Shown one piece after another: positions 1-64,000 of a stretch of 64,000 bases of DNA. Location: NCBI GenBank assembly GCA_963813155.1, contig CAWEYG010000003.1, positions 832,001 to 896,000 on the forward strand, read 5' to 3'. The position numbers were made by a program, and so were the translations under genes. The stretch comes from an uncultured Acidobacteriota bacterium. GTDB taxonomy: Bacteria; Acidobacteriota; Thermoanaerobaculia; UBA5066; DATFVB01. The notes under the pieces were generated by a model. It ran no database searches, was not told the origin of the DNA, and was given only the letters and a program-made list of their open reading frames with translations. Within the stretch, counting starts at the first letter, position 1. Each line of letters opens with the position of its first letter.

Positions 1-1266
1 TCCTCCCGCATCTCCAGATGATGCCAGTCCCATGCATGGGCCTCCAGCGGGAGTCCCATCCTCGCTTCCCAGTTCGACGAACCGTAGGCGAGACCTCCTT
101 CGATCTGGATGAGGATCGACAGAAGCGCCAATACGCCGGTCACGATCAGGTGTGGCCGTCTCATCCGCCTCAATGCCAGAATCGAGGTGAGCGCGAGCAC
201 GGGCAGTATCTCGATCAGGTAGCGCGGCCCGAAACTCCAGCCGCCGGCCCAGCGGGCAAACGAACAGTGGACGAGCGCGTAGGCGATCGCCGCCGCAGAA
301 AAGGTCGCCAGAAGAGGCCGGGCCTTCGCCTGGCGGAAGGCAATCCCCATTCCCGCCAGGCCCACGACCGCCACCGGCGTGTAGAAGAGGAGTCCGCGAT
401 TCGGGCTGAAAAACAGGCCGAGAATGCCGAGCGGAGCGTTGCGCAGAGCGATGTGCGTGGCGCCGTGAACGGTTCCCCCCATGGGATTGTCGAAGTAGTA
501 GAGGTTGTAGAAGAGAAACGGCGCCGCGGCGGCGATCGCGCCCGCTCCGTAGGCCAGCGGCGCCCTCCATCCCCGTCTGCGCCGTATCCCTTTCAGAAGC
601 AAATAGGCGAACCCGGCGGCCGCGAAAATCGCCGCCGCCGGCCGGATGCCGTACAGAAAATCCGAGAAAGACGCCGGCCAAAGCTCCTGAGCGAACCGTC
701 CCGCCCGGCCGAGAGAGGCAGAACAATCCGAGGAGCAGGAACAGCACGTCCGGGCCGTGCTGCCAGAGCTCCTGGCTCGCCACCGCCCACATCGAGGTGC
801 CCAGACCGAATACGAGAGCGACGCCGAGTGCGCGGTACGGGCCCGCCCAGGGAACGAGCATCCGGAAGAGCACCAGTACCGCCGCGGCGCAGATGATCCC
901 GGCGCTCCAGATCTCGGCCGTGGCGGCCACATCGAAGAGATTCCGGGGGGAAGTTCGTTTCTGCAGCGAAAGAACGGCGTAGATGGGGAGGTCGACGGGA
1001 AGCGCGGCGATCGCCGCGCCGATGGGATAGTGGGACATCAGATGCCCGCGCCGGTTCTCGAGATAGCCGACCTCCCGCGTGTCGCGCGAGAATTCTGCCG
1101 AGAACGAGTCCAACGTCACTCGATGGTCACGAAGAATCGCGAAAGGAAGGACCCGCGTACCGAGCGTGTCCCAGCCTTCCGCAACACTCGACACGTCGGC
1201 CGTCGAGACGTAGGCAGCGAGGCAAACGAAGAAGATTGCCACGCCCGAAAGAAAGGGTCGAGTCAC
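1..1266 (-). CDS. Multi-pass membrane glycosyltransferase (GT-C/ArnT-PMT-like); runs off the window edge; one apparent frameshift near 657-660
   Basis: Not in the ORF track. Manual translation from GTG 1266 gives MTRPFLSGVAIFFVCLAAY...SHYPIGAAIAALP...FGLGTSMWAVASQELWQHGP; after a 1-nt shift at an A4 run it continues FLYGIRPAAAIFAAAGFAYLL...AWDWHHLEM. Confidence 0.6.
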   Translation of the reverse strand, partial: MTRPFLSGVAIFFVCLAAYVSTADVSSVAEGWDTLGTRVLPFAILRDHRVTLDSFSAEFSRDTREVGYLENRRGHLMSHYPIGAAIAALPVDLPIYAVLSLQKRTSPRNLFDVAATAEIWSAGIICAAAVLVLFRMLVPWAGPYRALGVALVFGLGTSMWAVASQELWQHGPDVLFLLLGLFCLSRPGGTVRSGALAGVFLGFSVRHPAGGGDFRGRRVRLFASERDTAQTGMEGAAGLRSGRDRRRGAVSLLQPLLLRQSHGGNRSRRHAHRSAQRSARHSRPVFQPESRTPLLHAGGGRGPGGNGDCLPPGEGPASSGDLFCGGDRLRARPLFVCPLGRRLEFRAALPDRDTARARAHLDSGIEADETATPDRDRRIGASVDPHPDRRRSRLRFVELGSEDGTPAGGPCMGLASSGDAGG

Positions 1267-1320
1267 TCGACGAATCGTAACCCGAACCGGGATAGCATCG
1301 CGCGCGCCCGCTTTATCTCT

Positions 1321-2577
1321 TCACGGTACCGGGCCGAACTCGATTTCTGCAGCCGGCACACGGCTTTCATCCTGCAGGACGGCAATGAGGTTCAAAGCCG
1401 ATCCTTCTCGCGCCGGAAGCGCGACGGTCAGGCGGAAGCCGCAACTCTTCGCGTCCGGGACCTCGGGGAATACCGCTGCGACGTCGAGCCGCGGCAGCCG
1501 AGCCCTCGTTCGAGCGACTGTCCGATCGCCCCGGACGAGCTCGACAGCCTCGACCGGGGAGCTCTTCCCGACGACCCATCCCTCCAGATCGACGCTGCGG
1601 GCATCCACGCCGGCGCCGGGTTTCGGGATGTCGATCGATGCCCCGAAAAGCCTCTCCGGAGACCAGGCCGGGACGACTCGAGTCACACGAAGAGCAGTCG
1701 CTCTTTCACTCGCCCGCAAGCGCTCTTCGATTTCGCGGACCGGCGCAGCCGACGGCACAGCCGGACCGGGCCCGAGCTCTCGGTCCGCAATGAGCTCATA
1801 ACATCGCTTGACCATCATCACTCGAATTGTCTCGTCGTACCGCTTTCCCAATCGGCCGAAAATGCGATCGTAGAAAAGGATGTATTGCTCGAGCTTTGCC
1901 CGGCGTTCGATACCGGACCACATTCCTCCTGCGTGCTGGCGATAACAAGCCATCAGGTCGGGAACGTATGCGGCGCGCCCGTTCCGCAGGGCAAGGAGAA
2001 AGAGCGGCCAGTCTCCGAAGGCCATTCTCTCGAACCATTCGGGGACAGGAACGACGCTCTCGCGGCGAATCATCACCGAACAGGTTCGAATGAAATTGCC
2101 CTTCAGCAGGTCTTCGAGGTCGGAAAACGGCGGCTCCTCCGGAGAGTTGGAGTTCCCCAGAGTCCGTCCGTCCGCTTCAGACCAAATCTCAACGTTGTGA
2201 AAGCTGAGCGCACAGTCCGGATGCGTTTCCAGCAGCTGCACCTGGCGCTGCAGCTTGCGGGGATCGGTCCACTTGTCATCACCCTCGATCAACGCAATGT
2301 AGTCCGCGCCGCACGAATCAATGGCCCGGGCGAGCGCCGGCATGTACTTCCCGTTTTCCGTCGCGAGGACAGCGAACAGACGGTCCGGATGAAGGTCCCG
2401 ATACGACTCGACGATTTCTCGCGTGCCGTCGGTCGACAGGTCCTCAAGGACCGTAACATCCCATCGAAAGTCGGCTTCTTGGGCCAGGATGCCGTCGAGT
2501 GCCGCGCGGATGTAAGGGGCGTGGTTGTAAGTCGGAACGATCACGTTGACACGGACTTCAGATGAACCGCGGATCAC
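1321..2577 (-). CDS. GT2 glycosyltransferase with C-terminal Ig-like domain
   Basis: VIVPTYNHAPYI, EDLSTDGT, EGDD and YRQH GT2 motifs; C-terminal IDIP...EGWVVG...RLDVAAVFP...GF module. Confidence 0.85.
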   Translation of the reverse strand: MIRGSSEVRVNVIVPTYNHAPYIRAALDGILAQEADFRWDVTVLEDLSTDGTREIVESYRDLHPDRLFAVLATENGKYMPALARAIDSCGADYIALIEGDDKWTDPRKLQRQVQLLETHPDCALSFHNVEIWSEADGRTLGNSNSPEEPPFSDLEDLLKGNFIRTCSVMIRRESVVPVPEWFERMAFGDWPLFLLALRNGRAAYVPDLMACYRQHAGGMWSGIERRAKLEQYILFYDRIFGRLGKRYDETIRVMMVKRCYELIADRELGPGPAVPSAAPVREIEERLRASERATALRVTRVVPAWSPERLFGASIDIPKPGAGVDARSVDLEGWVVGKSSPVEAVELVRGDRTVARTRARLPRLDVAAVFPEVPDAKSCGFRLTVALPAREGSALNLIAVLQDESRVPAAEIEFGPVP

Positions 2578-3776
2578 GGCTCGATTTCCCGGGTCAGGAG
2601 CTCCCGAGAGCCCAGGATCAACCTCAGAAATTCAGCCACTCGCTCCACCGTTGAATCGCGCAAGTCCCCTCCCGTCGGAAGGCAAAGGACCCGGCTCGCG
2701 AGACTCTCCGTTTCCGGAAGGCCCCAGCCGGCCAGCGGAGTATTCGATCGATACGGCTCCATACGATGGCAACCTGGATAGAAGTACCTTCGAGCCCGAA
2801 CGTTTTCTGCCCAGAGAGCCTCTTGAACGCGATCACGACCAATACCGCCGAAATCATCAATCTCGAGGACGGAGTATTGATGGTTCGACTTTTCGCCTTC
2901 CGGGAAATCAAGCATCTTCACCCCCGGAATGCCGGAGACTGCCCGACGGTAGATCGCCCCGTGAGACCGATTGTTTGCAATGAAATCGCCGAGACGAGGA
3001 ATCGCGGCCATTCCCATCGCCGCGGACACCTCGTTCATTTTTCCGTTGGTCCCGAGCACCGAGACGCGATCATAGCCGGAAAAGCCGAAATTCCTAACGA
3101 GGCGAACCTTTTCCGCGAGCGCATCGTCGTTGGTCGCGATCGCCCCACCTTCCAATGTGTTAAAAAACTTCGTCGCGTGAAAGCTGAAGACCTCCGCGTC
3201 GCCAAAGCCGCCAATCATTTTTCCCCGGTGCGACGTCTCGAAGGCGTGCGCGGCGTCGAAGAAAAGCAGCAGTCCTCTCGCCCGCGCGATTCGCTCGAGC
3301 TCCTCGACAGCGGAGGGACGGCCCCAGAGATGGACGGCGAGAATCGCCGAGGTTCGACTGGTGACGCGCCGCTCGACGTCGGAAGGATCGACGTTGTGCG
3401 TCTCGGCCAAGACGTCGGCGAACGCCACGGAGAGCCCCTGCCAGGCCACGGCGTGCGCTGTGGCGACGAACGTGAACGACGGAAGGATGACCTCTCCCTT
3501 CGCGCCGGCGGCAGCGAAAAGAATCTGAAGAGCAACCGTGGCGTTGCAGACGGCGATGCAATTCCGGACCCCCAGGCGATCGGCCAATACTGCTTCGAAC
3601 CGCTGGACGACCGGGCCATCGTTGGTAAGCCAGCGGCGATCCAGGATCTCCCCGACCGACTCGAGAAACACCTCTCGGTCACCGATATTCGGCCGGCCGA
3701 CGTGCAGAGGCTCGTCGAAAAGTGGACGACCTCCGAACAACGCAAGGTCCTCCCGCCGGAGTTTCGCAGGCATCAC
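2574..3776 (-). CDS. DegT/DnrJ/EryC1/StrS sugar aminotransferase (DesI/VioA-like)
   Basis: FTFVATAHA, FFDAAHAF and FSFHATKFFNTLEGG (PLP lysine) motifs. Confidence 0.9.
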   Translation of the reverse strand: MMPAKLRREDLALFGGRPLFDEPLHVGRPNIGDREVFLESVGEILDRRWLTNDGPVVQRFEAVLADRLGVRNCIAVCNATVALQILFAAAGAKGEVILPSFTFVATAHAVAWQGLSVAFADVLAETHNVDPSDVERRVTSRTSAILAVHLWGRPSAVEELERIARARGLLLFFDAAHAFETSHRGKMIGGFGDAEVFSFHATKFFNTLEGGAIATNDDALAEKVRLVRNFGFSGYDRVSVLGTNGKMNEVSAAMGMAAIPRLGDFIANNRSHGAIYRRAVSGIPGVKMLDFPEGEKSNHQYSVLEIDDFGGIGRDRVQEALWAENVRARRYFYPGCHRMEPYRSNTPLAGWGLPETESLASRVLCLPTGGDLRDSTVERVAEFLRLILGSRELLTREIEP

Positions 3777-3798
3777 TTCAACGGCTCAAGAGGATAAT

Positions 3799-4425
3799 CT
3801 ACCGATACACATATGCCGTGTACTCGTACAGGCCGTAGTCGCTCCGAAAGACATAATGGCGGCTGAGCTCGCTTCTCACGAATGCCGCCAAAGTGTCGAA
3901 AGGAAGGTGAAAAAGATCCTCTCGCTCCCAATCGACGTGCTTCGACATGACGTTGAAAGCCAGCCCCGTCCTCACGGCCGGCCAGAGCCGGACGAGCGCC
4001 CTTTGCACGAATTCCCACATCTCGTCGAAGGAAAGGTCGAGCTTCTCGGTGAAGACGCCGTTGGCAACGACATAGTCGAAAACCGGCAGGGGCTCGGTCC
4101 CCACGAGGATGTCTTGCTGAGAAAAACGAATTTCCGGGTATTTCGCCCGCGCGACGGCGAGAAAGCTCTCCGACACGTCGAGGCCTTCGTATTCGATTCC
4201 GGCGATGTCCCTTTCGCGCAGGAAGTCGAGCATTTGCGCCGTTCCACAGCCGAAGTCGAGCAGCCGGACCGGTCGGGGATCTGCAGGTCGGACAACGCCG
4301 ATCATTGCTCCGTGCGCGAGGTCTGCCTGCCGTCGTGAGGTGCGATCGACGCCCGCGGGAGTATCGCCGAACCTCTCGAGGCAGGATTCATAATGTGTCG
4401 CGAGGCGAGCGTATTTCGAACTCAC
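3799..4425 (-). CDS. Class I SAM-dependent methyltransferase
   Basis: LLDFGCGTA motif I, YEGLDVS and FDYVVANGVF. Confidence 0.88.
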   Translation of the reverse strand: MSSKYARLATHYESCLERFGDTPAGVDRTSRRQADLAHGAMIGVVRPADPRPVRLLDFGCGTAQMLDFLRERDIAGIEYEGLDVSESFLAVARAKYPEIRFSQQDILVGTEPLPVFDYVVANGVFTEKLDLSFDEMWEFVQRALVRLWPAVRTGLAFNVMSKHVDWEREDLFHLPFDTLAAFVRSELSRHYVFRSDYGLYEYTAYVYR

Positions 4426-4429
4426 GAGA

Positions 4430-5491
4430 TCATCTTAGCGAATCCGCCACCCGCGCAACCACGTCCGCCACGTACAGCATGTCCTCGGCGTTGTATCGCT
4501 GATCACAGGGCAAGGTCAGGATTTCGGAGGAAAGCAGATGGCTTTCGCGAAACTCTTCGGGGACGATGCCCGCAATCGGCCAGTGGATCGGAGGATAGAT
4601 TCCGGCCGCAAAACAACGGTCGAGCACCTCGTCGCGGTTGCGCACGCGGATCGGAAAGCCGAGCGGAACCGATTTCTCCTCGAGACGCGGGAACACGGAA
4701 AGCGAACCCAGGTGTGCGGCGAGCACCTCAAGATTTTCGCGCCGACGCTGGCCGATGGAGACGTAGTCGATCCCCGAGAAGAGCAGATCCCGCGAAACAT
4801 CGCTCATGGAATAGGCGCCGATCGGCGCGTTCTCCTCGACGCTCTGAAAAGCGTCGAACCAGTCCCGATCCCCACCCTCACGATCGAATTTCGCGCGACA
4901 CGACGCGGCACTGAGAGACTTCTGCCACCATTCCGCGGGAGGAGGCGCTAGATGTGTCCGGCCGCCGCCAAAGTTCTTGCCGATAAAGAGCACGCCTCCA
5001 TCGGGGACTCCGAGAAACTTGCGAGGGCTGAACAGCCGAAAATCCGCCCCTGGCGTTGCAGTTGACAGAAGGGACTGACAGGCATCTTCGACAACGATCG
5101 CACCGCGGCTCCGGGCTATCGCGAAGAGATCCGGGTCCGACGGTATCCCGAAATAGTCGATGAAGAGCACGACCTCGCCCGGTTGGACGCGCCCGATCCA
5201 ATCTTCGGGAGCGACCCTTAACTGTCGATTGACCGGATAGAATCGTGCCGGAACAGAACTCTTCCGTACGGAATCCACGACTGCGGAGCAAAGGTAAGAC
5301 GGAAGCCAGACCGCTGGCGGCGCCACGCGTTCGAGGAGCGAGGCGAAGGCCGATCGGGCGTTGACGAACAGCTCGTGAGGCTGTCTCAGAAACTCCGGCT
5401 CCGGGCCCGCCGTACTGGCAGGAGCTTCCAGGCCGAACATTCCACCGACGATCCGATCCCGCTGTTCCAAAGGCCCCGTTACCGCGTCCAT
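4430..5491 (-). CDS. Divergent DegT-family PLP-dependent aminotransferase-like protein
   Basis: IVGGMFGLE, WLPSYLC, EDACQ, FSPRKFLGVPDGG and LTLPCDQRY; start moved to ATG 5491. Confidence 0.75.
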   Translation of the reverse strand: MDAVTGPLEQRDRIVGGMFGLEAPASTAGPEPEFLRQPHELFVNARSAFASLLERVAPPAVWLPSYLCSAVVDSVRKSSVPARFYPVNRQLRVAPEDWIGRVQPGEVVLFIDYFGIPSDPDLFAIARSRGAIVVEDACQSLLSTATPGADFRLFSPRKFLGVPDGGVLFIGKNFGGGRTHLAPPPAEWWQKSLSAASCRAKFDREGGDRDWFDAFQSVEENAPIGAYSMSDVSRDLLFSGIDYVSIGQRRRENLEVLAAHLGSLSVFPRLEEKSVPLGFPIRVRNRDEVLDRCFAAGIYPPIHWPIAGIVPEEFRESHLLSSEILTLPCDQRYNAEDMLYVADVVARVADSLR

Positions 5492-5501
5492 GTTCGTTCG
5501 C

Positions 5502-6422
5502 TCACGAAATCTCGCCCGAACGATATGCCGGGAAGTACTCCGGCCGAGGCATCGACGTCGATTTGACGAGCTGTTCATACTTCCTGCGGTTCAGGACGCG
5601 GCCGCAAAAATATGCCATCCGGGTTCCGGTCGCCCAACCCCTCTTGAAAGAGGCCAAGCCACCGCCTTCATCGGATAAACCGGCTTCCCCTCCGAGATCC
5701 AGCCAACGAGTCAGGCCGCCGAAGTGTTCGATGGCGGCCCCCATCAGCGCATAAGCGGCTCGAGTTTGATATCCACGATCGGTCACCGCTGTCAGGTGAC
5801 TGTAAGCGACCTCTCCATTCGTCATCCACAAGTGCGCGCCGACGACCTGATTCTCTTCGAGTGCCCGGAACATCACGAGGCCCGGAACCCGCAACTGCCT
5901 TTCGAAGGACGAGGCCGAGAACCGGGCGGCACCTCGGATGGCACGGCGAAGAACGAGTTGAGCATAGAGGGTAGACCACTCTTCCACGAACGAAATCGGG
6001 GATGGGGCCATCTCGACGTGGATCTTTTGAGCTGCGCGCCGAGCATAATAACGGTGATGACTCGAACCCGGGAGAGCACGGCCGCGCTGCAGGTCCACGA
6101 CATAATGCTTCTTGAACGGGAGAACGAGATCCGGGAAGGCGTCGTGAAGAAGCAGCTCGTCGTAGGCTCCGAATGGATCTGCGACCAGACCCACGCTCAC
6201 GAACCCGGTACCGAGAAGCTCTAGATCCCTCGGAAGGTTCGACCAGTTTTCGCAACAAAAGAGCGGATAGCAGCCGGTTGCATCGACATCGCTCGTGCTT
6301 TCGATCGGGCGCTCGAGGATCCAGCCGCCGCTCAACGGGAGGCAACGGGGTGTGCCAAACTCCGTGAGCGAATTCGCGTAGTCGGCATGAAGGTATCCAG
6401 CCGCTCCCGAAGCCACCTTCAC
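5502..6422 (-). CDS. GNAT/FemAB-like acyltransferase
   Basis: AYSHLTA, WLDLGGEAG and GLASFKRGW are typical of FemAB-like GNATs; GTG 6422 overlaps the upstream TGA (GTGA). Confidence 0.75.
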   Translation of the reverse strand: MKVASGAAGYLHADYANSLTEFGTPRCLPLSGGWILERPIESTSDVDATGCYPLFCCENWSNLPRDLELLGTGFVSVGLVADPFGAYDELLLHDAFPDLVLPFKKHYVVDLQRGRALPGSSHHRYYARRAAQKIHVEMAPSPISFVEEWSTLYAQLVLRRAIRGAARFSASSFERQLRVPGLVMFRALEENQVVGAHLWMTNGEVAYSHLTAVTDRGYQTRAAYALMGAAIEHFGGLTRWLDLGGEAGLSDEGGGLASFKRGWATGTRMAYFCGRVLNRRKYEQLVKSTSMPRPEYFPAYRSGEIS

Positions 6423-7713
6423 TGCCTGACCCGCGCCGACCGCGCTCCCCGGCCCCTCCAGAGTCCCTCCGGGTAGTAACGAAAGAGCTCGAACGCCTCC
6501 CTCAGAACAGCTTTCCAGTCCCTGCGCCAGAAGGCTGACTCCAGACTCTCCGCAAGCTGTCCCCCGAAATGCTCGCGATAGAAATGAAGACCGGCGCGGT
6601 AGGCTTCGCGCGCAAGAGGACGCGAGCGAACGAATTTTCTTTCCGAATGGAGCACGGCCAGAACCTGGGACAGCATCAAGCCGGCGTTTCGGCTCATATT
6701 CGTTCCGTGCCGCCGGTATTCGACGACAGTCCGGTGATGGCAGAGGATCGAATGTGACCGGGAAGCACGCAAATAGAGATCGTAGTCGGCACACGCGTCC
6801 CAGGCGCTGTTGAAAATCCCGACGTCCCGAAACACGGACCGGCGAAAGAGAACGGCGCCGCACGTCGGAATGTAGTTCTCTCGGAGGAGCTCTTCGAACG
6901 GTTCGCCGGCGAGCGCGTGCTCCTTTCTCTCCCAGAGGACTTTCCCGTTCAGCGCAATGTCCCGATGGTGCCCGGAAACCAGCACGCATTGCGGGTTCGC
7001 GCGAAATGTCGCGAGCCCCGCCTCGATGGCATCCGATAACAGGCGATCATCCGCGTCGAGGAAGACGAGAAACTCTCCGGTGGTCTCCCGGATGCCCGTG
7101 TTGCGCGCCGCCGCCAAACCGGCGTTCGTCTGGCGGACGTAGCGGACCCCCGGAAAGCCCGCGACGACCGCCGAGGTATTGTCGGTCGAACCGTCGTCGA
7201 CGACGAGAACCTCGAGCCGGTCGTGGCTCTGGGCAAGGACACTTTCGATCGCCTCTCCGAGAAAATGGGCCTGATCGAAGCAGGGAATCACGACCGAAAC
7301 GAGAGGGCCTTCGGAATCGGCGCCATCCGCCGACGGTCGATACTCCACATCCACCGCGGCGAAGGGAATTCGCTGCTGATCCTGGCGAACCGCCCTCAGT
7401 TCGAAATGGAGATCCTTCCCTGCCAGACAGCTCAGCGTCTCGTCGAACCCGAAGCCGATGTCCTGCGCGCGCGGGGCGTTCGGGTACACCGCTCCCGCAT
7501 CCGCTCGCCCGCGGAGCCTGGCGCGCTTCCGCACGAGCCCTCGTGAACGATTTCGAGCGCCACCGCCGGAAGTCCTCGAGTCAAGACCCAACCCTGGAAG
7601 GACAGGGTGCTCCCTTCCACCCGCGCACCCTTGCGGGGGGCGTCGACCGAACAACCGATCAGGAAATTCCCGGTTGGAAGCATCGAGACGTCGAGGACCT
7701 CGGTATGACCCAT
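6419..7713 (-). CDS. GT2 glycosyltransferase with N-terminal Ig-like domain; apparent frameshift near 7535
   Basis: The N-terminus (SVDAP...FQGWVL) is in ORF 7432..7713 and the rest (VSVVIPCFDQ, VVDDGSTD, FLDADD) in ORF 6419..7654. Confidence 0.8.
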
Positions 7714-7714
7714 T

Positions 7715-8983
7715 TCAGGTCCAGAGCCAGCGCAGACTCTTCGGATCGTAAGCGACGATGCCCTTCAGCCCGGCCAGCGCTCGCTTCCAGGAGCCGCTCC
7801 GAAGCGACTCCCGGACGAGAAGCGCCACGCTCCTTCCCGTCGTCGATCGCACGTGGATCACTCCCTGGCGCAGCGCCGCTCGGTGTCCCGCGTTTCGCCT
7901 CACGTTCGACGCCTGCGACCGAAGGATCCGGCGCGCCTCCTTCAACCTTTGAATCGGATCGGCGCCCGCACTCGACTCGCGAAGGCAGGAATCGGCGATC
8001 AATCCATGATGGCAGGCGAACGGGAAAACACGAGCCGCGCGGAGGAAGAGATCGTAGTCCGCCAACTCCGTCTCGAAAGTCTCGAAGTTCCCGACCGAGG
8101 CGAACAGATCGCGTCGATACAACACGGCGGCGCTGGTCCCCACGAAGTCTCGGCGGAGGAACGCCTCGTAGGCATCCCGTTCAACGCAGGCCGTTTCCGG
8201 CGTCACGAGCACACCCCCGTCCGCAGAGAGCAGCCGGCGGTGGCCGGCGACAAAGGCGCACTCCGGATGCTCCCGAAACGCTGCCAGTCCGCGCTCGATC
8301 GCGCCCGGAAGAAGGAGTTCGTTCGCGTCCAGAAACGCGAGGTAATCGCCTTTCGTCTCCCGAATTCCGCGGTTTCGGGCGGCCCCTCGCCCCCGATTCG
8401 TCTCCCGAACGCATCGGACCCCGGGGAAGCCGCTGACGACCTCCGAGGCGCGTTCGAGCGACCCTCCGTCGACGACCACGATTTCCACGTCGGGATATGT
8501 CTGGGCGACGACACTCTCAATCGCTGTACGAAGGCCCTGCGCTTCATCCAGGCACGGAATGATCACCGAGACGAGGGGCGCCTTCTCGCCGCCGGGCGAC
8601 TGTCTCCATCGGGTCTCGACGCCGATCGTGCCGATCAGAACCCGCCGGTGATCGCGAAGCACCGCATGAACGAGAAGATCCGTGGCTCGGGAATCGAGAA
8701 GGCTCACGGTCGTCCGAAAGCCGCTGTGCTCGGCGTCCGGGATTCCGGGAAATTCGACTGCGAGATCCTTCCGCACGACGTTGAGCCGGACCCGCTCGAG
8801 CACGATACCCTCGGAAGACACCTCGGCTCCGATCGCCTCGCTGTCTTTTCCGAGCGCCCATCCCTCGATGTCGATGGCCCGCTGATCGCACCGAAACCCT
8901 ACCTGCGGAAAATCGACTCCACCCCCCCGGATCTCGGTCCACGGTCTCGCCAGTGCCACCCGTCTGACCTCGAGGAGAGCCAT
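7715..8983 (-). CDS. GT2 glycosyltransferase with N-terminal Ig-like domain
   Basis: VDFP...IEGWALG...RKDLAVEFP...GF module followed by VSVIIPC, VVDGGS and FLDANE. Confidence 0.85.
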   Translation of the reverse strand: MALLEVRRVALARPWTEIRGGGVDFPQVGFRCDQRAIDIEGWALGKDSEAIGAEVSSEGIVLERVRLNVVRKDLAVEFPGIPDAEHSGFRTTVSLLDSRATDLLVHAVLRDHRRVLIGTIGVETRWRQSPGGEKAPLVSVIIPCLDEAQGLRTAIESVVAQTYPDVEIVVVDGGSLERASEVVSGFPGVRCVRETNRGRGAARNRGIRETKGDYLAFLDANELLLPGAIERGLAAFREHPECAFVAGHRRLLSADGGVLVTPETACVERDAYEAFLRRDFVGTSAAVLYRRDLFASVGNFETFETELADYDLFLRAARVFPFACHHGLIADSCLRESSAGADPIQRLKEARRILRSQASNVRRNAGHRAALRQGVIHVRSTTGRSVALLVRESLRSGSWKRALAGLKGIVAYDPKSLRWLWT

Positions 8984-9256
8984 GATCAGGCCTCGGCTCG
9001 ATAGACGAAGTCCGGGGAGTCCGGAAGAACACCAACGACACCCGTGCGAGCGGGGGCGGAAGCAGACAGCAAACTCACGAAGGCGCTCATTCTAACAAAA
9101 CGTTTATGTTGGCGGCCCAGGGAACATCTTCATCGCGTGGCCTTGAGCGCTGACGGTCCTCCGCATGCTAGAATTCTGCGAGTTCCGGAGAAATATCGGC
9201 TGTTTTCGTTTCAATCTGAGGGCGGTTCAAATCTGAGCAACGAACCAGAAGAGCGG

Positions 9257-11906
9257 ATGGCGCCCGAATCCGGGCGGCCGCCAGAAGATTCCGTCGTTCG
9301 CGCCTCCGCGGCAACCGCTGCGACGCCGACCGTCGCCTGCACGATCGTCTCGAAGAACTATCTCAGCCTCGCGCGTGTCTGGAACGACTCGCTGAGGCGC
9401 CTGCACCCCGAGATCCGCACGATCGTTCTGCTCGTCGACCGAATCGACGGCTGTTTTGATCCCGAGCGGGAGGGATTCGAAGTCCTCGAAGCCGAGGAGC
9501 TCGGAATCCCCGACTTCCTCGACATGGCCTTCAAGTACAACATCGTCGAGCTCAACACGGCCGTCAAGCCCTTCCTGCTCGACTACCTTCTCCGTCGCCG
9601 CGGCATCGAGCGAGTCCTTTACTTCGATCCGGACACGGTTCTCTACGGCCGGCTGGACAAGGTCCTCGGCACCCTCGAAAACCGCCAGATCATCCTCGTA
9701 CCGCACATTCTCGCTCCGCAGGAGAGCGACGGTCGCCGCCCCAACGAGACGGATTTTCTGATTTCCGGCACCTACAACCTCGGGTTCCTCGCGCTCCGGA
9801 AATCCGAAGTGGTCTTTTCGTTCCTTCGATGGTGGCAGGACAAGCTCGCCGACGGAGCGTTTTCCGCGCCGGAGCGGGGCCTCTTCACGGACCAGAAGTG
9901 GATCGACCTCGTCCCGAGCATCTTCTCGGGCGTCGAAATCTTCAAGGACCGCGGGTACAACGTGGCCTATTGGAACCTGCAGGAACGGATGGACCTCGCC
10001 GAAGTGGCCGGCAGCTACCGTTTTCCGGAATGCCCGCTGACATTTTTCCATTTCAGCGGTCTGGAGTTCGGCAAGGTCGAGCGGATCTCCAAGTACCAGA
10101 ACCGGTTCCGCTTCCACAATCTCCCGGCTCCTTACCAGAAGTTGTTCACGGGATACGTTGACGCCATCCGCACCGCCGGCCACGAGGCGACCCGAAGGTA
10201 TCCCTACGCGTTCGACGCTTTCGACGACGGCGTCCGGATCTCGCCTTATCTGCGCTCGCTCTACCACAAGCAGGGGTCCGAACGGGAGCGCTGGGGCGAC
10301 CCCTTTCGGGCGCGCGGCCGCAACACGTTCCGCGAATGGCTGCTCGAGCCGGGCGAGTTCGGCTCGGCGACTCCGCGGGTGCTCGCCGGCATCTACGAGT
10401 CCCGGCCCGACGTCCGAGCCGCGATTCCGAACGGTGAGCGCGAAAACGCGAAACTCCTCCTGGGATGGGCTGTCGGCTCGACGCCGAGGGAATACAAGCT
10501 CGACCCGTTTTTCGTCGACCAGTTTCGGGATCTCTTCGACGCGATCGAGGCCGCGGAAACCGCGATCCGCGTCGCTCGAGAGGCCCGGGAACGCGAGCTG
10601 CTCGGAGCCGCGCGGCCGATCCCTACTACGCCGAGCCGAGGCTCCCCGGCAAACGCGCGCTCCAGCGCATTCTGACCCGCCCGGTCTACCGAAGGCTCCG
10701 GAAGTGGATCTGGCAATATCCCTTCTGGCGGCGGCCCCGGAGCCCGAGGCATCGCACCGGCGCCGGCGCCGGCTCGAGAACCTCGATCCGAACCTTCCTC
10801 CCGGCGTCAACCTTTTCGGCTACTTCGACACCGAGAGCGGAGTCGGGGAAATCGCGCGCAGCATGGCGGCGATGTTGGAACGGTCGGGAACTCCCCACGC
10901 GCTCGTCAACGTGGGCCAGAAGTGGCTGCGCCGCGGGGACCGCCGAGTCCAGCAATTTTCGGCCTCGAACCCGTACGCGGTCAACCTGTTCATGATCAAC
11001 GCCGACCAGCTTCCCCACGTTCTCGCACAGATTGGCGAGTCCGCCCGCCGCGGCCGGACGAACGTCGGCTACTGGTTCTGGGAGCTGTCCACGTTTCCGC
11101 AGACTTCCGCGGGAGCTTTCGGGTTCCTCGACGAAGTGTGGGTCGCGTCGGAGTTCTGCCTGAAGGCGATCTCGGCCGCATCGCCGATCCCGGTCGTGAA
11201 AGTCTCTCCCGGATTCGAGTTCGAGCGACCGCGAGGTCGCCGGACACGCTCGTCCTTCGGGATCCGGGATGACGATTTCGTCTTCCTCTATGTCTTCGAC
11301 AGCGCTTCGTCGGTCAAGCGCAAGAATCCGGCCGGCCTCATTCGGGCCTTCCAGACGGCATTCCCGAACCCCGGGCGAGAAAGGCTCGTCCTCAAGACGA
11401 TCAACTCGACCCCGCAGAGAGACGCGGCTCTCTCCCGACTGGCGCGATCCGGGCGCGTCGAGATTCTCAGCGAATACCTCGATCGGCACGAGTTGCTGGA
11501 CCTGCTCGCGGTGGCCGACTGCTATGTGTCGCTCCATCGAAGCGAGGGCCTGGGCCTGACGCTGCTCGAATCGATGGCCCTCGGCAAACCGGTGATCGCA
11601 ACCGACTACTCGGGCAGCGTTGACTTTCTGCGTCCGGATGTCGGCTTTCCCGTGCCCTACCGGCTCGTCTCCCTCGTTCGCAACGTCGGGCCCTACGCGA
11701 AAGGAAGCGTGTGGGCCGAGCCCGACCTCGACGAGGCGGCACGTCTCATGAAGTTCGTCCGCGAGAACTCTCCCCAGTCCCTGGCGGTTGCGGCCGCGGC
11801 CCGTCACGAGGTCGAGACCTCATGGTCGATTGCGGCAGCCAGCCGCCGCCTTCAAAAGGAGGTCGATCGTCTGTTGGGAGAGCGGAGGGCGGCGAAGTCC
11901 GTCTAG
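9257..11906 (+). CDS. Two-domain glycosyltransferase (N-terminal GT-A-like plus C-terminal GT4); apparent frameshifts near 10600 and 10735
   Basis: CTIVSKNYL, ELNTAVKP, YFDPD and FTDQKW in the first frame; GVNLFGY, GYWFWEL and SLHRSEGLGLTLLESMALGKPVIAT in the last; a linker reads in a third frame. Confidence 0.8.
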
Positions 11907-11921
11907 GAGAGGGACAGGGAG

Positions 11922-12725
11922 TCAGGACGCCCGGGCGCCCGCCGCCACGCCCGGAGTGAGGCCGAGGTCTGCGGCGTATGCGCCCGCATCCGCGCCGCCG
12001 CTCGCCGACCAGGAGTGATAGGCGTTGGTGACCTGTTCGGGGTCGCCGTCGGCGATGAGCCGGCCGTGATCGATCCACATGACCCTCCCGCACGAGTCGA
12101 CGATCTGGCCGAGCGAGTGCGAGACGATCACGACGGTCTTTCCGGCCCGGCGAAAGCTATCCATCCTCTCGCGGCATTTCGTCTGGAACCTCTCGTCTCC
12201 CACCGAAAGGGCTTCGTCCACGATGAGCACGTCGGGGTCCACGTCCGTTGCCACGGAAAACGCGAGCCTCGCCACCATCCCCGTCGAGTACGTCCGGACC
12301 GGCGAATCGAGGAAGTCCTGGAGCTCGGCAAATTCGACGATTCGCCCCGTCCTTCGCTGCATCTCCCGGCGCGAGAACCCGAGCAAGGCGCCCTGAAGGC
12401 AGATGTTTTCTCGTCCGGTCAGCTCGCCGCTCATTCCCAGACCCAGCTCGAGCAGCGGCGAGACCTTCCCGTAAACGACCACGCGGCCGGAGGAGGGCCG
12501 ATGAACGCGCGAGATCACCTTCAGGAGGGTGCTCTTCCCCGCGCCGTTCTGGCCGATGATCCCGACGCACTCGCCGTTCGAAATCGTCGCCGAGACATTC
12601 CGAAGCGCCTCGAGCTCTTCGTAGCTCACCTGCCCCTTGAGCATTTTGATGACGTGCGATTTCAGCGTCCAGCCCGCGCCCCGGGCGAGCCGATAACGGA
12701 TCGAGACGTTTTCGAGACGGATCAT
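11922..12725 (-). CDS. wzt: Polysaccharide ABC transporter ATP-binding protein
   Basis: GQNGAGKST, YSTGMVARLAFS and VDEALSVGD; adjacent to wzm. Confidence 0.92.
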   Translation of the reverse strand: MIRLENVSIRYRLARGAGWTLKSHVIKMLKGQVSYEELEALRNVSATISNGECVGIIGQNGAGKSTLLKVISRVHRPSSGRVVVYGKVSPLLELGLGMSGELTGRENICLQGALLGFSRREMQRRTGRIVEFAELQDFLDSPVRTYSTGMVARLAFSVATDVDPDVLIVDEALSVGDERFQTKCRERMDSFRRAGKTVVIVSHSLGQIVDSCGRVMWIDHGRLIADGDPEQVTNAYHSWSASGGADAGAYAADLGLTPGVAAGARAS

Positions 12726-12731
12726 CGGTCT

Positions 12732-13577
12732 TCAGCTCCGGAACGCATATTCGTCGATCCGCCGGCAAAAGAAGATCCACCCGGCCAGGAGCGTGCCGAA
12801 CGCGATCGCAGCCGAGAAGAGAATCACGCTGGCCGAAGGAAGAATTCCGTCGTAAACCGGCGTCCGGAACGTCTGGATCAGGTAATAGTGCGGATTGAGC
12901 CAGAGAATAAAACGATATTTCGCGGGCACGATCGACGGAGCGTAGACGATCGGAGTGATGAAAAACCAGGTGTTGATCAACACGAGGTACATCTCGCGGA
13001 TGTCGGAGAACCGCGATGCCAGCGTGAAGATCAGAAAACCGAGGCCCAGGGTGAACGCGGTCTCGAGCAGAAGGGCGAACGGCAGGAACCAGGTCGTCGA
13101 GTGGAAGCGGAAGCGGATCGCGACGAGGATCAGCGCGAACGGCGCGAGCGAAAGGAAAAGATTGACGAGCGCGACGCCAGTCGAAGAGATGACGAACACC
13201 GAACGGGGAATGAAGATCCTCTTCGAAAACTCGTTCGAGTCGTGAGTCTGCGCCGCGGCAAACGACGTCGCGGAGGAGAAATACGTCCAGTACATCGAGC
13301 CGATCATGAAAAAGGCGGGATAGTTGCGGATCTGCTGCTTGAGCAGGCTCGAAAAAACGAGCGTCAGCGCGACCATGTTGATCAGGGGCGCCAGCATCGT
13401 CCACCCGATCCCGAGAATCGAGCGCTTGTAGCGGGTCTTGATGTCCCGGATCACGAGCTCGCAAACGAGGCTTCGATAGGCCCAGACGTTCTTGATCTCG
13501 TCCCACTCGCGGAAGGTTCGCTCGTCCGAATCGTAGATCTGAACGTGCGAATCCGGCGTGGAACGTGCTCTCGCCAT
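12732..13577 (-). CDS. wzm: Polysaccharide ABC transporter permease
   Basis: RDIKTRYKRSILGIGW, FFITPIVY and WLNP; multiple hydrophobic helices. Confidence 0.92.
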   Translation of the reverse strand: MARARSTPDSHVQIYDSDERTFREWDEIKNVWAYRSLVCELVIRDIKTRYKRSILGIGWTMLAPLINMVALTLVFSSLLKQQIRNYPAFFMIGSMYWTYFSSATSFAAAQTHDSNEFSKRIFIPRSVFVISSTGVALVNLFLSLAPFALILVAIRFRFHSTTWFLPFALLLETAFTLGLGFLIFTLASRFSDIREMYLVLINTWFFITPIVYAPSIVPAKYRFILWLNPHYYLIQTFRTPVYDGILPSASVILFSAAIAFGTLLAGWIFFCRRIDEYAFRS

Positions 13578-13586
13578 CGTGGCCGG

Positions 13587-16500
13587 TCAATATACCAGAT
13601 GGGCGAGAGCCTGCCGCGCGCGCTCGGACCAGTCGTTTTCGCGCGCAAACGCCCGAATTTTCTCGCGGAAACGCTCGTCCTTCGAAGCCGCCAGGGCTTG
13701 CGAGAGCGCCCGGCTCCACTCCTCGGGAGTGGCGGCCGTCCACACGCCCGGAATCTCCCGCGTCTCCGCCATCGGCGTCGACACGACCGGTTTTCCCGCC
13801 GCGAGGTACTCGTAGAGCTTGATCGGCGAGACGCCGTTGGTGACGGGCGAGACGCAGAACGGAATCAGGCCGACGTCGGCCCCCGAAAGGACGTCCGGGA
13901 TCCCCGAGTTCTCGACTGCGCCCCGAAACTTGACGTTCGAAAGAGCTCGAATGCCCGACGATGCGAATTCCTCGTCCAGCGATTCCCCACAGAGTTGAAA
14001 CTCCCAGCCGGGATCTGCCTTCGCGACGTCCGAGAGCAGGCGGAAGTCCACCCATCGAGCGAGCGCCCCGACGTAGACCGCGGCCGGCGGACCGGCGCCC
14101 CGCCCGGCGGTCGCGGCCTCGAACCGGCTGAAGTCCACGGCGTTGGGCAGGTACCGGGCGTCCGGCCGGATCGCGGCGATCTCCGCGAGCAGCGGCCGCG
14201 AAACGGCAAACACGGCATCGGCCTCGCGCAACGCGCGCTCGTGCCGCCGGCGCAGGTCGCTCTTCGGCTGGGGGAAGACGTCGAGATGGTCGATGCAGTC
14301 GTAGACGAGACGAGCTCCGGGCCAATCCGCCTTCGGAGGAACGTTGTACGCGAAGGTCCAGAGGACGGGCCTCTCGATCGAACGAAGCGTTTCCGGGTCG
14401 CCACGAAAAAGATGAAGCCCCGGCTCCGCTTCGCGAAACCCCAGGAAACCGTCCGCGGAATGATCGCCGCAATCGAAGACAACGCGGGTGCCCAAGCGCG
14501 CGAAAGCGCGGGCCAGGTGGTGGGGCCTCTGGACAAGCGTGACATTCCACCCGATCGACGGCGGAAAGACGATCACGGGGGCCGGGCCCCGCAGGCCCAT
14601 CGGCAGGCCGCCCGCTTCACGCCATTTCTCGCGAAAGCGTCGTTCGTTTTCGCGGTAGATCCGGAGATATTCCTCCTCGCCGAGCTTCTCGAAGCTCGCG
14701 CGGCCCCGGTGGTGCACGAAAGAGTCGCGGGCGCACGCGATCGCGTATCCCGCTTCCCGAACCCGCCGGCTGTAGTCGTCGTCCTCGAACATCCCCACCG
14801 AGAACCGCTCGTCGAGAGGGCCGATCTCGTCGTACAGCGCCCGCCGGAAGGCCGTGCAGAACATCGCCACCATGGGAACCGGAACGACGCGGCCCGCGTT
14901 TCTCGCGGTGAACTCGCGCGCCCATTCCCGCAGCTCCGCAAGGTTCGAATACGAAACGGGCACGCGAGCCTCGTTTGCGATCTCGTTCGTCGAGGATCCG
15001 ATCAACCCGAGAGCCGGGTCTCGTTCGAGATGCGCGAACAGCGCGGAAAGCCATCCGCGGGTGACGACCGTGTCGTTGTTGAGGAGACACAGGTACGAGC
15101 CGGACGATGCCGCGATTCCCCGGTTGACGGCGGGCGCGAATCCGAGATTTTCCCCGTGGAGGACGACTCGGAGCTCCGGCGTGCGGGAGCGCTCCTCGAT
15201 CAGCCATTCCGGCGTCCCGTCTTTCGACCCGTTGTCGACGAAGACCAGCTCCAGGTTCGGCCAGTCGGTTTCCGAAAGGAGCGAGGAGAGACAGGCGCGG
15301 TTGAACTCGAGATTCCCGAACGTGACGACGACGACCGAGGCGGGCGGGTACAGCGCGCGCATCGCCCGGAGCAACTCCCGAGCGCGAGCCGTCCAGCTGT
15401 TCGCCCGGGCAAACGCGGCTCGGCGCTCGCGCAGGGCCGGATCGCCTTCCGCCAGGGCAGCCGCGATCTGCGTCTCGAATTCCGCGGCATCCGGCGCGAG
15501 CCGAACGAGCCCGTCGTCCGCGAGCGGAACCAGCTCCGGGATGTGCGTCGCCACGACCGGCTTTCCGGAAGAAAGCATTTCGTAGACCTTCACCGGATTC
15601 GTCGCCTCGATCAGGGGGCCGAGTCGAAACGGGATGATCGACACGTCGAAGCGCGCGAGCGCGGCGGGCAATTCCGTGTAGGGGGTCTCTCCGCCGAACC
15701 GGACGTTGCGGGACCTGGAGTTTTTCCGCCTCCGATCCGAACGTCGATCCCAGAATCTCGAAATCCCAGCCCGGCCGCCGGCGCGCCAGCTGTGCGACGA
15801 GATCGAGGTCGAACCACTCGGAAACCGCGCCGAAATAGCCGATCCGGGGCCGCGGACCGGAAGGCCGAGCCGAAGCGGAAGAGAAGAACTCGAAGTCCGC
15901 GGCGTTGCGCAGCAGCAGGACTTCCTCCCGAAGGTCTGACATCTTCTCGAACAGCTTCCGGGAGGAAGCGAAGACGAGATCGGCGGAGCCTCGCCAGCCG
16001 CCGCTCCTCTTCCTCGACGAACGCCCCGCGAGCGTCGGAAAACGCCGCGTGGTCGTCGATGCAGTCGTAGGCGACCTTCCATCCCCGCTCGGAGCGCAGC
16101 TCCTCCGCGAGGAGTCGCCAGTACGGCAGCTCCACGAGCACGACCGCGTGCCGGACGGAGAAGCGCTCCGCGACGGCCCTCACGCTTTCGAGGGCCGCCG
16201 AAAGGCGGGCGGAATCGAGGGCACGCTCGTAGAGATCCTCCCGCCGCGCGCCGGCGACCGGGAACAGCACGACGCCCGGCTCGGGCGATCCGACCGGGCC
16301 GCCGGAGAGCTCCGCGAAAAACACGCGGCCTCCGAGCTTCGCGAGCGCGGACGCGAGCTGCTGGGGCCGCTGCCGCCGGAAATTCCACTCTCCCTGAGAC
16401 AGGAGAAACACGTCGGGACGGCCGGGCCGCTCCTCCCGCCGTGACGGCGGAAGCGCCGATTCGAACGCGGGCTTTCGAATTCCGAAAAGGCGCTCGACCG

Positions 16501-16588
16501 GAATTCGCCGCCGGATCGCGCGCCTCCAGCGCAGGGGGATCGCGGCCCGGCCCCACCGGTACATCCCCTCGAGCCAGGAACCCGTCAT
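13587..16588 (-). CDS. Multidomain glycosyltransferase (GT4-GT2-GT4-like); apparent frameshifts near 15990 and 15712
   Basis: [49 protein letters not shown] and [16 protein letters not shown] spread over three frames. Confidence 0.82.
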
Positions 16589-16589
16589 T

Positions 16590-17879
16590 TCATCGCCGCC
16601 GGGAGCGGAGGACCTCGAGACGCTGCTTCAGCATCCCGGCGACGGCCGGGCGCCCGTAACGGGTCTCGACGAGGGCCGCGGCCGCGGCGCCGCGCCGACC
16701 CGATTCCTCGCGATCCTCGAAGACCCTTCGCATGGCGAGCGCCGCCGCGTCCAGGTCCGGCTCCGCCCAGATCGCCCCCTTCTCGTAGGGCCCGATCGCC
16801 TGGGAAAGCTCGACAAGGCGGTACGGGACGGGAAATCCCGTCGCCTCGGAGAGAAAATCGACCGTTCCCGAATAGCCCGTCGCGATCACCGGCTTTCCGA
16901 GCGCCATCGCTTCCGCGCAGGGAAGGCCGAATCCTTCGGAGCGGTGCAGCGACACGAGCGCGTCGCAATTGGTCAAGAGGCCGTCGATCTCTTCTCGCGA
17001 CGAGATCCAGTCGAGCACGCGAATCGGTCTCCCGCGCGCCGCGGCCTTCAGCTTCTCGACTCCCTCCGGATCGGTGTCCGGGTGATTGATCTTGAGGATC
17101 AGCTGGGTCTCCGGCGATCCGCCGAAAGCCTGAAGGAACGCCTCGATTGCCCCCTCCGGGTTCTTTCTCGAAAGAACGCTCCCCGCGTCGGCAAGGGCGA
17201 GAAAAACGAAGGCATTCGGGTGAAGCCCGAGTTGCCATCTCTTTCTCTGCGACCGGCGATAGGCGACGTGGGGCGGCAGGACTTGAACGGTCACCGAACC
17301 GTCGGCCGGCAGGGCGCGCTCGACGGCCCCGCGCACGAACTCCGAGGCCACCCAGATTTCGTCGAGCCTCTGAAAACGGTCGCGATGCGAGGCCGGGAGC
17401 TCCGGGAATTCCCAGTACCAGTAGCCGACGTTCACGCGGTTCGCGAAGAAGCGGCCCCCCAGATAGTCCCCCAGGATCTTCATGTGGTCCGAGTTGACGC
17501 AAAACAGGTTGACGTCGAAGGGGTTCTTCCGCTGCAGCACGCCGAGAGAATCGTCCTCGTCGAACCGGTCGCGGTCCGCGCCGTCCGCGTTGACGAGCGA
17601 GGTCGGAATCCCCGCGTCGTGCGCCGCCTGTACGAACGATCGCCCCGACTCCCCCACTCCCGAGGCCGAACGAAGGAAACCGATGACGTTTAACCCGGCC
17701 GGCAGATTCTGTTTCGGGTAGAGAGCGGGGTCGAAGTCGAGCCGCACCGACCAGGCGTGGTATCGCCGAAGGAGGCGCGTGGGCACCACGTGGATCAGGA
17801 GCCATCGCCAGGGGCGGAGCTTCTGAAACAGCCCGCGGACCCGGTGGGACAGCGGCAGACCGGGCGTCTCTCGACTCAT
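16590..17879 (-). CDS. GT4 glycosyltransferase
   Basis: GYWYWEF and SLHRSEGFGLPCAEAMALGKPVIATGYSG; paralog of the C-terminal domain of 9257..11906. Confidence 0.88.
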   Translation of the reverse strand: MSRETPGLPLSHRVRGLFQKLRPWRWLLIHVVPTRLLRRYHAWSVRLDFDPALYPKQNLPAGLNVIGFLRSASGVGESGRSFVQAAHDAGIPTSLVNADGADRDRFDEDDSLGVLQRKNPFDVNLFCVNSDHMKILGDYLGGRFFANRVNVGYWYWEFPELPASHRDRFQRLDEIWVASEFVRGAVERALPADGSVTVQVLPPHVAYRRSQRKRWQLGLHPNAFVFLALADAGSVLSRKNPEGAIEAFLQAFGGSPETQLILKINHPDTDPEGVEKLKAAARGRPIRVLDWISSREEIDGLLTNCDALVSLHRSEGFGLPCAEAMALGKPVIATGYSGTVDFLSEATGFPVPYRLVELSQAIGPYEKGAIWAEPDLDAAALAMRRVFEDREESGRRGAAAAALVETRYGRPAVAGMLKQRLEVLRSRRR

Positions 17880-18988
17880 GGTTCCGGCGAGAAATCCGCG
17901 ACGGGCCGGCCCGCCAGGATTCCGACGATCCGCTCGGCCGCCTTTCCGTCGCCGTACGGGTTCCGAACGCGCGCCATCGCGCGGTGCGCCGTTTCGTCCG
18001 TCAGCAGGCGCTCGGCTTCCGCGAAGATCCGTTCTTCGTCGGTTCCCACGAGCCGGGCAACGCCGGCCTCGATTCCCTCGGGGCGTTCCGTCGTCGTTCT
18101 CAGGACGAGCGTGGGCACCCCGAACGCGGGCGCTTCCTCCTGAATTCCGCCGCTGTCGGTCAGGATGATCCGGGAGGCGCGGATCCAGGAAACGAGCTGC
18201 GGATAGTCCGCCGGCGGCAGCAGCTCGATGTTCCCGATTCCCTCGAAAACCGACGCCGCCTCGGCGACGTTCGGGTTCGGATGGACGGGGAACACGAATC
18301 GCATCCGGGGAAATCGCTTCGCGAGGCGGGCGATGCCGCGAAATGCGCCGCGCATCGGCTCGCCGAAGCTCTCCCGCCGGTGCGAGGTGATCAGAACGAG
18401 GCCGTCGCCGGAAGGTTCCGGCGCGGGTTGGCGGTCGCGGATCCAGTAGAGCGCGTCCACGACGGTGTTGCCGGTGACGCGAATCCCTTCCGCGCCCTCG
18501 CGCCGGAGAGCCTCCGCGCTGCGAGGCGTCGGAGCAAAATGAAGGTCCGCCACGAGGTCGGCGACCCGGCGGTTCATCTCCTCCGGGAACGGATTTCTGA
18601 GCTCGGACGTGCGGAGGCCAGCCTCGACGTGCGCGATGCGCAGGCCCCGGTTGAACGACGCGAGCGACGCCGCCATCGCGCTCGTGGTGTCGCCCTGAAC
18701 GAGGACCCAGTCGGGCCGGACATCCCCGAGCAGCCCGTCGAAGGCGGAAAAAACGCCGGACGCGATCCGGTTCGGCGTCTGGCCCGGCTTCATCAGATCG
18801 AGGTCGATCTCCGGCTGGATTCCGAAGACCGAGAAGACCCCGTCCGCCAGCTCGCGATGTTGCCCCGTTGCGCAGACGACGACTTCGAAGAGGTCCGGCT
18901 CCGCGCGTGCCTTGATCACGACCGGGGCCATCTTGATCGCCTCGGGACGCGTGCCGACGACGACGAGGAGCCGCTGGCGCGCGCTCAC
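17876..18988 (-). CDS. wecB: UDP-N-acetylglucosamine 2-epimerase (non-hydrolysing)
   Basis: GTRPEAIKMAP, GQHRE, HVEAGLR, PFPEEMNR and TDSGGIQEEAP. Confidence 0.96.
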   Translation of the reverse strand: MSARQRLLVVVGTRPEAIKMAPVVIKARAEPDLFEVVVCATGQHRELADGVFSVFGIQPEIDLDLMKPGQTPNRIASGVFSAFDGLLGDVRPDWVLVQGDTTSAMAASLASFNRGLRIAHVEAGLRTSELRNPFPEEMNRRVADLVADLHFAPTPRSAEALRREGAEGIRVTGNTVVDALYWIRDRQPAPEPSGDGLVLITSHRRESFGEPMRGAFRGIARLAKRFPRMRFVFPVHPNPNVAEAASVFEGIGNIELLPPADYPQLVSWIRASRIILTDSGGIQEEAPAFGVPTLVLRTTTERPEGIEAGVARLVGTDEERIFAEAERLLTDETAHRAMARVRNPYGDGKAAERIVGILAGRPVADFSPEP

Positions 18989-19043
18989 AGGACGGCGCCC
19001 GCGAGCGCCAGGACCTCTGTCATCAGCGGGATTCTAGCCTGCC

Positions 19044-19730
19044 TCACCGCCAGGCGAGCTGGCCCGGCGGGCGACGCGGCTTCAGGATCGCGAGCAGGAC
19101 GATTCCCGCGAGAAACCCCCCGATGTGCGCGAAATACGCGGTTCCGCCGGAGGTCGGCGTCGACATCCGCAGAGACGCCTCTCCGGAGAAGAACTGGATC
19201 ACGAACCAGAACAGGATGAAAACGAAAGCGGGGATCTCGGTCGTGAAGAAAAGGAAGAGCGGTATCAGCGTCACGATCCTCGCGCGGGGATACAGGAAAA
19301 GGTACGCGGCGAGCACCCCGGAAATCGCTCCCGAGGCCCCGAGGGAAGGAAGCCGCGATCCGGGATTGAAGAACGCGTGGCAGAACGAGGCGGAGATGCC
19401 GCAGAGCACGTAAAACACGAAGTACCGGAGATGTCCGAGCCGGTCTTCCACGTTATCCCCGAAGATGTAGAGAAAGAGCATGTTCCCGCCGATGTGGAGC
19501 CATCCCGCGTGGAGAAACATGGCGACGAGGATCGTGAAGAGCGACTGGGAGAACGAGTACTGCCCGCTCCACATTCGGGAAGGGATGAAAGAGTAGGCGT
19601 AGAGGAACGAATCGAGCCGGCGCGGAGAAAGCGAGAGCTCGAAAAAGAACCCCCACAGATTCCCGCCGATCAGAATCCAGTTCATCCACGGCGTCGTCCG
19701 CGTGCGAACCGTGTCGCGAAGGGGGATCAG
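19044..19730 (-). CDS. Rhomboid intramembrane serine protease (probable CTG start at 19730)
   Basis: MFLHAGWLHIGGNMLFL, GASGAISG and AHIGGF; the in-frame upstream extension reads (L)IPLRDTVRTRTTPW. Confidence 0.9.
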   Translation of the reverse strand: MIPLRDTVRTRTTPWMNWILIGGNLWGFFFELSLSPRRLDSFLYAYSFIPSRMWSGQYSFSQSLFTILVAMFLHAGWLHIGGNMLFLYIFGDNVEDRLGHLRYFVFYVLCGISASFCHAFFNPGSRLPSLGASGAISGVLAAYLFLYPRARIVTLIPLFLFFTTEIPAFVFILFWFVIQFFSGEASLRMSTPTSGGTAYFAHIGGFLAGIVLLAILKPRRPPGQLAWR

Positions 19731-19731
19731 G

Positions 19732-20034
19732 TCAGGAGATCGCTTTCGCGTCCGGGCCCGGGTTGACGGCCTGCTTCAATTCCTTGCCCGCCTTGAATTT
19801 TACCGTTCGAGAAGCGGCGATGCGGATCGTCTCGCCCGTCTTCGGATTTCGCCCCTGCCGTTCCGGCCGGTCCGCGACCACGAACGACCCGAGCCCCGGG
19901 ATGCTGACCTTCTCCCCGCGGCGGAAAGCGAGCGTCAGGGCGCTGAGGAACGCTTCATAGGCCGTTTCGGCTTCCCGCCTGGATACCTGCATCGCTTCCG
20001 CGATCGCGTCGATGATCTCCGTCTTTCCCGCCAT
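19732..20034 (-). CDS. hup: HU/IHF-family DNA-binding protein
   Basis: GLGSF...RPERQGRNPKTGETIRI...VKFKAGKELK. Confidence 0.93.
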   Translation of the reverse strand: MAGKTEIIDAIAEAMQVSRREAETAYEAFLSALTLAFRRGEKVSIPGLGSFVVADRPERQGRNPKTGETIRIAASRTVKFKAGKELKQAVNPGPDAKAIS

Positions 20035-20078
20035 GTCCCCTCCCGTTCTCCGAATCTAAGCGGGGCGACGGCGATTTG

Positions 20079-21407
20079 TCAAAGCGAGGAGGGCCCGCGC
20101 CGGCGCAGAAGGTGCGCCGTGAACCCGTCGCTCCCCTGGTCGGGAAAGATGCGAAAACGGCTGCCGTCAACGAAAGGCGCGAGCTCGGGAGGGGCGTCGA
20201 TGGCGGCCGCCTCGAACTCGGCGCACGATTCGAGAAATCGGGCGACGACGTCCTCGTTTTCCTCCGCCTCCAGGCTGCAGGTTGAATACAGGACGTAGCC
20301 GCCCGGAGCCACGGCGCCGGCGGCCCCGCGCAGCATCAAGGCTTGCGCCTGCGCCAGCCGGAGGATCGATTCTTGCGTCACCCGGTACCGGATCTCCGGG
20401 TTCTTCCGCAGTGTTCCCGTGCCGGAGCAGGGAGCGTCGAGGAGGACGCGCGACAGCGAGCCCTCCCGCAGGGGCAGGCGGGAGACGTCCGCCGAGGCAA
20501 TCATCGCGTTGCCGAGCGAAAGCCGGACCCGGTTTTCGCGAAGCAAGGTCAGCCGCGACAGGGAGCGGTCGAACGAGAACACTCTCGAGAACCGGCGGGA
20601 GAAGAGCGCGGCGGCCGTCTTGCCCCCGGGCGCGGCCGCGAGATCGGCCAGCAGGTCGCCCTCCGGGATCAGCGCGGGCAGGACCTGCGAGCCGGCGTCG
20701 GCGATGTAGAAGTCTCCTTCCCGGAAACTGCGGGTGCGCACGGGGTTTCCGGAAACCACGGAGAGCCCGAGCCGGGAGAGGGGATTCGGCTCCGAGTCGA
20801 TCTGTTCAGCCCGAAGGCGCAGCGCGATCTCCTCCCTTGTTCCCCGCCGCGGGTCGCACAGGAGGGCCGCCTTCGAGCGCACGTTGTCGGCCGCGAGGAC
20901 GGTTCGGACGCGCGCGAGCCCGAAGCGATCGACCCAGCGGCGGACGAGAAATTCCGGGTGCGAATGCGCGACCGCGAGCCCCGCGGCATCGTCTTCCGGG
21001 GCGGGCGAAGGAGCGTCGCGAAGCAGCGACCGCAGGACGCCGTTGGCCAGGCGCGAGGCGCCCTCTCCCGAGAGCGTCCGGGCCATCTCGACGGTTTCGT
21101 GCACGGCCGCCCGCACGGGAACGCGGTCGAGAAACCGGATCTGGAAGAGACCGACCTCGAGGACTTCCCGCATCGGCTTCTGCAGCCGCTCGAGGGGAAA
21201 ACGAGACACGCTCGCGATCTCGGCGTCGAGCCGGGCCCGGTTGCGCAGGACCCCGAGGACCAGCTCGCGCGCGAAATCCCGCTCCAGGTCGGAAAAATTC
21301 GGGCCGCCGTCGGGGAGCGCGAGAGTCCGCCGGTCTCCGGAAAAGAATTCCGACAGAGCGGCGACGGCGCGGCGGCGCGCCGGGCTGGCAGCGCGGCTAG
21401 CGGCCAA
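20079..21407 (-). CDS. rsmB: 16S rRNA m5C967 methyltransferase RsmB/Sun
   Basis: NusB-like N-terminus, DLAAAPGGKT, LLDAPCSGTG and YSTCS; downstream of fmt. Confidence 0.9.
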   Translation of the reverse strand: MAASRAASPARRRAVAALSEFFSGDRRTLALPDGGPNFSDLERDFARELVLGVLRNRARLDAEIASVSRFPLERLQKPMREVLEVGLFQIRFLDRVPVRAAVHETVEMARTLSGEGASRLANGVLRSLLRDAPSPAPEDDAAGLAVAHSHPEFLVRRWVDRFGLARVRTVLAADNVRSKAALLCDPRRGTREEIALRLRAEQIDSEPNPLSRLGLSVVSGNPVRTRSFREGDFYIADAGSQVLPALIPEGDLLADLAAAPGGKTAAALFSRRFSRVFSFDRSLSRLTLLRENRVRLSLGNAMIASADVSRLPLREGSLSRVLLDAPCSGTGTLRKNPEIRYRVTQESILRLAQAQALMLRGAAGAVAPGGYVLYSTCSLEAEENEDVVARFLESCAEFEAAAIDAPPELAPFVDGSRFRIFPDQGSDGFTAHLLRRRGPSSL

Positions 21408-22326
21408 AACGCTCCGTCCCCGGCAGCCCGCGGAGGAATTCCTCGGCCCCGGCGGGTTTCTTTCCTTCGCGTTGAAGTCGGACCGGAACGATCGAGCTGC
21501 CCGAGCCGCAGGCGACGGCGACGCCGTCGTCGCTCGCGAAGAGCTCGCCGGGAGCGCGGCCCGCGCTCGCCGGGCCGGGACGGCCTTCGAGGATCTTGAC
21601 CCTTTCGCCGTTTCGAAACGTGAAGAGACCCGGCCAGGGCGAATAGGCCCTGCTCGCGCGGAGGATCTCGGCCGCCGGCTTCGACCAATCGATTTCGCCG
21701 TCGCTTCTTCGGAGCGTGCGGCAATACGTCGGCTCGCCGGCCTGCGCGACGGGATCGAGCGTCCCCGCCGAAATTCCGCGCAACGTTTCGACGAGGAGAT
21801 CCGCGCCCTCTTTCGCGAGCCGGTCCGCGAGCGAGCCCGCGTCGTCGCCGGCGGAGATCGCGACGTGCCGGTGCAGATAGACAGGTCCTTCGTCGAGACC
21901 CGCGGTCATACGCATCGTCGCGACCCCCGTCTCCGCGTCGCCCGCGAGGAGCGCCGCCTGGACCGGCGACGCGCCGCGGTGCCTCGGGAGAAGAGAAGCA
22001 TGCACGTTCACGCACCCGAACCGGGGGATCGCCAGGATTTCCGGCGGCAGGATCCGGCCGTACGCGACCACGACGATCGCGTCGGGCGCTTCCGTTCGGA
22101 TTCGGTTCTCGAAAGCCGGATCGCGAATTCCTTCCGGCTGGGCCAGCGGGAGCCCGAGCTGGCGCGCCAGCGCGGCGACCGGCGGAGACCGGAGCTCTCC
22201 GGAACGCCCGACTTTCCGGTCGGGCCGGGACACGACGAGCGAGACTCGAAATTCCGGTTCCGAAGCGAGACGCGCGAGCGAAGGCAGGGCGAACTCCGGG
22301 CTGCCGAAGAAGATCAGTTTCATCAA
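21397..22326 (-). CDS. fmt: Methionyl-tRNA formyltransferase
   Basis: FFGSPEFA, VVAYGRIL and NVHASLLPRHRGASP. Confidence 0.96.
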   Translation of the reverse strand: MMKLIFFGSPEFALPSLARLASEPEFRVSLVVSRPDRKVGRSGELRSPPVAALARQLGLPLAQPEGIRDPAFENRIRTEAPDAIVVVAYGRILPPEILAIPRFGCVNVHASLLPRHRGASPVQAALLAGDAETGVATMRMTAGLDEGPVYLHRHVAISAGDDAGSLADRLAKEGADLLVETLRGISAGTLDPVAQAGEPTYCRTLRRSDGEIDWSKPAAEILRASRAYSPWPGLFTFRNGERVKILEGRPGPASAGRAPGELFASDDGVAVACGSGSSIVPVRLQREGKKPAGAEEFLRGLPGTERFGR

Positions 22327-22336
22327 AGCGCGGGAA

Positions 22337-24244
22337 TCACGCCCCGACGGGGGCCCCCGGCACGTTCTCCCGGTCCGCGGATTCGGTTGCCGCGGAGGCC
22401 CTGGCGGGGACCGGAGCGATTCCGCGCTCGAGCCACTCGTGCTCGCCCTTGAGGACCTCCAGGGCGAGCCGGTACTTCGCCGGATCGTCGTTGGAGGACA
22501 GGTCCTCGAAGCGTCGCAGGACGCGACGGCGCGTATCGCGGCAGAAGAGGTCCGCGAGGAGGACGGCGCTCGCGCCGTCCTCCGGGTCCTTCTTCGCGAT
22601 CTGCCGCGCGCGGGAGACGGCCGCCGCCATCGCGAACAGGTCTGCGCCGATGTCGACCGCGCGAAAGAGAGTGGCCTGCTTCTTTTCGAGCTTCGGCCCG
22701 TTGCGCACCATGGCGTGGAAGATCGCGCGCGAGAGCCGCCGGGTGGAGCGATCGAGAAACCGCACGTGGGACGCGAGACCGCCGAACCCGGAGAATCTCG
22801 GCCACCGTCCCCAGCCGAACCACCGGGTCGGATACCACCAGGCGTAAAAGGCCAGCATCCGCGGAAGGGCCGCGATTTTTCGGGAAAGAGGCGCCTTCGG
22901 GTCCACGAGGGCTCCCGCGGCCTCGAGGTGCCGGTCGAGCGCCTCGCGGGCGATGAAGAGACGCATGATCTCCGAGGAACCCTCGAAAATCAGGTTGATC
23001 CGGAAATCGCGCATCATTCGCTCGACGGGAATCGGAGGCTCTCCGCGCGCCCGGAGCGAATCCGCCGTTTCGTAACCGCGCCCGCCGCGGATCTGCAGGG
23101 TGCGGTCCACGATCTTCCAGCCTTCCTCGGAATTCCACATCTTCGCGACCGCGGCCTCGAGGCGGATGTCGCGGTCGCCGGCGTCCGCCATCCGGCTCGT
23201 CAGTTCCACGATCGCTTCCATCGCGAACGCGGTCGCGCCCATCTCCGCCAGCAGCTGCGCAATCGCCTCGTGCTTGCCGATCGGCTGGCCCCACTGCACC
23301 CGCTCGGAGGACCATTCGCGGCAGATCTCGAGGCAGCGCTTGACGCCGGCCGAGCACGAGGCCGGCAGGGTCAGCCGCCCGGTGTTGAGCGTCACGAGGG
23401 CGAGCTTCAACCCGCGGCCTTCGGCCAGAAGCAGGTTCTCCTTCGGCACCCGGACGTTTCGAAACCGGATGACGCCGTTCTCGATCGCCTTCAGTCCCAT
23501 GAAGTGACAGCGCCGGACGACCTCGACGCCCGGCCAGGCCGCCTCCACGATGAAGGCCGAGATCTTCCCCGTGTCGGGGTGCCGCGCCATGACGACGAAC
23601 AGCTCGGCGATCGTGCCGTTCGTCGTCCACAGCTTCTCGCCGTCGAGAACGTAGTCGCCTTCCGGCGTCCGTCGGGCCGTCGTCGCGAGATTCGCCGGGT
23701 CCGAGCCGACATCCTTTTCGGTGAGCGCGAACGCCGACACCGCTCCGGCCGCGAGGCGCGGGAGGTATTTCCGCTTCTGCTCTTCCGTGCCGAACAGCTT
23801 GAGCGGTTGCGGAACGCCGATCGACTGGTGCGCGGAGAGAAGCGCGATGAGGTTTCCGTCCTGGCTCGTCACGAGCTCGATCACCCGCGCGTACTCTTCC
23901 TGCGAAAACCCGAGCCCGCCGTATTCCTTCGGGATCTTCATGCCGAAGGCGCCCATCTCGGCGAGCCCGCGAATCACGCGCGGAGGAATCTTCCCTTCGC
24001 GGTCGATCGCGTCGGAATCGACCTCCTCGAGGAGGAATTTCTTCATCCGGTCGCAGAAGGCGCGAAATTCGGGCCTCTCCGGCGGCGCCGCCGGGAAGGG
24101 GTGGACGAGATCGAGCCGGAAGTTCCCGAGGAAGATCTCCTTCAGGAAGCTCGCGTTGGACCATTCCGCCTCGCGCGCCTCCTCGGCCACGCGGCGGGCT
24201 TCCGCCTCGCCCGAGAGCTGTCCCGGCTTTCGCTCGTCGCTCAT
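22337..24244 (-). CDS. Acyl-CoA dehydrogenase (VLCAD/ACAD9-like)
   Basis: [30 protein letters not shown] and IFEGSSEIM. Confidence 0.92.
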
Positions 24245-24269
24245 CGGTTCGAAATTCTAGCAGCCGGGC

Positions 24270-26627
24270 TCACCGGATCTGCTTGTCCACCTGGTCGAAA
24301 TAGTCGGCGGCGACGAGGACTTCTCGCGGCTTGCTCCCCTTCTGCGGCCCGAGCAGGCCGTCGCGGTCCATCATGTCGATGAGTTTTCCCGCTCGGGAAA
24401 AGCCGATTTGCATTCTTCTCTGCAAAAACGAGATCGAGGCCATCCGTTCGCGCACGACGAGGCGCGCGGCCTCGTCGTAGAGCGGATCGTTGTCGCCGCT
24501 GTCCCCGCCTCCCGCGGCGCTCAACCTCGCCTCTTCCTCGCGATCCTTCGTGATCTCCTCGTCGAACACGGGCTTCGCCTGCTTCTTCAGGAACTTCACG
24601 AGCTGGGCCGTTTCCTGGACGGAGATGTAGGCGCCGTGGATCCGGTGCAGGCGCGACGTTCCCGGACCGAGATAGAGCATGTCGCCGCGGCCGAGGAGCT
24701 TCTCGGCGCCGTTGCCGTCGAGCACGACGCGGGAGTCGATCTTCGTCGCGACCTTGAACGCGATCCGCGAAGGCAGGTTCGCCTTGATCACGCCGGTGAG
24801 AACGTCCGTGGAGGGGCGCTGGGTGGCGACGACGAGGTGAATTCCGACCGCGCGCGCCTTCTGGGCGATCCGGGCGATGGAATCTTCGACGTCCTTCGGC
24901 GCGGTCATCATCAGGTCGGCCAGCTCGTCGATGATGATGACGACGTACGGAAGCGGATCGAGCTCGAGCTCGTCGGCCCCGAGGCGCGCCTGCACTTCTG
25001 CGACGGTGTTCTTGTCCTCGAGCGCCCGGTTGTACTGGTCGATGTTGCGGACGTTGCCGAACTTCGAAAGCCGCTGGTAGCGCTCCTCCATCTGGGCGAC
25101 CGCCCACTTCAGCGCGTTGGAAGCCTTCTTCGGGTCCACGACGATCGGGGTGAGGAGATGGGGAATGTCCTTGTAGATTTCCAGCTCGACCATCTTCGGA
25201 TCGATGAGGATGAGCTTGACCTGCGCGGGCGTGGACTTGAACAGGATCGACGTGATGATCGTGTTGATCCCCACCGATTTTCCCGATCCGGTCGTTCCGG
25301 CGATCAGGAGATGGGGCATCGACTGGAGGTTCTGGACGACCGGCTCGCCGTGGATGTCCTTTCCGAGCGCGAGCGCGAGCATCGAACGTTCCGCGGCGAA
25401 TCGCTCCGACTCGATGACGTCGCGAAGGCCGATCAGGTCGCCGCCGTCCGGATTCGGAACCTCGATTCCGACGGAAGAGCGGCCCGCGATCCTCTCGATC
25501 CGGATCGATTCCGCCGACAGCGCGAGCGCGAGGTCCTCGGCCATCGACATCACCTGCGTCACCTTGATCCCGGCGGCCGGGCGAAACTCGTAGGTCGTGA
25601 CGACCGGGCCGGGGTGGAACTCCACGACCTCCCCTTCGACGCCGAACTCCGCGCATTTCTCCGTGATGCGGCGGGCGATCTCGGGAAGTTGCTTCCGGTC
25701 GAACGTGCCCACCGTCAGGTGCTTCTCCAGGAGCGAGGTCTGGGGATACAGATAGCCCCCCATCTCGATCGGCAGGGATTTCTGCGGAGAGGGCTTCTTG
25801 CGCTCCCGTTCCGGCGCCGGCCGCGGCGAAGCGGCCGGGGAACCGGCCCCCGACGCCACCCGGCGGATGGAGAACTTCCCCTCTCCTTCCACTCGCTCGA
25901 CCTTTAGGGGCGCGACGGGGCCCTTCGGCGGATCGGGGCGAAACGGGAAGTCGGCGAGCGCAGCGCCCTCGTGGCGGGACTTCTCGATGTGCTTCACGAT
26001 GACGTTTCGCTTCAAACGCTCTTTCATTCGCCTCTCGCGCTTCCGCGAGAATCCGAGCGTAAATCTTCCGAGCAGCCCGATCAGCTTCACCCGCGCGAGA
26101 AAAATCGCGTCGGCCAGCGAGAGCTGGGTCGCGAGGGGAATGGCCAGGATCAGAAGCGCCGAGAGAAGAACGAGCGAGCCGACGGTATTGAATCGCGACC
26201 GGATGAAACCCGAGATCCCCGCGCCGAGAAGGCCGCCGGCTTCGATCGGTTCACCGCGAAACTCGCGCGTCCCGATGAGGATCGAGAGCAGCGCGGGGAG
26301 CGAGACGGCGAGGAGCGCCACGCCGATCGCCTTCGTGCCGGGATTGGAGAACCGGCGCGCGAGGAACCGCCGCGAGCCCCAGACGACCAACCCGGCGGCG
26401 ATCAGCCAGCCGGTGAATCCGAACGCCGTCAGCAGCAGGCGCGACCACATCGCGCCGACACCGCCGACCCAATTCGCCGCCTTCGTGTTCTCGCCCGTCG
26501 TGCTCGAAAAGAAGGGCGCCGGGTCCTGGGGCGAATGCGAGAGCAGCGAGAGCACGGTCAGGATTCCGGCGACGACCAGCAGGAGGCCGATCGCCTCGTC
26601 CGCGTAACGCCGCGTGTTCTCGGACAA
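24270..26627 (-). CDS. ftsK: DNA translocase FtsK
   Basis: N-terminal TM domain, PHLLIAGTTGSGKS, IIDELADLM, ATQRPS and gamma domain ASISFLQRR; start estimated at TTG 26627. Confidence 0.95.
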   Translation of the reverse strand: MSENTRRYADEAIGLLLVVAGILTVLSLLSHSPQDPAPFFSSTTGENTKAANWVGGVGAMWSRLLLTAFGFTGWLIAAGLVVWGSRRFLARRFSNPGTKAIGVALLAVSLPALLSILIGTREFRGEPIEAGGLLGAGISGFIRSRFNTVGSLVLLSALLILAIPLATQLSLADAIFLARVKLIGLLGRFTLGFSRKRERRMKERLKRNVIVKHIEKSRHEGAALADFPFRPDPPKGPVAPLKVERVEGEGKFSIRRVASGAGSPAASPRPAPERERKKPSPQKSLPIEMGGYLYPQTSLLEKHLTVGTFDRKQLPEIARRITEKCAEFGVEGEVVEFHPGPVVTTYEFRPAAGIKVTQVMSMAEDLALALSAESIRIERIAGRSSVGIEVPNPDGGDLIGLRDVIESERFAAERSMLALALGKDIHGEPVVQNLQSMPHLLIAGTTGSGKSVGINTIITSILFKSTPAQVKLILIDPKMVELEIYKDIPHLLTPIVVDPKKASNALKWAVAQMEERYQRLSKFGNVRNIDQYNRALEDKNTVAEVQARLGADELELDPLPYVVIIIDELADLMMTAPKDVEDSIARIAQKARAVGIHLVVATQRPSTDVLTGVIKANLPSRIAFKVATKIDSRVVLDGNGAEKLLGRGDMLYLGPGTSRLHRIHGAYISVQETAQLVKFLKKQAKPVFDEEITKDREEEARLSAAGGGDSGDNDPLYDEAARLVVRERMASISFLQRRMQIGFSRAGKLIDMMDRDGLLGPQKGSKPREVLVAADYFDQVDKQIR

Positions 26628-26785
26628 AGTCAGATCCGCCCGGCCGCGGAAGGCATGCGGCCGCTCGACCTCGAAGAAACCGCTCTCAAACGCAACCGAA
26701 TGGACACATCGCCTGTTCCGTATTGTACGAAATCCCCCCGACGGGAGGGAAGCGCCGGACGGCCGGGTATTGGATTTCCCGCCGC

Positions 26786-28432
26786 CTACGGCCGGGCGAC
26801 GGTCACGACGACGACCGGCCGGGCCCCGAACGCCCGCCGGCAGGCGCGCTTCGCGGCGACTTGAGCCTCCGATTCCAGCCATTGCGCGTTCGCGAGATCC
26901 GCGGGACGGCCGCGCCCGAGAAGCGTGCGCACCTCCTCTCCGACTTCCGCCGCGACTTCGGCGGGCAGCGCGGCGAGACCGATGCTCGCGACTTCGACGC
27001 GGATCGCGGCGAGCTGCAGGAGGACGGTGACGACGACGGCGCCCTGCGAGCCGAGCGTCCTTCGGACGCGAATCTCCTCTTCGGAGACCTCGGCGCCTTC
27101 CGCCGCGTCGAGATAGATCGACCGCGCCGGGCGGGCGCCGGTTGCGGCGCGAAAGCCTTCGCCGAGAAAGAGCGAATCGCCGTTGTCGAAGACGAAAACG
27201 CGCTCTGCGACGATGCCGGCCTCGCGCGCGGCCGCGCCGCACGCGAGAAGCGCGCGCCGCTCGCCGTGCGCCGGCAGAACGGCCCGCGGGCGAACGGCCT
27301 CGATCAAACTCCTCAGGTCGTCGCGGTACGCATGCCCGGAAACGTGAACGGCCGGCCCCTCCGGGCCAGTCGGAAGGACCCGCACGCCCCGGCGAAGCAG
27401 GCCATCGACGACCCGCGAGACGGCCCGCTCGCGGCCGGGAATCGTTCGGGCGGAGAGGATCGCGAGGTCGCCCTCCCCGAGCGCGAGCTGGTCGTGGCGG
27501 CCTGCCGCGAGGCGGGAAAGGGCCGAGTGCGGTTCGCCCTGCGAGCCCGCGCACAGCAGGAGGAGCCGCCCGGGCCGCCGCTCGTCGAGCCGTTCCGGGT
27601 CGGCCGAAAGACCCGCGGGAATGGCGAGGTAGCCATAGCGCTCCCCGATCTCGGCGATTTCCCGCATGCTCCTGCCGAGAATCGCGATCTCACGGCCCGC
27701 CGCGCGGGCGGCTTCCACGGCGGCCTGCATTCGCGCGACGTGACTCGAAAACGTCGTCACCACAATTCGGCCGCCGGCGCCGCGCGCCGCCGACAGGAGC
27801 CCTTCCCGGGCCTCCCGCTCCGACGGGCAGTTTCCCGCCCTCTCCGCGTTCGTGGAATCGAGCACGAGGAGATCGCACCCGCCGGCGCGCGCCGCGAAGT
27901 CCGCGAGGCTCGTCCGCTCGCCCGCGGGCGCGTCGTCGTCGATCTTGAAATCGCCGGTGTGGAGGATGCGCCGGCCGAAGACCTCGATCAGGAGGGCCGC
28001 CGATTGCGGGACCGAGTGGGAAACCGGCAGGAACGTCACCGAAAACGGGCCGGCCACCACAGGGTCGCCGAACGACGCCGCGGCGATTCGCGAGCGGCTG
28101 TCGCCGCCGGACCCGGATTCGAGCAGCCGGCGGCGGGCCAGGGCCCGCGTGAATTCCGTCGCGAAGACGGGCGCGTTGGCGACCTCGCACAGCCGCGAAA
28201 GGGCGCCGATGTGGTCCTCGTGCCCGTGCGTCAGAAACACCCCCGCCACGCGATCAGCGGCGAGCGGGGAGAAGTCGGGCGCGACGCGGTCGATCCCCGG
28301 CAGCGTTTCGTCCGGAAACGAGATCCCCGCGTCGACGACGAGGGCTTCGCCCCCCGCGCGGACGACGAGGCAATTCTTCCCGAATTCTCCAAGTCCGCCG
28401 AGGGCGGTGACCTCGATTTCCGGGGAAATCAC
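26786..28432 (-). CDS. rnj: Ribonuclease J
   Basis: LGGLGEFGKN, THGHEDHIGA, HTGDFK and HVSGHA. Confidence 0.93.
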   Translation of the reverse strand: MISPEIEVTALGGLGEFGKNCLVVRAGGEALVVDAGISFPDETLPGIDRVAPDFSPLAADRVAGVFLTHGHEDHIGALSRLCEVANAPVFATEFTRALARRRLLESGSGGDSRSRIAAASFGDPVVAGPFSVTFLPVSHSVPQSAALLIEVFGRRILHTGDFKIDDDAPAGERTSLADFAARAGGCDLLVLDSTNAERAGNCPSEREAREGLLSAARGAGGRIVVTTFSSHVARMQAAVEAARAAGREIAILGRSMREIAEIGERYGYLAIPAGLSADPERLDERRPGRLLLLCAGSQGEPHSALSRLAAGRHDQLALGEGDLAILSARTIPGRERAVSRVVDGLLRRGVRVLPTGPEGPAVHVSGHAYRDDLRSLIEAVRPRAVLPAHGERRALLACGAAAREAGIVAERVFVFDNGDSLFLGEGFRAATGARPARSIYLDAAEGAEVSEEEIRVRRTLGSQGAVVVTVLLQLAAIRVEVASIGLAALPAEVAAEVGEEVRTLLGRGRPADLANAQWLESEAQVAAKRACRRAFGARPVVVVTVARP

Positions 28433-29251
28433 TCTCCGCGCCTCGCCGCCAGGAGCCGCTCTTCGCGGGCGAGGTTGACGAAATCGGCGGCGGCCAGCTC
28501 TTCAGCGCGCGTCGAGGCCCGGAATCCGCAGGTTCCGAGGGCTTCCGCCCAGTCTTCCTTCGCCCCGAGCGCGGAAAGAGCGTTGGGCAGGTTCTTTCGG
28601 CGCATCTGGAAGGCCGCCGACGCGACGGCGAGAACGCGGACGAGCGGCTCTCCGCGTCGCGAGCGGTTCGCGCGGAACCAACCGAAGGACGGAAGAGACG
28701 ACCTTCGGGCGGGGACGAAAGGCTCCCGCCGAAATGTGGAACAGGATTTCTCCCCGGCAGAACAGGGCCGATCGCACCGACAGAAACCCGTAGTCGTCGC
28801 TTCCCGGCGCCGCGACGAAGCGCCGCGCCACCTCTCTCTGAACTGTCGAGACGATTCGGGACACCGAACCGGCATCCTCGATCGCCCGGGACAGGATCGG
28901 CGTCGCGACGTTGTATGGAAGATTCGCGACGAGAACGGCGGGAAGCGCCAGCGACGCGTCCGCGACCCACTCGGCGATCGGCCTTTGCAACACGTCGCCG
29001 CGCAGGATCCTCAGGGCCCCGCCGAGCTCGTCCTCCAGGGCCTCCGCGCGAAGAGGGTCGATCTCGACGGCGACGAGGCGTCCGGGAGCCGCCGCGAGCA
29101 GGTGTCGGGTCAGGGCTCCGTCTCCGGGCCCGATCTCGAGGACCGTTTCCCCGGCCCCGATCGCGGCCGCGGCGACGATCCGTTTCGCCGTCTCCGGATC
29201 GACGAGAAAGTTCTGCCCCCATCTTTTTCGGGCGGGAAACTGCGAAATCAC
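28429..29251 (-). CDS. rsmA: 16S rRNA dimethyladenosine transferase; apparent frameshift near 28655
   Basis: WGQNFL, LEIGPGDG, VANLPYN and FRPRPKV; the C-terminal AAFQMRRKNL..RAEEL is in another frame. Confidence 0.9.
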
Positions 29252-29392
29252 GCCCCATTCTCACACACCGGAAAACGCCAATCTGGCGCGGCGACGACGA
29301 ATGGGCGCGCGCGCAAACCGACTTTCCCAGCAAAATCTCTCTAGAATTCTGGCATTCCGGTTGCGTTTGTCCCGAGCCAGGGAGGAGTCCGC

Positions 29393-30388
29393 GTGGAAAA
29401 TTTGAACACCGTTCCGGCCGCCGAAGAGAGGCTCGAGGCGAGCCGCGACAAGATCGCCGGGCTTCGGCGCGCGGTTCACGTCGCGCTCGTGGGCCAGGAG
29501 CATTTCCTCGACCGGCTCCTCATCGGCCTTCTCGCCCGGGGCCATGTCCTCGTGGAGGGAGTCCCCGGTCTGGCGAAGACGCTCGCGATCCGGGCGCTCG
29601 CCGGCGGCGTGGACGCACGTTTTTCGCGGATTCAATTCACTCCCGATCTGCTGCCCGCCGACCTCACCGGCACGCTCATCTTTCACCCTGCCTCCGGCAC
29701 GTTCACCCCGAGGCTCGGCCCCGTGTTCGCGAACATCGTCCTCGCGGACGAGATCAACCGCGCGCCCGCGAAGGTCCAGTCCGCGCTGCTCGAGTCGATG
29801 CAGGAACGGCAGGTCACGATCGGCGACACGACGCATCCGCTCCCGGAGCCGTTCTTCGTTCTCGCGACCCAGAACCCGATTGAGCAGGAAGGGACCTACC
29901 CGCTGCCCGAAGCCCAGACGGACCGTTTCCTCCTCAAATGCGTCGTTCGCTACCCGTCGAAGGAAGAGGAGCTTCGGATCCTCGAGATCGCCTCTGCCGG
30001 GTTCCCTCCCCTCTCGCCGCCCGTGCTGTCGACCGGCGACCTCACGGACGCCGCCGGCGCCGTCGCCGGCCTGTACGCCGACCGGCGGATCCGCGAGTAC
30101 ATCGTCGCGCTCGCCGCGGCGACGCGCGCGCCACGCGAATCGGGGTTCCCGGAGGGTGCGCCCTGGATCGCCTACGGCGCCTCGCCCCGGGGGTCGATCG
30201 CGCTGCTCGCGGCGGCGCGCGGAAACGCCTTCCTCCAGGGGCGCTCGTTCGTGGTGCCCGAGGACGTCAAGGCGATCGCGCCCGACGCGCTCCGCCACCG
30301 GCTCGTGCTCACGTTCGAAGCGGAAGCCGAGGGCGTCCGGGCCGACGATGTGATCGAGCGGCTGCTCGGCAAGATTCCCGTCCCGTGA
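29393..30388 (+). CDS. moxR: MoxR-family AAA+ ATPase
   Basis: EGVPGLAKT, RIQFTPDLLP, DEINRAPAKVQSALLE and ATQNPIEQEGTY. Confidence 0.96.
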   Translation: MENLNTVPAAEERLEASRDKIAGLRRAVHVALVGQEHFLDRLLIGLLARGHVLVEGVPGLAKTLAIRALAGGVDARFSRIQFTPDLLPADLTGTLIFHPASGTFTPRLGPVFANIVLADEINRAPAKVQSALLESMQERQVTIGDTTHPLPEPFFVLATQNPIEQEGTYPLPEAQTDRFLLKCVVRYPSKEEELRILEIASAGFPPLSPPVLSTGDLTDAAGAVAGLYADRRIREYIVALAAATRAPRESGFPEGAPWIAYGASPRGSIALLAAARGNAFLQGRSFVVPEDVKAIAPDALRHRLVLTFEAEAEGVRADDVIERLLGKIPVP

Positions 30389-31320
30389 CGCTCTTTTCCC
30401 GGCTCACCCGGCCCCGGCGCCGGCGCCTGGGCCGCGCACTCTCGGCCGAGGAGCTCTTTCGTCGGGTCGGACGGATCGCCGTCGCCGCGCGCAGGAAATC
30501 GGTCTCGCAGACGTCCGGCGACTACCGCGCCGTTTTCCACGGGCGCGGAATGGAATTCTCGGAAGTCCGCGAGTACCGGCCCGGCGACGACGTGAGGTCG
30601 ATCGACTGGAACGTCACCGCCCGAGCCGGGACGCCGTTCGTAAAGCTCTTCCGGGAAGAGCGGGACCGCACCCTTCTTTTCCTCGTCGACCTGTCGGCTT
30701 CCGAGGACTTCGGCTCGACGCTCGCGACGAAACGCGACCTCGCGGCGGAGGCGACCGCGGCGATCGCCCTCTCGGCGGCGGAAAACCGCGACCGCGTGGG
30801 CGCGATCCTCTTCACGGACCGGGTCGAAAAGATCCGCCGCCCGGCGCGCGGAAAGCCCCACGCGCTCTCGGTCGTCCGCGACGTGCTCACGCGTCCGCTC
30901 GAGGGTTTCGGTACGGATCTCGCCCTGGGAATTCGGGCGGCGAGAAATCTCCTCAAATCGCGCGCGCTCGTCGTCCTCATTTCCGATTTTCGCGCGACGG
31001 GCTACGCGAACGAGCTCGGCGCCCTCGCGCGCCGGCACGACGCCGTCGCCCTCGCCGTCTCCGACCCGGCCGAGCGCCGCTTCCCGTCGCGGGGGCTGTT
31101 CCGATTCCGCGACGCGGAGACGGGAGAGACTCGCGTCGCGGACGCGTCTTCCGCGGAATTTCGAAACCGCTGGGGCGCCGACGCGGCCGTCGGAGCGCGG
31201 GGAATCTGCCTGCGCTCCGGCGTCGACTTTCTCGAGCTGTCCTCGGATCGCGCGCCGTCGGCGGACCTCGCTTCGTTTTTCCGATCCCGGTTCCTCGCCC
31301 GGACGGGAAGGGTCGGATGA
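30385..31320 (+). CDS. DUF58 domain protein
   Basis: GRGMEFSEVREYRPGDDVRSIDWNVTAR and LISDF; GTGA overlap with moxR. Confidence 0.92.
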   Translation: MTLFSRLTRPRRRRLGRALSAEELFRRVGRIAVAARRKSVSQTSGDYRAVFHGRGMEFSEVREYRPGDDVRSIDWNVTARAGTPFVKLFREERDRTLLFLVDLSASEDFGSTLATKRDLAAEATAAIALSAAENRDRVGAILFTDRVEKIRRPARGKPHALSVVRDVLTRPLEGFGTDLALGIRAARNLLKSRALVVLISDFRATGYANELGALARRHDAVALAVSDPAERRFPSRGLFRFRDAETGETRVADASSAEFRNRWGADAAVGARGICLRSGVDFLELSSDRAPSADLASFFRSRFLARTGRVG

Positions 31321-32150
31321 ACGGGACCGTCACGCTCTCTCCCCTGAAAGTCTCCGTCGGAGATCCGATCGAGGTGCGCGTCGCGTTCGACTGCCCGCCG
31401 TCCTCGAACGTTCTCGTCACGAACCCCGCTTCGTCCGGATCGCTCGAACGCCTCGCCGTCTCGCCGTGGAAATTCCGGCGAATGGGCGGACGGTGGCGCG
31501 TCGAACGGACCGAGCGCTGGGCGTCGTTCGCTCCGGGGACGTCGGCGAAGCTGCGCTACGGCATCCGGAGCGCGCCGGAAGGAGCGGTCGAGCTCGTCTC
31601 GCCGCCGATCGAAACGGTCTCCGTTCTTCCCCCGGGCAGCGGCGCGCCCCCCGTTTCGCCCCTGGCCGGGCCTCTCGAAAAGACGTACGTCCCGTGGGAG
31701 TGGGCGGCCGCGTTCGCGCTCGGCCTTCTGGTCGTGCTGCTGTTCGCGCGCTTCCTGCGGCGCAAGCGCGGAATGCGTTACTCGCCAAAATCGCCCGACG
31801 AGCAGTTCGAACAGGAGCTCGCGCTCCTCGATGAAAAGCTGTCCCGGGGCGAACCGGACGGGGAATTCTTCGACTGGCTGGCCGAGACGACGCGCTGGTA
31901 CCTCGAACAGAAGCTGAGGTTCCCGGCGCCGCGGCTGACCTCCTTCGAGATCTCGCGCGAGCTCGATCGGCAGCCGCAGACGATGCCGACGCGGGACGTC
32001 GCGGCTGTGTTCGCGGCGTGCGACGGTTATCGGTTCGCCCGGCGCGAAACCCGGCGGGAACAGGCGGCCGAATCGCTGGCGGCCGCGCGCCGCGCCGCGG
32101 CCGGGATCCGCCGATCGACCGAGCCGCCCCCGCAGGAATTGTCCGCATGA
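31317..32150 (+). CDS. Single-TM protein of the Bat operon
   Basis: One hydrophobic helix followed by RWYLE..LTSFEI; ATGA overlaps at both ends; sits between DUF58 and BatA. Confidence 0.7.
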   Translation: MNGTVTLSPLKVSVGDPIEVRVAFDCPPSSNVLVTNPASSGSLERLAVSPWKFRRMGGRWRVERTERWASFAPGTSAKLRYGIRSAPEGAVELVSPPIETVSVLPPGSGAPPVSPLAGPLEKTYVPWEWAAAFALGLLVVLLFARFLRRKRGMRYSPKSPDEQFEQELALLDEKLSRGEPDGEFFDWLAETTRWYLEQKLRFPAPRLTSFEISRELDRQPQTMPTRDVAAVFAACDGYRFARRETRREQAAESLAAARRAAAGIRRSTEPPPQELSA

Positions 32151-33154
32151 TCTCCTTTGCGCGGCCCTGGGCCTTCGCGATTCTCGTCGTCCCCGCCGCC
32201 GCGGTCTGGTGGCGGCACTGGCGGCGGCGATCCGGCCTCGAAGTCCTCGAGGTGCCCGATCTTCCACGCGTGCGCCGCTCTCTCGCCGGCTTCCTGTGGC
32301 CGGTTCCCTCCGTGCTCTCTTTTCTGGCCGTTGCCGCCGCGGCGGTCGCGCTCGCGGGGCCGCGCCGCTTCGAGCGTCGGCCGATCGATCCCGGCTGGGG
32401 GGCGAACATCGCGATCGCGCTGGACGTCTCGGGCTCGATGTCCGCCGAGGACTTTCAGCCGCGAAACCGCCTCGAGGTCGCGCGTTCGGTCGTCGCCGAT
32501 TTCATCCGCGGCCGAACGGCCGATTCGATCGCGCTTCTCGCGTTCGCGGGGGCGGCCCGGACGGTCTGCCCGTCGACGGACGACCGCGACACGCTGCTCG
32601 CTCTCCTCGCGCAAACGGACGGTTCGAAGCTCCCGGACGGCACGGCGATCGGAAACGCGATCGCGACGGCCGTGTCGAGGCTCAAGGACCTCCCCGGCAA
32701 GAGCAAGGTTCTCGTTCTCGTGACCGACGGAGGCAACAACTCGGGCCAGATCGATCCCGAGACCGCCGCCGGAATCGCGCGGGCCTACGGGATTCGCATC
32801 CACACGATCGCCGTCGGGCGGGGCGGCCGCGTCCCCATCACGCTGACGATGCGCGACCCGCTCACGGGAAAGTCGGTGAAGCGGCGAATCGAGGCGGACG
32901 TCGAGGTCGACGAGGAGCTCCTTCGGAAGATCTCCGCCGCGACGGGGGGAAGATCCTTCCGCGCAACCGACTCCGCGACACTCGCGTCGATCTTCCGGGA
33001 GATCGACGGCCTCGAGAAAACGCCCGTGCCGGCGAAATTCGAGATCGTCGCGCACGACCTGAGCGGCCTGCCCGCGAGAGCCGCGGGCGCGCTCCTGCTC
33101 GCGGCCCTGCTGCTGGCCGCAGGACCCCTCCGGGTCGAGACAGAGGCCGCGTGA
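32147..33154 (+). CDS. batA: BatA-like VWA domain protein
   Basis: N-terminal F..PW TM segment, MIDAS DVSGSM, GTAIG and VTDGGNNSG. Confidence 0.88.
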   Translation: MISFARPWAFAILVVPAAAVWWRHWRRRSGLEVLEVPDLPRVRRSLAGFLWPVPSVLSFLAVAAAAVALAGPRRFERRPIDPGWGANIAIALDVSGSMSAEDFQPRNRLEVARSVVADFIRGRTADSIALLAFAGAARTVCPSTDDRDTLLALLAQTDGSKLPDGTAIGNAIATAVSRLKDLPGKSKVLVLVTDGGNNSGQIDPETAAGIARAYGIRIHTIAVGRGGRVPITLTMRDPLTGKSVKRRIEADVEVDEELLRKISAATGGRSFRATDSATLASIFREIDGLEKTPVPAKFEIVAHDLSGLPARAAGALLLAALLLAAGPLRVETEAA

Positions 33155-33161
33155 GGCCCGC

Positions 33162-34106
33162 ATGAGGTGGGCCGAACCGGTCTGGCTCTGGGGCGTGCTC
33201 GGAGCCGCCGGCGTCGGAGTGCTGCTCCGCTCCGCGCAGCTTCGCGCGCTGCGGATGAGCCGGCGCATCGATCCGCGCTTCCGCGGCCGCGGGGCCTGGC
33301 GGGCCTGCGTGCTTCCGGCCGCGAGCCTCGCTCTCGTTTTCGCCGCGCTCGCCCGGCCGCAGTGGGGGTACCGGCGCGTCGCGTCGGCGACGGCGGAAAG
33401 CGATGCCGTGCTCGTCTTCGATACTTCCGGGTCGATGCTCACCCGTGACGTCGCGCCGGACCGGTTTTCGCGCGAAAAGCTCTTCGTCCGCGACCTCCTT
33501 CGCGACCTTCCCGACACGGTGCGCGTCGGCCTCGTCCGCGTCGAAGGGGAAGGTTCCGTCGTCTCCCCCCTCACGCTCGACCGCGATTCGCTGCGAAATT
33601 CGCTCGACGAGCTCGCTCCCCGCGGATCCGAGACCCCCGGCTCAGATCTCGGAAACGGCATCCGCAAGGCGACTGCTCTTCTTTCGGCGCGAGGGTCGCG
33701 CGCCCGCTCGATCGTTTTCCTCTCGGATGGAGAGGACCTCGACGACGGTCTCGATGCCGCGATTCGCGAGGCGCAGCGCCGGGGAATCGTCGTCGACACG
33801 GTCTGCTCCGGCACCCCCGGCGGGGGGCCCGTGCCCGCGCGGGGCGGAGGTTTTCTCTCGGAAGGAGGCGGCCCGGTCGTGTCGCACGCGCATCCGGAAA
33901 AGATGAGGGCGATCGCCGCGAGCTCGGGAGGCGCGTTCGTCACTCCCGACGACTCTCCGAAGATCTTCGCGGCGAAACTGCGAACCCCCGGACGCTCGGG
34001 GCGGGGATGGACGAACCGCGAGCCGGCGGAGCGCTCCCCGTGGGCGCTGGGTTTGGCGATCGTCGCGTGGGCGGCGTGCCAGCTGCCGGTCCGGGAGCGG
34101 TCGTGA
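33162..34106 (+). CDS. batB: BatB-like VWA domain protein
   Basis: ALARPQWG, DTSGSM...DVAPDR, PLTLD and SDGED. Confidence 0.85.
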   Translation: MRWAEPVWLWGVLGAAGVGVLLRSAQLRALRMSRRIDPRFRGRGAWRACVLPAASLALVFAALARPQWGYRRVASATAESDAVLVFDTSGSMLTRDVAPDRFSREKLFVRDLLRDLPDTVRVGLVRVEGEGSVVSPLTLDRDSLRNSLDELAPRGSETPGSDLGNGIRKATALLSARGSRARSIVFLSDGEDLDDGLDAAIREAQRRGIVVDTVCSGTPGGGPVPARGGGFLSEGGGPVVSHAHPEKMRAIAASSGGAFVTPDDSPKIFAAKLRTPGRSGRGWTNREPAERSPWALGLAIVAWAACQLPVRERS

Positions 34107-34720
34107 AAAAGGCGGCCGCGGCGCTCCTCGCCCTCGGGTCGATCTTCTCTCCCGCTCGCCGGGCCGCGAAGAAAGGCGTGGAGGATTTCCGCGCGAAACG
34201 CGTCGCGGAGGCCCAACGCGATTTTCGCGAGGCGGAGAGGCGCGAGCCGAACGAGCCGGCCTGGAACTTCAATCTCGGCACCGCGAACGCGGCCGCCGGG
34301 GATCACGCAGCGGCTCGGGCGGAGCTCGCGAAGGCGGCGCAGTCGAGCGATCCGGCCGTCGCCGCCAGAGCCCTCTACCAGATCGGCACACTCGACCTGC
34401 AGGAGGGCAACTACCCGGACGCGGCCAACGAGCTCCGCCGGAGCCTCGAGATCGTCCCCGGCGACGCCGACGCGAAGCGAAATTTCGAGATCGCCGCTCG
34501 CAATCGCGACCAGAAACCTCCCCCGCCGCCGAAAGGAGGCGGGGGAGGCAAAGAACCGCCGAAGGGCGAGAAGAAACCCGAGCATCGCCCGGACGACTCC
34601 GACTTCCGCCGAAAGGCCGGCATGACGCGGGCGGAAGCCGAAGCGATGCTGCGGAGCCTCGAAAACGAACAGAAACAGAAGGAACGGGTCTCGGCCCGGG
34701 AAGAGGGAAAAGACTGGTGA
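34103..34720 (+). CDS. batC: BatC-like TPR protein
   Basis: FNLGTA, ALYQIG, DAKRNFE, MTRAEAEAML and terminal KDW. Confidence 0.8.
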   Translation: MKKAAAALLALGSIFSPARRAAKKGVEDFRAKRVAEAQRDFREAERREPNEPAWNFNLGTANAAAGDHAAARAELAKAAQSSDPAVAARALYQIGTLDLQEGNYPDAANELRRSLEIVPGDADAKRNFEIAARNRDQKPPPPPKGGGGGKEPPKGEKKPEHRPDDSDFRRKAGMTRAEAEAMLRSLENEQKQKERVSAREEGKDW

Positions 34721-36288
34721 GGTGGGCGCGGGTTTCGGTTCTTGTCGCCGCCCTTCTGTGCTCGCGCGGCTCGATCGCGGCCGAGACGCCCTCCCTCTCG
34801 GCACGGCTCGAGCCGGACCGCCTTGCGGCCGGGGAAATGACGACCCTTCAGATCACGATCTCCGGCTCCGTCCGGCTCAAGAGCGCCCCCGATCTCGCGC
34901 TCCAGAATTTCCAGCTCATTGCCGGACCTTCGATCGAGAACCGGTTCGAGTGGATCAACGGAAGGAGCTCGAACCAGACGATCCTGATCTACCGCCTGCG
35001 CGCGTTGAAGCCGGGGTCTGCATCGGTCGGCCCGGTTCGCGTTTCCGGCGCGGCCGGCGAGACCCTCGAGGCGCCGCAGGCGACGGCTACCGTCGAGAAG
35101 CCCGGCGAACCGGCGGCCGAGGCGCGCCCCGGGCCGGTCTCCTCCGACCCCGCTCTCGTCGCGCGCCTCGATCCTTCCCGGCCGTACGCCGGGCAGCAGG
35201 CCGTCTGGACGCTTTATCTCGTCACGCGGGGCCGGGCCACGCAGGGAGAGATCAAGTCCCTTCCCGACTTCAAGGGATTCTGGGCGGAGGATCTCGACCG
35301 GGACCCGAATGTCATGCCCCAGGTCTGGAACATCGCGGGCGTGAGCTGGCACGCGTATCCGATGATCCGCAAGGCCCTCTTCGCGAACCGGCCGGGCGCG
35401 ATTTCCATCGGCGCCGCCCGCGCGCTGATCGCGGTCCGTTCCGATTTCTTCGATCTGTTCGGCGATTCGCCGTTTTCGGAATCCCGGCCGGTCGAGAAGG
35501 AAGCGGCGCCGGTCGCGACGGCCTTCCGTCCGCTGCCCGAGAGCGGCGATCGCCTGCCGGTCGGAAGCTTCACCCTGAAGAGCTCGTTGGACCGGAGGGA
35601 TGTCGCGCCGGGAGGATCCTTTTCCGTGACCGCCTCGCTGTCAGGCGACGGGCGCCTGGCGGACGTGGCGGCGCCCGGCCTCTCGATCGCGGGCGCGAAG
35701 ATCTCCGAACCGGAGTCGCGGCTCTCCATTCGCAGGAGCTCGCAGCGGCTGTCGTCGACGCGAAGCTGGCAGTGGGTCGTCACGCCGGAGAAACCGGGCA
35801 TCCTGACCGTGCCGGCCTTTCGAATCTCGACCTTCAACCCCGTCACGGGAAGCGTGGCGGAGGTCGCTTCCCCGTCGATGGACGTTCGCGCCGCCGGACC
35901 GCTCGCGCCCGAGACGCCCGCCGCTCCGATCCTCCCTTCGCCGCCCGCCCACAGCGCGTTTCCGGCGCCCGCCGTCCTCGTCCCGGGTCTCGCGGCCGCC
36001 GCCCTGCTGCTCGTCGCGGCGGGTTATCGGCTCGGCCGGGCGCGAAATTCCGGCCCCGGACCGGAACGGCCGGAGGGGACTCCGGAGGAGAGAATCGCGT
36101 CGCTGCTCGCGGCCCTCGCGGCGAAGGCGAGCCGGCGGGGGGGAACGGCCCCGGGCGAAATCGCGCGCCTGCGCGACGAGCTCGCGCGGATCGCCTACTC
36201 GCCGCAGCTGTCCTCGCGGGAGGAAGCTCTCGAGGAACTCGAGACGGAGACTCTCCAGCTGGCAAGACGCTGGAAGGTCCGAATATAG
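34717..36288 (+). CDS. batD: BatD-like exported protein
   Basis: Signal peptide, WINGR, PYAGQQ, PDFKGFW, PVGSF and a C-terminal TM helix. Confidence 0.8.
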   Translation: MRWARVSVLVAALLCSRGSIAAETPSLSARLEPDRLAAGEMTTLQITISGSVRLKSAPDLALQNFQLIAGPSIENRFEWINGRSSNQTILIYRLRALKPGSASVGPVRVSGAAGETLEAPQATATVEKPGEPAAEARPGPVSSDPALVARLDPSRPYAGQQAVWTLYLVTRGRATQGEIKSLPDFKGFWAEDLDRDPNVMPQVWNIAGVSWHAYPMIRKALFANRPGAISIGAARALIAVRSDFFDLFGDSPFSESRPVEKEAAPVATAFRPLPESGDRLPVGSFTLKSSLDRRDVAPGGSFSVTASLSGDGRLADVAAPGLSIAGAKISEPESRLSIRRSSQRLSSTRSWQWVVTPEKPGILTVPAFRISTFNPVTGSVAEVASPSMDVRAAGPLAPETPAAPILPSPPAHSAFPAPAVLVPGLAAAALLLVAAGYRLGRARNSGPGPERPEGTPEERIASLLAALAAKASRRGGTAPGEIARLRDELARIAYSPQLSSREEALEELETETLQLARRWKVRI

Positions 36289-36291
36289 GCT

Positions 36292-37449
36292 GTGTTAAAC
36301 TTTTTTGACATGTCCTCGGTCTGCACGCTCGAGAACCGCCGCCTGGAGGGCTTTCTCGAAAGGCACAAGGCGTATTACCCCTACTCGGGGGAGATCGAGA
36401 TCGACCGTTTCTTGAGGGAGATTCTCCAGAAGGCCAACGAATTCGTCCCGTCGGAAGCCGGATCGATCCTCCTCGACGACCCCGCGACCAAGAACAACGA
36501 CGACCGGTCGGAGAGCGATCTCGTCTTCATCGCCACGTTCGGCGCTCACGCGACGAAGATCCTCGGCCAGAGGATGAGCGCCCGCATCGGGATCGTCGGG
36601 CACGTCTACGTCAGCGGTGTGGGCTACATGACGCCGGACGTTGTCGACGATCCGTATTTCTATCCCTCGATCGACATGACGACCCAGGAACAGACGCGAT
36701 CCGTCCTGTGCGTGCCGATCAAGATCGAGTCTGCCGTGTGCGGCGTCCTGGAGCTGATCAATCGCGAGGGGTCTCAGGGGTTCGTGGGAAAGGACCGGCG
36801 CCTTCTGGAGATTTTCGCCGACCACGCGTCGATCTCGATCCAGAACCTCCTCGACGCTCGGCGGGCGCACGAGGTCGCCAAGCGGGACGGCCTGACGGGT
36901 CTTTACAACGACCGGTACCTCCACCTGAAACTCTCGCAGGACCTCTCGCGGCTCGCGAGAGACGGAGGAGATCTCTCGCTCATCTTTCTCGATCTCGACA
37001 ATCTGAAATCGGTCAATGACCGGTTCGGCCACCTGGCCGGAAGCCAGGTCCTCCGGGAAATCGGATACATCCTGAGCAAGACGATCACCGACGATCGGGC
37101 GACCCTGACTCGCTACGGCGGGGACGAGTTCGTTCTGGTTCTGCCGGGCCTCGAGCTCGAAGAGGCGTTCCGTCTCGCGGAAGAGGTCCGCGAAGCGATC
37201 GCCGCGGCCGTGTACCTATCCCGGCCGTACGGATTCAACGAGCCCGCGCTGTCGCTCCGCAAGTTATCGGCGTCGTTGGGCGTCGCCTCGGTTCGGAGTC
37301 AGACGACGCTCGGGGCGCCGGTGGAGCAGCAGAAGAACGAGCTGCTCCGGGCCGCGGACGCCGCGATGTACCGCGCCAAAGAAACCGGAAAGAACCAGTC
37401 CCAGATGGCCCCGCCGGGAGTCCGGCGGGCCGCCGTCAGCGCCGTCTGA
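36292..37449 (+). CDS. GAF-GGDEF diguanylate cyclase
   Basis: GAF domain (GIVGHV, SVLCVP, GVLELIN), DGLTGLYN, VNDRFGHLAG and RYGGDEF; the start may be ATG 36310. Confidence 0.92.
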   Translation: MLNFFDMSSVCTLENRRLEGFLERHKAYYPYSGEIEIDRFLREILQKANEFVPSEAGSILLDDPATKNNDDRSESDLVFIATFGAHATKILGQRMSARIGIVGHVYVSGVGYMTPDVVDDPYFYPSIDMTTQEQTRSVLCVPIKIESAVCGVLELINREGSQGFVGKDRRLLEIFADHASISIQNLLDARRAHEVAKRDGLTGLYNDRYLHLKLSQDLSRLARDGGDLSLIFLDLDNLKSVNDRFGHLAGSQVLREIGYILSKTITDDRATLTRYGGDEFVLVLPGLELEEAFRLAEEVREAIAAAVYLSRPYGFNEPALSLRKLSASLGVASVRSQTTLGAPVEQQKNELLRAADAAMYRAKETGKNQSQMAPPGVRRAAVSAV

Positions 37450-37529
37450 AGGTTCGCTCGCCGCGCTCTCGAGATTTGAAACCGCCGCGGTGCCCGTGGT
37501 ATTTTCAAGTGTTTTCGTGAGGTGAATTC

Positions 37530-38885
37530 ATGACGTCTCTGGCCAATCGCCGCGAAGTGGAAGCCCGGGAGGTGCTCGACAGCCTGTCCCGGCACATCCT
37601 GGTCGACGGGTACCACGTCGTCATGGACCTCGCGAAGAGCCGCGGTTCCTATCTCTACGACGCCCGAAGCGAGCGCTACATCCTCGACTTTTTCACGAGC
37701 TTCGCGACGTGCCCGATCGGGTACAACCACCCGAAGCTCCGAACGATCGAATTTCGCGAACGCCTCGCCGACGTCGCAACGAACAAGCCGGCCAACAGCG
37801 ACATCTATACCCGGACGTACGCGAACTTCGTCGAGACGTTCGCTCGAATCGCGATTCCCGAGAGCCACTCCAAACATCTCTTCTTCGTCGAAGGGGGCTC
37901 CGTCGCGGTCGAGAACGCGCTGAAAACGGCGTTCGACTGGAAGGTGCGCAAGAACTTCGCCAAGGGCATCCGGGAGGAAAAGGGGCACCAGATCCTCCAT
38001 TTCCAGCATGCGTTCCACGGCCGCACCGGCTACACGCTCTCGCTCACGAACACGGCCGATCCGCGAAAAACGCAGTACTTCCCGAAGTTCGACTGGCCGC
38101 GGATCAGCTGTCCGAAGCTTTCGTTCCCCGTCACCGACGCGGTCCTCCAGCGGGTCGCCGCGGCCGAGAACCAGGCCGTCGCCGAGATCGAGTCCGCGCT
38201 GCGGGAGCGCAAGGACGACATCGCCGGGCTCATCATCGAGCCGATTCAGGGCGAGGGGGGCGACAACCATTTCCGCCCCGAGTTCTTCCGAAAGCTCCGG
38301 GAGCTCGCCGACGAGCACGAGTTCCTTCTGATCTGCGACGAGGTGCAGACGGGCGTGGGAATGACGGGCACGATGTGGGGATGGCAGAACATGGGGATCG
38401 TCCCCGACATTTTCGCTTTCGGCAAGAAGACGCAGGTCTGCGGAATCGCCGTCAATTCCCGGGTCGACGACGTCGACTCGGTCTTCAAGGTTTCGTCGCG
38501 GATCAATTCGACGTGGGGAGGAAACCTCGTCGACATGCTCCGGGCGACGCGATATTTCGAGATCATCGCCGCGGAGAACCTGGTCGAGAACGCGCGGACG
38601 GTCGGCGAGCACCTCCTCCTGAAACTCCGGGCGCTCGCGGAAGAGATGCCGAAAACCGTTTCGAACGTCCGGGGCCGCGGTCTGTTCATCGCCCTCGACC
38701 TGCCCGATGGCGAATCGCGGGGCAAGGCGCTGTCCGCGTGCATGGACAACGACCTCATGGCGCTCGCCTCGGGATCCGCCGCGATCCGGATGCGCCCGCC
38801 GCTCACGCTGTCGATCGCGGAAGCCGACGAAGCCGTTGAAAAGCTCGCCCGGTCGCTGAAGAGTCTCGGGACAATAACTGCCTAG
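37530..38885 (+). CDS. lat: L-lysine 6-transaminase (class III aminotransferase)
   Basis: HILVDG, KPANSDIY, VENALKTAFDWK, EPIQGEGGD, DEVQTG and FGKKTQVCG. Confidence 0.9.
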   Translation: MTSLANRREVEAREVLDSLSRHILVDGYHVVMDLAKSRGSYLYDARSERYILDFFTSFATCPIGYNHPKLRTIEFRERLADVATNKPANSDIYTRTYANFVETFARIAIPESHSKHLFFVEGGSVAVENALKTAFDWKVRKNFAKGIREEKGHQILHFQHAFHGRTGYTLSLTNTADPRKTQYFPKFDWPRISCPKLSFPVTDAVLQRVAAAENQAVAEIESALRERKDDIAGLIIEPIQGEGGDNHFRPEFFRKLRELADEHEFLLICDEVQTGVGMTGTMWGWQNMGIVPDIFAFGKKTQVCGIAVNSRVDDVDSVFKVSSRINSTWGGNLVDMLRATRYFEIIAAENLVENARTVGEHLLLKLRALAEEMPKTVSNVRGRGLFIALDLPDGESRGKALSACMDNDLMALASGSAAIRMRPPLTLSIAEADEAVEKLARSLKSLGTITA

Positions 38886-38901
38886 CAAGCTCCCTCCCCT
38901 G

Positions 38902-39516
38902 GTGCTCGCATCCGCCTCGCCGCGCCGGGCGGAGATCCTTTCTTCGCTCGGAATCGCGTTTCGTGTCCTCGTGTCCCGACGCAGCGAAACCCTTCGCCGG
39001 GGCGAGGACGCTCCGTCGGCCGTCCGACGCCTCGCGCGGGAGAAAGGACAGCAGGTGTTCGCGAACGCGGGCGGGCGCGCCGTCCTCGCCGCCGACACGC
39101 TCGTCTACCGCGGCACGAACATCTTCGGGAAGCCGGCCGGCCGCGCGAGAGCGGCCGCCATGCTCGAAGAGCTCTCGGGGAAGACCCACTACGTCGCGAC
39201 CGGCGTCTGCCTCATCACCCCCGACCGGCTCATGGAACGCACGGCCGTTTCCCAGGTCCGCTTCGCCCCGCTGTCGCCGGCCGAAATCGCCTGGTACGTC
39301 TCGACCGAGGAGCCGCTCGACAAGGCCGGAGGGTACGCGGTCCAGGGCCTCGGCGCGAGGTTCATCCAGGAGATCCGGGGCTCCTACAGCAACGTCGTCG
39401 GCCTTCCGGCCCGCGAGGTCTACGAGATGCTTCTCGAAGCGGGACTCGGGCCGCTCGCGATGCCGGCGCGTCTCCCCGACCCCGCGCCGAAGGGCGCGCG
39501 CCGGCCGAAGCGGTGA
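38902..39516 (+). CDS. maf: Maf-family nucleoside triphosphate pyrophosphatase
   Basis: LASASPRR, LAADT, GKP, DKAGGYAVQG and NVVGLP. Confidence 0.94.
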   Translation: MLASASPRRAEILSSLGIAFRVLVSRRSETLRRGEDAPSAVRRLAREKGQQVFANAGGRAVLAADTLVYRGTNIFGKPAGRARAAAMLEELSGKTHYVATGVCLITPDRLMERTAVSQVRFAPLSPAEIAWYVSTEEPLDKAGGYAVQGLGARFIQEIRGSYSNVVGLPAREVYEMLLEAGLGPLAMPARLPDPAPKGARRPKR

Positions 39517-40019
39517 TTCCGATCGTCTTCGCCCCGACGATCTCCGCGGCAAAGCGGGCCGGGCGCGGCCGGAGAGAATTTCTCCCCGCCTCGCCGAAGA
39601 GCGACGGCGCGCTCGACCGGGCCCTCTCGGAAGGCCTGCCCGTTCGGTTCTGCGCCCCGAAGTCGGCTTCGAAATTCTGGAAGCTCGTCCGCCGACGCTA
39701 CCGGCTTCCCGCGCCCCCGCCGGTCCTGCGGGATGCCATCGGCGGCATCGCCCGCCACAGCGCCGCGGACGGAACGTCCCGGAATCTGCCCGGCAGGCCG
39801 CCCGGCGGTCGGTTGCAGGCTCTCTGGATCGAGGGGTCGCTCTCCGATTCCCGGGCGCGGGCGCTGCTTCGGGAGACGGGCGAGATCCGGCTCTGGGTGA
39901 TCGAAGACTTTCGCCAATTGCGCGTTTCCGACGCTCTCCTTTCCCGGGCGGAGCGAGCCGGAATCCGCATCGCCGCGATCCGACCGCTTCGCGCTTCGGT
40001 GTTAAGATTCCGGGCATGA
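39513..40019 (+). CDS. Hypothetical protein
   Basis: 168-aa ORF with 4-nt start/stop overlaps to both neighbours; no recognisable family. Confidence 0.6.
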   Translation: MIPIVFAPTISAAKRAGRGRREFLPASPKSDGALDRALSEGLPVRFCAPKSASKFWKLVRRRYRLPAPPPVLRDAIGGIARHSAADGTSRNLPGRPPGGRLQALWIEGSLSDSRARALLRETGEIRLWVIEDFRQLRVSDALLSRAERAGIRIAAIRPLRASVLRFRA

Positions 40020-41353
40020 AACGCATTCTTTCCGCGGTCGTCCTCGCCGCTTGCTCGGTTTCCTCGCTCCGAGCGGCCGCGCCGAAGACGGAACCGCTCC
40101 CCTTCCTCCAGGACGACTACCCGCAGGCGCTGTCCCGCGCGCGGGCCAAGAAGCTTCCGATCTTCGCGGAGGCCTGGGCCCCCTGGTGACACACCTGCCG
40201 CTCGATGAGGGCTTTCGTCTTCACCGATGAATCCCTCTCGAAGCGCGCCGGACAGTTCGTCTGGCTTTCGGTCAACACGGAGCTCGCGAAAAACACCGGG
40301 TTCCTCAAGAAGTACACGGTTCAGGCCTACCCTTCCTTTTTCGTGATCAGCCCGGAGACGGAGACGGTCGCGTATCGCTGGATGGGCGGAGCGACCGTCG
40401 CGCAGCTGCAGAAAATCCTCGACGACGGCCGGCGGGCGGTTCGTCCCGGCCGCGGGGATTTCGAGACGGCGCTCGCCCGCGCGGACCGGCTCTACGGCGC
40501 CGGGAAGAACGCCGAGGCCGCGGACTCGTACCGCCGCGCTCTCTCGCTCGCCCCGAAGGGGTGGGATCGCTACGGGCGGACCGTGGAATCGCTTTTGTTC
40601 GCGCTGGACAGCACGCACGACGCCGAGGGGTGCGCTCGCGCCGCGTTCGAGGCCTATCCGAAACTCTCCCGCTCGGCGTCGCTCGCGAACGTCGCGGCCG
40701 CGGGGCTCGGATGCGCTCTCGAGCTCCCGGCCGAAAAGCCCGGGCGCGCGCAGCTCGTGGCCTCGCTCGAGAAGGCGACGCTCGAGTCGATGGCGAACCC
40801 GCGTCTCGTCATGTCCGCCGACGACCGGTCGAGCCTCTACCAGGTCCTCATCGACGCCCGCGAAGACGCGAAAGACGAGGCCGGCCAGCGCAAGACGACG
40901 GAAGAGTGGTCCGCGTTCCTCGACGCCGAGGCGGCTCGCGCGAAGACCGTGGAGCAGAGATCCTCGCTCGATCCCCACCGGCTCCTCGCCTATCTCGCGC
41001 TGAAGACTCCGGAGAAGGCCGTGCCGATGCTCGAAGCGTCGGAGCGCGACCTGCCCCAGGACTACAACCCGCCGGCCCGGCTCGCGCTCGCATACAAGAA
41101 CATGGGGAAATTCGACGATGCGCTCGCCGCCTCCGACCGGGCGTTGTCGAAGGCCTACGGGCCCCGAAAGGTCGGCATCCTGAGGACCCGCGCGGACATT
41201 TACCAGGCCATGGGCAAGCCCGAGATGGCGGCATCGACCCTCGAAGACGCGATCGGATACTCGGAAAAGCTGCCGGACGAGCAGAAGTCCGACGCGCAGA
41301 TCGCGTCCCTCCGAAAAAAGCTCGCCGAAGTGCGCAACCCGGCCAAACCGTGA
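40016..41353 (+). CDS. Exported thioredoxin-fold/TPR protein; probable selenoprotein (U-H-T-C, TGA at 40187-40189)
   Basis: Signal peptide MKRILSAVVLAACSVSSLRA, then DDYPQALSRARAKKLPIFAEAWAPW-[TGA]-HTCRSM in frame with ORF 40205..41353, cis-Pro loop AYPSFF and TPR-like helices. Confidence 0.8.
40199..40245 (+). promoter_or_regulatory. Candidate bacterial SECIS hairpin
   Basis: Starts 9 nt after the TGA: CGC-TCGA-t-GAGGG-ct-TTCGTC-[TTCACC]-GATGAA-t-CCCTC-TCGA-a-GCG. Confidence 0.55.
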
Positions 41354-41368
41354 GAGAGTTGCCGCTGG

Positions 41369-42175
41369 ATGTACAACGACTACTACGGGTTCCGCGAATC
41401 TCCGTTTAACATCACTCCCGACCCCCGCTTCCTCTTCTTCAGCGAACAGCACCGGGAAGCTTTCAACCACATCCTCTTCGGCATTCGCGAGAGGAAGGGG
41501 TTCATCCAGATCACGGGCGAGGTCGGAGCCGGGAAGACGACCGTGTGCCGCTCGATCCTGGAGCAGCTCGGAGAGAACTACAAGACCGCGTTGATCCTGA
41601 ATCCGCGGCTGACGAGCGCCCAGCTGCTTCGCGGAATCCTGGCCGAGCTCGGGCTGCCGCCGCGCCGCGCCGACCGCGCCGCCGGGCTCGAGGCGCTCAA
41701 CCGGTTTCTCCTGGAACAGGCCGAGGCCGGCCGCGACGTGGTCCTCATCATCGACGAGGCGCAGGACCTCGGAGACGACCTGCTCGAAGACGTGCGGCTC
41801 CTGTCCAATCTCGAAACCGACCGGCGAAAGCTTCTCCAGATCGTCCTGATCGGCCAGCCGGAGCTCCGAGAGAAGCTGAACGCCCAGGAGCTTCGCCAGC
41901 TCCGCCAGCGGATCACCGTCCGCTACCACCTCGACCCGCTGTCGCGCGCGGACACGGAGCGCTACATCCAGCACCGCCTTCAGATCGCGGGCGGCAACGG
42001 ACGGCCCGACTTCAGCGGCTGGGCGATTCGAAGCATTCACCGTTATTCGAAGGGCGTGCCCCGCCTCATCAACGCCGTCTGCGACAAGACGCTGCTCTGC
42101 GGGTTCGTCACGGGCGACGACCATCTGACATCGAGCCACGTTCGCCGGGCCGTGCGGGAACTGGAAGGAAGATGA
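41369..42175 (+). CDS. exeA: ExeA/GspA-family AAA ATPase (short form, no peptidoglycan-binding domain)
   Basis: YYGFRESPFNITPDPRFLF, TGEVGAGKT, IIDEAQ, LIGQPEL and GVPRLIN. Confidence 0.88.
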   Translation: MYNDYYGFRESPFNITPDPRFLFFSEQHREAFNHILFGIRERKGFIQITGEVGAGKTTVCRSILEQLGENYKTALILNPRLTSAQLLRGILAELGLPPRRADRAAGLEALNRFLLEQAEAGRDVVLIIDEAQDLGDDLLEDVRLLSNLETDRRKLLQIVLIGQPELREKLNAQELRQLRQRITVRYHLDPLSRADTERYIQHRLQIAGGNGRPDFSGWAIRSIHRYSKGVPRLINAVCDKTLLCGFVTGDDHLTSSHVRRAVRELEGR

Positions 42176-42810
42176 GCCTCATCGACGACGCCCTGAGACG
42201 GGCCCGAGAAGAAGCCGCCCTGCAGGAAGCCGAGAAACGTCCCGGATCGTCGCGCTGGGCTCCGTCCCACATTCCGCGGCGTCGCCGCCCGGCGTGGAAG
42301 GCCGCGGGCGCTCTCGCGGCCGTTTTCCTCGCCGGCTCGGCGGCCGCGTGGCTCTTCCTCTCGAGAGCTCCCGAGCGCTCCGTTCCGGATCCCTCGGCGC
42401 GCCCTTCCCCTTCCGCGGCTCCACCTCCGGCCGCCGTCGCCGCCCCGGCGCCGGCGCCGGCGCGGAGAGTCGAACCCCCGGCTCGGACCCGGGTCCGCCG
42501 CGCTCCCGAAGAAAACTCTCCGGCGCCCGGCGCCGCCGCGCCGGAAGCGTCTCCCAATCCCGCATCGGCCTCCGCGGCGCCACCCCCGGCGGCCGGTCAG
42601 AGAACGTTCGTGCACACCGCGACGCTCGCCGGCGGACAGACGATCGAGCTCGGAGGCATCGTTTACAACGAGGAAAATCCCATCGCCCTCATCAACGGGA
42701 AAGTCGTCGCGCCCGGCGGCCTCGTCGGCGACTTCACGGTCGTTCAGATCCGCCCGGAACGGGTCGATTTCTCCGGGAACGGAACGACGTTTTCGATTCT
42801 CCTGCGCTGA
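42172..42810 (+). CDS. ExeB/GspB-like membrane-anchored protein
   Basis: MSLIDDALRRA N-terminus, one TM helix, Pro/Ala linker and C-terminal LGGIVY...ALING; ATGA overlap with exeA. Confidence 0.75.
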   Translation: MSLIDDALRRAREEAALQEAEKRPGSSRWAPSHIPRRRRPAWKAAGALAAVFLAGSAAAWLFLSRAPERSVPDPSARPSPSAAPPPAAVAAPAPAPARRVEPPARTRVRRAPEENSPAPGAAAPEASPNPASASAAPPPAAGQRTFVHTATLAGGQTIELGGIVYNEENPIALINGKVVAPGGLVGDFTVVQIRPERVDFSGNGTTFSILLR

Positions 42811-42812
42811 GC

Positions 42813-44648
42813 GTGTTTTCCCTCGACGGCGTTCTCTTCTTTGCCCGGCACGCGGCGGTGTTCGGCGTCCTCGGCGCGACGTGCTTCGTTTTCGGGCGGC
42901 GCCTCCTTCGCGGGTTCGACTTCGCGAGCGCCGGCGAAGAGATCGCTCTCAGCACCGGTCTCGGACTCGGAACCGCGGCGACCGCGCTGTTCGGAATCGG
43001 GCTGGCCGGGGACCTCACGGTTCCCGCCGTCGTCGGAGGAATTCTGCTGATCCACGTGGCATGCCTGGGAACCTGGCGCGACACGGTCCGGCGCGCCCGA
43101 TCCCGCGCGCGCGCGCTGGAGGGTCGCGATCTCTGGCCCTGGGTTCCCGTCGCTTTCGCGTGCGCCCTCGTCGCCGTTCTCTCCTGCTACCCTCCGACCG
43201 GCTTCGACGCGACCCTCTACCATCTTCCCTACGCGCGGGCTTTCGCGCGGACCCACCGGATCGCGAGCCTTCCCGAGCGGAGATTTCCCGTGTTTCCCCA
43301 GCTCGGCGAGTCGGCGTTCTCCGCCGTTCTCCTGCTCTCCGACGACACGAATGTCCCCGGCGTGGAGGTCCTCGCCCTTCTCGCGGGTCTTGCGGCGCTC
43401 GGGGGCTGGGCGCGGAGAAAGGGCGGTCCGGCCGCGGGCGCGTGGGCCCCTTCCGCTTGGGCCGGCTGCCCCGTGGTCGCAATCTTCGCCGCCTCCGCTT
43501 ACGTGGACCTCGGCTTCGCGTTGTTCGCGCTGCTTTCGTTTCTCGCCTGGGAGCGCTGGAGGGAGGGCGGCGGCCGGAGTTGGGTGGGCGTCTCCGCGGT
43601 CTTCGCCGGGTTCTCCGCCGGAACGAAATACCACGGCCTTTTCCTCGTCGCGCTTCTCGGCGCGATGACGATCTGGGAATGCGCCCGCCGGCGAAGAGGA
43701 GCGCGTCCGGCCGTCCATTTCGCGGCGATCGCGGGGATCGTCTCCGCGCCGGCTTACGTCCGAAACTTCCTCGTCACGGGCAACCCGGTGTTTCCTTTTT
43801 TCTCCCGCGTCTTCGGGCCCTCGCCGTACTCCCTCGCTCTCGATGCGGTGACGCCCGGCGGCACCGCCGGCTCAGACGCGAGAATCACCTTCCTTCGCGC
43901 CGCCGGGGAATGGCTGGGCGCGCCTCTGCGGGTCGCGCGCTCGCTGACCGGAATGCCCGGAGTTTCCGGCCAGGCGCCGCTCTCCCCGTTTCTCCTGCTC
44001 CTGGCGGCAGCCGCCGCGCTCGTTGCGTTTCGAAGCTCGACCGTCCGTCGCGCGCTGCTGTTCGCCGTCGCCTACGCCGTCGCGTGCGGCGGCGCGGAGA
44101 CGCGATTCCTGATTCCCGCCGCCGCACTGATCGGCTTTGCCGGCTCCGTCGCGCTCGGGCGACTCGCCGGGGATCGAGTGGTTCGGTCGGTCGCGATGCG
44201 AACTGCGGTGGCGGCGGCCCTCGTTCTTCCGGGCGCCGCGTGGACCGGCTACCGCCTCGCCCGGCTCGGCCCGATTCCCGTCCGGGTCGCCGACCGGGAC
44301 GCCTACCTTCGCCGCGCGTTTCCTTCATACGCCGCGATCGAATACCTGAACCGCTCCGTCGGTCCGGCCTACACGGTCTACGCGGTCGGCGCCGAAAACC
44401 TCGCGTACTTCGCGGACGGAAACTATCTCGGCGACTGGTTCGGCCCTTACAGCTACAGCCGGATCTACGGCCCTCCCGCGCGCGACGCCGCAACGCTCGA
44501 CCGCAACCTTCGCGGCATCGGAGCCCGCTTCCTCCTTCTCAACCTCGCACGCCTGCCCGCTCCCCCACCGAACGACGCCTCGTTCCCGCGGCTGTTCCGG
44601 GAGCGGCTCCGGGGCCCCGGATTCCGCCTCTACGAAAGAACTCCCTGA
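42813..44648 (+). CDS. Multi-pass membrane glycosyltransferase (GT-C/ArnT-like)
   Basis: PPTGFDATLYHLP, AYVDL, AGTKYHG, YVRNFLVTGNPVFPF and RFLIP; many TM helices. Confidence 0.72.
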   Translation: MFSLDGVLFFARHAAVFGVLGATCFVFGRRLLRGFDFASAGEEIALSTGLGLGTAATALFGIGLAGDLTVPAVVGGILLIHVACLGTWRDTVRRARSRARALEGRDLWPWVPVAFACALVAVLSCYPPTGFDATLYHLPYARAFARTHRIASLPERRFPVFPQLGESAFSAVLLLSDDTNVPGVEVLALLAGLAALGGWARRKGGPAAGAWAPSAWAGCPVVAIFAASAYVDLGFALFALLSFLAWERWREGGGRSWVGVSAVFAGFSAGTKYHGLFLVALLGAMTIWECARRRRGARPAVHFAAIAGIVSAPAYVRNFLVTGNPVFPFFSRVFGPSPYSLALDAVTPGGTAGSDARITFLRAAGEWLGAPLRVARSLTGMPGVSGQAPLSPFLLLLAAAAALVAFRSSTVRRALLFAVAYAVACGGAETRFLIPAAALIGFAGSVALGRLAGDRVVRSVAMRTAVAAALVLPGAAWTGYRLARLGPIPVRVADRDAYLRRAFPSYAAIEYLNRSVGPAYTVYAVGAENLAYFADGNYLGDWFGPYSYSRIYGPPARDAATLDRNLRGIGARFLLLNLARLPAPPPNDASFPRLFRERLRGPGFRLYERTP

Positions 44649-44688
44649 CCGATCTCGATAGAATCCCGTTCGATACGAAGGAGGCAGA

Positions 44689-45969
44689 ATGCCGAAGGCC
44701 CAGACGTCTCCGGTGGCGCACGCTCCGAGCAACCCTTTCGACGTCGCTCTCGAACAATTCGACCGGGCGGCCGACATCCTCGGACTGGATGCCGGGCTTC
44801 GCGAAACGCTGCGGCGGCCGAAGCGCCAGCTGATCGTTTCGATCCCCGTCCGCATGGACGACGGATCGATTCGCGTCTACGAGGGCTATCGAGTTCAGCA
44901 CAACATCGCCCGGGGTCCGGCCAAGGGCGGCATCCGCTACCACCCGCAGGTTTCGCTCGACGAGGTCAAGGCTCTCGCTTCCTGGATGACGTGGAAGTGC
45001 GCGGTCGTCAACATTCCCTTCGGAGGCGGAAAGGGCGGCGTCATCTGCGACCCGAAATCCATGTCGCAGGGCGAGATCGAGCGAATGACGCGGCGCTTCA
45101 CGTCCGAGATCTCGATCATCATCGGCCACGACCGGGACATTCCCGCGCCCGACGTCTACACGAATCCCCAGATCATGGCCTGGATGATGGACACGATCTC
45201 CATGACGAAGGGCTACTCGACGCTCGGCGTCGTGACGGGCAAACCAATCGCCGTCGGCGGATCGGAGGGGCGCAACGAGGCGACCGCCCGGGGCTGCGTC
45301 GTCGCGATCGGCGAAGCCGCCGAGCACCTCTCGATGAAGGTCAAGGGCGCGAAAGTCGCCGTGCAGGGATTCGGAAACGCCGGCGCGATCACGGCCCGCC
45401 TGCTCTGGGAGATGGGAGCGAAAGTCGTCGCGGTCTCCGATTCGACCGGCGGGATCTACAACGCGAAGGGCCTGCCGATCGACAAGGTTCTCGCCGCGAA
45501 GGAAAAGTCGGGAACCGTTCGCCGCTACCCGGGGCCCTGCGAGAAGATCTCCAACGAGGCTCTCGTGGAGCTGCCGGTCGACGTCCTCGTGCCCGCCGCC
45601 CTCGAGGGCGTGATCACGCAGGACAACGCGCGGAGCGTGAAGGCGAAAATCATCGCCGAGGCGGCGAACGGGCCCACGACGCCGGAGGCCGACGACATTC
45701 TCCTGAAGCGCGGCGCCCTCGTGATCCCCGACATCCTCGCCAACGCCGGCGGGGTGACGGTGTCGTACTTCGAATGGGTCCAGGACCTGTATTCATTCTT
45801 CTGGGAAACGGACTTCGTGTACGCGCACCTCACAAAGACGATCCGGCACTCGTTCAAACAGGTGTACGACACCGCGAAGAAGAACAAAACCGACATGCGC
45901 ACGGGAGCCATGGTCCTCGCCGTCGGACGCGTCGCCGAGGCGACGAGGATCCGCGGGCTGTTTCCGTGA
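44689..45969 (+). CDS. gdhA: Glu/Leu/Phe/Val dehydrogenase (glutamate dehydrogenase)
   Basis: RGPAKGGIRYHP, GGGKGG, DIPAPDV, QGFGNAG and PDILANAGGVTVSYFEW. Confidence 0.93.
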   Translation: MPKAQTSPVAHAPSNPFDVALEQFDRAADILGLDAGLRETLRRPKRQLIVSIPVRMDDGSIRVYEGYRVQHNIARGPAKGGIRYHPQVSLDEVKALASWMTWKCAVVNIPFGGGKGGVICDPKSMSQGEIERMTRRFTSEISIIIGHDRDIPAPDVYTNPQIMAWMMDTISMTKGYSTLGVVTGKPIAVGGSEGRNEATARGCVVAIGEAAEHLSMKVKGAKVAVQGFGNAGAITARLLWEMGAKVVAVSDSTGGIYNAKGLPIDKVLAAKEKSGTVRRYPGPCEKISNEALVELPVDVLVPAALEGVITQDNARSVKAKIIAEAANGPTTPEADDILLKRGALVIPDILANAGGVTVSYFEWVQDLYSFFWETDFVYAHLTKTIRHSFKQVYDTAKKNKTDMRTGAMVLAVGRVAEATRIRGLFP

Positions 45970-46424
45970 AGAGCCTCCAAGACACGTACGCGCCGAACAA
46001 CCGGTGCTTCGGCTGCGGCCCGGCGAACGAGAAGGGCCTCCGCATCAAGAGCTTCGCGGACGGCGACGAGCTCGTCTGCGACTGGACGCCGGAGCCGTAT
46101 CACCAGGCTTTTCCCAACGCGCTGAACGGCGGGATCTGCGGCGCGCTGCTCGACTGCCACAGCAACTGGGCGGCGGCGCACCATTTCCTGAAGAAATCGG
46201 GAGGCGACGACCTGCCGAGCACGGTGACCGCAGACTTCCACGTCCGCCTGCGAAAACCCACGCCGATGGACGCCCCCCTGCGCCTGCGCGCGCGCGTCGT
46301 CGAATCCGAAGGAGATCGCGCGATCGTGGAGGCGAGTCTCGAGTCGCGCGGCACGGTGACGGCGACCTGCCGCGGCACGTTCGTCGTCGTCCGCGAGGGG
46401 CACCCCGCTTTCCACCGCTGGTGA
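45966..46424 (+). CDS. PaaI/hotdog-fold thioesterase
   Basis: CFGCGPANEKGL, LNGGICGALLDCH and VTADFHVRLRKPTP; GTGA overlap with gdhA. Confidence 0.85.
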   Translation: MKSLQDTYAPNNRCFGCGPANEKGLRIKSFADGDELVCDWTPEPYHQAFPNALNGGICGALLDCHSNWAAAHHFLKKSGGDDLPSTVTADFHVRLRKPTPMDAPLRLRARVVESEGDRAIVEASLESRGTVTATCRGTFVVVREGHPAFHRW

Positions 46425-46451
46425 CGAAGCCGATCGGCTAAGATTCGACAA

Positions 46452-47486
46452 ATGCCTCTCGAGACGGGATCCCGCGACGAGCCCTTCGTGGACGTCGTCG
46501 TCCCGGTCCACGACGAAGAGGCCTATATCGCGGAAAAGATCGAGAACCTCCTGGCCCTCGACTACCCCTCCGACAAAATCCGGTTCTGGATCGTCGACGG
46601 TGCTTCCCGCGACGCCACCCGCCGGGCTGCCACGGCCGTGATCCGGGGCGATACCCGATTCACGCTGCTCCGGTCGGACGTCGCCGACAAAGCGCGCCAG
46701 CTGAATCTCGCACTCCCGGAGTGCCGCGGCGAGTGGATCCTCGTGACCGACGCGGACTCTCGCCTGGCGGCCGACACACTCCGCAGTCTCGTGAAAGAGG
46801 GAGTGTCGGCGCCTCACACCGGGGCGGTCGGCGTCGCGGTGACCCCGGCGCGGCCCCACCCCTGGGAAGAGCTCCACTGGAGAGAGACCGACGGCATCCG
46901 GCTGCGGGAAGCCGCTCACGGCAGCGCGTCGATCGTGACGGGACCCTGTTATCTCGTCCGGCGGGGAGTCGTTGACCGGTTTCCCGCGGGCGTCGTCGCC
47001 GACGACGTCCACGTCGCGTTTCGGAGCGCGGCGGCAGGGCTGCGCACCGGCTTCATACCCGGAGACGTGACGGAGCTGAGAACTCCGGCGTCGATCCGGG
47101 AGCTGATCCCGCACAAGTTCCGGAAAGCTCGAGCGTACGTTCGAGAGATCTTCCGCTTTCTCCCGCGGATCGCTGCTATGCGCGAGGACTCCCGAAGCAC
47201 CTTCCTCCGCCACGCGGCCAAGATGGTGCTGTTTCCGCTGGTCGTCTTTCCTGCCGCCGCGCTCGCCGTCCGGGCCGCCGGGGCCTCGGTTTCGCTCTCG
47301 GCCGCCCTCGCCGCGGCGGGCGCCGTCGCGGCGAAGCCCGAATGGCGCCGGCGGGCCGCGCTGGCCGCGCTCCTCACCGCCGTTCTCCTCGTCGCGACGG
47401 TCTCGCTTCTTTTCGTCGGCGTTCGCCTTTCCTACCGGAAGGTCGACGCGCGGAGATTGCCGCTCGCGGAGATCGACGCGGCATGA
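46452..47486 (+). CDS. GT2 glycosyltransferase with C-terminal TM helices
   Basis: VVVPVHDEE, ALDYP, VDGASRD, VTDADS and ADD. Confidence 0.85.
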   Translation: MPLETGSRDEPFVDVVVPVHDEEAYIAEKIENLLALDYPSDKIRFWIVDGASRDATRRAATAVIRGDTRFTLLRSDVADKARQLNLALPECRGEWILVTDADSRLAADTLRSLVKEGVSAPHTGAVGVAVTPARPHPWEELHWRETDGIRLREAAHGSASIVTGPCYLVRRGVVDRFPAGVVADDVHVAFRSAAAGLRTGFIPGDVTELRTPASIRELIPHKFRKARAYVREIFRFLPRIAAMREDSRSTFLRHAAKMVLFPLVVFPAAALAVRAAGASVSLSAALAAAGAVAAKPEWRRRAALAALLTAVLLVATVSLLFVGVRLSYRKVDARRLPLAEIDAA

Positions 47487-48538
47487 GAAACCGGACGAAA
47501 ATCGCGATCGGCGCCCGAATCCTCGCCGCCCGTCTGACGAACCGCCCGCGCCCCTTCTTCGTCCAGTACTCGCTGCTGAACGGCTGCAACGCCCGCTGCG
47601 TCTACTGCAATTCGCCCGACCGCGAAGACCGGCCTCTTTCCTTCGACCAGCACGTCGCGATCCTTCGCGATTTCGCGCGCCTCGGAGCCGCCCGGATCAA
47701 GTTCCTCGGCGGCGAGCCGCTGCTCGTCCGCGAGATTGGCGCGCTGGCGGACGAAGTCCACCGGCTCGGGATGCGAACCGCGATGGTCACGAACGGATTC
47801 CTGATCCCGGAAAAGTTCGACACCGTCCGGAAGATGGACGAGGTCGTCATTTCCATCGATGGCGCCGAGGAATCGCACGACCGCCAGCGCGGCCCGGGCG
47901 CCTGGAAGAAAGTCATGCGGGGAATCGATCTCTGCGCGAAGGAGGGGCTCGATTTCTTCCTGTCGGCCGTCGTCACTCGGCGCAGCGCCGACCAGATTCC
48001 GTGGCTGCTGGAAACTGCTTCGCGCCTCGGAATTATGGTCAACTTCCAGATTCCGCAGTTCAACGAGGAGATGTACGGCACCGAGGCGCGAGCGTGGATG
48101 CCCGATCCGGACGACATCCGCCGTATCGTGACGGAAATCATCGCCGCGAAGGAAGACGGGGCCCCCGTGCTCTTCACAACTCGCTCGTACCGCCGCACGC
48201 TCGCCTGGCCCGATTTCGGACTCGAGCGAGTCGAACGCCCGGGGAAACGTTCTCCCTGCACGGCGGGCCGCTATTTTTTGCAGATGGAGCCCAACGGCGA
48301 CGTTTACCCCTGCGTCCTGCACATCGGCACGTTTCGCCCGCTGAACGCGGCGCGCGACGGAGTCGAGAGAGCCTGGCGCCACGCCGGGGAACACTCCTGC
48401 TTCCGTTGCTACAACACCTGGCTCAACGAAAACCGCGCGATTTTCGACCTGAGCCCGGCGGTGCTCGGAAACTTCTGGAGCAACTACCTGAACGGCCGCG
48501 CGAATCCGCTCCGCCTGGATTCCGACCCGCGCTCGTGA
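47483..48538 (+). CDS. Radical SAM protein with SPASM/Twitch-like C-terminus
   Basis: CNARCVYC, GGEPLL, SIDG...HDRQRG and CTAG...GDVYPC...CFRC. Confidence 0.9.
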   Translation: MRNRTKIAIGARILAARLTNRPRPFFVQYSLLNGCNARCVYCNSPDREDRPLSFDQHVAILRDFARLGAARIKFLGGEPLLVREIGALADEVHRLGMRTAMVTNGFLIPEKFDTVRKMDEVVISIDGAEESHDRQRGPGAWKKVMRGIDLCAKEGLDFFLSAVVTRRSADQIPWLLETASRLGIMVNFQIPQFNEEMYGTEARAWMPDPDDIRRIVTEIIAAKEDGAPVLFTTRSYRRTLAWPDFGLERVERPGKRSPCTAGRYFLQMEPNGDVYPCVLHIGTFRPLNAARDGVERAWRHAGEHSCFRCYNTWLNENRAIFDLSPAVLGNFWSNYLNGRANPLRLDSDPRS

Positions 48539-49272
48539 ACCGGCTTCGATACCTCGGGGGCTTCGCCGCGGGAGCGATCTGGCTGATCGTCTGCTGCGCG
48601 GTCGGCTTCCTCTTTCTGCCGTTCGGCCGCCGCGAACGGCTCGCGGTCCGGGTCTTCGCGAAGGTTTTCTGCGGCGGAATCGTCACGGCGGTCGGCTGGC
48701 GGGTCCGGGTCGAAAATCCCGGGGGATTCACGGCGAGTCGGCCATGCGTCTTCGTCGCGAACCACCAGAGCTTCCTCGACGTTCTCCTCTTCGGCGCCGT
48801 CGTGCCGAAGGGAACCGTCGCGGCCGGGAAGAAGGAGATCGCCTACATCCCCTTTTTCGGTTGGTTCTTCCGCGCGTCGGGGAACGTTCTGCTCGACCGA
48901 GGAAATCGGCCGCAGACGGCCGCGGCCCTTCACCGGGCGGCGGAGATCCTGCGGCAGGACGGAATTTCGGTGTGGATGATGCCCGAAGGCCATCGCAACG
49001 ACGGACGAACGCTCCTCCCGTTCCGGAGCGGGGCATTTCGACTCGCGGCGGAAGCCGGCGTTCCAATCGTGCCCGTCGTCGCCGAACCGATCGCCGCCGT
49101 AGCCGACACGACGCGAAAGCGGGCGCGACGGGGCGAGTTTCGAATCCGCGTCCTCGAGCCGATCGCGACCGGCGGCGCCGAGACTCCCCTGAAAATGGCC
49201 CAGCTCGTCGAGCGCACCCGGAACCGGATGCAGAAAGCGTTTGACGAACTGGCCGCGACGAGCACCCGCTAA
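48535..49272 (+). CDS. plsC: 1-acyl-sn-glycerol-3-phosphate acyltransferase-like protein
   Basis: ANHQSFLD, PEGHR, FRSGAF and VPIVPV. Confidence 0.85.
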   Translation: MNRLRYLGGFAAGAIWLIVCCAVGFLFLPFGRRERLAVRVFAKVFCGGIVTAVGWRVRVENPGGFTASRPCVFVANHQSFLDVLLFGAVVPKGTVAAGKKEIAYIPFFGWFFRASGNVLLDRGNRPQTAAALHRAAEILRQDGISVWMMPEGHRNDGRTLLPFRSGAFRLAAEAGVPIVPVVAEPIAAVADTTRKRARRGEFRIRVLEPIATGGAETPLKMAQLVERTRNRMQKAFDELAATSTR

Positions 49273-49287
49273 AAACGACCGCCCGGT

Positions 49288-51431
49288 TTACTGCAGGTCG
49301 TACTCCGTGACGTTCTTGCCCTGCAGGTACTTGTCGAACCAGTTGAGGATGTGCCGCAGCCTCTCGACGCGGTGAGACGGCTTCCCCGAGCGGGACAACT
49401 CGTGCGTCTCCCCCGGGAAAACGACCATCGCGGTCGTTTTGTGCAGGGCCTTGAGCGCGCGAAACATCGTTCCACCGCCGGAGTCGGTCGGCGTTCGCAG
49501 GTCGCTCTGGCCTTCGATCAGCAGGAGGGGCGTCGTGATCTTCTCCGCGTACGTGACCGGCGACCGCGCGCGATATTCCTCCGGGTCTTGAAACGGGTAC
49601 TTGCGGAACCAGAACGGCGTGAACAGGGTGAAATCCGTCGAATACCAGAAAGCCGCCCAGTCTCCGATCGATCTCTGCGAGACCGCCGCCGCGAAACGGC
49701 TCGTCTGCGTGACCGTCCAGTTCGTCAGCAGCCCTCCGCCGCTTCCTCCCGTGACCCCGAGCTTCTTCTCGTCGATGTAACCGCGGCGGATCAGCTCGTC
49801 GACGCCCGCCATCAGGTCTTTGTAATCGTCCCCCGGGTAGCGATATTGGATGACGTTGCCGAAATCCTGACCGTAGGACGTGCTGCCGCGCGGATTCGGC
49901 GCGAGAACGACGTAGCCTTTCGCGGCCATCCACTGGAACTCGTGGAAGAACGTGTCGCCGTAGGCCGTGTGCGGACCGCCGTGGATATCGAGGATCAGAG
50001 GGTATTTCTTCGAAGGAGAGAAATCGGGCGGTTTCACGACCCATGCTTCGATCTTCGTCCCGTCGAAGCTCGTGTACCAGATCCGCTCGGACGCGGAGAT
50101 GCGAAGCTCGGAAAACAGCTCGTCGTTCGCGTGCGTGAGGCGCGTCAGCCGGCGCGTCGAAGCGTCGAGAACGTAAAGGTCGGCAAGGTGCGTGTCGTCG
50201 CCGATCGTCACCGCAAAGTGGCGCGCGTCGGAGGCCGCCGTGTACGAGACGACCTCGTGATCTCCGGTCGTCAACGATTCGACGCGGTGCGAGGCGACAT
50301 CGATCCGCATCAGGTTCGAGTGTCCGTGCTCGGTCGTCGAGACGATCACACTGGAGCCGTCGGCCGACCAGACCGGCGTTCCCTCGCCGCCTCCGCGAGG
50401 CGGATGCTGGTCTCCGAGGACGTCGTTGCCGATGTCGAAATCGTAATCCGCGGTCAGATTCTCCGCCTTGCCTCCCCGGTACTGGAAGACGTCGACCTCG
50501 GTGTACGAGCGCTCCTTCGCGGGATTGATCCATCCCTCGAAAGCGAAAGCCCGGCCATCTCCCGATAGAGCGACGCCACCGGGGAAGACCGGGCCGTCGA
50601 TATCGATCACCGTCTCGGTCGCTCCGCCGGATGCCGAGACCGAGTAGAGATTGCTGTCGGCGGGCTTGTAGTACGGCTCCTCCTGCCGGTCGGAGACAAA
50701 ATAGATCCGCGATCCGTCCCGGCTCCAGAACTCCCCGCCTTCGTCGTACCTGCCGGAGGTGAGCTGTCTCGCGGACCGGAGGCTTCTCCCCCGGAGGGTC
50801 CGAAGCGATCGTCCAGACGTGCTCGTGCCGGCCCAGGTCGAGCAGACCCTCGTCGTTGTCCCGATACAGCGCCCGCGTGATGACGCGAACGTCGCTCTTC
50901 TTTTTCTCATCCGGGTCCTTCCCGCCCGCCTCTCGAGCTCGCTTCTGCTCCGCCAGGTCTTCGGAGCTCGTCGAGCTCGTGAACGCGATCGTCCGGCCGT
51001 CCGGCGACCAGACCGCCGACGAAGCCCCTTTCGGAAGGTCGGTGAGCTTCTGTCCCTCGCCGCCGCCCATCGAGAGGAGATAGATCTGGGGAGGGTCCTT
51101 CTCCCCGGCTCGGAGGAACGCGAGCGTCTTCGAATCCGGCGACCAGCGGGGAGACGAGTCCCTCGGGCCCGGCGTGAGCAGCCTCGGCTCCTCCCGTCCC
51201 GACGTCGAGACGATCCAGAGCGCCGTGTCGTAGCGGTCCTCCTTCTCGTTTGCCGTCACGAGAACGTAGGCAACCTGCTGCCCATCAGGCGAGATTTCCG
51301 GATCCGCGACCCAACGAAACTTCAGGAGGTCGCTCTCCGTGACGGGCCGCGGCGGCGCCGCGGCGCGAGAGCCCCGAGATCCCCAGGAGCAGCGCCGCCG
51401 CCAGAAGGCCTTCTCTCATTCGAATATTCAT
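49288..51431 (-). CDS. S9 family exported peptidase; apparent frameshifts near 50780 and 51370
   Basis: Signal peptide, WSPD propeller repeats, IHGGPH, GGSGGG nucleophile, DLRTP and ETHELSRSG. Confidence 0.88.
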
Positions 51432-51471
51432 GCGGCGCAGGATAGTCCGGGGCTACCGGCCATTCCAAGAG

Positions 51472-52879
51472 CTATTCGCGGAAGTGCCGGATGCTATTGG
51501 CGTAGTAGTTCAGGACCGGGAGCTCGGACGTGCGCGCCCGAAACAGGCCTTCGCGCTCGTCCACCAGGTGCCGAAGGGTCAGCGCGCGAAGCCCGACGGC
51601 GATCGCGTAGTCCTGATCCTTTCGCGGAACGTAGACGTGGGCGCCGCGCGACTCCAGCTCCTTCGCGAGCTCGTAGACGCGGCCCTTGATCTCGAGCTCG
51701 CCGAACTCGCGATCCGGCCACTCGGCGAAAACAGTCGCGACGAGCGAGACCGGCAGCACGGGAATGACGCGGCCGAGCGCCTTCATCAAAGCGTCCGCGA
51801 ACTCGCCGACGCGGCGAAACCTCTCCTCCCGCGGCAATCGGCCGAAATCGAGGTTCTCCCGCGCCGCGTAACCCTTCAGCGAGATCGGCGCTCCGAAGTT
51901 GACGCAGGCATACCCGAATCGGTGCCAGCGATTTCGGGCGAGGAGCGCGAGGTTTCGAACGACGAAGAACGCGGCCGTGCGAAGAGCCGCCGCCCGGCCC
52001 CTCCGGGGCTCATCGGAGAGCTCGCGCAGGAGGGTGCGGTCCTCCAGCGTCCGGTCGTAGTTGATGCCGACCGGGATGAAGACGAGATCCCGCGGCGTTT
52101 CCGGGTCGAAGCGACTTCAGCATGTAGTCGAGAAGGCCGAGCTTCGGGCGCTGCAGGCGCCCGTCGCGGGACAGGCCTCCCTCCGGAAACAGGGCCTGCG
52201 TCACGCCGGCGGCCGTCGCCATCGCGACGTACCGCTCGAGCACCCGGCGGTAGAGCGGATTCTTCGAGTTTCGCCGCACGAAATACGCCCCCATCGCGCG
52301 GACGAGCGTCTGCAGCGGCCAGATCCTCGCCCATTCGCCGACCGCGTACGACAGCGCGGCCTTCTCCGCCGCCAGGTAGGCGACGAGCACGTAGTCCATG
52401 TTGCTCCGGTGGTTGATCACGAAAACGACGGTCGCGTCGGGGGGAATGGCGGAAAGCGCCTCGTCGTCCGAAGTGCCGAGCCTCACACGGTAGAGAGCGC
52501 GCGCAAAGCGCCGCGCCAGCGAATAGCCGACTCGAAAATAGATGTAGGCGTTGAATGCCGGGACGATCTCCCGCGAGTAGCGTCGGACGCGGTCCATCGC
52601 GACGGCGCGCGGCATCTGCTCGTCCCGCGCGAAGTCATCGGCCGCCTCCAGGACTTTCGGGTCGTACTGGAGACGGTCGATGAGGACCTGCCGTTTCGTC
52701 AGCTTGAACGGCTGGATCCGGATGTGGAGACGGGTGTTGAGCTCTTCGAGCACGCGGTTGACGCGGCGACGAAGGAACCACCGGACGCTCGGGAAGAAGA
52801 TCCGGTCGAGCGCGGCCCACAGCGCGAGCGCGAGCACGACGAGCGCGGCCCACAGCGGAAGCGTCACCGATCGAGGCAT
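51472..52879 (-). CDS. Glycerol-3-phosphate acyltransferase (PlsB-like); apparent frameshift near 52110
   Basis: INHRSNMDY and FPEGGLSRDG; continues IPVGINYDR...VNFGAP...YYANSI in another frame. Confidence 0.82.
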
Positions 52880-52927
52880 GGAGTTTCCCGCCAAGCATAC
52901 GCCGTCAAACGCGATGACCTGCGGCGA

Positions 52928-53101
52928 GGGAGGTGGTCGCGAGAGAGGGAATCGGCTGTTTGAGGCGCCGTCTCGTGCGCCGACCCAAGGTGGAGGCTCG
53001 ATGACTTCCAATCACGAAGCCAGGTCAGCCTCCCCTGTTCACACTGCAGCGGTCGGCGCAAGGCGACGAGTTCCGATTCCCGAACGAGCGAGCCACCTCC
53101 C
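52928..53101. repeat. Long imperfect intergenic hairpin, copy A
   Basis: Nested pairs GGGAGGTGG/CCACCTCCC, GGGAATCGG/CCGATTCCC, TGCGCCGACC/GGTCGGCGCA and GGAGGCT/AGCCTCC. Confidence 0.8.
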
Positions 53102-53119
53102 GAGATGCAGAGCGAAGCG

Positions 53120-53692
53120 CTATTTCTTTGCGGCGGCCTTCTTCGTCGCCTTCTCGCGCTTTTCGGTCGCCTTGAACAGCTCCGACCACGTCTGGCCGTC
53201 CGGCGAGATGGACCACGACATCGTGTTCTCGTCCGGCGAGACCTGGGTCACGATGAACCGGCCCTTCATCGTCTTGTCACCCATCTTCTGCTCGTTGCTC
53301 CAGGTCCATTTGTTTCCGTCCACGGTCCCGGTCGCCGTTTCGTGCGTACCCATGCTGTCGAACGAGGTGTATGTGTAGACCTTGTCGTCCGCGTTGTAGC
53401 CGAACATCTCGAGCCCCGTGCTCTTGCCCATCGGCCCGGTGCCCTCCACATGGCACGTCAGGAAATAATTTCCCGCGAACCAGGAGCAATGCTCGGTGGC
53501 TGTCATTTTCCCGCCGGGGCCCATCGGGCTCTTCATCATTTCGCCCGTGAGATGCCACGTCCCCGCGAACGAGGCCAGCTTCTGGACCTCGGGCGCGGGT
53601 TTCGGCATTTCTGCCTTCTTCGTTTCCGCGGCGAAAGCAAGCGCGGAGATGGCGAGGATCAGGGTGGGCAGTACGAACGAGGTCTTTTTCAT
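53120..53692 (-). CDS. Secreted DUF1579-like protein
   Basis: Signal peptide, PKPAPEVQKL..FAGTW, GYNADDKVY and DSMG; RBS AAGGGAGG upstream. Confidence 0.75.
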   Translation of the reverse strand: MKKTSFVLPTLILAISALAFAAETKKAEMPKPAPEVQKLASFAGTWHLTGEMMKSPMGPGGKMTATEHCSWFAGNYFLTCHVEGTGPMGKSTGLEMFGYNADDKVYTYTSFDSMGTHETATGTVDGNKWTWSNEQKMGDKTMKGRFIVTQVSPDENTMSWSISPDGQTWSELFKATEKREKATKKAAAKK

Positions 53693-53730
53693 GAGTCCTC
53701 CCTTTCGGGGGGAATCTTACCTCCGTAAGA

Positions 53731-56016
53731 TCACCCCGATTCCTCCCGTTGCACGGGCGAGGCGGGCAAACGGCCGAGAACCGGCAGGCCCCCCGCACCG
53801 ACGCGCCCGAAGCTCAAAACGCCGGTCGGGCACATCTGAACGCACGCGGAGCAAGCCACGCACTCGGGGTCCTCCATCGGCGCACCCTTGTTCGCGAAGC
53901 TCATCACGTCGATCCCCTGGTGACAAACGGACGTGCAGACATTGCAGGAGATGCACTTCGACTTCTCCGGAAAGATCCGGAATTTCGAAAAGCGCGCGTA
54001 CACGTGCATCAGCGCCGCGAGCGGGCAGGCGAACCGGCACCAGACGCGGCCCGAGAACCAGAAGTAGAGACCCACCCCCAGGATCCCCGCGAGGAAGATG
54101 TCCACGGACCAGGAATAGTTCAAAAAAGGGATTCCCTCGAAGAGAGCGTGGAACACGCGCGCCGGCCGCGATCCGGGGCCCTCCGCCCACCCCGCGATCC
54201 GGAACCCCAGGACAAGGACGGCGAATCCGAGGACCGCCTGGCCCGCCATGTTGACGCGGTTCCACAGCGGGCCGTGCGGCATCTTCTGGCGGTGCGCGTC
54301 CCCGAGAGTCTCCGCCAGGGCTCCGCACGAGCAGATCCAGCCGCAGTACGCGCCTTTTCCCCAGCGGCGGATCAGCAGCGGGAGGATTACACAGGTCTGG
54401 ACGAAGCAGATCGCGAGCCACAGCCACATCGGGCGATCGGTGAACACGTTGTAGACGTTCAGGGGGAAGGCGAGGACGAATCCGTAGGACCGCCAGTAGG
54501 CGCGCTCGCGCCCGATCGCGTCGTAGCGCTCGAAGAGATGGTCGGCGAGCCACTGGGCCGCCCCGCCGTGCGAAAAGAAGCCGTTCCGGCCCATCCATGG
54601 GAGAAGGATCTCCGGAAGGAGGAACAGCGGCAGGCACTGAATCGCGATCAACGTCAGCGTCTGGAGCGTGACGTACGGCGTCTTCCGACGGCGGATTCGG
54701 CGGACGCCGAAAATGGCCACGAGCGCGCAGTAGACGAGCGTGTAATAGAACGCCGGATTGCCGAGCCCGCGCCGGACCGTGAAGAGCAGGTTCGTCTCGC
54801 GATTCGACCAGTCGGCGATCTTCCCGCCCGCCGCATCGATCGCAGCGGGAACTCCGTAAGGAAACGCGCTCCGCGCCTCGGCCCAGCTCTGGATGGGAAC
54901 CTCCGGATGGCGGCTCTTCCAGTTGAAGAGCACGGTGCACAGGATCAGGAACGCCGCGAGGCCGGCGTACGCCGCGACTCCAAGCTCTCCCCGGATGCGA
55001 ATGCCGGACCGGCGGAAGAAGTCCAGCGGCGCCTCGCGCCCGATCATCGAAAACACGATATCGTTTGGAAGCCGTTGCTCCTTGCCCCCGGCGCTCCTCA
55101 GGACGACCTCCGCGGGCTCGATCCGCAAAAGCTCGCTGCCCATCTCGACGCGGAGAGAGGCCGGCGACCCGTCCCGCTCGCGTTGCCGAATCCCGTGGAG
55201 GTTTTCCGCTTTGGGCCGCGAGAACGACGTTCGCCGGTACGACAGGATCACGCGCGCGCCGGCGTCCGCGAGCGCGATCGCGGTCTCGAGGGCCGCGTCG
55301 CCGCCCCCGACGACGAGCGCGTCCTGCCCGGCGAAATCCTTCGGGTCGTGGAGCCGGTCGTACACCTTGCCCGAGCTCTCGCCGGGAACGTTCAGCTTCC
55401 GATGGCCGCCGCTGCGGCCGATCGCGACGATGACCCGGCGCGCGGTCGATGTGCTCCCGCCGGCATGGTGCAGGACCAGGAGATCCCCCTTCCGTTCGAT
55501 CCGTTCGATCCGCGCCGGCGTCACCTCGATCCCCGCCGATCGGCGGAATCCCTCCAGACTCTCGAGAAGCTCCTCCTTGGGATGGACTTCCGATTCGAAC
55601 TGCAGGTCTCCCGCGGGCGTCATTCCGCGCGGATACGTGTAGATCGGCTTTCCCTTCGGAAAATTCTCGACGGTCGAGAAGGCGTCGGCGGCTTCGAACA
55701 CTCGAAAGCGCAGCCCCGCCTTCTTCGCTTCGATCGCCGCTGCGATGCCGGAGACCCCCGCGCCGATGATCGCGAGGTCGTCGCCCGTGGCTCCCTCCCC
55801 GGCGGACTGGAAACCCGGCTCGTCCAGAATCGCCTTCACCGCGCGCGCACCGCTGTCGGAAGCGAACTTCAGCAGAGGGATCCCCGTCAGGTCGCCGACG
55901 ATCCGAACGCCCGGGATTGCCGTCGTTCCGTCGGCGCGGACCTCGGGGAGCGGCTCGACCGTCCCCGCCGGCCACCGCGTGTGGAGCCAATCGGCATATT
56001 TCCGAAAAACGTTCAC
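53731..56016 (-). CDS. FAD/NAD(P)H oxidoreductase (TrxB-like) fused to a membrane 4Fe-4S (NapH/FixG-like) domain
   Basis: IIGAGVSG and VVGGGDAALE; TM helices with YCGWICSCG and WCRFACP; two CxxCxxCxxxC ferredoxin motifs. Confidence 0.85.
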   Translation of the reverse strand: MNVFRKYADWLHTRWPAGTVEPLPEVRADGTTAIPGVRIVGDLTGIPLLKFASDSGARAVKAILDEPGFQSAGEGATGDDLAIIGAGVSGIAAAIEAKKAGLRFRVFEAADAFSTVENFPKGKPIYTYPRGMTPAGDLQFESEVHPKEELLESLEGFRRSAGIEVTPARIERIERKGDLLVLHHAGGSTSTARRVIVAIGRSGGHRKLNVPGESSGKVYDRLHDPKDFAGQDALVVGGGDAALETAIALADAGARVILSYRRTSFSRPKAENLHGIRQRERDGSPASLRVEMGSELLRIEPAEVVLRSAGGKEQRLPNDIVFSMIGREAPLDFFRRSGIRIRGELGVAAYAGLAAFLILCTVLFNWKSRHPEVPIQSWAEARSAFPYGVPAAIDAAGGKIADWSNRETNLLFTVRRGLGNPAFYYTLVYCALVAIFGVRRIRRRKTPYVTLQTLTLIAIQCLPLFLLPEILLPWMGRNGFFSHGGAAQWLADHLFERYDAIGRERAYWRSYGFVLAFPLNVYNVFTDRPMWLWLAICFVQTCVILPLLIRRWGKGAYCGWICSCGALAETLGDAHRQKMPHGPLWNRVNMAGQAVLGFAVLVLGFRIAGWAEGPGSRPARVFHALFEGIPFLNYSWSVDIFLAGILGVGLYFWFSGRVWCRFACPLAALMHVYARFSKFRIFPEKSKCISCNVCTSVCHQGIDVMSFANKGAPMEDPECVACSACVQMCPTGVLSFGRVGAGGLPVLGRLPASPVQREESG

Positions 56017-56067
56017 GACGGCTTCTCCCTCGCGATTTGCGCCTCGCTAGTTTACGCTCGCAGGCTC

Positions 56068-56676
56068 ATGAACGACTTCTCGATGACGCCCCGCGAGGCG
56101 AGGTTCCTGCGGAGCCTCGACCCGGCCTGGAAGATCCAGAAATATCTCGACGGCATCGATTACGACGTCCGAGGAGCCCACTGTCGCTCTCCCCGACGGG
56201 TGCTGCGGGAAAAAACGGCCCAGTGCATGGACGGGGCCCTGTTCGCGGCGGCCGCTCTTCGCCTGCAGGGCCGCCCGCCGCTCATCCTCGATCTCGAAGC
56301 CGAGCGGGACGACGACCATGTCCTGGCGGTGTTCCGGGAACGCGGATGCTGGGGGGCGATCGGCCGTTCGAACTACTCCGGGCTCCGTTTTCGCGAACCG
56401 ATCCATCGAACTCTCCGCGAGCTCGTCCTGTCCTACTTCGAGTCGTATTTCAATCTCCGGCGCGAAAAGACGCTGCGGCGATACGCTCGCCGCCCGGTCG
56501 ATCTTTCGCGGTTCGACGGTCGAAACTGGATGACCTCGGAAGAAGACCTGTGGTTCATTCCGCACTACCTCGAAGAGATCGCGCACGTGAGGCTCCTGAC
56601 GCCTTCGCAGGAGCGGCGGCTCGGGCGCGTCGACGCGAGGATGTTCGCCGCGGGAAAAGTCGGGCGGGAAGAGTAG
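56068..56676 (+). CDS. Conserved hypothetical protein (transglutaminase-like Cys-His)
   Basis: KIQKYLD..Y, CRSPRRV, AQCMDGALFAAAAL, DDDHVLA, WGAIGRSN and LRELVLSYF. Confidence 0.7.
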   Translation: MNDFSMTPREARFLRSLDPAWKIQKYLDGIDYDVRGAHCRSPRRVLREKTAQCMDGALFAAAALRLQGRPPLILDLEAERDDDHVLAVFRERGCWGAIGRSNYSGLRFREPIHRTLRELVLSYFESYFNLRREKTLRRYARRPVDLSRFDGRNWMTSEEDLWFIPHYLEEIAHVRLLTPSQERRLGRVDARMFAAGKVGREE

Positions 56677-56700
56677 GACATTGCTCAACCGGAGCCACTC

Positions 56701-56722
56701 GTCATCCCCGCGAACGCGGGGA
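56701..56722. repeat. REP-like hairpin element, left arm (split by IS30)
   Basis: GTCATCCCCGCGAACGCGGGGA is an internal palindrome and is inverted relative to 57784-57811. Confidence 0.85.
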
Positions 56723-57712
56723 GGTGGATTCACATTTGAAGTGCAACAGATGAGAGAAGACCTCGGCCGGGGTTTGGAAGTCAAGGCATTTCCTAGGTGT
56801 GTGATTGTAGAGTTGGGCAAGGCGGAGGATTTGGCTCGTGGGAAGGACTGCCAGGTCGGTTTTTCGGGGGAGGAAGCGACGAAGCCGGCCGATGGCATTT
56901 TCGACTCCGCCCTTCTGCCAAGGAGACCGTGGATCGCAAAAGAATGTTTCGACTCCGAGGGTTTTCCCCAGGCGGTGATGGAAAGCGAACTCGGTTCCGT
57001 TGTCGAAGGTCACGGTGCGGCGCAGGGACGGGGGAAGAGGTCGCAGAAGATTTTCGATGGTAGAGACAAGAGGTGCGGCGGCCTTGCTTTGTTGACGCAG
57101 GATAACCGTCAGTCGAGAAGTACGTTCGTGAAGGGCCAAGACGGCCTGCCCATAGGTGGCAAAGAGCATGAGATCGGCCTCCCAATGGCCAGGGTTGGTT
57201 CGGTCACTGGCTTCTGGGGGTCGCAGAGCAATGGGGACACGGTCTTGGATGTGCACGGTCGAGTTGCCGTGTTTTGGGGAGCGTCGGCCGCGCTTGCTCT
57301 TGCCGCGGGGGAGGTAGAGCCGCCAGGAGTAATCCTTGGTGCGAGCGATCTGAGCGGCGATGAAGCGATAAATGGTTTCATGACTGACAACCGGCCGGCC
57401 TTCTTCGCGCGCGAGCCTGCCGGCGACCTCCTGCGGCGACCATCCCTGACTGAGGCGGTCCAAGACCAGAGCCTGGAGGTCGGGCCGACGCAACAGTTTG
57501 CTGCCGGTCCAGCGCCGTGCCTTGGCCTGTTGACCGGCGTAAACGGGCTGATACCCGCCCGACGTCGTGCAGTTGCGCTTCAGCTCCCGAGCAACGCTCG
57601 ATGGCGCGCGATCCAGACCTGCCGCGATTTGCCGGATCGATTGCCCGGCGCAGCGACGCCGGGCAATCTCACACCGTTCCTGGATCCCAAGCTGCCCGTA
57701 TTGGCGCCCCAT
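56702..57712 (-). CDS. IS30-family DDE transposase
   Basis: HTH SIRQIAAGLDRAPSSVARELKRN, WSPQEVA, SHETIY, GHWEAD, TFDNGTEF and PWQKGGVEN. Confidence 0.95.
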   Translation of the reverse strand: MGRQYGQLGIQERCEIARRRCAGQSIRQIAAGLDRAPSSVARELKRNCTTSGGYQPVYAGQQAKARRWTGSKLLRRPDLQALVLDRLSQGWSPQEVAGRLAREEGRPVVSHETIYRFIAAQIARTKDYSWRLYLPRGKSKRGRRSPKHGNSTVHIQDRVPIALRPPEASDRTNPGHWEADLMLFATYGQAVLALHERTSRLTVILRQQSKAAAPLVSTIENLLRPLPPSLRRTVTFDNGTEFAFHHRLGKTLGVETFFCDPRSPWQKGGVENAIGRLRRFLPRKTDLAVLPTSQILRLAQLYNHTPRKCLDFQTPAEVFSHLLHFKCESTSPRSRG

Positions 57713-57759
57713 CGCAGCACCCCCATCAGAAGGTGTTGCACTTCGTTTGTGAAATCAAA
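56723..57759 (-). mobile_element. IS30-family insertion sequence, 1037 bp, with 26-bp imperfect terminal IRs and 3-bp target duplication GGA
   Basis: IRs GGTGGATTCACATTTGAAGTGCAACA (56723-56748) and TGTTGCACTTCGTTTGTGAAATCAAA (57734-57759); GGA at 56720-56722 and 57760-57762. Confidence 0.92.
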
Positions 57760-57811
57760 GGATCGCTCCGTGGTGCCCGCCCCGAGCGATTCCCGCTTGC
57801 GCGGGAATGAC
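57760..57811. repeat. REP-like hairpin element, spacer and right arm
   Basis: GGATCGCTC-15 nt-GAGCGATTCCCGCTTGCGCGGGAATGAC; contains ATTCCC-N8-GGGAAT. Confidence 0.85.
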
Positions 57812-57842
57812 CTATTCGTCCACGTGCTCACGCCTCACTTGC

Positions 57843-59786
57843 TCACGCCTTACTCCAGGAAGTCGTCGCCTCGTGGACCTTCGCCTCGATGAAGATCGAG
57901 AGAAGCTCGGCATCGAGCGCGCCCCGTTTCGCCTCGGACCGGAGAATGTCGAGCGCGCCCTCGGGCGCGACTGCGCGCTTGTACGGCCGGTCGGACGCGG
58001 AAAGGGCGTCGTAGATGTCGCAGATCGTCATCATGCGCGCCGGCGGAGGCAGATCGTCGGCGCGAAGGCCCCGGGGGTAGCCGGACCCGTTCAGTTTCTC
58101 GTGATGGAGGTAGGCGAGCTCGGGGACGCGCGACAGCTCGGGGGTCCACGGGATTCGAGAGAGAAACCGGTACGTCTGGGTCACGTGCGACTCGATCTCC
58201 TTTCTCTCCTCCGGATTCAGGCTTCCCTTCGGGATACCGAGGTAGGCTTCTTCCTCGGCCAGCACGAGGGGCTGGGGATCGCCGGCGGCGTCGAACCACT
58301 GGAGCTTGCGCAGCTCTTCGACGCGCGCCGCGGTCTCCTCCTCGAGAACCGTGGGACGGTCGGCGTCGAGGATCAGCTGCCACGCGATGTCGAGGTCGCG
58401 GATCCCCCGGGCGATCTCGTCTCGCGCCTCCCGAACGGGTATTCCCTTCCGGGCCGCCTTCTCCCAGACCCGGGCGGCGGTCGCGAAGCGGGCCTTCTCC
58501 AGCCGCTCGGCGAGCAGCGGAAGCCGTCCGGGGGGAAGCTTGTTCGCCTTCACGAGGACCCACTCGCGGACCCCCACCTTCCCGAAGTCGTGCAGCACGG
58601 CCGCGTACCGCAGCGCCGTCATCTCGGCCGGGGAGATTCGAAAATCGGCGTAGGGACCGCGCGCGATCTTCTGTGCGGCCTCCGCGAGCGTGCAGGTGAG
58701 AATCGCGACGCGTTCGGAATGCCCGGACGTCGTGGGGTCGCGCTGCTCGATCGCGGTAACCGCCGCGCCGACGAATCCTTCGAAAAGGCGCTTCAGGTGC
58801 TCGGTCAGCCGCGCATTCTCGAGCGCGACGGCGGCCTGGGACGCGAGCGAGCGCGCGATCTCTTCGTTCTGCTCGTCGAACGGCACGGTCTCCAGCCGGA
58901 TCATGGCCGTCGTGGCGAGATCGGGAACGACGTGCCGCTTGCGATTCATGAGCTGGAGCACTCCCAGAACGCGGCCCTGCGCGTTCTTCATGGGAACGAC
59001 GAGCATCGATTTCGTGCGATAGCGATTCGTTTCGTCCCAGCCCCGGTTGAAGTGGTAGGGCGCGCCCTCGGGAAGGCGGTAGACATCGTCGATGCGCAGG
59101 ACCGCGGCCGTCGACGCAACGTAGCCCGCGATCGAGGCCATGTCGACCGGCAGGGAATGATCCTCGAAATCGATCGCGACCGAGTCGTTCTGAGCGACCT
59201 GGAACCGAAGCGTCTCCGGGTCGTGCGGCTCGATCAGGTAAAGGCTTCCGGCGTTGGCCTGCGTGAGGTCCCGGGCCCGGGACAGAACCTCGCGGATCAG
59301 GTTCCGGGGATCCGTTTCGGCGGCGAGCGAGATTCCGATCTGATTCAGGTTCTCGATCGCGCGCGTGCGCTCCGCGAGAGCGCGGCGGGAGCGCGCGGAG
59401 ATCGTTCGCTCTTCGAGGAACCGGAAGACGGACCTCACGGCGCGAGCCAGATGGTGTTCGGGAGCGCTCTCGGGAATCGAGAAGTACACGCGCGGAGGCC
59501 AGAAAGGATCCGTGGCGCCCGCCCGATCTCCGACGACGATCACGCCGACCCGTTCCGCCCCTTCTCCGATCCCTTCCGGCGGGGGCGAGGCCAGTTCCGC
59601 GTGCAGCGCGCGATCGAGCAGGAGCACCGCGACATCGTCGGGCCCGAGCGCGAGGCCGCCGCGGTTGAACTCGCTCGCCTCGATTCCCTCCCCGGGAAGC
59701 GACGAGAGCAGAGAGTCGATCCTTTCGCCCCGGCGGTGCAGCAAGCACCGGCGAAAACTCTTGGTCGGAGGCCGGTCCTGCGACAT
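57843..59786 (-). CDS. GAF + HD-GYP cyclic di-GMP phosphodiesterase
   Basis: GAF domain (SIAGYVA, YRTKSMLVVPM), RDPTTSGHSERV, LHDFGKVG, HHEKLNGSGYP and DIYDAL..RPYK. Confidence 0.92.
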   Translation of the reverse strand: MSQDRPPTKSFRRCLLHRRGERIDSLLSSLPGEGIEASEFNRGGLALGPDDVAVLLLDRALHAELASPPPEGIGEGAERVGVIVVGDRAGATDPFWPPRVYFSIPESAPEHHLARAVRSVFRFLEERTISARSRRALAERTRAIENLNQIGISLAAETDPRNLIREVLSRARDLTQANAGSLYLIEPHDPETLRFQVAQNDSVAIDFEDHSLPVDMASIAGYVASTAAVLRIDDVYRLPEGAPYHFNRGWDETNRYRTKSMLVVPMKNAQGRVLGVLQLMNRKRHVVPDLATTAMIRLETVPFDEQNEEIARSLASQAAVALENARLTEHLKRLFEGFVGAAVTAIEQRDPTTSGHSERVAILTCTLAEAAQKIARGPYADFRISPAEMTALRYAAVLHDFGKVGVREWVLVKANKLPPGRLPLLAERLEKARFATAARVWEKAARKGIPVREARDEIARGIRDLDIAWQLILDADRPTVLEEETAARVEELRKLQWFDAAGDPQPLVLAEEEAYLGIPKGSLNPEERKEIESHVTQTYRFLSRIPWTPELSRVPELAYLHHEKLNGSGYPRGLRADDLPPPARMMTICDIYDALSASDRPYKRAVAPEGALDILRSEAKRGALDAELLSIFIEAKVHEATTSWSKA

Positions 59787-59795
59787 GGATGCCGC

Positions 59796-60380
59796 TCAGG
59801 CGCCCGTCAGGTCCTTGAGAAGCTCCGACACGGTTTCGGGAGACAACTCCGCCTCCCCGCGATTTTCGCCGTGGGAAAGCACGAGCCGGGCCCGGCCGGC
59901 GCCGGCGAGCGCCGAAGAGCCTTCGGGTCCCAGCGGAAAGCGGATGTAATGCACAGCCGAGATCTTATCTTCCCGCCCGTGACCTTCCTCGAAATTCGCG
60001 AAATACCTGCGGCCGCCGATCTCCATCCAGAGGCTCCTGCCTTCGTCCAGCCCGATGAACGAGTCGAGAATCGGCTTCACCCGGGCTTCCTCGGTCACCT
60101 CGACGAACAGCGTCGCGGCGACCTCGCCCGGTTCCGGCAGGAGCGAATTGTAGACGTCGATCTCCTCCTGAATCTTCGCGGGCTCGACGATCCGCTCGGC
60201 CCGAAGCATCTCCTGGATCTGGAAGAGGACCGTGTCGCGGTTCTCGAAAACGAGCGTCACGAGCGGGCCCACCGAAACCCGGCGGAGAGCCTTCTTCTCG
60301 ATCACCCGGCGGCGAAACTCGGGCCGGGCGAGCTCGTATTCGTGGAGATTTTGCAACGACGTGATCGAGATCTTCTGCAT
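59796..60380 (-). CDS. DUF3501 family protein
   Basis: FENRDTVLFQIQEMLRAE, EIDVYNSLLP and KISAVHYIRF; downstream of rubrerythrin and FeS oxidoreductase. Confidence 0.88.
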   Translation of the reverse strand: MQKISITSLQNLHEYELARPEFRRRVIEKKALRRVSVGPLVTLVFENRDTVLFQIQEMLRAERIVEPAKIQEEIDVYNSLLPEPGEVAATLFVEVTEEARVKPILDSFIGLDEGRSLWMEIGGRRYFANFEEGHGREDKISAVHYIRFPLGPEGSSALAGAGRARLVLSHGENRGEAELSPETVSELLKDLTGA

Positions 60381-60381
60381 C

Positions 60382-61659
60382 TCAGACTTCCAGGCCGTAA
60401 CAGTCGGCGAGGATCTGAATCGGATGCCGGGGAGACACGCCCGCGCCCTGCGAGATCTGGAGCCCCGCCAGAGGACAATCCGTCGCGACGGCGTCGGCAG
60501 AAGTCTCCCGGAGTTTTTCGAAAAGCGGCTTGCCGATTTCCATGGACATCGGAAAGTACTCCGTTTTCATCGACCACGTGCCGTCGTGTCCCGAGCATTT
60601 CTCGATCGTTTCGACGTGGTTGCCCGGAACGAGTGCCAGGAGATCGCGCGACTTGAACCCGATGTCCTGCACCTTCAAGTGGCATGCCACGTGGTACGCG
60701 ATGCGGCCCGCCGCCTTCGGGAAGTCGGTCTCGAGCTTGCCCGCCGCGTGCCGTTTCATCAGATACTCGCTGAGATCGAGCGTCGCCCGGGAGAGGGCGT
60801 CCGCATCCGCGTCCTTTCCGAGAAGCGGATATTCCTTCTTGAGAGTGAGCGAGCAGGTCGGGCCGGTCGTGACGACCGGAATCCCCCGGCGGACGAAGGG
60901 CATCAGCGAATTCAGGTTCTCGCGGCGGTTCCCGCGAGCGGAGTCGAGATCGCCGGAATCGAGAAACGGCATTCCGCAGCATTTCTGAAACGGGACGATC
61001 ACTTCGACTCCGTTTTTTTCGAGGACTGCGACGGCGGCCTTGCCGATGTCGGGATTGTTGAAATTCACCGAGCACGTCGTGAACAGGACGACGGCGTCGT
61101 CGGTTTGCAGGTCCGAAAGCGACATCTTGCCGCCCCGGCCCGCCCACCATTTCTCGAAGGTCTCGCCGTGAAAGACAGGAAGAAGCCGGTCCCGATGCAC
61201 GCCGAGCGTCTTTTCCATGGCCCAGCGCAGCGGGGCGGTCCGATTCGCGAAATTGACGACCGGAGCGGCGAGGGATGCGAGCGAGCCCAGCGCGTCCGCG
61301 GAACCGAGCACCCGGTCGCGAACGGGAGGCCTGCCCTCGTTTCGAACCCGGGCGGCGCGATCCCGCAGGACGAGCCGCGGAATATCCACGTCCCACCGGT
61401 GGGGCGGATAGTACGGGCAGTGGGGAATGCAAAGCTTGCACTCGAAGCAGAGGTCCGTGAAGGCGTTCAGGTCCGCCTTCGGAACACGATCGATCTCGCC
61501 GTCGACTTCCGGCCGGTCGAGCGCGCGAAAGATCGTGTCGAACGAAGGGCAGAGGTTGTAGCACCGCCGGCACGTGTGGCAGATGTCCATGATCCGCCGG
61601 TACTCCTTCTCGAGCGCGGGAGGATCGGCGAAATCGCGGGCGGAAGGGTCGAACGTCAT
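60382..61659 (-). CDS. Rubrerythrin-associated Fe-S oxidoreductase (GlpC/HdrD-like, CCG domains)
   Basis: CHTCRRCYNLC, CFECKLCIPHCPY, CCGMP, CSGHDG and DCPLA; start at ATG 61659 with a GAGGA RBS. Confidence 0.9.
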   Translation of the reverse strand: MTFDPSARDFADPPALEKEYRRIMDICHTCRRCYNLCPSFDTIFRALDRPEVDGEIDRVPKADLNAFTDLCFECKLCIPHCPYYPPHRWDVDIPRLVLRDRAARVRNEGRPPVRDRVLGSADALGSLASLAAPVVNFANRTAPLRWAMEKTLGVHRDRLLPVFHGETFEKWWAGRGGKMSLSDLQTDDAVVLFTTCSVNFNNPDIGKAAVAVLEKNGVEVIVPFQKCCGMPFLDSGDLDSARGNRRENLNSLMPFVRRGIPVVTTGPTCSLTLKKEYPLLGKDADADALSRATLDLSEYLMKRHAAGKLETDFPKAAGRIAYHVACHLKVQDIGFKSRDLLALVPGNHVETIEKCSGHDGTWSMKTEYFPMSMEIGKPLFEKLRETSADAVATDCPLAGLQISQGAGVSPRHPIQILADCYGLEV

Positions 61660-61728
61660 GGGTGATTCCTCGCCTCGCGAGGGCGGCTGTCGCGAGCGAG
61701 CGGTCCACTCGGAAGGGGCGCGGAATCG

Positions 61729-61901
61729 CCGGCTGCGGGCGGCAACTGCTCGCAACGAGGGAATCGGCCCTTGTCTGGCTCGCTGTTCTCCGACTCGAAA
61801 CGAGGTTCCAGGAGCTCCGGGAACGCGGCCGAGCGGGAGCACAGCGATGCCGCGAGTTGCGATTCCCGAGCTGAGCGACTAGCCGCACGACGCGCCGCCG
61901 G
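61729..61901. repeat. Long imperfect intergenic hairpin, copy B
   Basis: Nested pairs GCGGC/GCCGC, GGGAATCG/CGATTCCC, TCGCTGTTCTCC/GGAGCACAGCGA and GTTCC/GGAAC around a central GGAGCTCC; end motifs shared with copy A. Confidence 0.75.
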
Positions 61902-61911
61902 TTCACCGAGT

Positions 61912-62336
61912 TCACGATTCCCGAGCGTGTCGAGCCCCTTCTGGAATCGTCCCGCGTGGGATTTTTCGGCTCGCGCGAGCGTCTCGAACCACTCGGCGAC
62001 CTCGGTGAACCCCTCTTCGCGGGCGGTCTTCGCGAAGCCCGGGTACATCTGCGTGTACTCGTACGTCTCCCCTTCGACGGCCGATTTCAGGTTCAATTTC
62101 GTGTCCCCGATCGGAAAATTCGTCGCCGGGTCTCCGACCTCCTTCAGGAAGTCAAGATGGCCGAACGCGTGGCCGGTTTCCGCCTCCGACGTGTCGCGAA
62201 AGAGCCCTCCGACGTCGGGGAATCCTTCGATGTCCGCTCGCCGCGCGAAGTACAGATAGCGGCGGTTCGCCTGCGACTCTCCGGCAAAGGCGTGCTTCAG
62301 GTTTTCGTGGGTCTTGGTGTTGACGAGTTTCGGCAT
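61912..62336 (-). CDS. rbr: Short-chain rubrerythrin (no rubredoxin domain); as sequenced the frame stays open to 61656
   Basis: [31 protein letters not shown] and AEKSHA; a TGA at 61912-61914 is one base out of frame just after the domain end. Confidence 0.9.
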
Positions 62337-62361
62337 TTTTCTTCTCCTTCTCGAAAAGCGG

Positions 62362-62775
62362 TCAGGCTTTTCGTTTGTTTCCGCATTTCGGACAGTATCC
62401 CCGGAATTCCAGCGTGTGTCCCGTGACGACGTAACCCCGCGACTCCACGAGCGGAGCGACCCTCGAATCGCCCCCTTCCGGCTTCGGGAGATCGGAGATG
62501 GAGCCGCATCCGAGACAGACGAAGTGGTAATGCTCCGATAAGTCCGCGTCGTAGCGCGTGGGCTTTCCCCAGGAATCGATCGCCCGAACTCGCCCCTCGC
62601 GTTCCAGCACCTGGAGGTTCCGGTAGACCGTCCCGAGGGAGACGTTCGAAAGCTGCTTCCTCGCTTCCGCGTAGATCCAGTCCGCCGTCGGGTGACGGCT
62701 CGTCGAAGCGACGATGCGAAAGACGATTTCGCGCTGCCGCGTTCGCCTCGTCGGTGCCGGGCCGGAATGTATCAT
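62362..62775 (-). CDS. perR: Fur-family regulator (PerR-like)
   Basis: HPTADWIY, SLGTVYRNL, HYHFVCLGC and GYCPKC; heads the rubrerythrin operon. Confidence 0.85.
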   Translation of the reverse strand: MIHSGPAPTRRTRQREIVFRIVASTSRHPTADWIYAEARKQLSNVSLGTVYRNLQVLEREGRVRAIDSWGKPTRYDADLSEHYHFVCLGCGSISDLPKPEGGDSRVAPLVESRGYVVTGHTLEFRGYCPKCGNKRKA

Positions 62776-62815
62776 ATCAGTAACTATTACTATTAATAAT
62801 CCACCCGATTGTCAA
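62776..62815 (-). promoter_or_regulatory. Promoter region with -35 TTGACA and a Fur/PerR-box-like palindrome
   Basis: TTGACA at 62815-62810 on the minus strand; AT-rich island with AGTAA-N3-TTACT at 62779-62791, just before the ATG. Confidence 0.7.
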
Positions 62816-63240
62816 GCGATTTCTTCCGGGCCGTTTGAGCCCGGAATCCGAACGTCGACCCAGACTTCGCGCGAGCGGGGACCGTCGAGCTCGAGAAGGA
62901 AGACTCCCTGCCATCGTCCGAAACGCGGCCGTCCTTCCTCCACGACGAGGATGCGCGAGGTCCCGATCACTTCCGAGAGGAAGTGGGCCGCCGAGTTTCC
63001 CTCCGAATGGCGGAACGGCACGTCGGGAACCCAATTCGCGAGCGCGCGTTCGAGGTCGCCCCCGACGTCCGGGTCCCAGTTCTCGCCCACGGTCACCGCC
63101 GCGGTCGTGTGGGGAACCGAGACCAGCACCCAGCCGGAACGGACTCCGAGCGACGCGATCGCGTTCGACACCTCTTTCGTGACGTCGATCCGGTGGATCT
63201 TCCGATCGCTTCGAATCGAGAACGTTCGACGCATCTCCAC
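62812..63240 (-). CDS. yjbQ: YjbQ/UPF0047 family protein
   Basis: VPHTTAAVTVGENWDPDV, HSEGNSAAH and GRWQGVFLLELDGPRSR. Confidence 0.92.
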   Translation of the reverse strand: MEMRRTFSIRSDRKIHRIDVTKEVSNAIASLGVRSGWVLVSVPHTTAAVTVGENWDPDVGGDLERALANWVPDVPFRHSEGNSAAHFLSEVIGTSRILVVEEGRPRFGRWQGVFLLELDGPRSREVWVDVRIPGSNGPEEIA

Positions 63241-63278
63241 TGCCGGAGTCTAACCGCGCTTTGATAAGCTTCGCTGCC

Positions 63279-64000
63279 GTGAAGCTCGCCCCGGCCCGCA
63301 TCCTCCTGGCTGCTTGCTGCCTCCTCCTCGGGTGCGGCCGAAACGTTACCCGCCCCAACGTGCTCCTCGTGACACTCGACACGACGCGCGCCGATCACAT
63401 GAGCTACGCGGGGGGCAGGCCGGGCCTTACCCCGAACCTCGACCGGCTCGCCCGACGCGGAACGTGGTTTTCGACGTGTGTCGCGACGGCGCCCCTCACC
63501 CTTCCCTCCCACGCGAGCATCCTCACTGGCCTCTATCCGTTCCACCACGGAGTCCGAAACAACGGCACCTACACGCTTTCGTCCTCGCACGCGACGCTCG
63601 CGCAGATTCTCCGGCAACACGGCTACGCGACGCACGCCGTGGTCTCCTCGTTCGTCCTCGACCACCAGTTCGGCTTGAACCAGGGCTTCGACGGATACGA
63701 CGACGACCTCGCCGGGGGACGAAAGGAAGAGGACTTCCTGTTCCAGGAAATCACAGCCGATCAAACCGCTTCCAAGGCGATCGCATGGCTTCCCACGCGC
63801 GATCGACGGCGACCATTTTTTCTCTGGCTTCATTTCTTCGATCCTCATGCTCCCTACCACCCCCCCGCCGACCTCTCCCCGGCCGTTGCCGGGGACCCGT
63901 ACTCGGGGGAAATCTTCTTCGCGGACCGCGAATTGGGACGCGTCCTGGAACGCCTTGCCGAGGACGGCGATCTTCGGCGCACGATCGTGATCGCCACCGC
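63279..64000 (+). CDS. Sulfatase-like hydrolase/transferase lipoprotein (truncated at the window end)
   Basis: Not in the ORF track. Manual translation gives a LLGC lipobox, PNVLLVTLDTTRADH, TPNLDRLA, PLTLPSHASILTGLYP and WLHFFDPHAPY. Confidence 0.88.
   Translation, partial: MKLAPARILLAACCLLLGCGRNVTRPNVLLVTLDTTRADHMSYAGGRPGLTPNLDRLARRGTWFSTCVATAPLTLPSHASILTGLYPFHHGVRNNGTYTLSSSHATLAQILRQHGYATHAVVSSFVLDHQFGLNQGFDGYDDDLAGGRKEEDFLFQEITADQTASKAIAWLPTRDRRRPFFLWLHFFDPHAPYHPPADLSPAVAGDPYSGEIFFADRELGRVLERLAEDGDLRRTIVIAT

Follow-up and report, generated by a model that had tools for sequence, protein, structure and literature searches.

Gene organization and database annotation

The window, a stretch of 64,000 nucleotides from an uncultured Acidobacteriota bacterium, carries on its forward strand one 445-codon frame which runs from an ATG at 40016 to a TGA stop at 41351-41353, and whose sole internal stop is the TGA at 40187-40189 (codon 58), in the context FAEAWAPW-TGA-HTCRSM. 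The ORF list breaks this gene in two, 38963..40189 and 40205..41353 (+ strand), the second part being the shortened ORF of 382 aa from Met64 that gene callers give. It had been proposed in an earlier note on this DNA that the ORF caller splits a single gene and that the TGA falls within W-A-P-W-[TGA]-H-T-C; translation bears out both points, and the whole gene (40016..41353, + strand, 445 codons including the proposed Sec58) aligns end to end with full-length Cys homologues of 433-474 aa. It is preceded on the same strand by an ORF at 39513..40019 which has no Pfam match and whose stop overlaps the start at 40016 as ATGA.

The database protein corresponding to this gene, P0001, is 382 aa in length and 100% identical to ORF 40205..41353. 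Among the 120 best homologues, 63 likewise start exactly at the Met located six codons past the TGA (Met64), as compared to 56 that are full length with WAPWCHTC and one fragment, while in a set of 150 representatives at 50% identity WCxxC was present in 84 and the Met64 start in at least 39. A U residue occurs in none of the 270 database proteins retrieved. The databases carry the probable selenoprotein only as a shortened "TPR protein", i.e. mis-annotated, as the earlier note had suspected. As the 270 database proteins are all either Cys forms or headless entries named "tetratricopeptide repeat protein", the active site, signal peptide and selenium dependence of the Sec forms are hidden from annotation-based studies.

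Architecture of the encoded protein

Residues ~1-21 (40016..40078, + strand) were read from the sequence as a probable signal peptide, comprising MKR, a hydrophobic stretch and RA/AA; homologues have equivalent N-termini, and residues 1-18 have a pLDDT below 50 in the structure model, in keeping with the exported protein first envisaged. Residues 32-135 (40109..40420, + strand) form a thioredoxin-fold domain according to Pfam, a PDB profile search and the model, in which they adopt a beta-alpha-beta pattern. This domain exceeds the curated Pfam cut-offs of Thioredoxin_7 (PF13899; 33.7 bits against 27) and Thioredoxin (PF00085; 28.5 bits against 23.5), with PF13098 below threshold (25.2 against 27), and its best PDB profile matches are 2kuc_A, a putative disulphide isomerase (4.7e-17), followed by C-terminal domains of DsbD (DsbD-gamma, ~1e-7). 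The redox motif U-H-T-C (40187..40198, + strand), defined by translation and homologue alignment, is of the CxxC type and opens helix 1 of the fold, U58-H-T-C61 standing ahead of the modelled helix 59-68. The cis-Pro of the fold is Pro106 (40331..40333, + strand), located in the AYPSF loop of residues 104-108 that had been picked out from the sequence, and all 42 rows of alignment A1 have it.

Most of the remainder of the protein, residues ~148-440 (40457..41335, + strand), is a TPR-type alpha-solenoid of repeated helix pairs, for which TPR_14, TPR_8, TPR_1 and TPR_2 exceed their Pfam cut-offs and in which 17 helices are modelled with pLDDT above 90 (whole model: pLDDT 94, pTM 0.89). LGN, OGT, CTPR and similar TPR superhelices head the Foldseek matches in the PDB, and beyond such generic TPR proteins that search returned just the distant YbbN. 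NCBIfam contains no model covering the protein, be it family-specific or a selenoprotein 'exception' model, and its TsoB and DsbD models score far under their cut-offs. The thioredoxin motif with TGA at its first Cys and the TPR region, both of which had been recognized from the letters alone, are thus corroborated, the former by the Pfam matches and the alignment to WCHTC, the latter by several Pfam TPR families and the solenoid model.

Conservation of the TGA codon opposite cysteine

The TGA at 40187-40189 (+ strand), the proposed Sec codon of residue 58, was examined in 80 related loci, each taken from the genome of a different Acidobacteriota species. The codon-58 column holds TGA in 73 of the 80 loci as well as in the window itself and TGC or TGT in the other seven, and each of the 56 full-length homologues has the first Cys of its WCHTC in this position. 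Relatives with Cys or TGA at this column, which the earlier note had suggested looking for, thus do exist. The 50-63 residues N-terminal to the TGA are conserved and in frame among the related loci, and the part downstream of it is 51-72% identical. The gene therefore presents an in-frame UGA opposite the Cys of its homologues, kept across species between flanks that are both conserved as coding sequence, and the majority of the related Acidobacteriota from soil and sediment retain the TGA. Acidobacteriota rank with the most common bacteria of soil, and of the 80 species genomes fetched 73 have this gene as a Sec form. The column provides a natural and well-sampled example of Sec and Cys having replaced each other repeatedly.

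Sequencing or assembly error, or decay of the gene into a pseudogene, could be suggested by the abnormal reading frames of two of the loci (L002 and L014) and by a split acyltransferase in the window (51475-53011). The identical TGA in 73 independent species assemblies settles the question of sequencing error, and protein-level conservation on both flanks, together with an RNA element that is tied to the TGA (see below), further argues against such explanations, which we regard as extremely improbable. The argument put forward in the earlier note, namely that the other apparent errors are indels and a chance substitution is therefore unlikely, is weak and, given the TGA in 73 of 80 species, superfluous.

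A second possibility is that UGA58 is decoded independently of a Sec system, as Trp, Cys or Gly. UGA-C is a leaky context in E. coli, and no Sec machinery is evident in the window, where selA, selB, selD and tRNA-Sec were not found using Rfam, ARAGORN (zero tRNA genes) and a Pfam scan that covered 115 of the 343 ORFs (selected on third-position GC). A search for Sec machinery around the gene, covering 60 of the 80 loci, was likewise negative; ARAGORN identified just three tRNA-Ala genes in these. Such reading is opposed by the fact that TGA is the normal stop in the window, ending 33 of 40 Pfam-supported ORFs, the gene at 40016-41353 among them, and also by the invariable Cys of the full-length homologues at this column and by the co-occurrence of the TGA with a conserved hairpin whose G-U loop is of the SECIS type, and we consider it very unlikely. 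The phylum Acidobacteriota is known to use Sec, as listed in table 2 of PMC1794560 and in a table of PMC12013277.

It is also conceivable that the locus specifies two products, the first ending at UGA58 and the second, a cytoplasmic TPR protein of 382 aa, being translated separately from Met64. This Met is invariant and is the start chosen by gene callers, and termination at the UGA would be expected under selenium shortage. Met64 is, however, just as invariant in the Cys forms, which have no need of a restart, and dividing the gene there would interrupt the thioredoxin fold within its active site and leave the remainder without a signal peptide, so that little credence can be given to this alternative.

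Within the window, no other in-frame TGA with coding signal on both sides was found beyond codon 58 and the stop of the gene itself. The loci contain 25 other in-frame TGA sites, of which four were inspected. The 'PMYH*Y' sites, which recur, are shadows on the antisense strand of repeated genes for Ig-like-domain proteins, and the remaining sites resemble ordinary stops, as judged by peptide context alone.

A two-hairpin element downstream of the UGA

The UGA is followed, within the coding sequence, by two hairpins that are found in Sec forms and are absent from most Cys forms. The first, H1 (40197..40246, + strand; defined by folding and alignment), is long and imperfect, with an apical loop UUCACC that begins 30 nt after the UGA. 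It is followed directly by H2 (40247..40265, + strand; RNAalifold consensus), a 7-bp stem GCCGGAC/GUCUGGC with the loop AGUUC at 40254-40258, which begins 64 nt after the UGA. Some 7 nt precede H1 and 0-2 nt follow it. The element of the window folds at -37.9 kcal/mol (z -4.12), and 0 of 200 shuffled sequences fold as well. Two further helices are not retained: a small helix round the UGA in the RNAalifold consensus (columns 3-5/23-25 and 10-11/16-17) is uninformative as it is made of the invariant Trp, Sec and His codons, and the closing UGAC/GUCA helix of the window fold is not conserved in the alignment.

Both hairpins are under selection that is specific to the Sec forms. The minimum free energy (MFE) fold includes H2 for each of the 74 Sec sequences and for none of the 7 Cys sequences. 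H2 pairs in 99.8% of alignment cells and, across the Sec forms, presents the loop pattern R-G-U-U-Y on an invariant 7-bp hairpin. Codon analysis of 72 Sec-form rows, for which the Cys-form contrast consists of seven DNAs only, established that the synonymous sites of H2 are frozen in Sec forms alone: Ala78 is GCC in 71 of the 71 Ala-bearing rows, as against 27 other conserved Ala columns with 0.93 bits or more at the third position; Gly79 is GGA in 62 rows, GGG in ten and GGC in none, despite GGC making up 50% of the Gly codons of these genes; and Val82 is GTC in 72 of 72. All three codons are variable among the Cys forms. The strongest synonymous constraint lies in H2, the loop G included, and the lack of compensatory double changes there is due to the stem being almost invariant. 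H1 is less uniform: of the 74 Sec sequences, 51 include it in their MFE fold. It pairs in 81-97% of alignment cells and retains on average 13.1 of its 15 pairs in Sec forms as compared to 8.6 in Cys forms. Pair 36/60 of H1 is GC in 41 rows, CG in 12, GU in five, AU in two and another combination in 12.

The published model of bacterial SECIS elements specifies a stem of 4-16 bp, a loop of 3-9 nt with a G in its first two positions and an MFE of at most -7.5 kcal/mol, with the apical loop placed 16-37 nt from the UGA (bSECISearch model, quoted in PMC13188914, section 5). H2 agrees with the rules for stem, loop and energy (7 bp, R-G-U-U-Y, and -12.0 kcal/mol when folded by itself) and departs from the spacing rule (64 nt against 16-37 nt), whereas H1 has a fitting distance of 30 nt and lacks a G at loop positions 1 and 2; all four rules together are satisfied by neither hairpin. 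H2 accordingly resembles canonical bacterial SECIS elements in its 7-bp stem, 5-nt loop, G-U at positions 2-3 and energy of about -12 kcal/mol, and differs from them in that its loop is 64 nt off, with a Sec-specific 50-nt hairpin intervening. The element of E. coli fdhF is an example of the canonical kind, and Su, Li and Gladyshev (2005) reportedly dealt with a 3'-UTR SECIS in E. coli. Rfam gave no match for the whole window at gathering thresholds, and in E-value mode just two chance lncRNA matches for 40150-40320.

How these hairpins might direct recoding can be read in two ways. H1 alone may be the SECIS, with H2 serving another role such as ribosome pausing, mRNA stability or stacking on H1. 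The apical loop of H1 lies within the 16-37 nt range (PMC13188914, section 5), its pairing is Sec-form specific and includes some double changes, and exceptions to the loop rule are known among bacterial SECIS elements (PMC13188914). The loop UUCAC-N without a G at its first two positions, the presence of H1 in the MFE fold of only a part of the Sec sequences when H2 is in all of them, and the concentration of synonymous constraint in H2 count against this reading, which we hold to be possible though rather doubtful. In the alternative that we prefer, the element recoding UGA58 would consist of H1 (40197-40246) and then directly H2 (40247-40265): H2, with its G-U loop, is the candidate for the part bound by SelB, and H1 may be a spacer whose folding positions H2 at the ribosomal mRNA entrance while the UGA occupies the A site. 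This division of labour between H2 and H1 has, in our judgement, about an even chance of being correct.

Proposed function and comparison with known systems

The locus at 40016-41353 very probably represents one gene for an exported thiol/selenol-disulfide oxidoreductase in which UGA58 is recoded as Sec by means of an mRNA element in the coding sequence, and its product is, with near certainty, a secreted thioredoxin-like enzyme containing selenocysteine. The failure to find Sec genes in the parts of the window and loci that were scanned, and the departure of each hairpin from the published SECIS model, weigh against this reading. It would consist of a signal peptide, a Thioredoxin_7-type domain with Sec as the attacking residue (U58-H-T-C61) and a long TPR solenoid, most likely for the binding of a client protein or peptide. 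A periplasmic location and a role as reductase or isomerase on TPR-bound clients may be envisaged by analogy with Trx-TPR chaperedoxins. A more specific combined reading, to which we give slightly less than even credence, is that of a 'distance-bridged' bacterial SECIS, with SelB on H2 57 nt past the UGA and H1 folding out 50 nt, serving a widespread exported seleno-chaperedoxin of soil Acidobacteriota. The element is a concrete and testable exception to the spacing rule used for finding bacterial SECIS elements; if the bridged arrangement is real, such elements fall outside the 16-37 nt search model and would be missed by SECIS-based selenoprotein finders.

Conservation of the surroundings of the gene is limited. 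Synteny with the window neighbours was observed in only three of the 80 loci, the upstream ORF at 39513..40019 being kept only in L001-L003, and the commonest real neighbour is an amidohydrolase gene (20 of 80 loci). A conserved redox partner gene was not seen nearby among the neighbours across the loci, as assessed by Pfam, nor was a gene for a membrane DsbD/CcdA partner seen adjoining 40016-41353.

Thioredoxin-fold selenoproteins of the UxxC type include Sec-thioredoxin (PF00085) and a thiol:disulfide interchange protein (PF13098) (PMC13188914, table 1). The present protein is similar to these in its probable Sec in place of the N-terminal Cys of CxxC, its many Cys homologues and its candidate SECIS within the coding sequence, and differs in its signal peptide, its fused TPR solenoid of ~300 residues and its constrained hairpin 64 nt from the UGA. 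The Trx-TPR architecture is absent from the 2026 table of 119 selenoprotein families (PMC13188914, table 1), to which it would be an addition, although selenoproteome supplements or BSepDB could list the family. The Trx7/PDZ domain selenoprotein (NF041199), a listed family with the motif CxxU (PMC13188914), also has a Thioredoxin_7-type domain fused to a protein-binding module, but with CxxU and PDZ in place of the UxxC and TPR found here, and its model gave no match to the protein at E <= 0.01. The C-terminal domain of DsbD and other Thioredoxin_7 proteins (PF13899) are likewise exported thioredoxin-like domains, though without TPR and without Sec.

The chaperedoxin CnoX/YbbN (E. coli, 3qou; Salmonella, 3qdn) shares the order of an N-terminal thioredoxin domain followed by C-terminal TPRs, while the TPR part is about twice as long in the protein described here, which also has a probable signal peptide and probably Sec. 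CnoX is cytoplasmic, and that of E. coli lacks the first Cys. Both structures are among the Foldseek matches, at ranks 4 and 14, with a global TM-score of only 0.20-0.31, and a YbbN chain is absent among the 60 listed of 156 PDB sequence matches; with such TM-scores and no related NCBIfam model over its cut-off, the comparisons do not indicate close kinship with YbbN. In one source database a homologue goes under the name 'thioredoxin-like negative regulator of GroEL'.

A thioredoxin-TPR gene with an in-frame TGA codon

Translation from ATG 40016 to the stop codon at 41351-41353 (+ strand) gives a frame of 445 codons with one internal stop, a TGA at 40187-40189 (codon 58) flanked by ...FAEAWAPW-[TGA]-HTCRSM, and the proposal of an earlier note that a single gene had been divided by the ORF caller at this TGA is thereby confirmed, the mechanical ORF list cutting it into 38963..40189 and 40205..41353. 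As TGA ends 33 of the 40 Pfam-supported ORFs in the window, the present gene included, reassignment of the codon in this genome is excluded and TGA is in ordinary use as a stop. An ATGA overlap (40016-40019) joins the stop of an upstream ORF of unknown function (39513-40019) to the start codon, which suggests translational coupling; this ORF recurs in just three (L001-L003) of 80 related loci compared.

The product matches Thioredoxin_7 (residues 32-113) and Thioredoxin (residues 45-135) above the Pfam cut-offs, and also several TPR families. The AlphaFold model, obtained from an alignment of the window protein with 41 homologues (pLDDT 94.0, pTM 0.89), comprises a thioredoxin-type fold and, C-terminal to it, 17 helices, residues 1-18 being disordered, and agrees with the thioredoxin and TPR domains first read from the sequence; the AYPSF loop noted after the TGA corresponds to residues 104-108. 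A profile search of PDB sequences returned 2kuc_A, a putative disulphide isomerase, as best match (4.7e-17), followed by DsbD C-terminal domains. TPR superhelices head the Foldseek list; the thioredoxin-TPR proteins YbbN/CnoX (3qdn, 3qou) rank fourth and fourteenth, with low TM-scores (0.20-0.31). MKR, a hydrophobic stretch and an Ala-rich site make up an N-terminus that resembles those of the homologues, from which we infer, in line with the signal peptide already suggested, that the protein is exported. On the basis of thioredoxin-fold chemistry and analogy we commit to a mechanism in which the selenolate of U58 would attack a disulfide, or sulfur in another oxidised form, on a client bound in the TPR groove, C61 would then resolve the selenenylsulfide, and a reductant would recycle the protein. 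In the TPR part, C206 (40631-40633) and C233 (40712-40714) each recur in 90% or more of the 42 aligned homologues; in the putative exported protein they might be joined as a structural disulfide or act as a second redox pair.

Sec and Cys forms among the homologues

A search of a 5.8-billion-protein set, in which 8000 candidates were scored, produced 3075 matches. Among the 120 listed, 63 start exactly at the Met six codons past the TGA (MRAFVFTD...), 56 have the full length, a signal peptide included, and carry W-A-P-W-C-H-T/S-C, and one is a fragment; the position of the TGA at the first Cys of W-C-x-x-C, described in the earlier note, and the mis-annotation that it called likely are borne out. 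The alignment joining the window protein to 41 of the matches listed was used to query one genome per species, and 580 DNA stretches were confirmed as relatives, the best 80 of which are considered here. All 80 loci are from Acidobacteriota (45 labelled Thermoanaerobaculia and one Holophagales), with 51-72% protein identity to the window. Homologues with Cys or TGA at the Sec column had been named as a check, and both occur among these best 80 of 580 loci: TGA in 73, and TGC (6) or TGT (1) in seven. In the Sec forms an in-frame signal peptide and (V/L)LPFIxDDY...P(I/V)F(V/A)EAWAPW are conserved 5′ of the TGA. The frame after the TGA is abnormal in L002 (123 codons) and L014 (687) as against approximately 380 elsewhere, and that upstream of the TGA is also scrambled in L002; these two are probably assembly indels or decayed copies.

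In an exhaustive 50%-identity representative library, 497 proteins matched at E <= 1e-30; among the best 150 of these, 84 have WCxxC and at least 39 start at Met64, as visibly do a further 7 from the 27 rows classed as 'other'. None of the 270 retrieved proteins contains U or X, and therefore no source annotates a Sec form among them as a selenoprotein. Database entries carry the name 'tetratricopeptide repeat protein' or 'thiol reductase thioredoxin', and the mis-annotation of the family, as a truncated TPR protein, is systematic.

A conserved RNA element downstream of the TGA

The window and all 73 TGA loci were aligned without gaps from -12 nt to +96 nt around the TGA. The RNAalifold consensus contains one substantial hairpin, H2 (window 40247-40265, loop 40254-40258; columns 73-79 paired with 85-91, loop R-G-U-U-Y), which, when the structure is specified by the analyst, is 99.8% paired with 5 of 7 pairs invariant; A-U gives way to G-U in its stem in 10 rows. 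The hairpin H1 (40197-40246), which is longer and imperfect, shows 81-97% pairing in each helix, and one third-position/third-position pair in it is GC in 41 rows, CG in 12, GU in 5, AU in 2 and other in 12. None of 500 shuffles reached the observed covariation score, a control that kinship of the sequences can inflate. The 89-nt element of the window folds at -37.9 kcal/mol (z -4.12, none of 200 shuffles being equally stable) with H1 and H2 abutting, and H2 alone folds at -12.0 kcal/mol.

Synonymous variation, which we rate as a stronger test than covariation, was assessed in 72 rows with Sec and 7 with Cys; the abnormal frame length of L002 and L014 led to their exclusion. All 71 Sec-form rows with Ala78 encode it as GCC, whereas each of the 27 other conserved Ala columns has a third-position variation of 0.93 bits or more. 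For Gly79, 62 Sec forms use GGA and 10 use GGG; none uses GGC, even though this codon accounts for 50% of the Gly codons of these genes and holds the majority at each of the 7 other conserved Gly columns. All 72 rows encode Val82 as GTC, the loop G of H2 (column 81) is invariant, and every base frozen at these positions is the one needed by H2. In the 7 Cys forms, by comparison, Ala78 is GCC (3) or GCG (4), Val82 is GTG (3) or GTC (4), and position 79 is occupied by R, G, D, G, G, G and S. Mean pairs kept are 13.1 of 15 in Sec versus 8.6 of 15 in Cys forms for H1, and 6.99 of 7 versus 4.86 of 7 for H2 (7 Cys forms). Single-sequence MFE folds of 93 nt from the UGA contain H2 in 74/74 Sec and 0/7 Cys forms, and H1 in 51/74 and 1/7, respectively. 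The sole Cys locus with both hairpins, L072:6091 (TGC; 13 of 15 H1 and 7 of 7 H2 pairs), is close kin of L066:4863 (TGA), and so looks like a recent Sec-to-Cys change in which the RNA element has not yet decayed.

The bacterial SECIS model of the 2026 review PMC13188914, from which a subset of genes departs, specifies an upper stem of 4-16 bp, a loop of 3-9 nt with G and then G or U at its first two positions, an MFE <= -7.5 kcal/mol and a UGA-to-loop spacing of 16-37 nt. H2 agrees with it in all respects bar spacing, its loop lying at 64 nt; the Sec-linked RNA element of this family violates the usual spacing rule, and this is the most interesting aspect of the family. We see an even chance that SelB binds H2 and that H1 is a folded spacer, closure of which would leave approximately 7 nt before H1 and 0-2 nt after it between the UGA and H2. 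This distance is close to that of the minimal E. coli fdhF element, where the spacing is approximately 11 nt, and an engineered precedent was reportedly provided by Su, Li and Gladyshev in 2005. That H1 is instead the SECIS, with H2 as an accessory, is a possibility we hold more tentatively.

Evolution and status of the family

A FastTree tree was drawn from the region after Met64 only, with 134 rows (79 loci or window and 55 non-identical full-length Cys proteins). On this quick tree, which carries a long-branch warning, 16 Sec/Cys changes are needed versus a mean of 44.6 in shuffles, and at least 9 of the 16 are forced by well-supported branches. The simplest reading would be that the Sec form arose once and then reverted to Cys repeatedly, a single origin being favoured because the H2 sequence is common to all Sec forms.

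As judged from sequence, this is a genuine, widespread Sec/Cys family of predicted exported Thioredoxin_7-TPR selenoproteins, and a new putative addition to the UxxC thioredoxin-fold selenoproteins. Table 1 of PMC13188914 covers 119 selenoprotein families, including UxxC thioredoxin, a PF13098 thiol:disulfide interchange protein and a CxxU Trx7/PDZ protein; the thioredoxin-TPR family is absent from these, and neither 'TPR' nor 'tetratricopeptide' occurs in the text. No NCBIfam model (release 20.0) represents the family, a term search of the BSepDB paper (PMC13326102) gave nothing but one 'MAG', and 'Acidobacteri' does not occur in the text of PMC5029168. For this phylum, extracts of the deep-Sep paper (PMC12013277) and of PMC1794560 (table 2) give one genome with 3 selenoprotein genes and 3 selenoprotein families, respectively. 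The full-text literature, supplements, databases and subscription journals aside, yielded nothing on Thermoanaerobaculia and selenocysteine, and by title and abstract start none of the papers listed for 'Thermoanaerobacul' and 'seleno' concerned selenoproteins.

Genomic neighbourhood

Sec machinery was not found within the 64-kb window by tRNA and Rfam scans and Pfam searches of 115 of 343 ORFs. The gene's neighbourhood is not conserved: the genes next to it in the window recur at 3 of the 80 loci, and an amidohydrolase, present at 20 of 80, is the most frequent neighbour. At eleven loci (L026, L028, L035, L043, L045-L047, L050, L053, L056 and L061) a '...PMYH*(Y/*)...' peptide with an in-frame TGA lies on the + strand approximately 1-3 kb downstream; it was rejected as a second selenoprotein, being an antisense shadow of - strand genes with repeated Ig-like domains (PF19081).

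Elsewhere in the window, a redox and oxidative-stress cluster (53734-63249, -) encodes an HdrA-like flavoprotein with Fe-S domains, DUF3501, a CCG-domain Fe-S protein, rubrerythrin, a Fur-family regulator and UPF0047; a search of this cluster for in-frame TGAs flanked by coding signal gave none. Two Pfam-supported ORFs on the - strand, an acyltransferase (PF01553, 52013-53011) and GPAT_C (51475-52116), overlap by approximately 100 nt in different frames; 51475-53011 looks like a single PlsB-like gene interrupted by a frameshift, and may be one of the indels mentioned in the earlier note. A MoxR AAA_3 ATPase, DUF58, two VWA proteins and BatD stand in a row at 29345-36288 (+), resembling a Bat/aerotolerance-type operon. 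A large polysaccharide-synthesis cluster (1-19033), with several GT2 and GT4 glycosyltransferases, a DegT aminotransferase, an ABC-2 exporter pair and a UDP-GlcNAc 2-epimerase, has a GC content of 0.62-0.64, below that of the rest of the window (0.65-0.70).

Follow-up and report, generated by a model that had tools for sequence, protein, structure and literature searches.

An undescribed, genus-restricted family of long palindromic intergenic repeats in uncultured Acidobacteriota, with one copy between rubrerythrin and CCG-protein genes

Long palindromic intergenic repeats are known from enterobacteria, as ERIC/IRU, and from Neisseria, as Correia/NEMIS. The attC sites, of which the Vibrio cholerae repeats are an example, are lineage-specific imperfect palindromes with a conserved base and a variable centre, and their core sites follow the consensus RYYYAAC / GTTRRRY. 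REP sequences form a further group. According to the accessible part of PMC3733652, on which we also rely for the general description of bacterial MITEs and long palindromic intergenic repeats, the REP unit is a palindrome of 20-40 nt with a GTAG (or CGTC) tag, REP dimers form large hairpins, and some REP families, those tagged CGTC, are also without a dedicated transposase.

Here we analysed a window of 64,000 nucleotides from an uncultured bacterium of the class Thermoanaerobaculia, known as a metagenome-assembled genome (MAG; hereafter G000) of 3.8 Mb with 66% G+C, 23 contigs and a completeness of 90.8%. Two long hairpins, A and B, lie in this window, and we observed that they belong to a family that resembles MITE, ERIC and Correia elements in many respects. 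The likeness concerns the size (within 100-200 nt), the non-coding, imperfectly palindromic sequence, the intergenic position, often inside operons and in both orientations, the copy number, which varies between close relatives with filled and empty sites, and the presence of subfamilies with common ends and different interiors. The family differs from them in that its right arm is far more conserved than its left arm, and in that the inserted DNA shows no clear terminal inverted repeat at its extremities.

Structure, copies and distribution of the hairpin family

Copy B (B1, of the B-type) was reported as a long imperfect hairpin at 61729..61901 (plus strand), and the sequence, its folds and its matches to an nhmmer profile (C3:893738-893895) and to a covariance model (C3:893732-893899, 116 bits) all fall there. 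The sequence-only reading from which we started had described this hairpin as sharing basal motifs with copy A, and this was confirmed by the positions of the motifs and by the RNA fold. Copy A (A1, of the A-type subfamily; 52928..53101, plus strand) has the same basal stems as B and a different interior. The left motif GAGGGAATCGGC is found exactly twice in the window, at 52945-52956 in A and at 61757-61768 in B, and the right motif GAGTTSCGATTCCCGA is exact at 53068-53083 in A and at 61854-61869 in B, where it reads GAGTTGCGATTCCCGA. With up to two mismatches, the right motif has three matches in the window against 0.52 expected, a number reached in 1 of 100 shuffles, and the left 12-mer alone (GAGGGAATCGGC, up to two mismatches) is not enriched there (26 matches vs 20.5 expected). 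Elsewhere in the window (10967-11740 and 16741-17526) we noted long inverted repeats ~5-6.5 kb apart, with arms of 42-62 nt that are 74-79% complementary, which suggests two diverged homologous genes in opposite orientation.

The two arms of the hairpin repeat one motif (TCGC-N6-GGGAATCGG) in inverted form, with a spacer between them. A-type and B-type copies have in common an outer stem GGGNGGN/NCCNCCC, a TCG/CGA stem, a purine-rich internal loop, an 8-9-bp stem GGGAATCG(G)/(C)CGATTCCC and a junction motif TTGTCTGAG; the interiors of the two types are unrelated to each other. The idea of a family with fixed basal motifs and interchangeable interiors is borne out.

A genome-wide search for further copies, proposed with the initial description, was rewarded. 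By blastn and with an nhmmer profile we detected 11 full and 4 partial copies in G000. The copies are non-coding, dispersed and intergenic, and the element measures 150-180 nt; four of the full copies are of the A-type (~180 nt) and seven of the B-type (~150-165 nt). Two of the full B copies are on contig C12, a strain-variant duplicate of part of contig C3, and the non-redundant copy number is therefore slightly lower. More generally, parts of C2 and C3 recur in a diverged form on contigs C12-C15, C17, C18 and C20. These small duplicate contigs are variants at the strain or species level (the stated contamination is 3.76%); they inflate the repeat counts slightly but allow filled and empty sites to be compared within the bin.

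More copies are present in two congeners, G001 (78% complete) and G002; the latter is an unpublished genome, on which its own copy numbers and the comparisons that involve loci L021, L036, L044, L138 and L142 rest. A covariance model of the B-type gave matches in 3 of 61 genomes of the order, 9 in G000, 10 in G001 and 45 in G002, and none in the other 58, among them four of the sister genus (one of them 51% complete). This model was built on an automatic RNAalifold consensus other than the long hairpin, and therefore works mainly as a sequence profile. When we searched for the right-arm motif with at most one mismatch, 3 of 401 genomes of the class were positive: G000 with 10 matches, G002 with 47 and G065, which is from another family, with one match carrying one mismatch; G001 is outside this sample of the class. 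The motif was also found in 21 metagenome stretches, which include both A and B types. No viral contig contained the right-arm motif, and neither a B copy nor an A copy had a match in the plasmid collection by a distant-mode search. The window has no Rfam match at the gathering score, and the copies have none at E up to 1 (five loci), in agreement with the initial suggestion of an undescribed system. In the portions available to us of the literature on intergenic MITEs of Acidobacteria and on repeats of Thermoanaerobaculia we found no description of the hairpin family. Taken together, the hairpin is a genuine, undescribed and genus-specific family of long palindromic intergenic repeats.

The B locus and other insertion sites in related genomes

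B1 is flanked by two minus-strand genes, one for a CCG cysteine-rich / 4Fe-4S protein (60382..61659; PF02754), whose start codon is 17 nt from the outer left end of B1, and one for rubrerythrin (61920..62336; PF02915, 3e-29). The 1.9 kb around B align end to end with the corresponding loci of G001 (86% identity) and G002 (78% identity), and the element is at the same place in both. Only two of 48 related public loci, L059 and L060, hold it. In genomes of the sister genus (G003-G005), the element is absent and the rubrerythrin stop and the start of the CCG gene are only 2-5 nt apart; therefore, ~225 nt were inserted in the ancestor of the present genus. Comparison of these loci shows that B was inserted between the rubrerythrin and CCG-protein genes before the three known congeners diverged, and that it has been inherited vertically since then while decaying. 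The interior of B, which had been called unrelated to that of copy A, turned out to derive by divergence from the usual interior of B-type copies: the canonical stem CTGGAGTTCTTC...GAGAACTCCGG is kept in the G002 orthologue, the G001 orthologue is intermediate and B1 has diverged.

Alignment with the two congener loci also gives the limits of the element. The whole of B1 occupies 61676..61900 (plus strand), including its original outer left end CGCGAGGGCGGCTGTCGCGAG at 61676-61696. It contains a 59-nt insertion (61697..61755, plus strand), a partial duplicate of the left end, which is specific to G000 and corresponds to a gap in both congeners at the B locus, the placement of the gap being ambiguous by a few bases. 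The hairpin first described is thus real, but its start at 61729 falls inside this 59-nt insertion and has to be moved to an original left end at ~61676-61696.

It had also been stated that both copies are located between co-directional minus-strand genes. This is correct for A; for B in the present assembly, the rubrerythrin frame (61656..62336, minus strand) runs through the element because two extra bases, 61918-61919, remove the stop that is present in relatives. These bases belong to the 3' end of the rubrerythrin gene, a segment that sequence and alignment show to be right-arm-motif-like (61907..61925, plus strand). In the relatives, rubrerythrin ends with ..LDTLGS or ..LDTLGM followed by a stop, which precedes the element in both congeners. 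The rubrerythrin domain (PF02915) covers residues 11-133 of the 226-residue open frame; we noted that this frame is lengthened by ~90 residues through the repeat and ends at a TGA overlapping the ATG of the next gene. The two extra bases may be a real frameshift or a MAG consensus error caused by the repeat. A copy inside an open frame, giving a C-terminal extension of rubrerythrin in this assembly, recalls the Rickettsia palindromic elements, yet here two inserted bases, perhaps an error of the assembly, cause the read-through, and the stop of the congeners precedes the element.

The rubrerythrin/CCG-gene spacer of a more distant relative, L079, whose CCG protein is 76% identical, carries a different palindromic insert of ~270 nt (~1220-1490), with ends GTGTCCCGCCCCGGAAATA / TATTTCCGGGGCGGGGCAC.

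Other sites were compared in the same way, and presence or absence does differ between sister genomes, a point that the initial description had proposed to check. One site carries a B copy in G001 and on contig C12 and is empty at C3:996154-996156, where two genes overlap (GCGTTGATCC). In the filled form there are ~215 nt, with a linker on either side of the hairpin, and neither the stop nor the start is lost; it reads ..TCGTGA ... CGTGATCC. The sequences ..TCGTGA and ..CGTGATCC may represent a short target duplication, being too diverged for us to be sure. The hairpin arms are inverted repeats, yet the inserted DNA at this clean filled/empty site extends beyond them by ~20-55 nt of non-conserved linker on each side, and the target duplication is not crisp.

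Other changes were also observed. In G002 there are blocks of 476 and 484 nt where G000 has empty sites of 20 and 8 nt; each block is made of a B copy and other repeat modules, with no gene inside. At C3:1022806, G001 has an A-type interior with B-type outer ends and G002 a B copy with the same outer ends; G000 has neither A nor B there, and 164 nt of other sequence instead. The A4 site on the strain-variant contig C20 carries a different insert, in which only a right arm is kept, in the opposite orientation.

Most copies are solitary, between unrelated housekeeping genes, and their orientation relative to these genes varies: the flanking genes run opposite to A1 and B1 and in the same direction as B2 to B5, converge around A3 and A4 and diverge around B6 and B7. 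Three companion repeats were noticed. One of ~115 nt (R115), with no Rfam match in L002 or L007 at E up to 1, is present at 53 places in G000, for example at C8:11322-11437 (L009 3752-3867), none of them in the window. A palindromic module, M3 (GGCGCCTCCCGAGAGGAGCG..TTTTTTCGC...GCGAAAAAA..CTCCTCGAGGGAGGCGCC), is present at 13 places and a module U (CTTCGCTCAGGG.TTGGGGCCCC..CCCGCGAGCGA) at 11; examples of both are at C20:18700-18905 in G000 and in loci L142 and L124 of relatives. Four hairpin copies are just downstream of R115 and co-oriented with it. R115, U and M3 adjoin the hairpins in mosaic blocks like those of BIMEs, and whole blocks have been inserted in G002.

Folding, conservation and covariation

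Folded as RNA, copy B reaches -91.1 kcal/mol (z -3.44), which none of 200 shuffles equalled, and its opposite strand -88.1 kcal/mol (z -3.09). As single-stranded DNA, B folds more weakly (-46.3, z -1.5, 13 of 200 shuffles as good). Copy A has -79.7 kcal/mol as RNA (z -2.0, 8 of 200 shuffles as good) and a z of -1.85 for the opposite strand. The stems that had been named in B, TCGCTGTTCTCC/GGAGCACAGCGA and GTTCC/GGAAC, do pair, both being present in its minimum-energy RNA fold. In a fold of 230 nt, the outer left end of B1 pairs with its right end, at a z of only -1.8.

The stable folds of A and B would suit a structured RNA family selected for a function, that is, small RNA genes or cis hairpins bound or processed by a protein as sites of mRNA processing or stability, the right arm being the binding site. 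We regard this explanation as unlikely. We counted pairs on a hand-defined structure of six helices (39 pairs) in 23 distinct B copies, 7 from G000, 7 from G001 and 9 from G002. Identity to the consensus is 0.92-0.99 in the near-invariant right arm (..GCGATGCCGCGAGTTGCGATTCCCGAGC.GAGCGA..GCCGC; 61836..61894, plus strand, in B1), 0.95 and 0.88 in the inner stem, and 0.73 in two loop regions, the apical loop and the linker. Conserved stems and right arm with two hypervariable loops count in favour of a functional RNA. The same is true of three fixed U·G pairs and of the purine-rich loop, where tandem G·A pairs could form, both possible on the drawn strand only. The left arm is freer, some copies having Watson-Crick pairs in place of the G·A loop.

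In the same structure 84.4% of the cells pair. The true value is higher, as 11 rows of alignment A5 have the GGGAATCGG stem out of register by one column, which also lowers helix 3 in the covariation count. Also in favour of RNA are the covariation of one pair of the outer stem (CG 11, GC 6) and a compensatory change, UCC/GGA, seen once in an orthologue. Against it, double changes concern only 5 of the 39 pairs, mainly that outer-stem pair, the 11-bp inner stem has none in the 23 copies, and the covariation score of 0.084 is barely above the 0.062-0.075 of slid controls (negative slides). With covariation so weak, the claim that structure is conserved without sequence, and hence selected, was not supported. 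Among the derived minority states of the stems, counted with helix 3 left out, 26 are G·U, 26 A·C and 51 other mismatches, with no strand bias; such equal numbers of G·U and A·C speak against a selection of pairing on one RNA strand.

Copies at orthologous positions in G000 and G001 share 88-92% identity, whereas third codon positions in the genes beside them reach 68-87%. Local alignment inflates these figures, and at one of the two loci the linkers show the same degree of conservation. This excess counts for the RNA explanation; as a comparison of sequences, it suggests constraint or gene conversion rather than free decay.

The distribution and context of the copies speak against a functional RNA. 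Copies are found in both orientations relative to transcription units, neither A nor B has a sigma-70-like promoter or an intrinsic terminator, some copies are truncated or chimeric, and it would be unusual for such an RNA to be confined to a single genus, whose three genomes have 9, 10 and 45 copies. We read the pattern of conservation as a constraint on sequence, or as concerted evolution, that affects mainly the right arm, and not as pairing selection of the RNA type. Inserted repeat-type DNA fits the data better than a dedicated RNA system. Two other readings of the right arm, sigma-54-like and tRNA T-arm-like, were set aside on inspection by eye, as spacing and pairing do not fit.

Candidate partners and the nature of the family

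The initial description had raised the prospect of a nuclease, HUH enzyme or recombinase co-occurring with the copies; none was found with them. We searched genome-wide for six Pfam families, PF01797, PF07282, PF01609, PF01548, PF00589 and rve. PF07282 (TnpB zinc ribbon) and PF01609 (DDE_Tnp_1) gave no match, and PF01548 (IS110) was present once in G000 and absent from G002. PF00589 (tyrosine recombinase) was found at three loci in G000, none adjoining a copy or repeat-rich contigs; one of these proteins ends like XerD. The rve search led to an IS30-family element of 1067-1069 bp, the only multi-copy IS, with seven copies in G000 that are 97.6-99.6% identical. Its terminal inverted repeats GATTTCACAAACGAAGTGCAACA have no likeness to the hairpin ends. 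This leaves the hairpin family, by comparison with MITEs, without a partner transposase among the six Pfam families. A self-comparison of open reading frames of at least 180 aa, with a codon-position G+C filter, gave no multi-copy transposase, and it missed the IS30-family element.

One IS30-family copy is in the window at 56700-57766, with an ORF at 56702..57712 on the minus strand (NF033563, 238 bits). One copy of this IS has an internal TGA, and a GC-rich hairpin was seen at its right end.

PF01797 (Y1/RAYT) bears on another explanation, a REPIN-type doublet of REP sequences moved by a RAYT (Y1 HUH) transposase acting on single-stranded DNA hairpins. The arrangement of the arms, inverted copies of TCGC-N6-GGGAATCGG around a spacer, would suit such a doublet, and intergenic, multi-copy, large hairpins are what the available part of PMC3733652 describes for REP dimers; mosaics with other repeat modules are a further point in common with REP, REPIN and BIME sequences. 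However, PF01797 was found in none of the three element-bearing genomes (G000, G001 and G002), whereas 6 of the 14 control genomes, and likewise G004, a genome without the element, gave a match in the same search. No conserved GTAG or CGTC tag is present at either end (alignments A1 and A5), the unit of 150-180 nt with its spacer of 100-130 nt is far above the REP size of 20-40 nt, and genomes contain tens of copies, not hundreds. We find this explanation scarcely credible.

The gene context of a few copies calls for a comparison with cassette systems, in which a recombinase would recognise the folded single-stranded base of an attC-like hairpin, insert or exchange cassettes and swap apical modules. 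The conserved base and variable apex of the hairpin agree with this. On contig C8, an A copy and a truncated left half of a B copy are each followed, in the same orientation, by a module of two genes. Of these modules, the first matches no family and the second is HigB/HigA-like (Gp49, PF05973, and HI1420, PF21716). On one metagenome contig, three A-type copies stand ~1 kb apart with the same orientation, and the genes between them encode a CsbD-like protein, an HTH_3 protein and a RelE/StbE toxin (31.7 bits, cut-off 27.9). The site C3:1022806, where the interior type differs between congeners and the ends are alike, would also be explained by the swapping of modules.

At the end of the B-type left half on C8 (C8:13200-13290; L009 5630-5720), which stops abruptly at the HigB/HigA-like module, we noticed that the junction reads TTGACT-17 nt-TACAGT and is promoter-like by eye.

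Several observations weigh against attC-like sites. Core motifs of the consensus RYYYAAC / GTTRRRY are absent from the alignments (A1 and A5); GTT triplets do occur in the hairpin, yet RRRY does not follow them, nor do they pair with AAC. No integron integrase was found for the family by the PF00589 search of G000, with only the three tyrosine-recombinase loci mentioned above. Most copies are solitary, inserted blocks contain no genes, and the first C8 module lacks a family match. We consider an attC-like cassette system quite improbable. A related proposal, to which we give little credence, is that the hairpins are sites of an enzyme acting on the right arm of the folded strand, which would swap apical modules and build arrays of toxin-antitoxin and stress-gene cassettes, in the manner of integrons and without attC cores or IntI.

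The explanation that we prefer is that copy B is a member of a genus-restricted set of imperfect-palindrome repeats of the MITE/REP/BIME kind, inserted intergenically and spread in trans; it is probably correct. It is favoured by the narrow distribution, the five-fold differences in copy number, the filled and empty sites and the presence of both orientations, as well as by the mosaics, truncations and chimeras, the weak covariation and a decay that is symmetric between strands.

Against inserted repeats of this kind stand the absence of a transposase with matching ends among the families searched, the fuzzy termini and a target duplication that is not crisp. The uneven conservation (0.92-0.99 in the right arm against 0.73 in the loops), the identity of G000/G001 copies above that of third codon positions, and the U·G and G·A pairs of the drawn strand only also argue against it. 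The repeat reading does not account for the missing enzyme, the fuzzy ends, the near-invariant right arm and the cassette-like arrays beside toxin-antitoxin genes, and a role of the hairpins as recognition sites, at the level of RNA or of recombination, keeps a low probability.

If the family is of the MITE/REP/BIME kind, it would spread, or would once have spread, as non-autonomous mobile DNA, with an enzyme acting in trans that probably recognises the conserved basal part and above all the near-invariant right arm. Recombination between copies would then swap interiors. Copies inside operons would be co-transcribed and could form a stable hairpin in the mRNA in either orientation, which, by analogy with other intergenic palindromes, could alter decay or read-through.

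For annotators, these results are a warning that the rubrerythrin "extension" in this assembly is repeat DNA. The repeats explain why the assemblies of one congener are in hundreds of contigs, many of which end in the hairpin repeat, and the family can be used as a strain marker. With them, an undescribed repeat family and its mosaic of companion repeats are added to a barely studied, uncultured class of Acidobacteriota. Should the right arm prove to be a site recognised by a protein, the family would open the way to a so far unknown activity of mobilisation or recombination.
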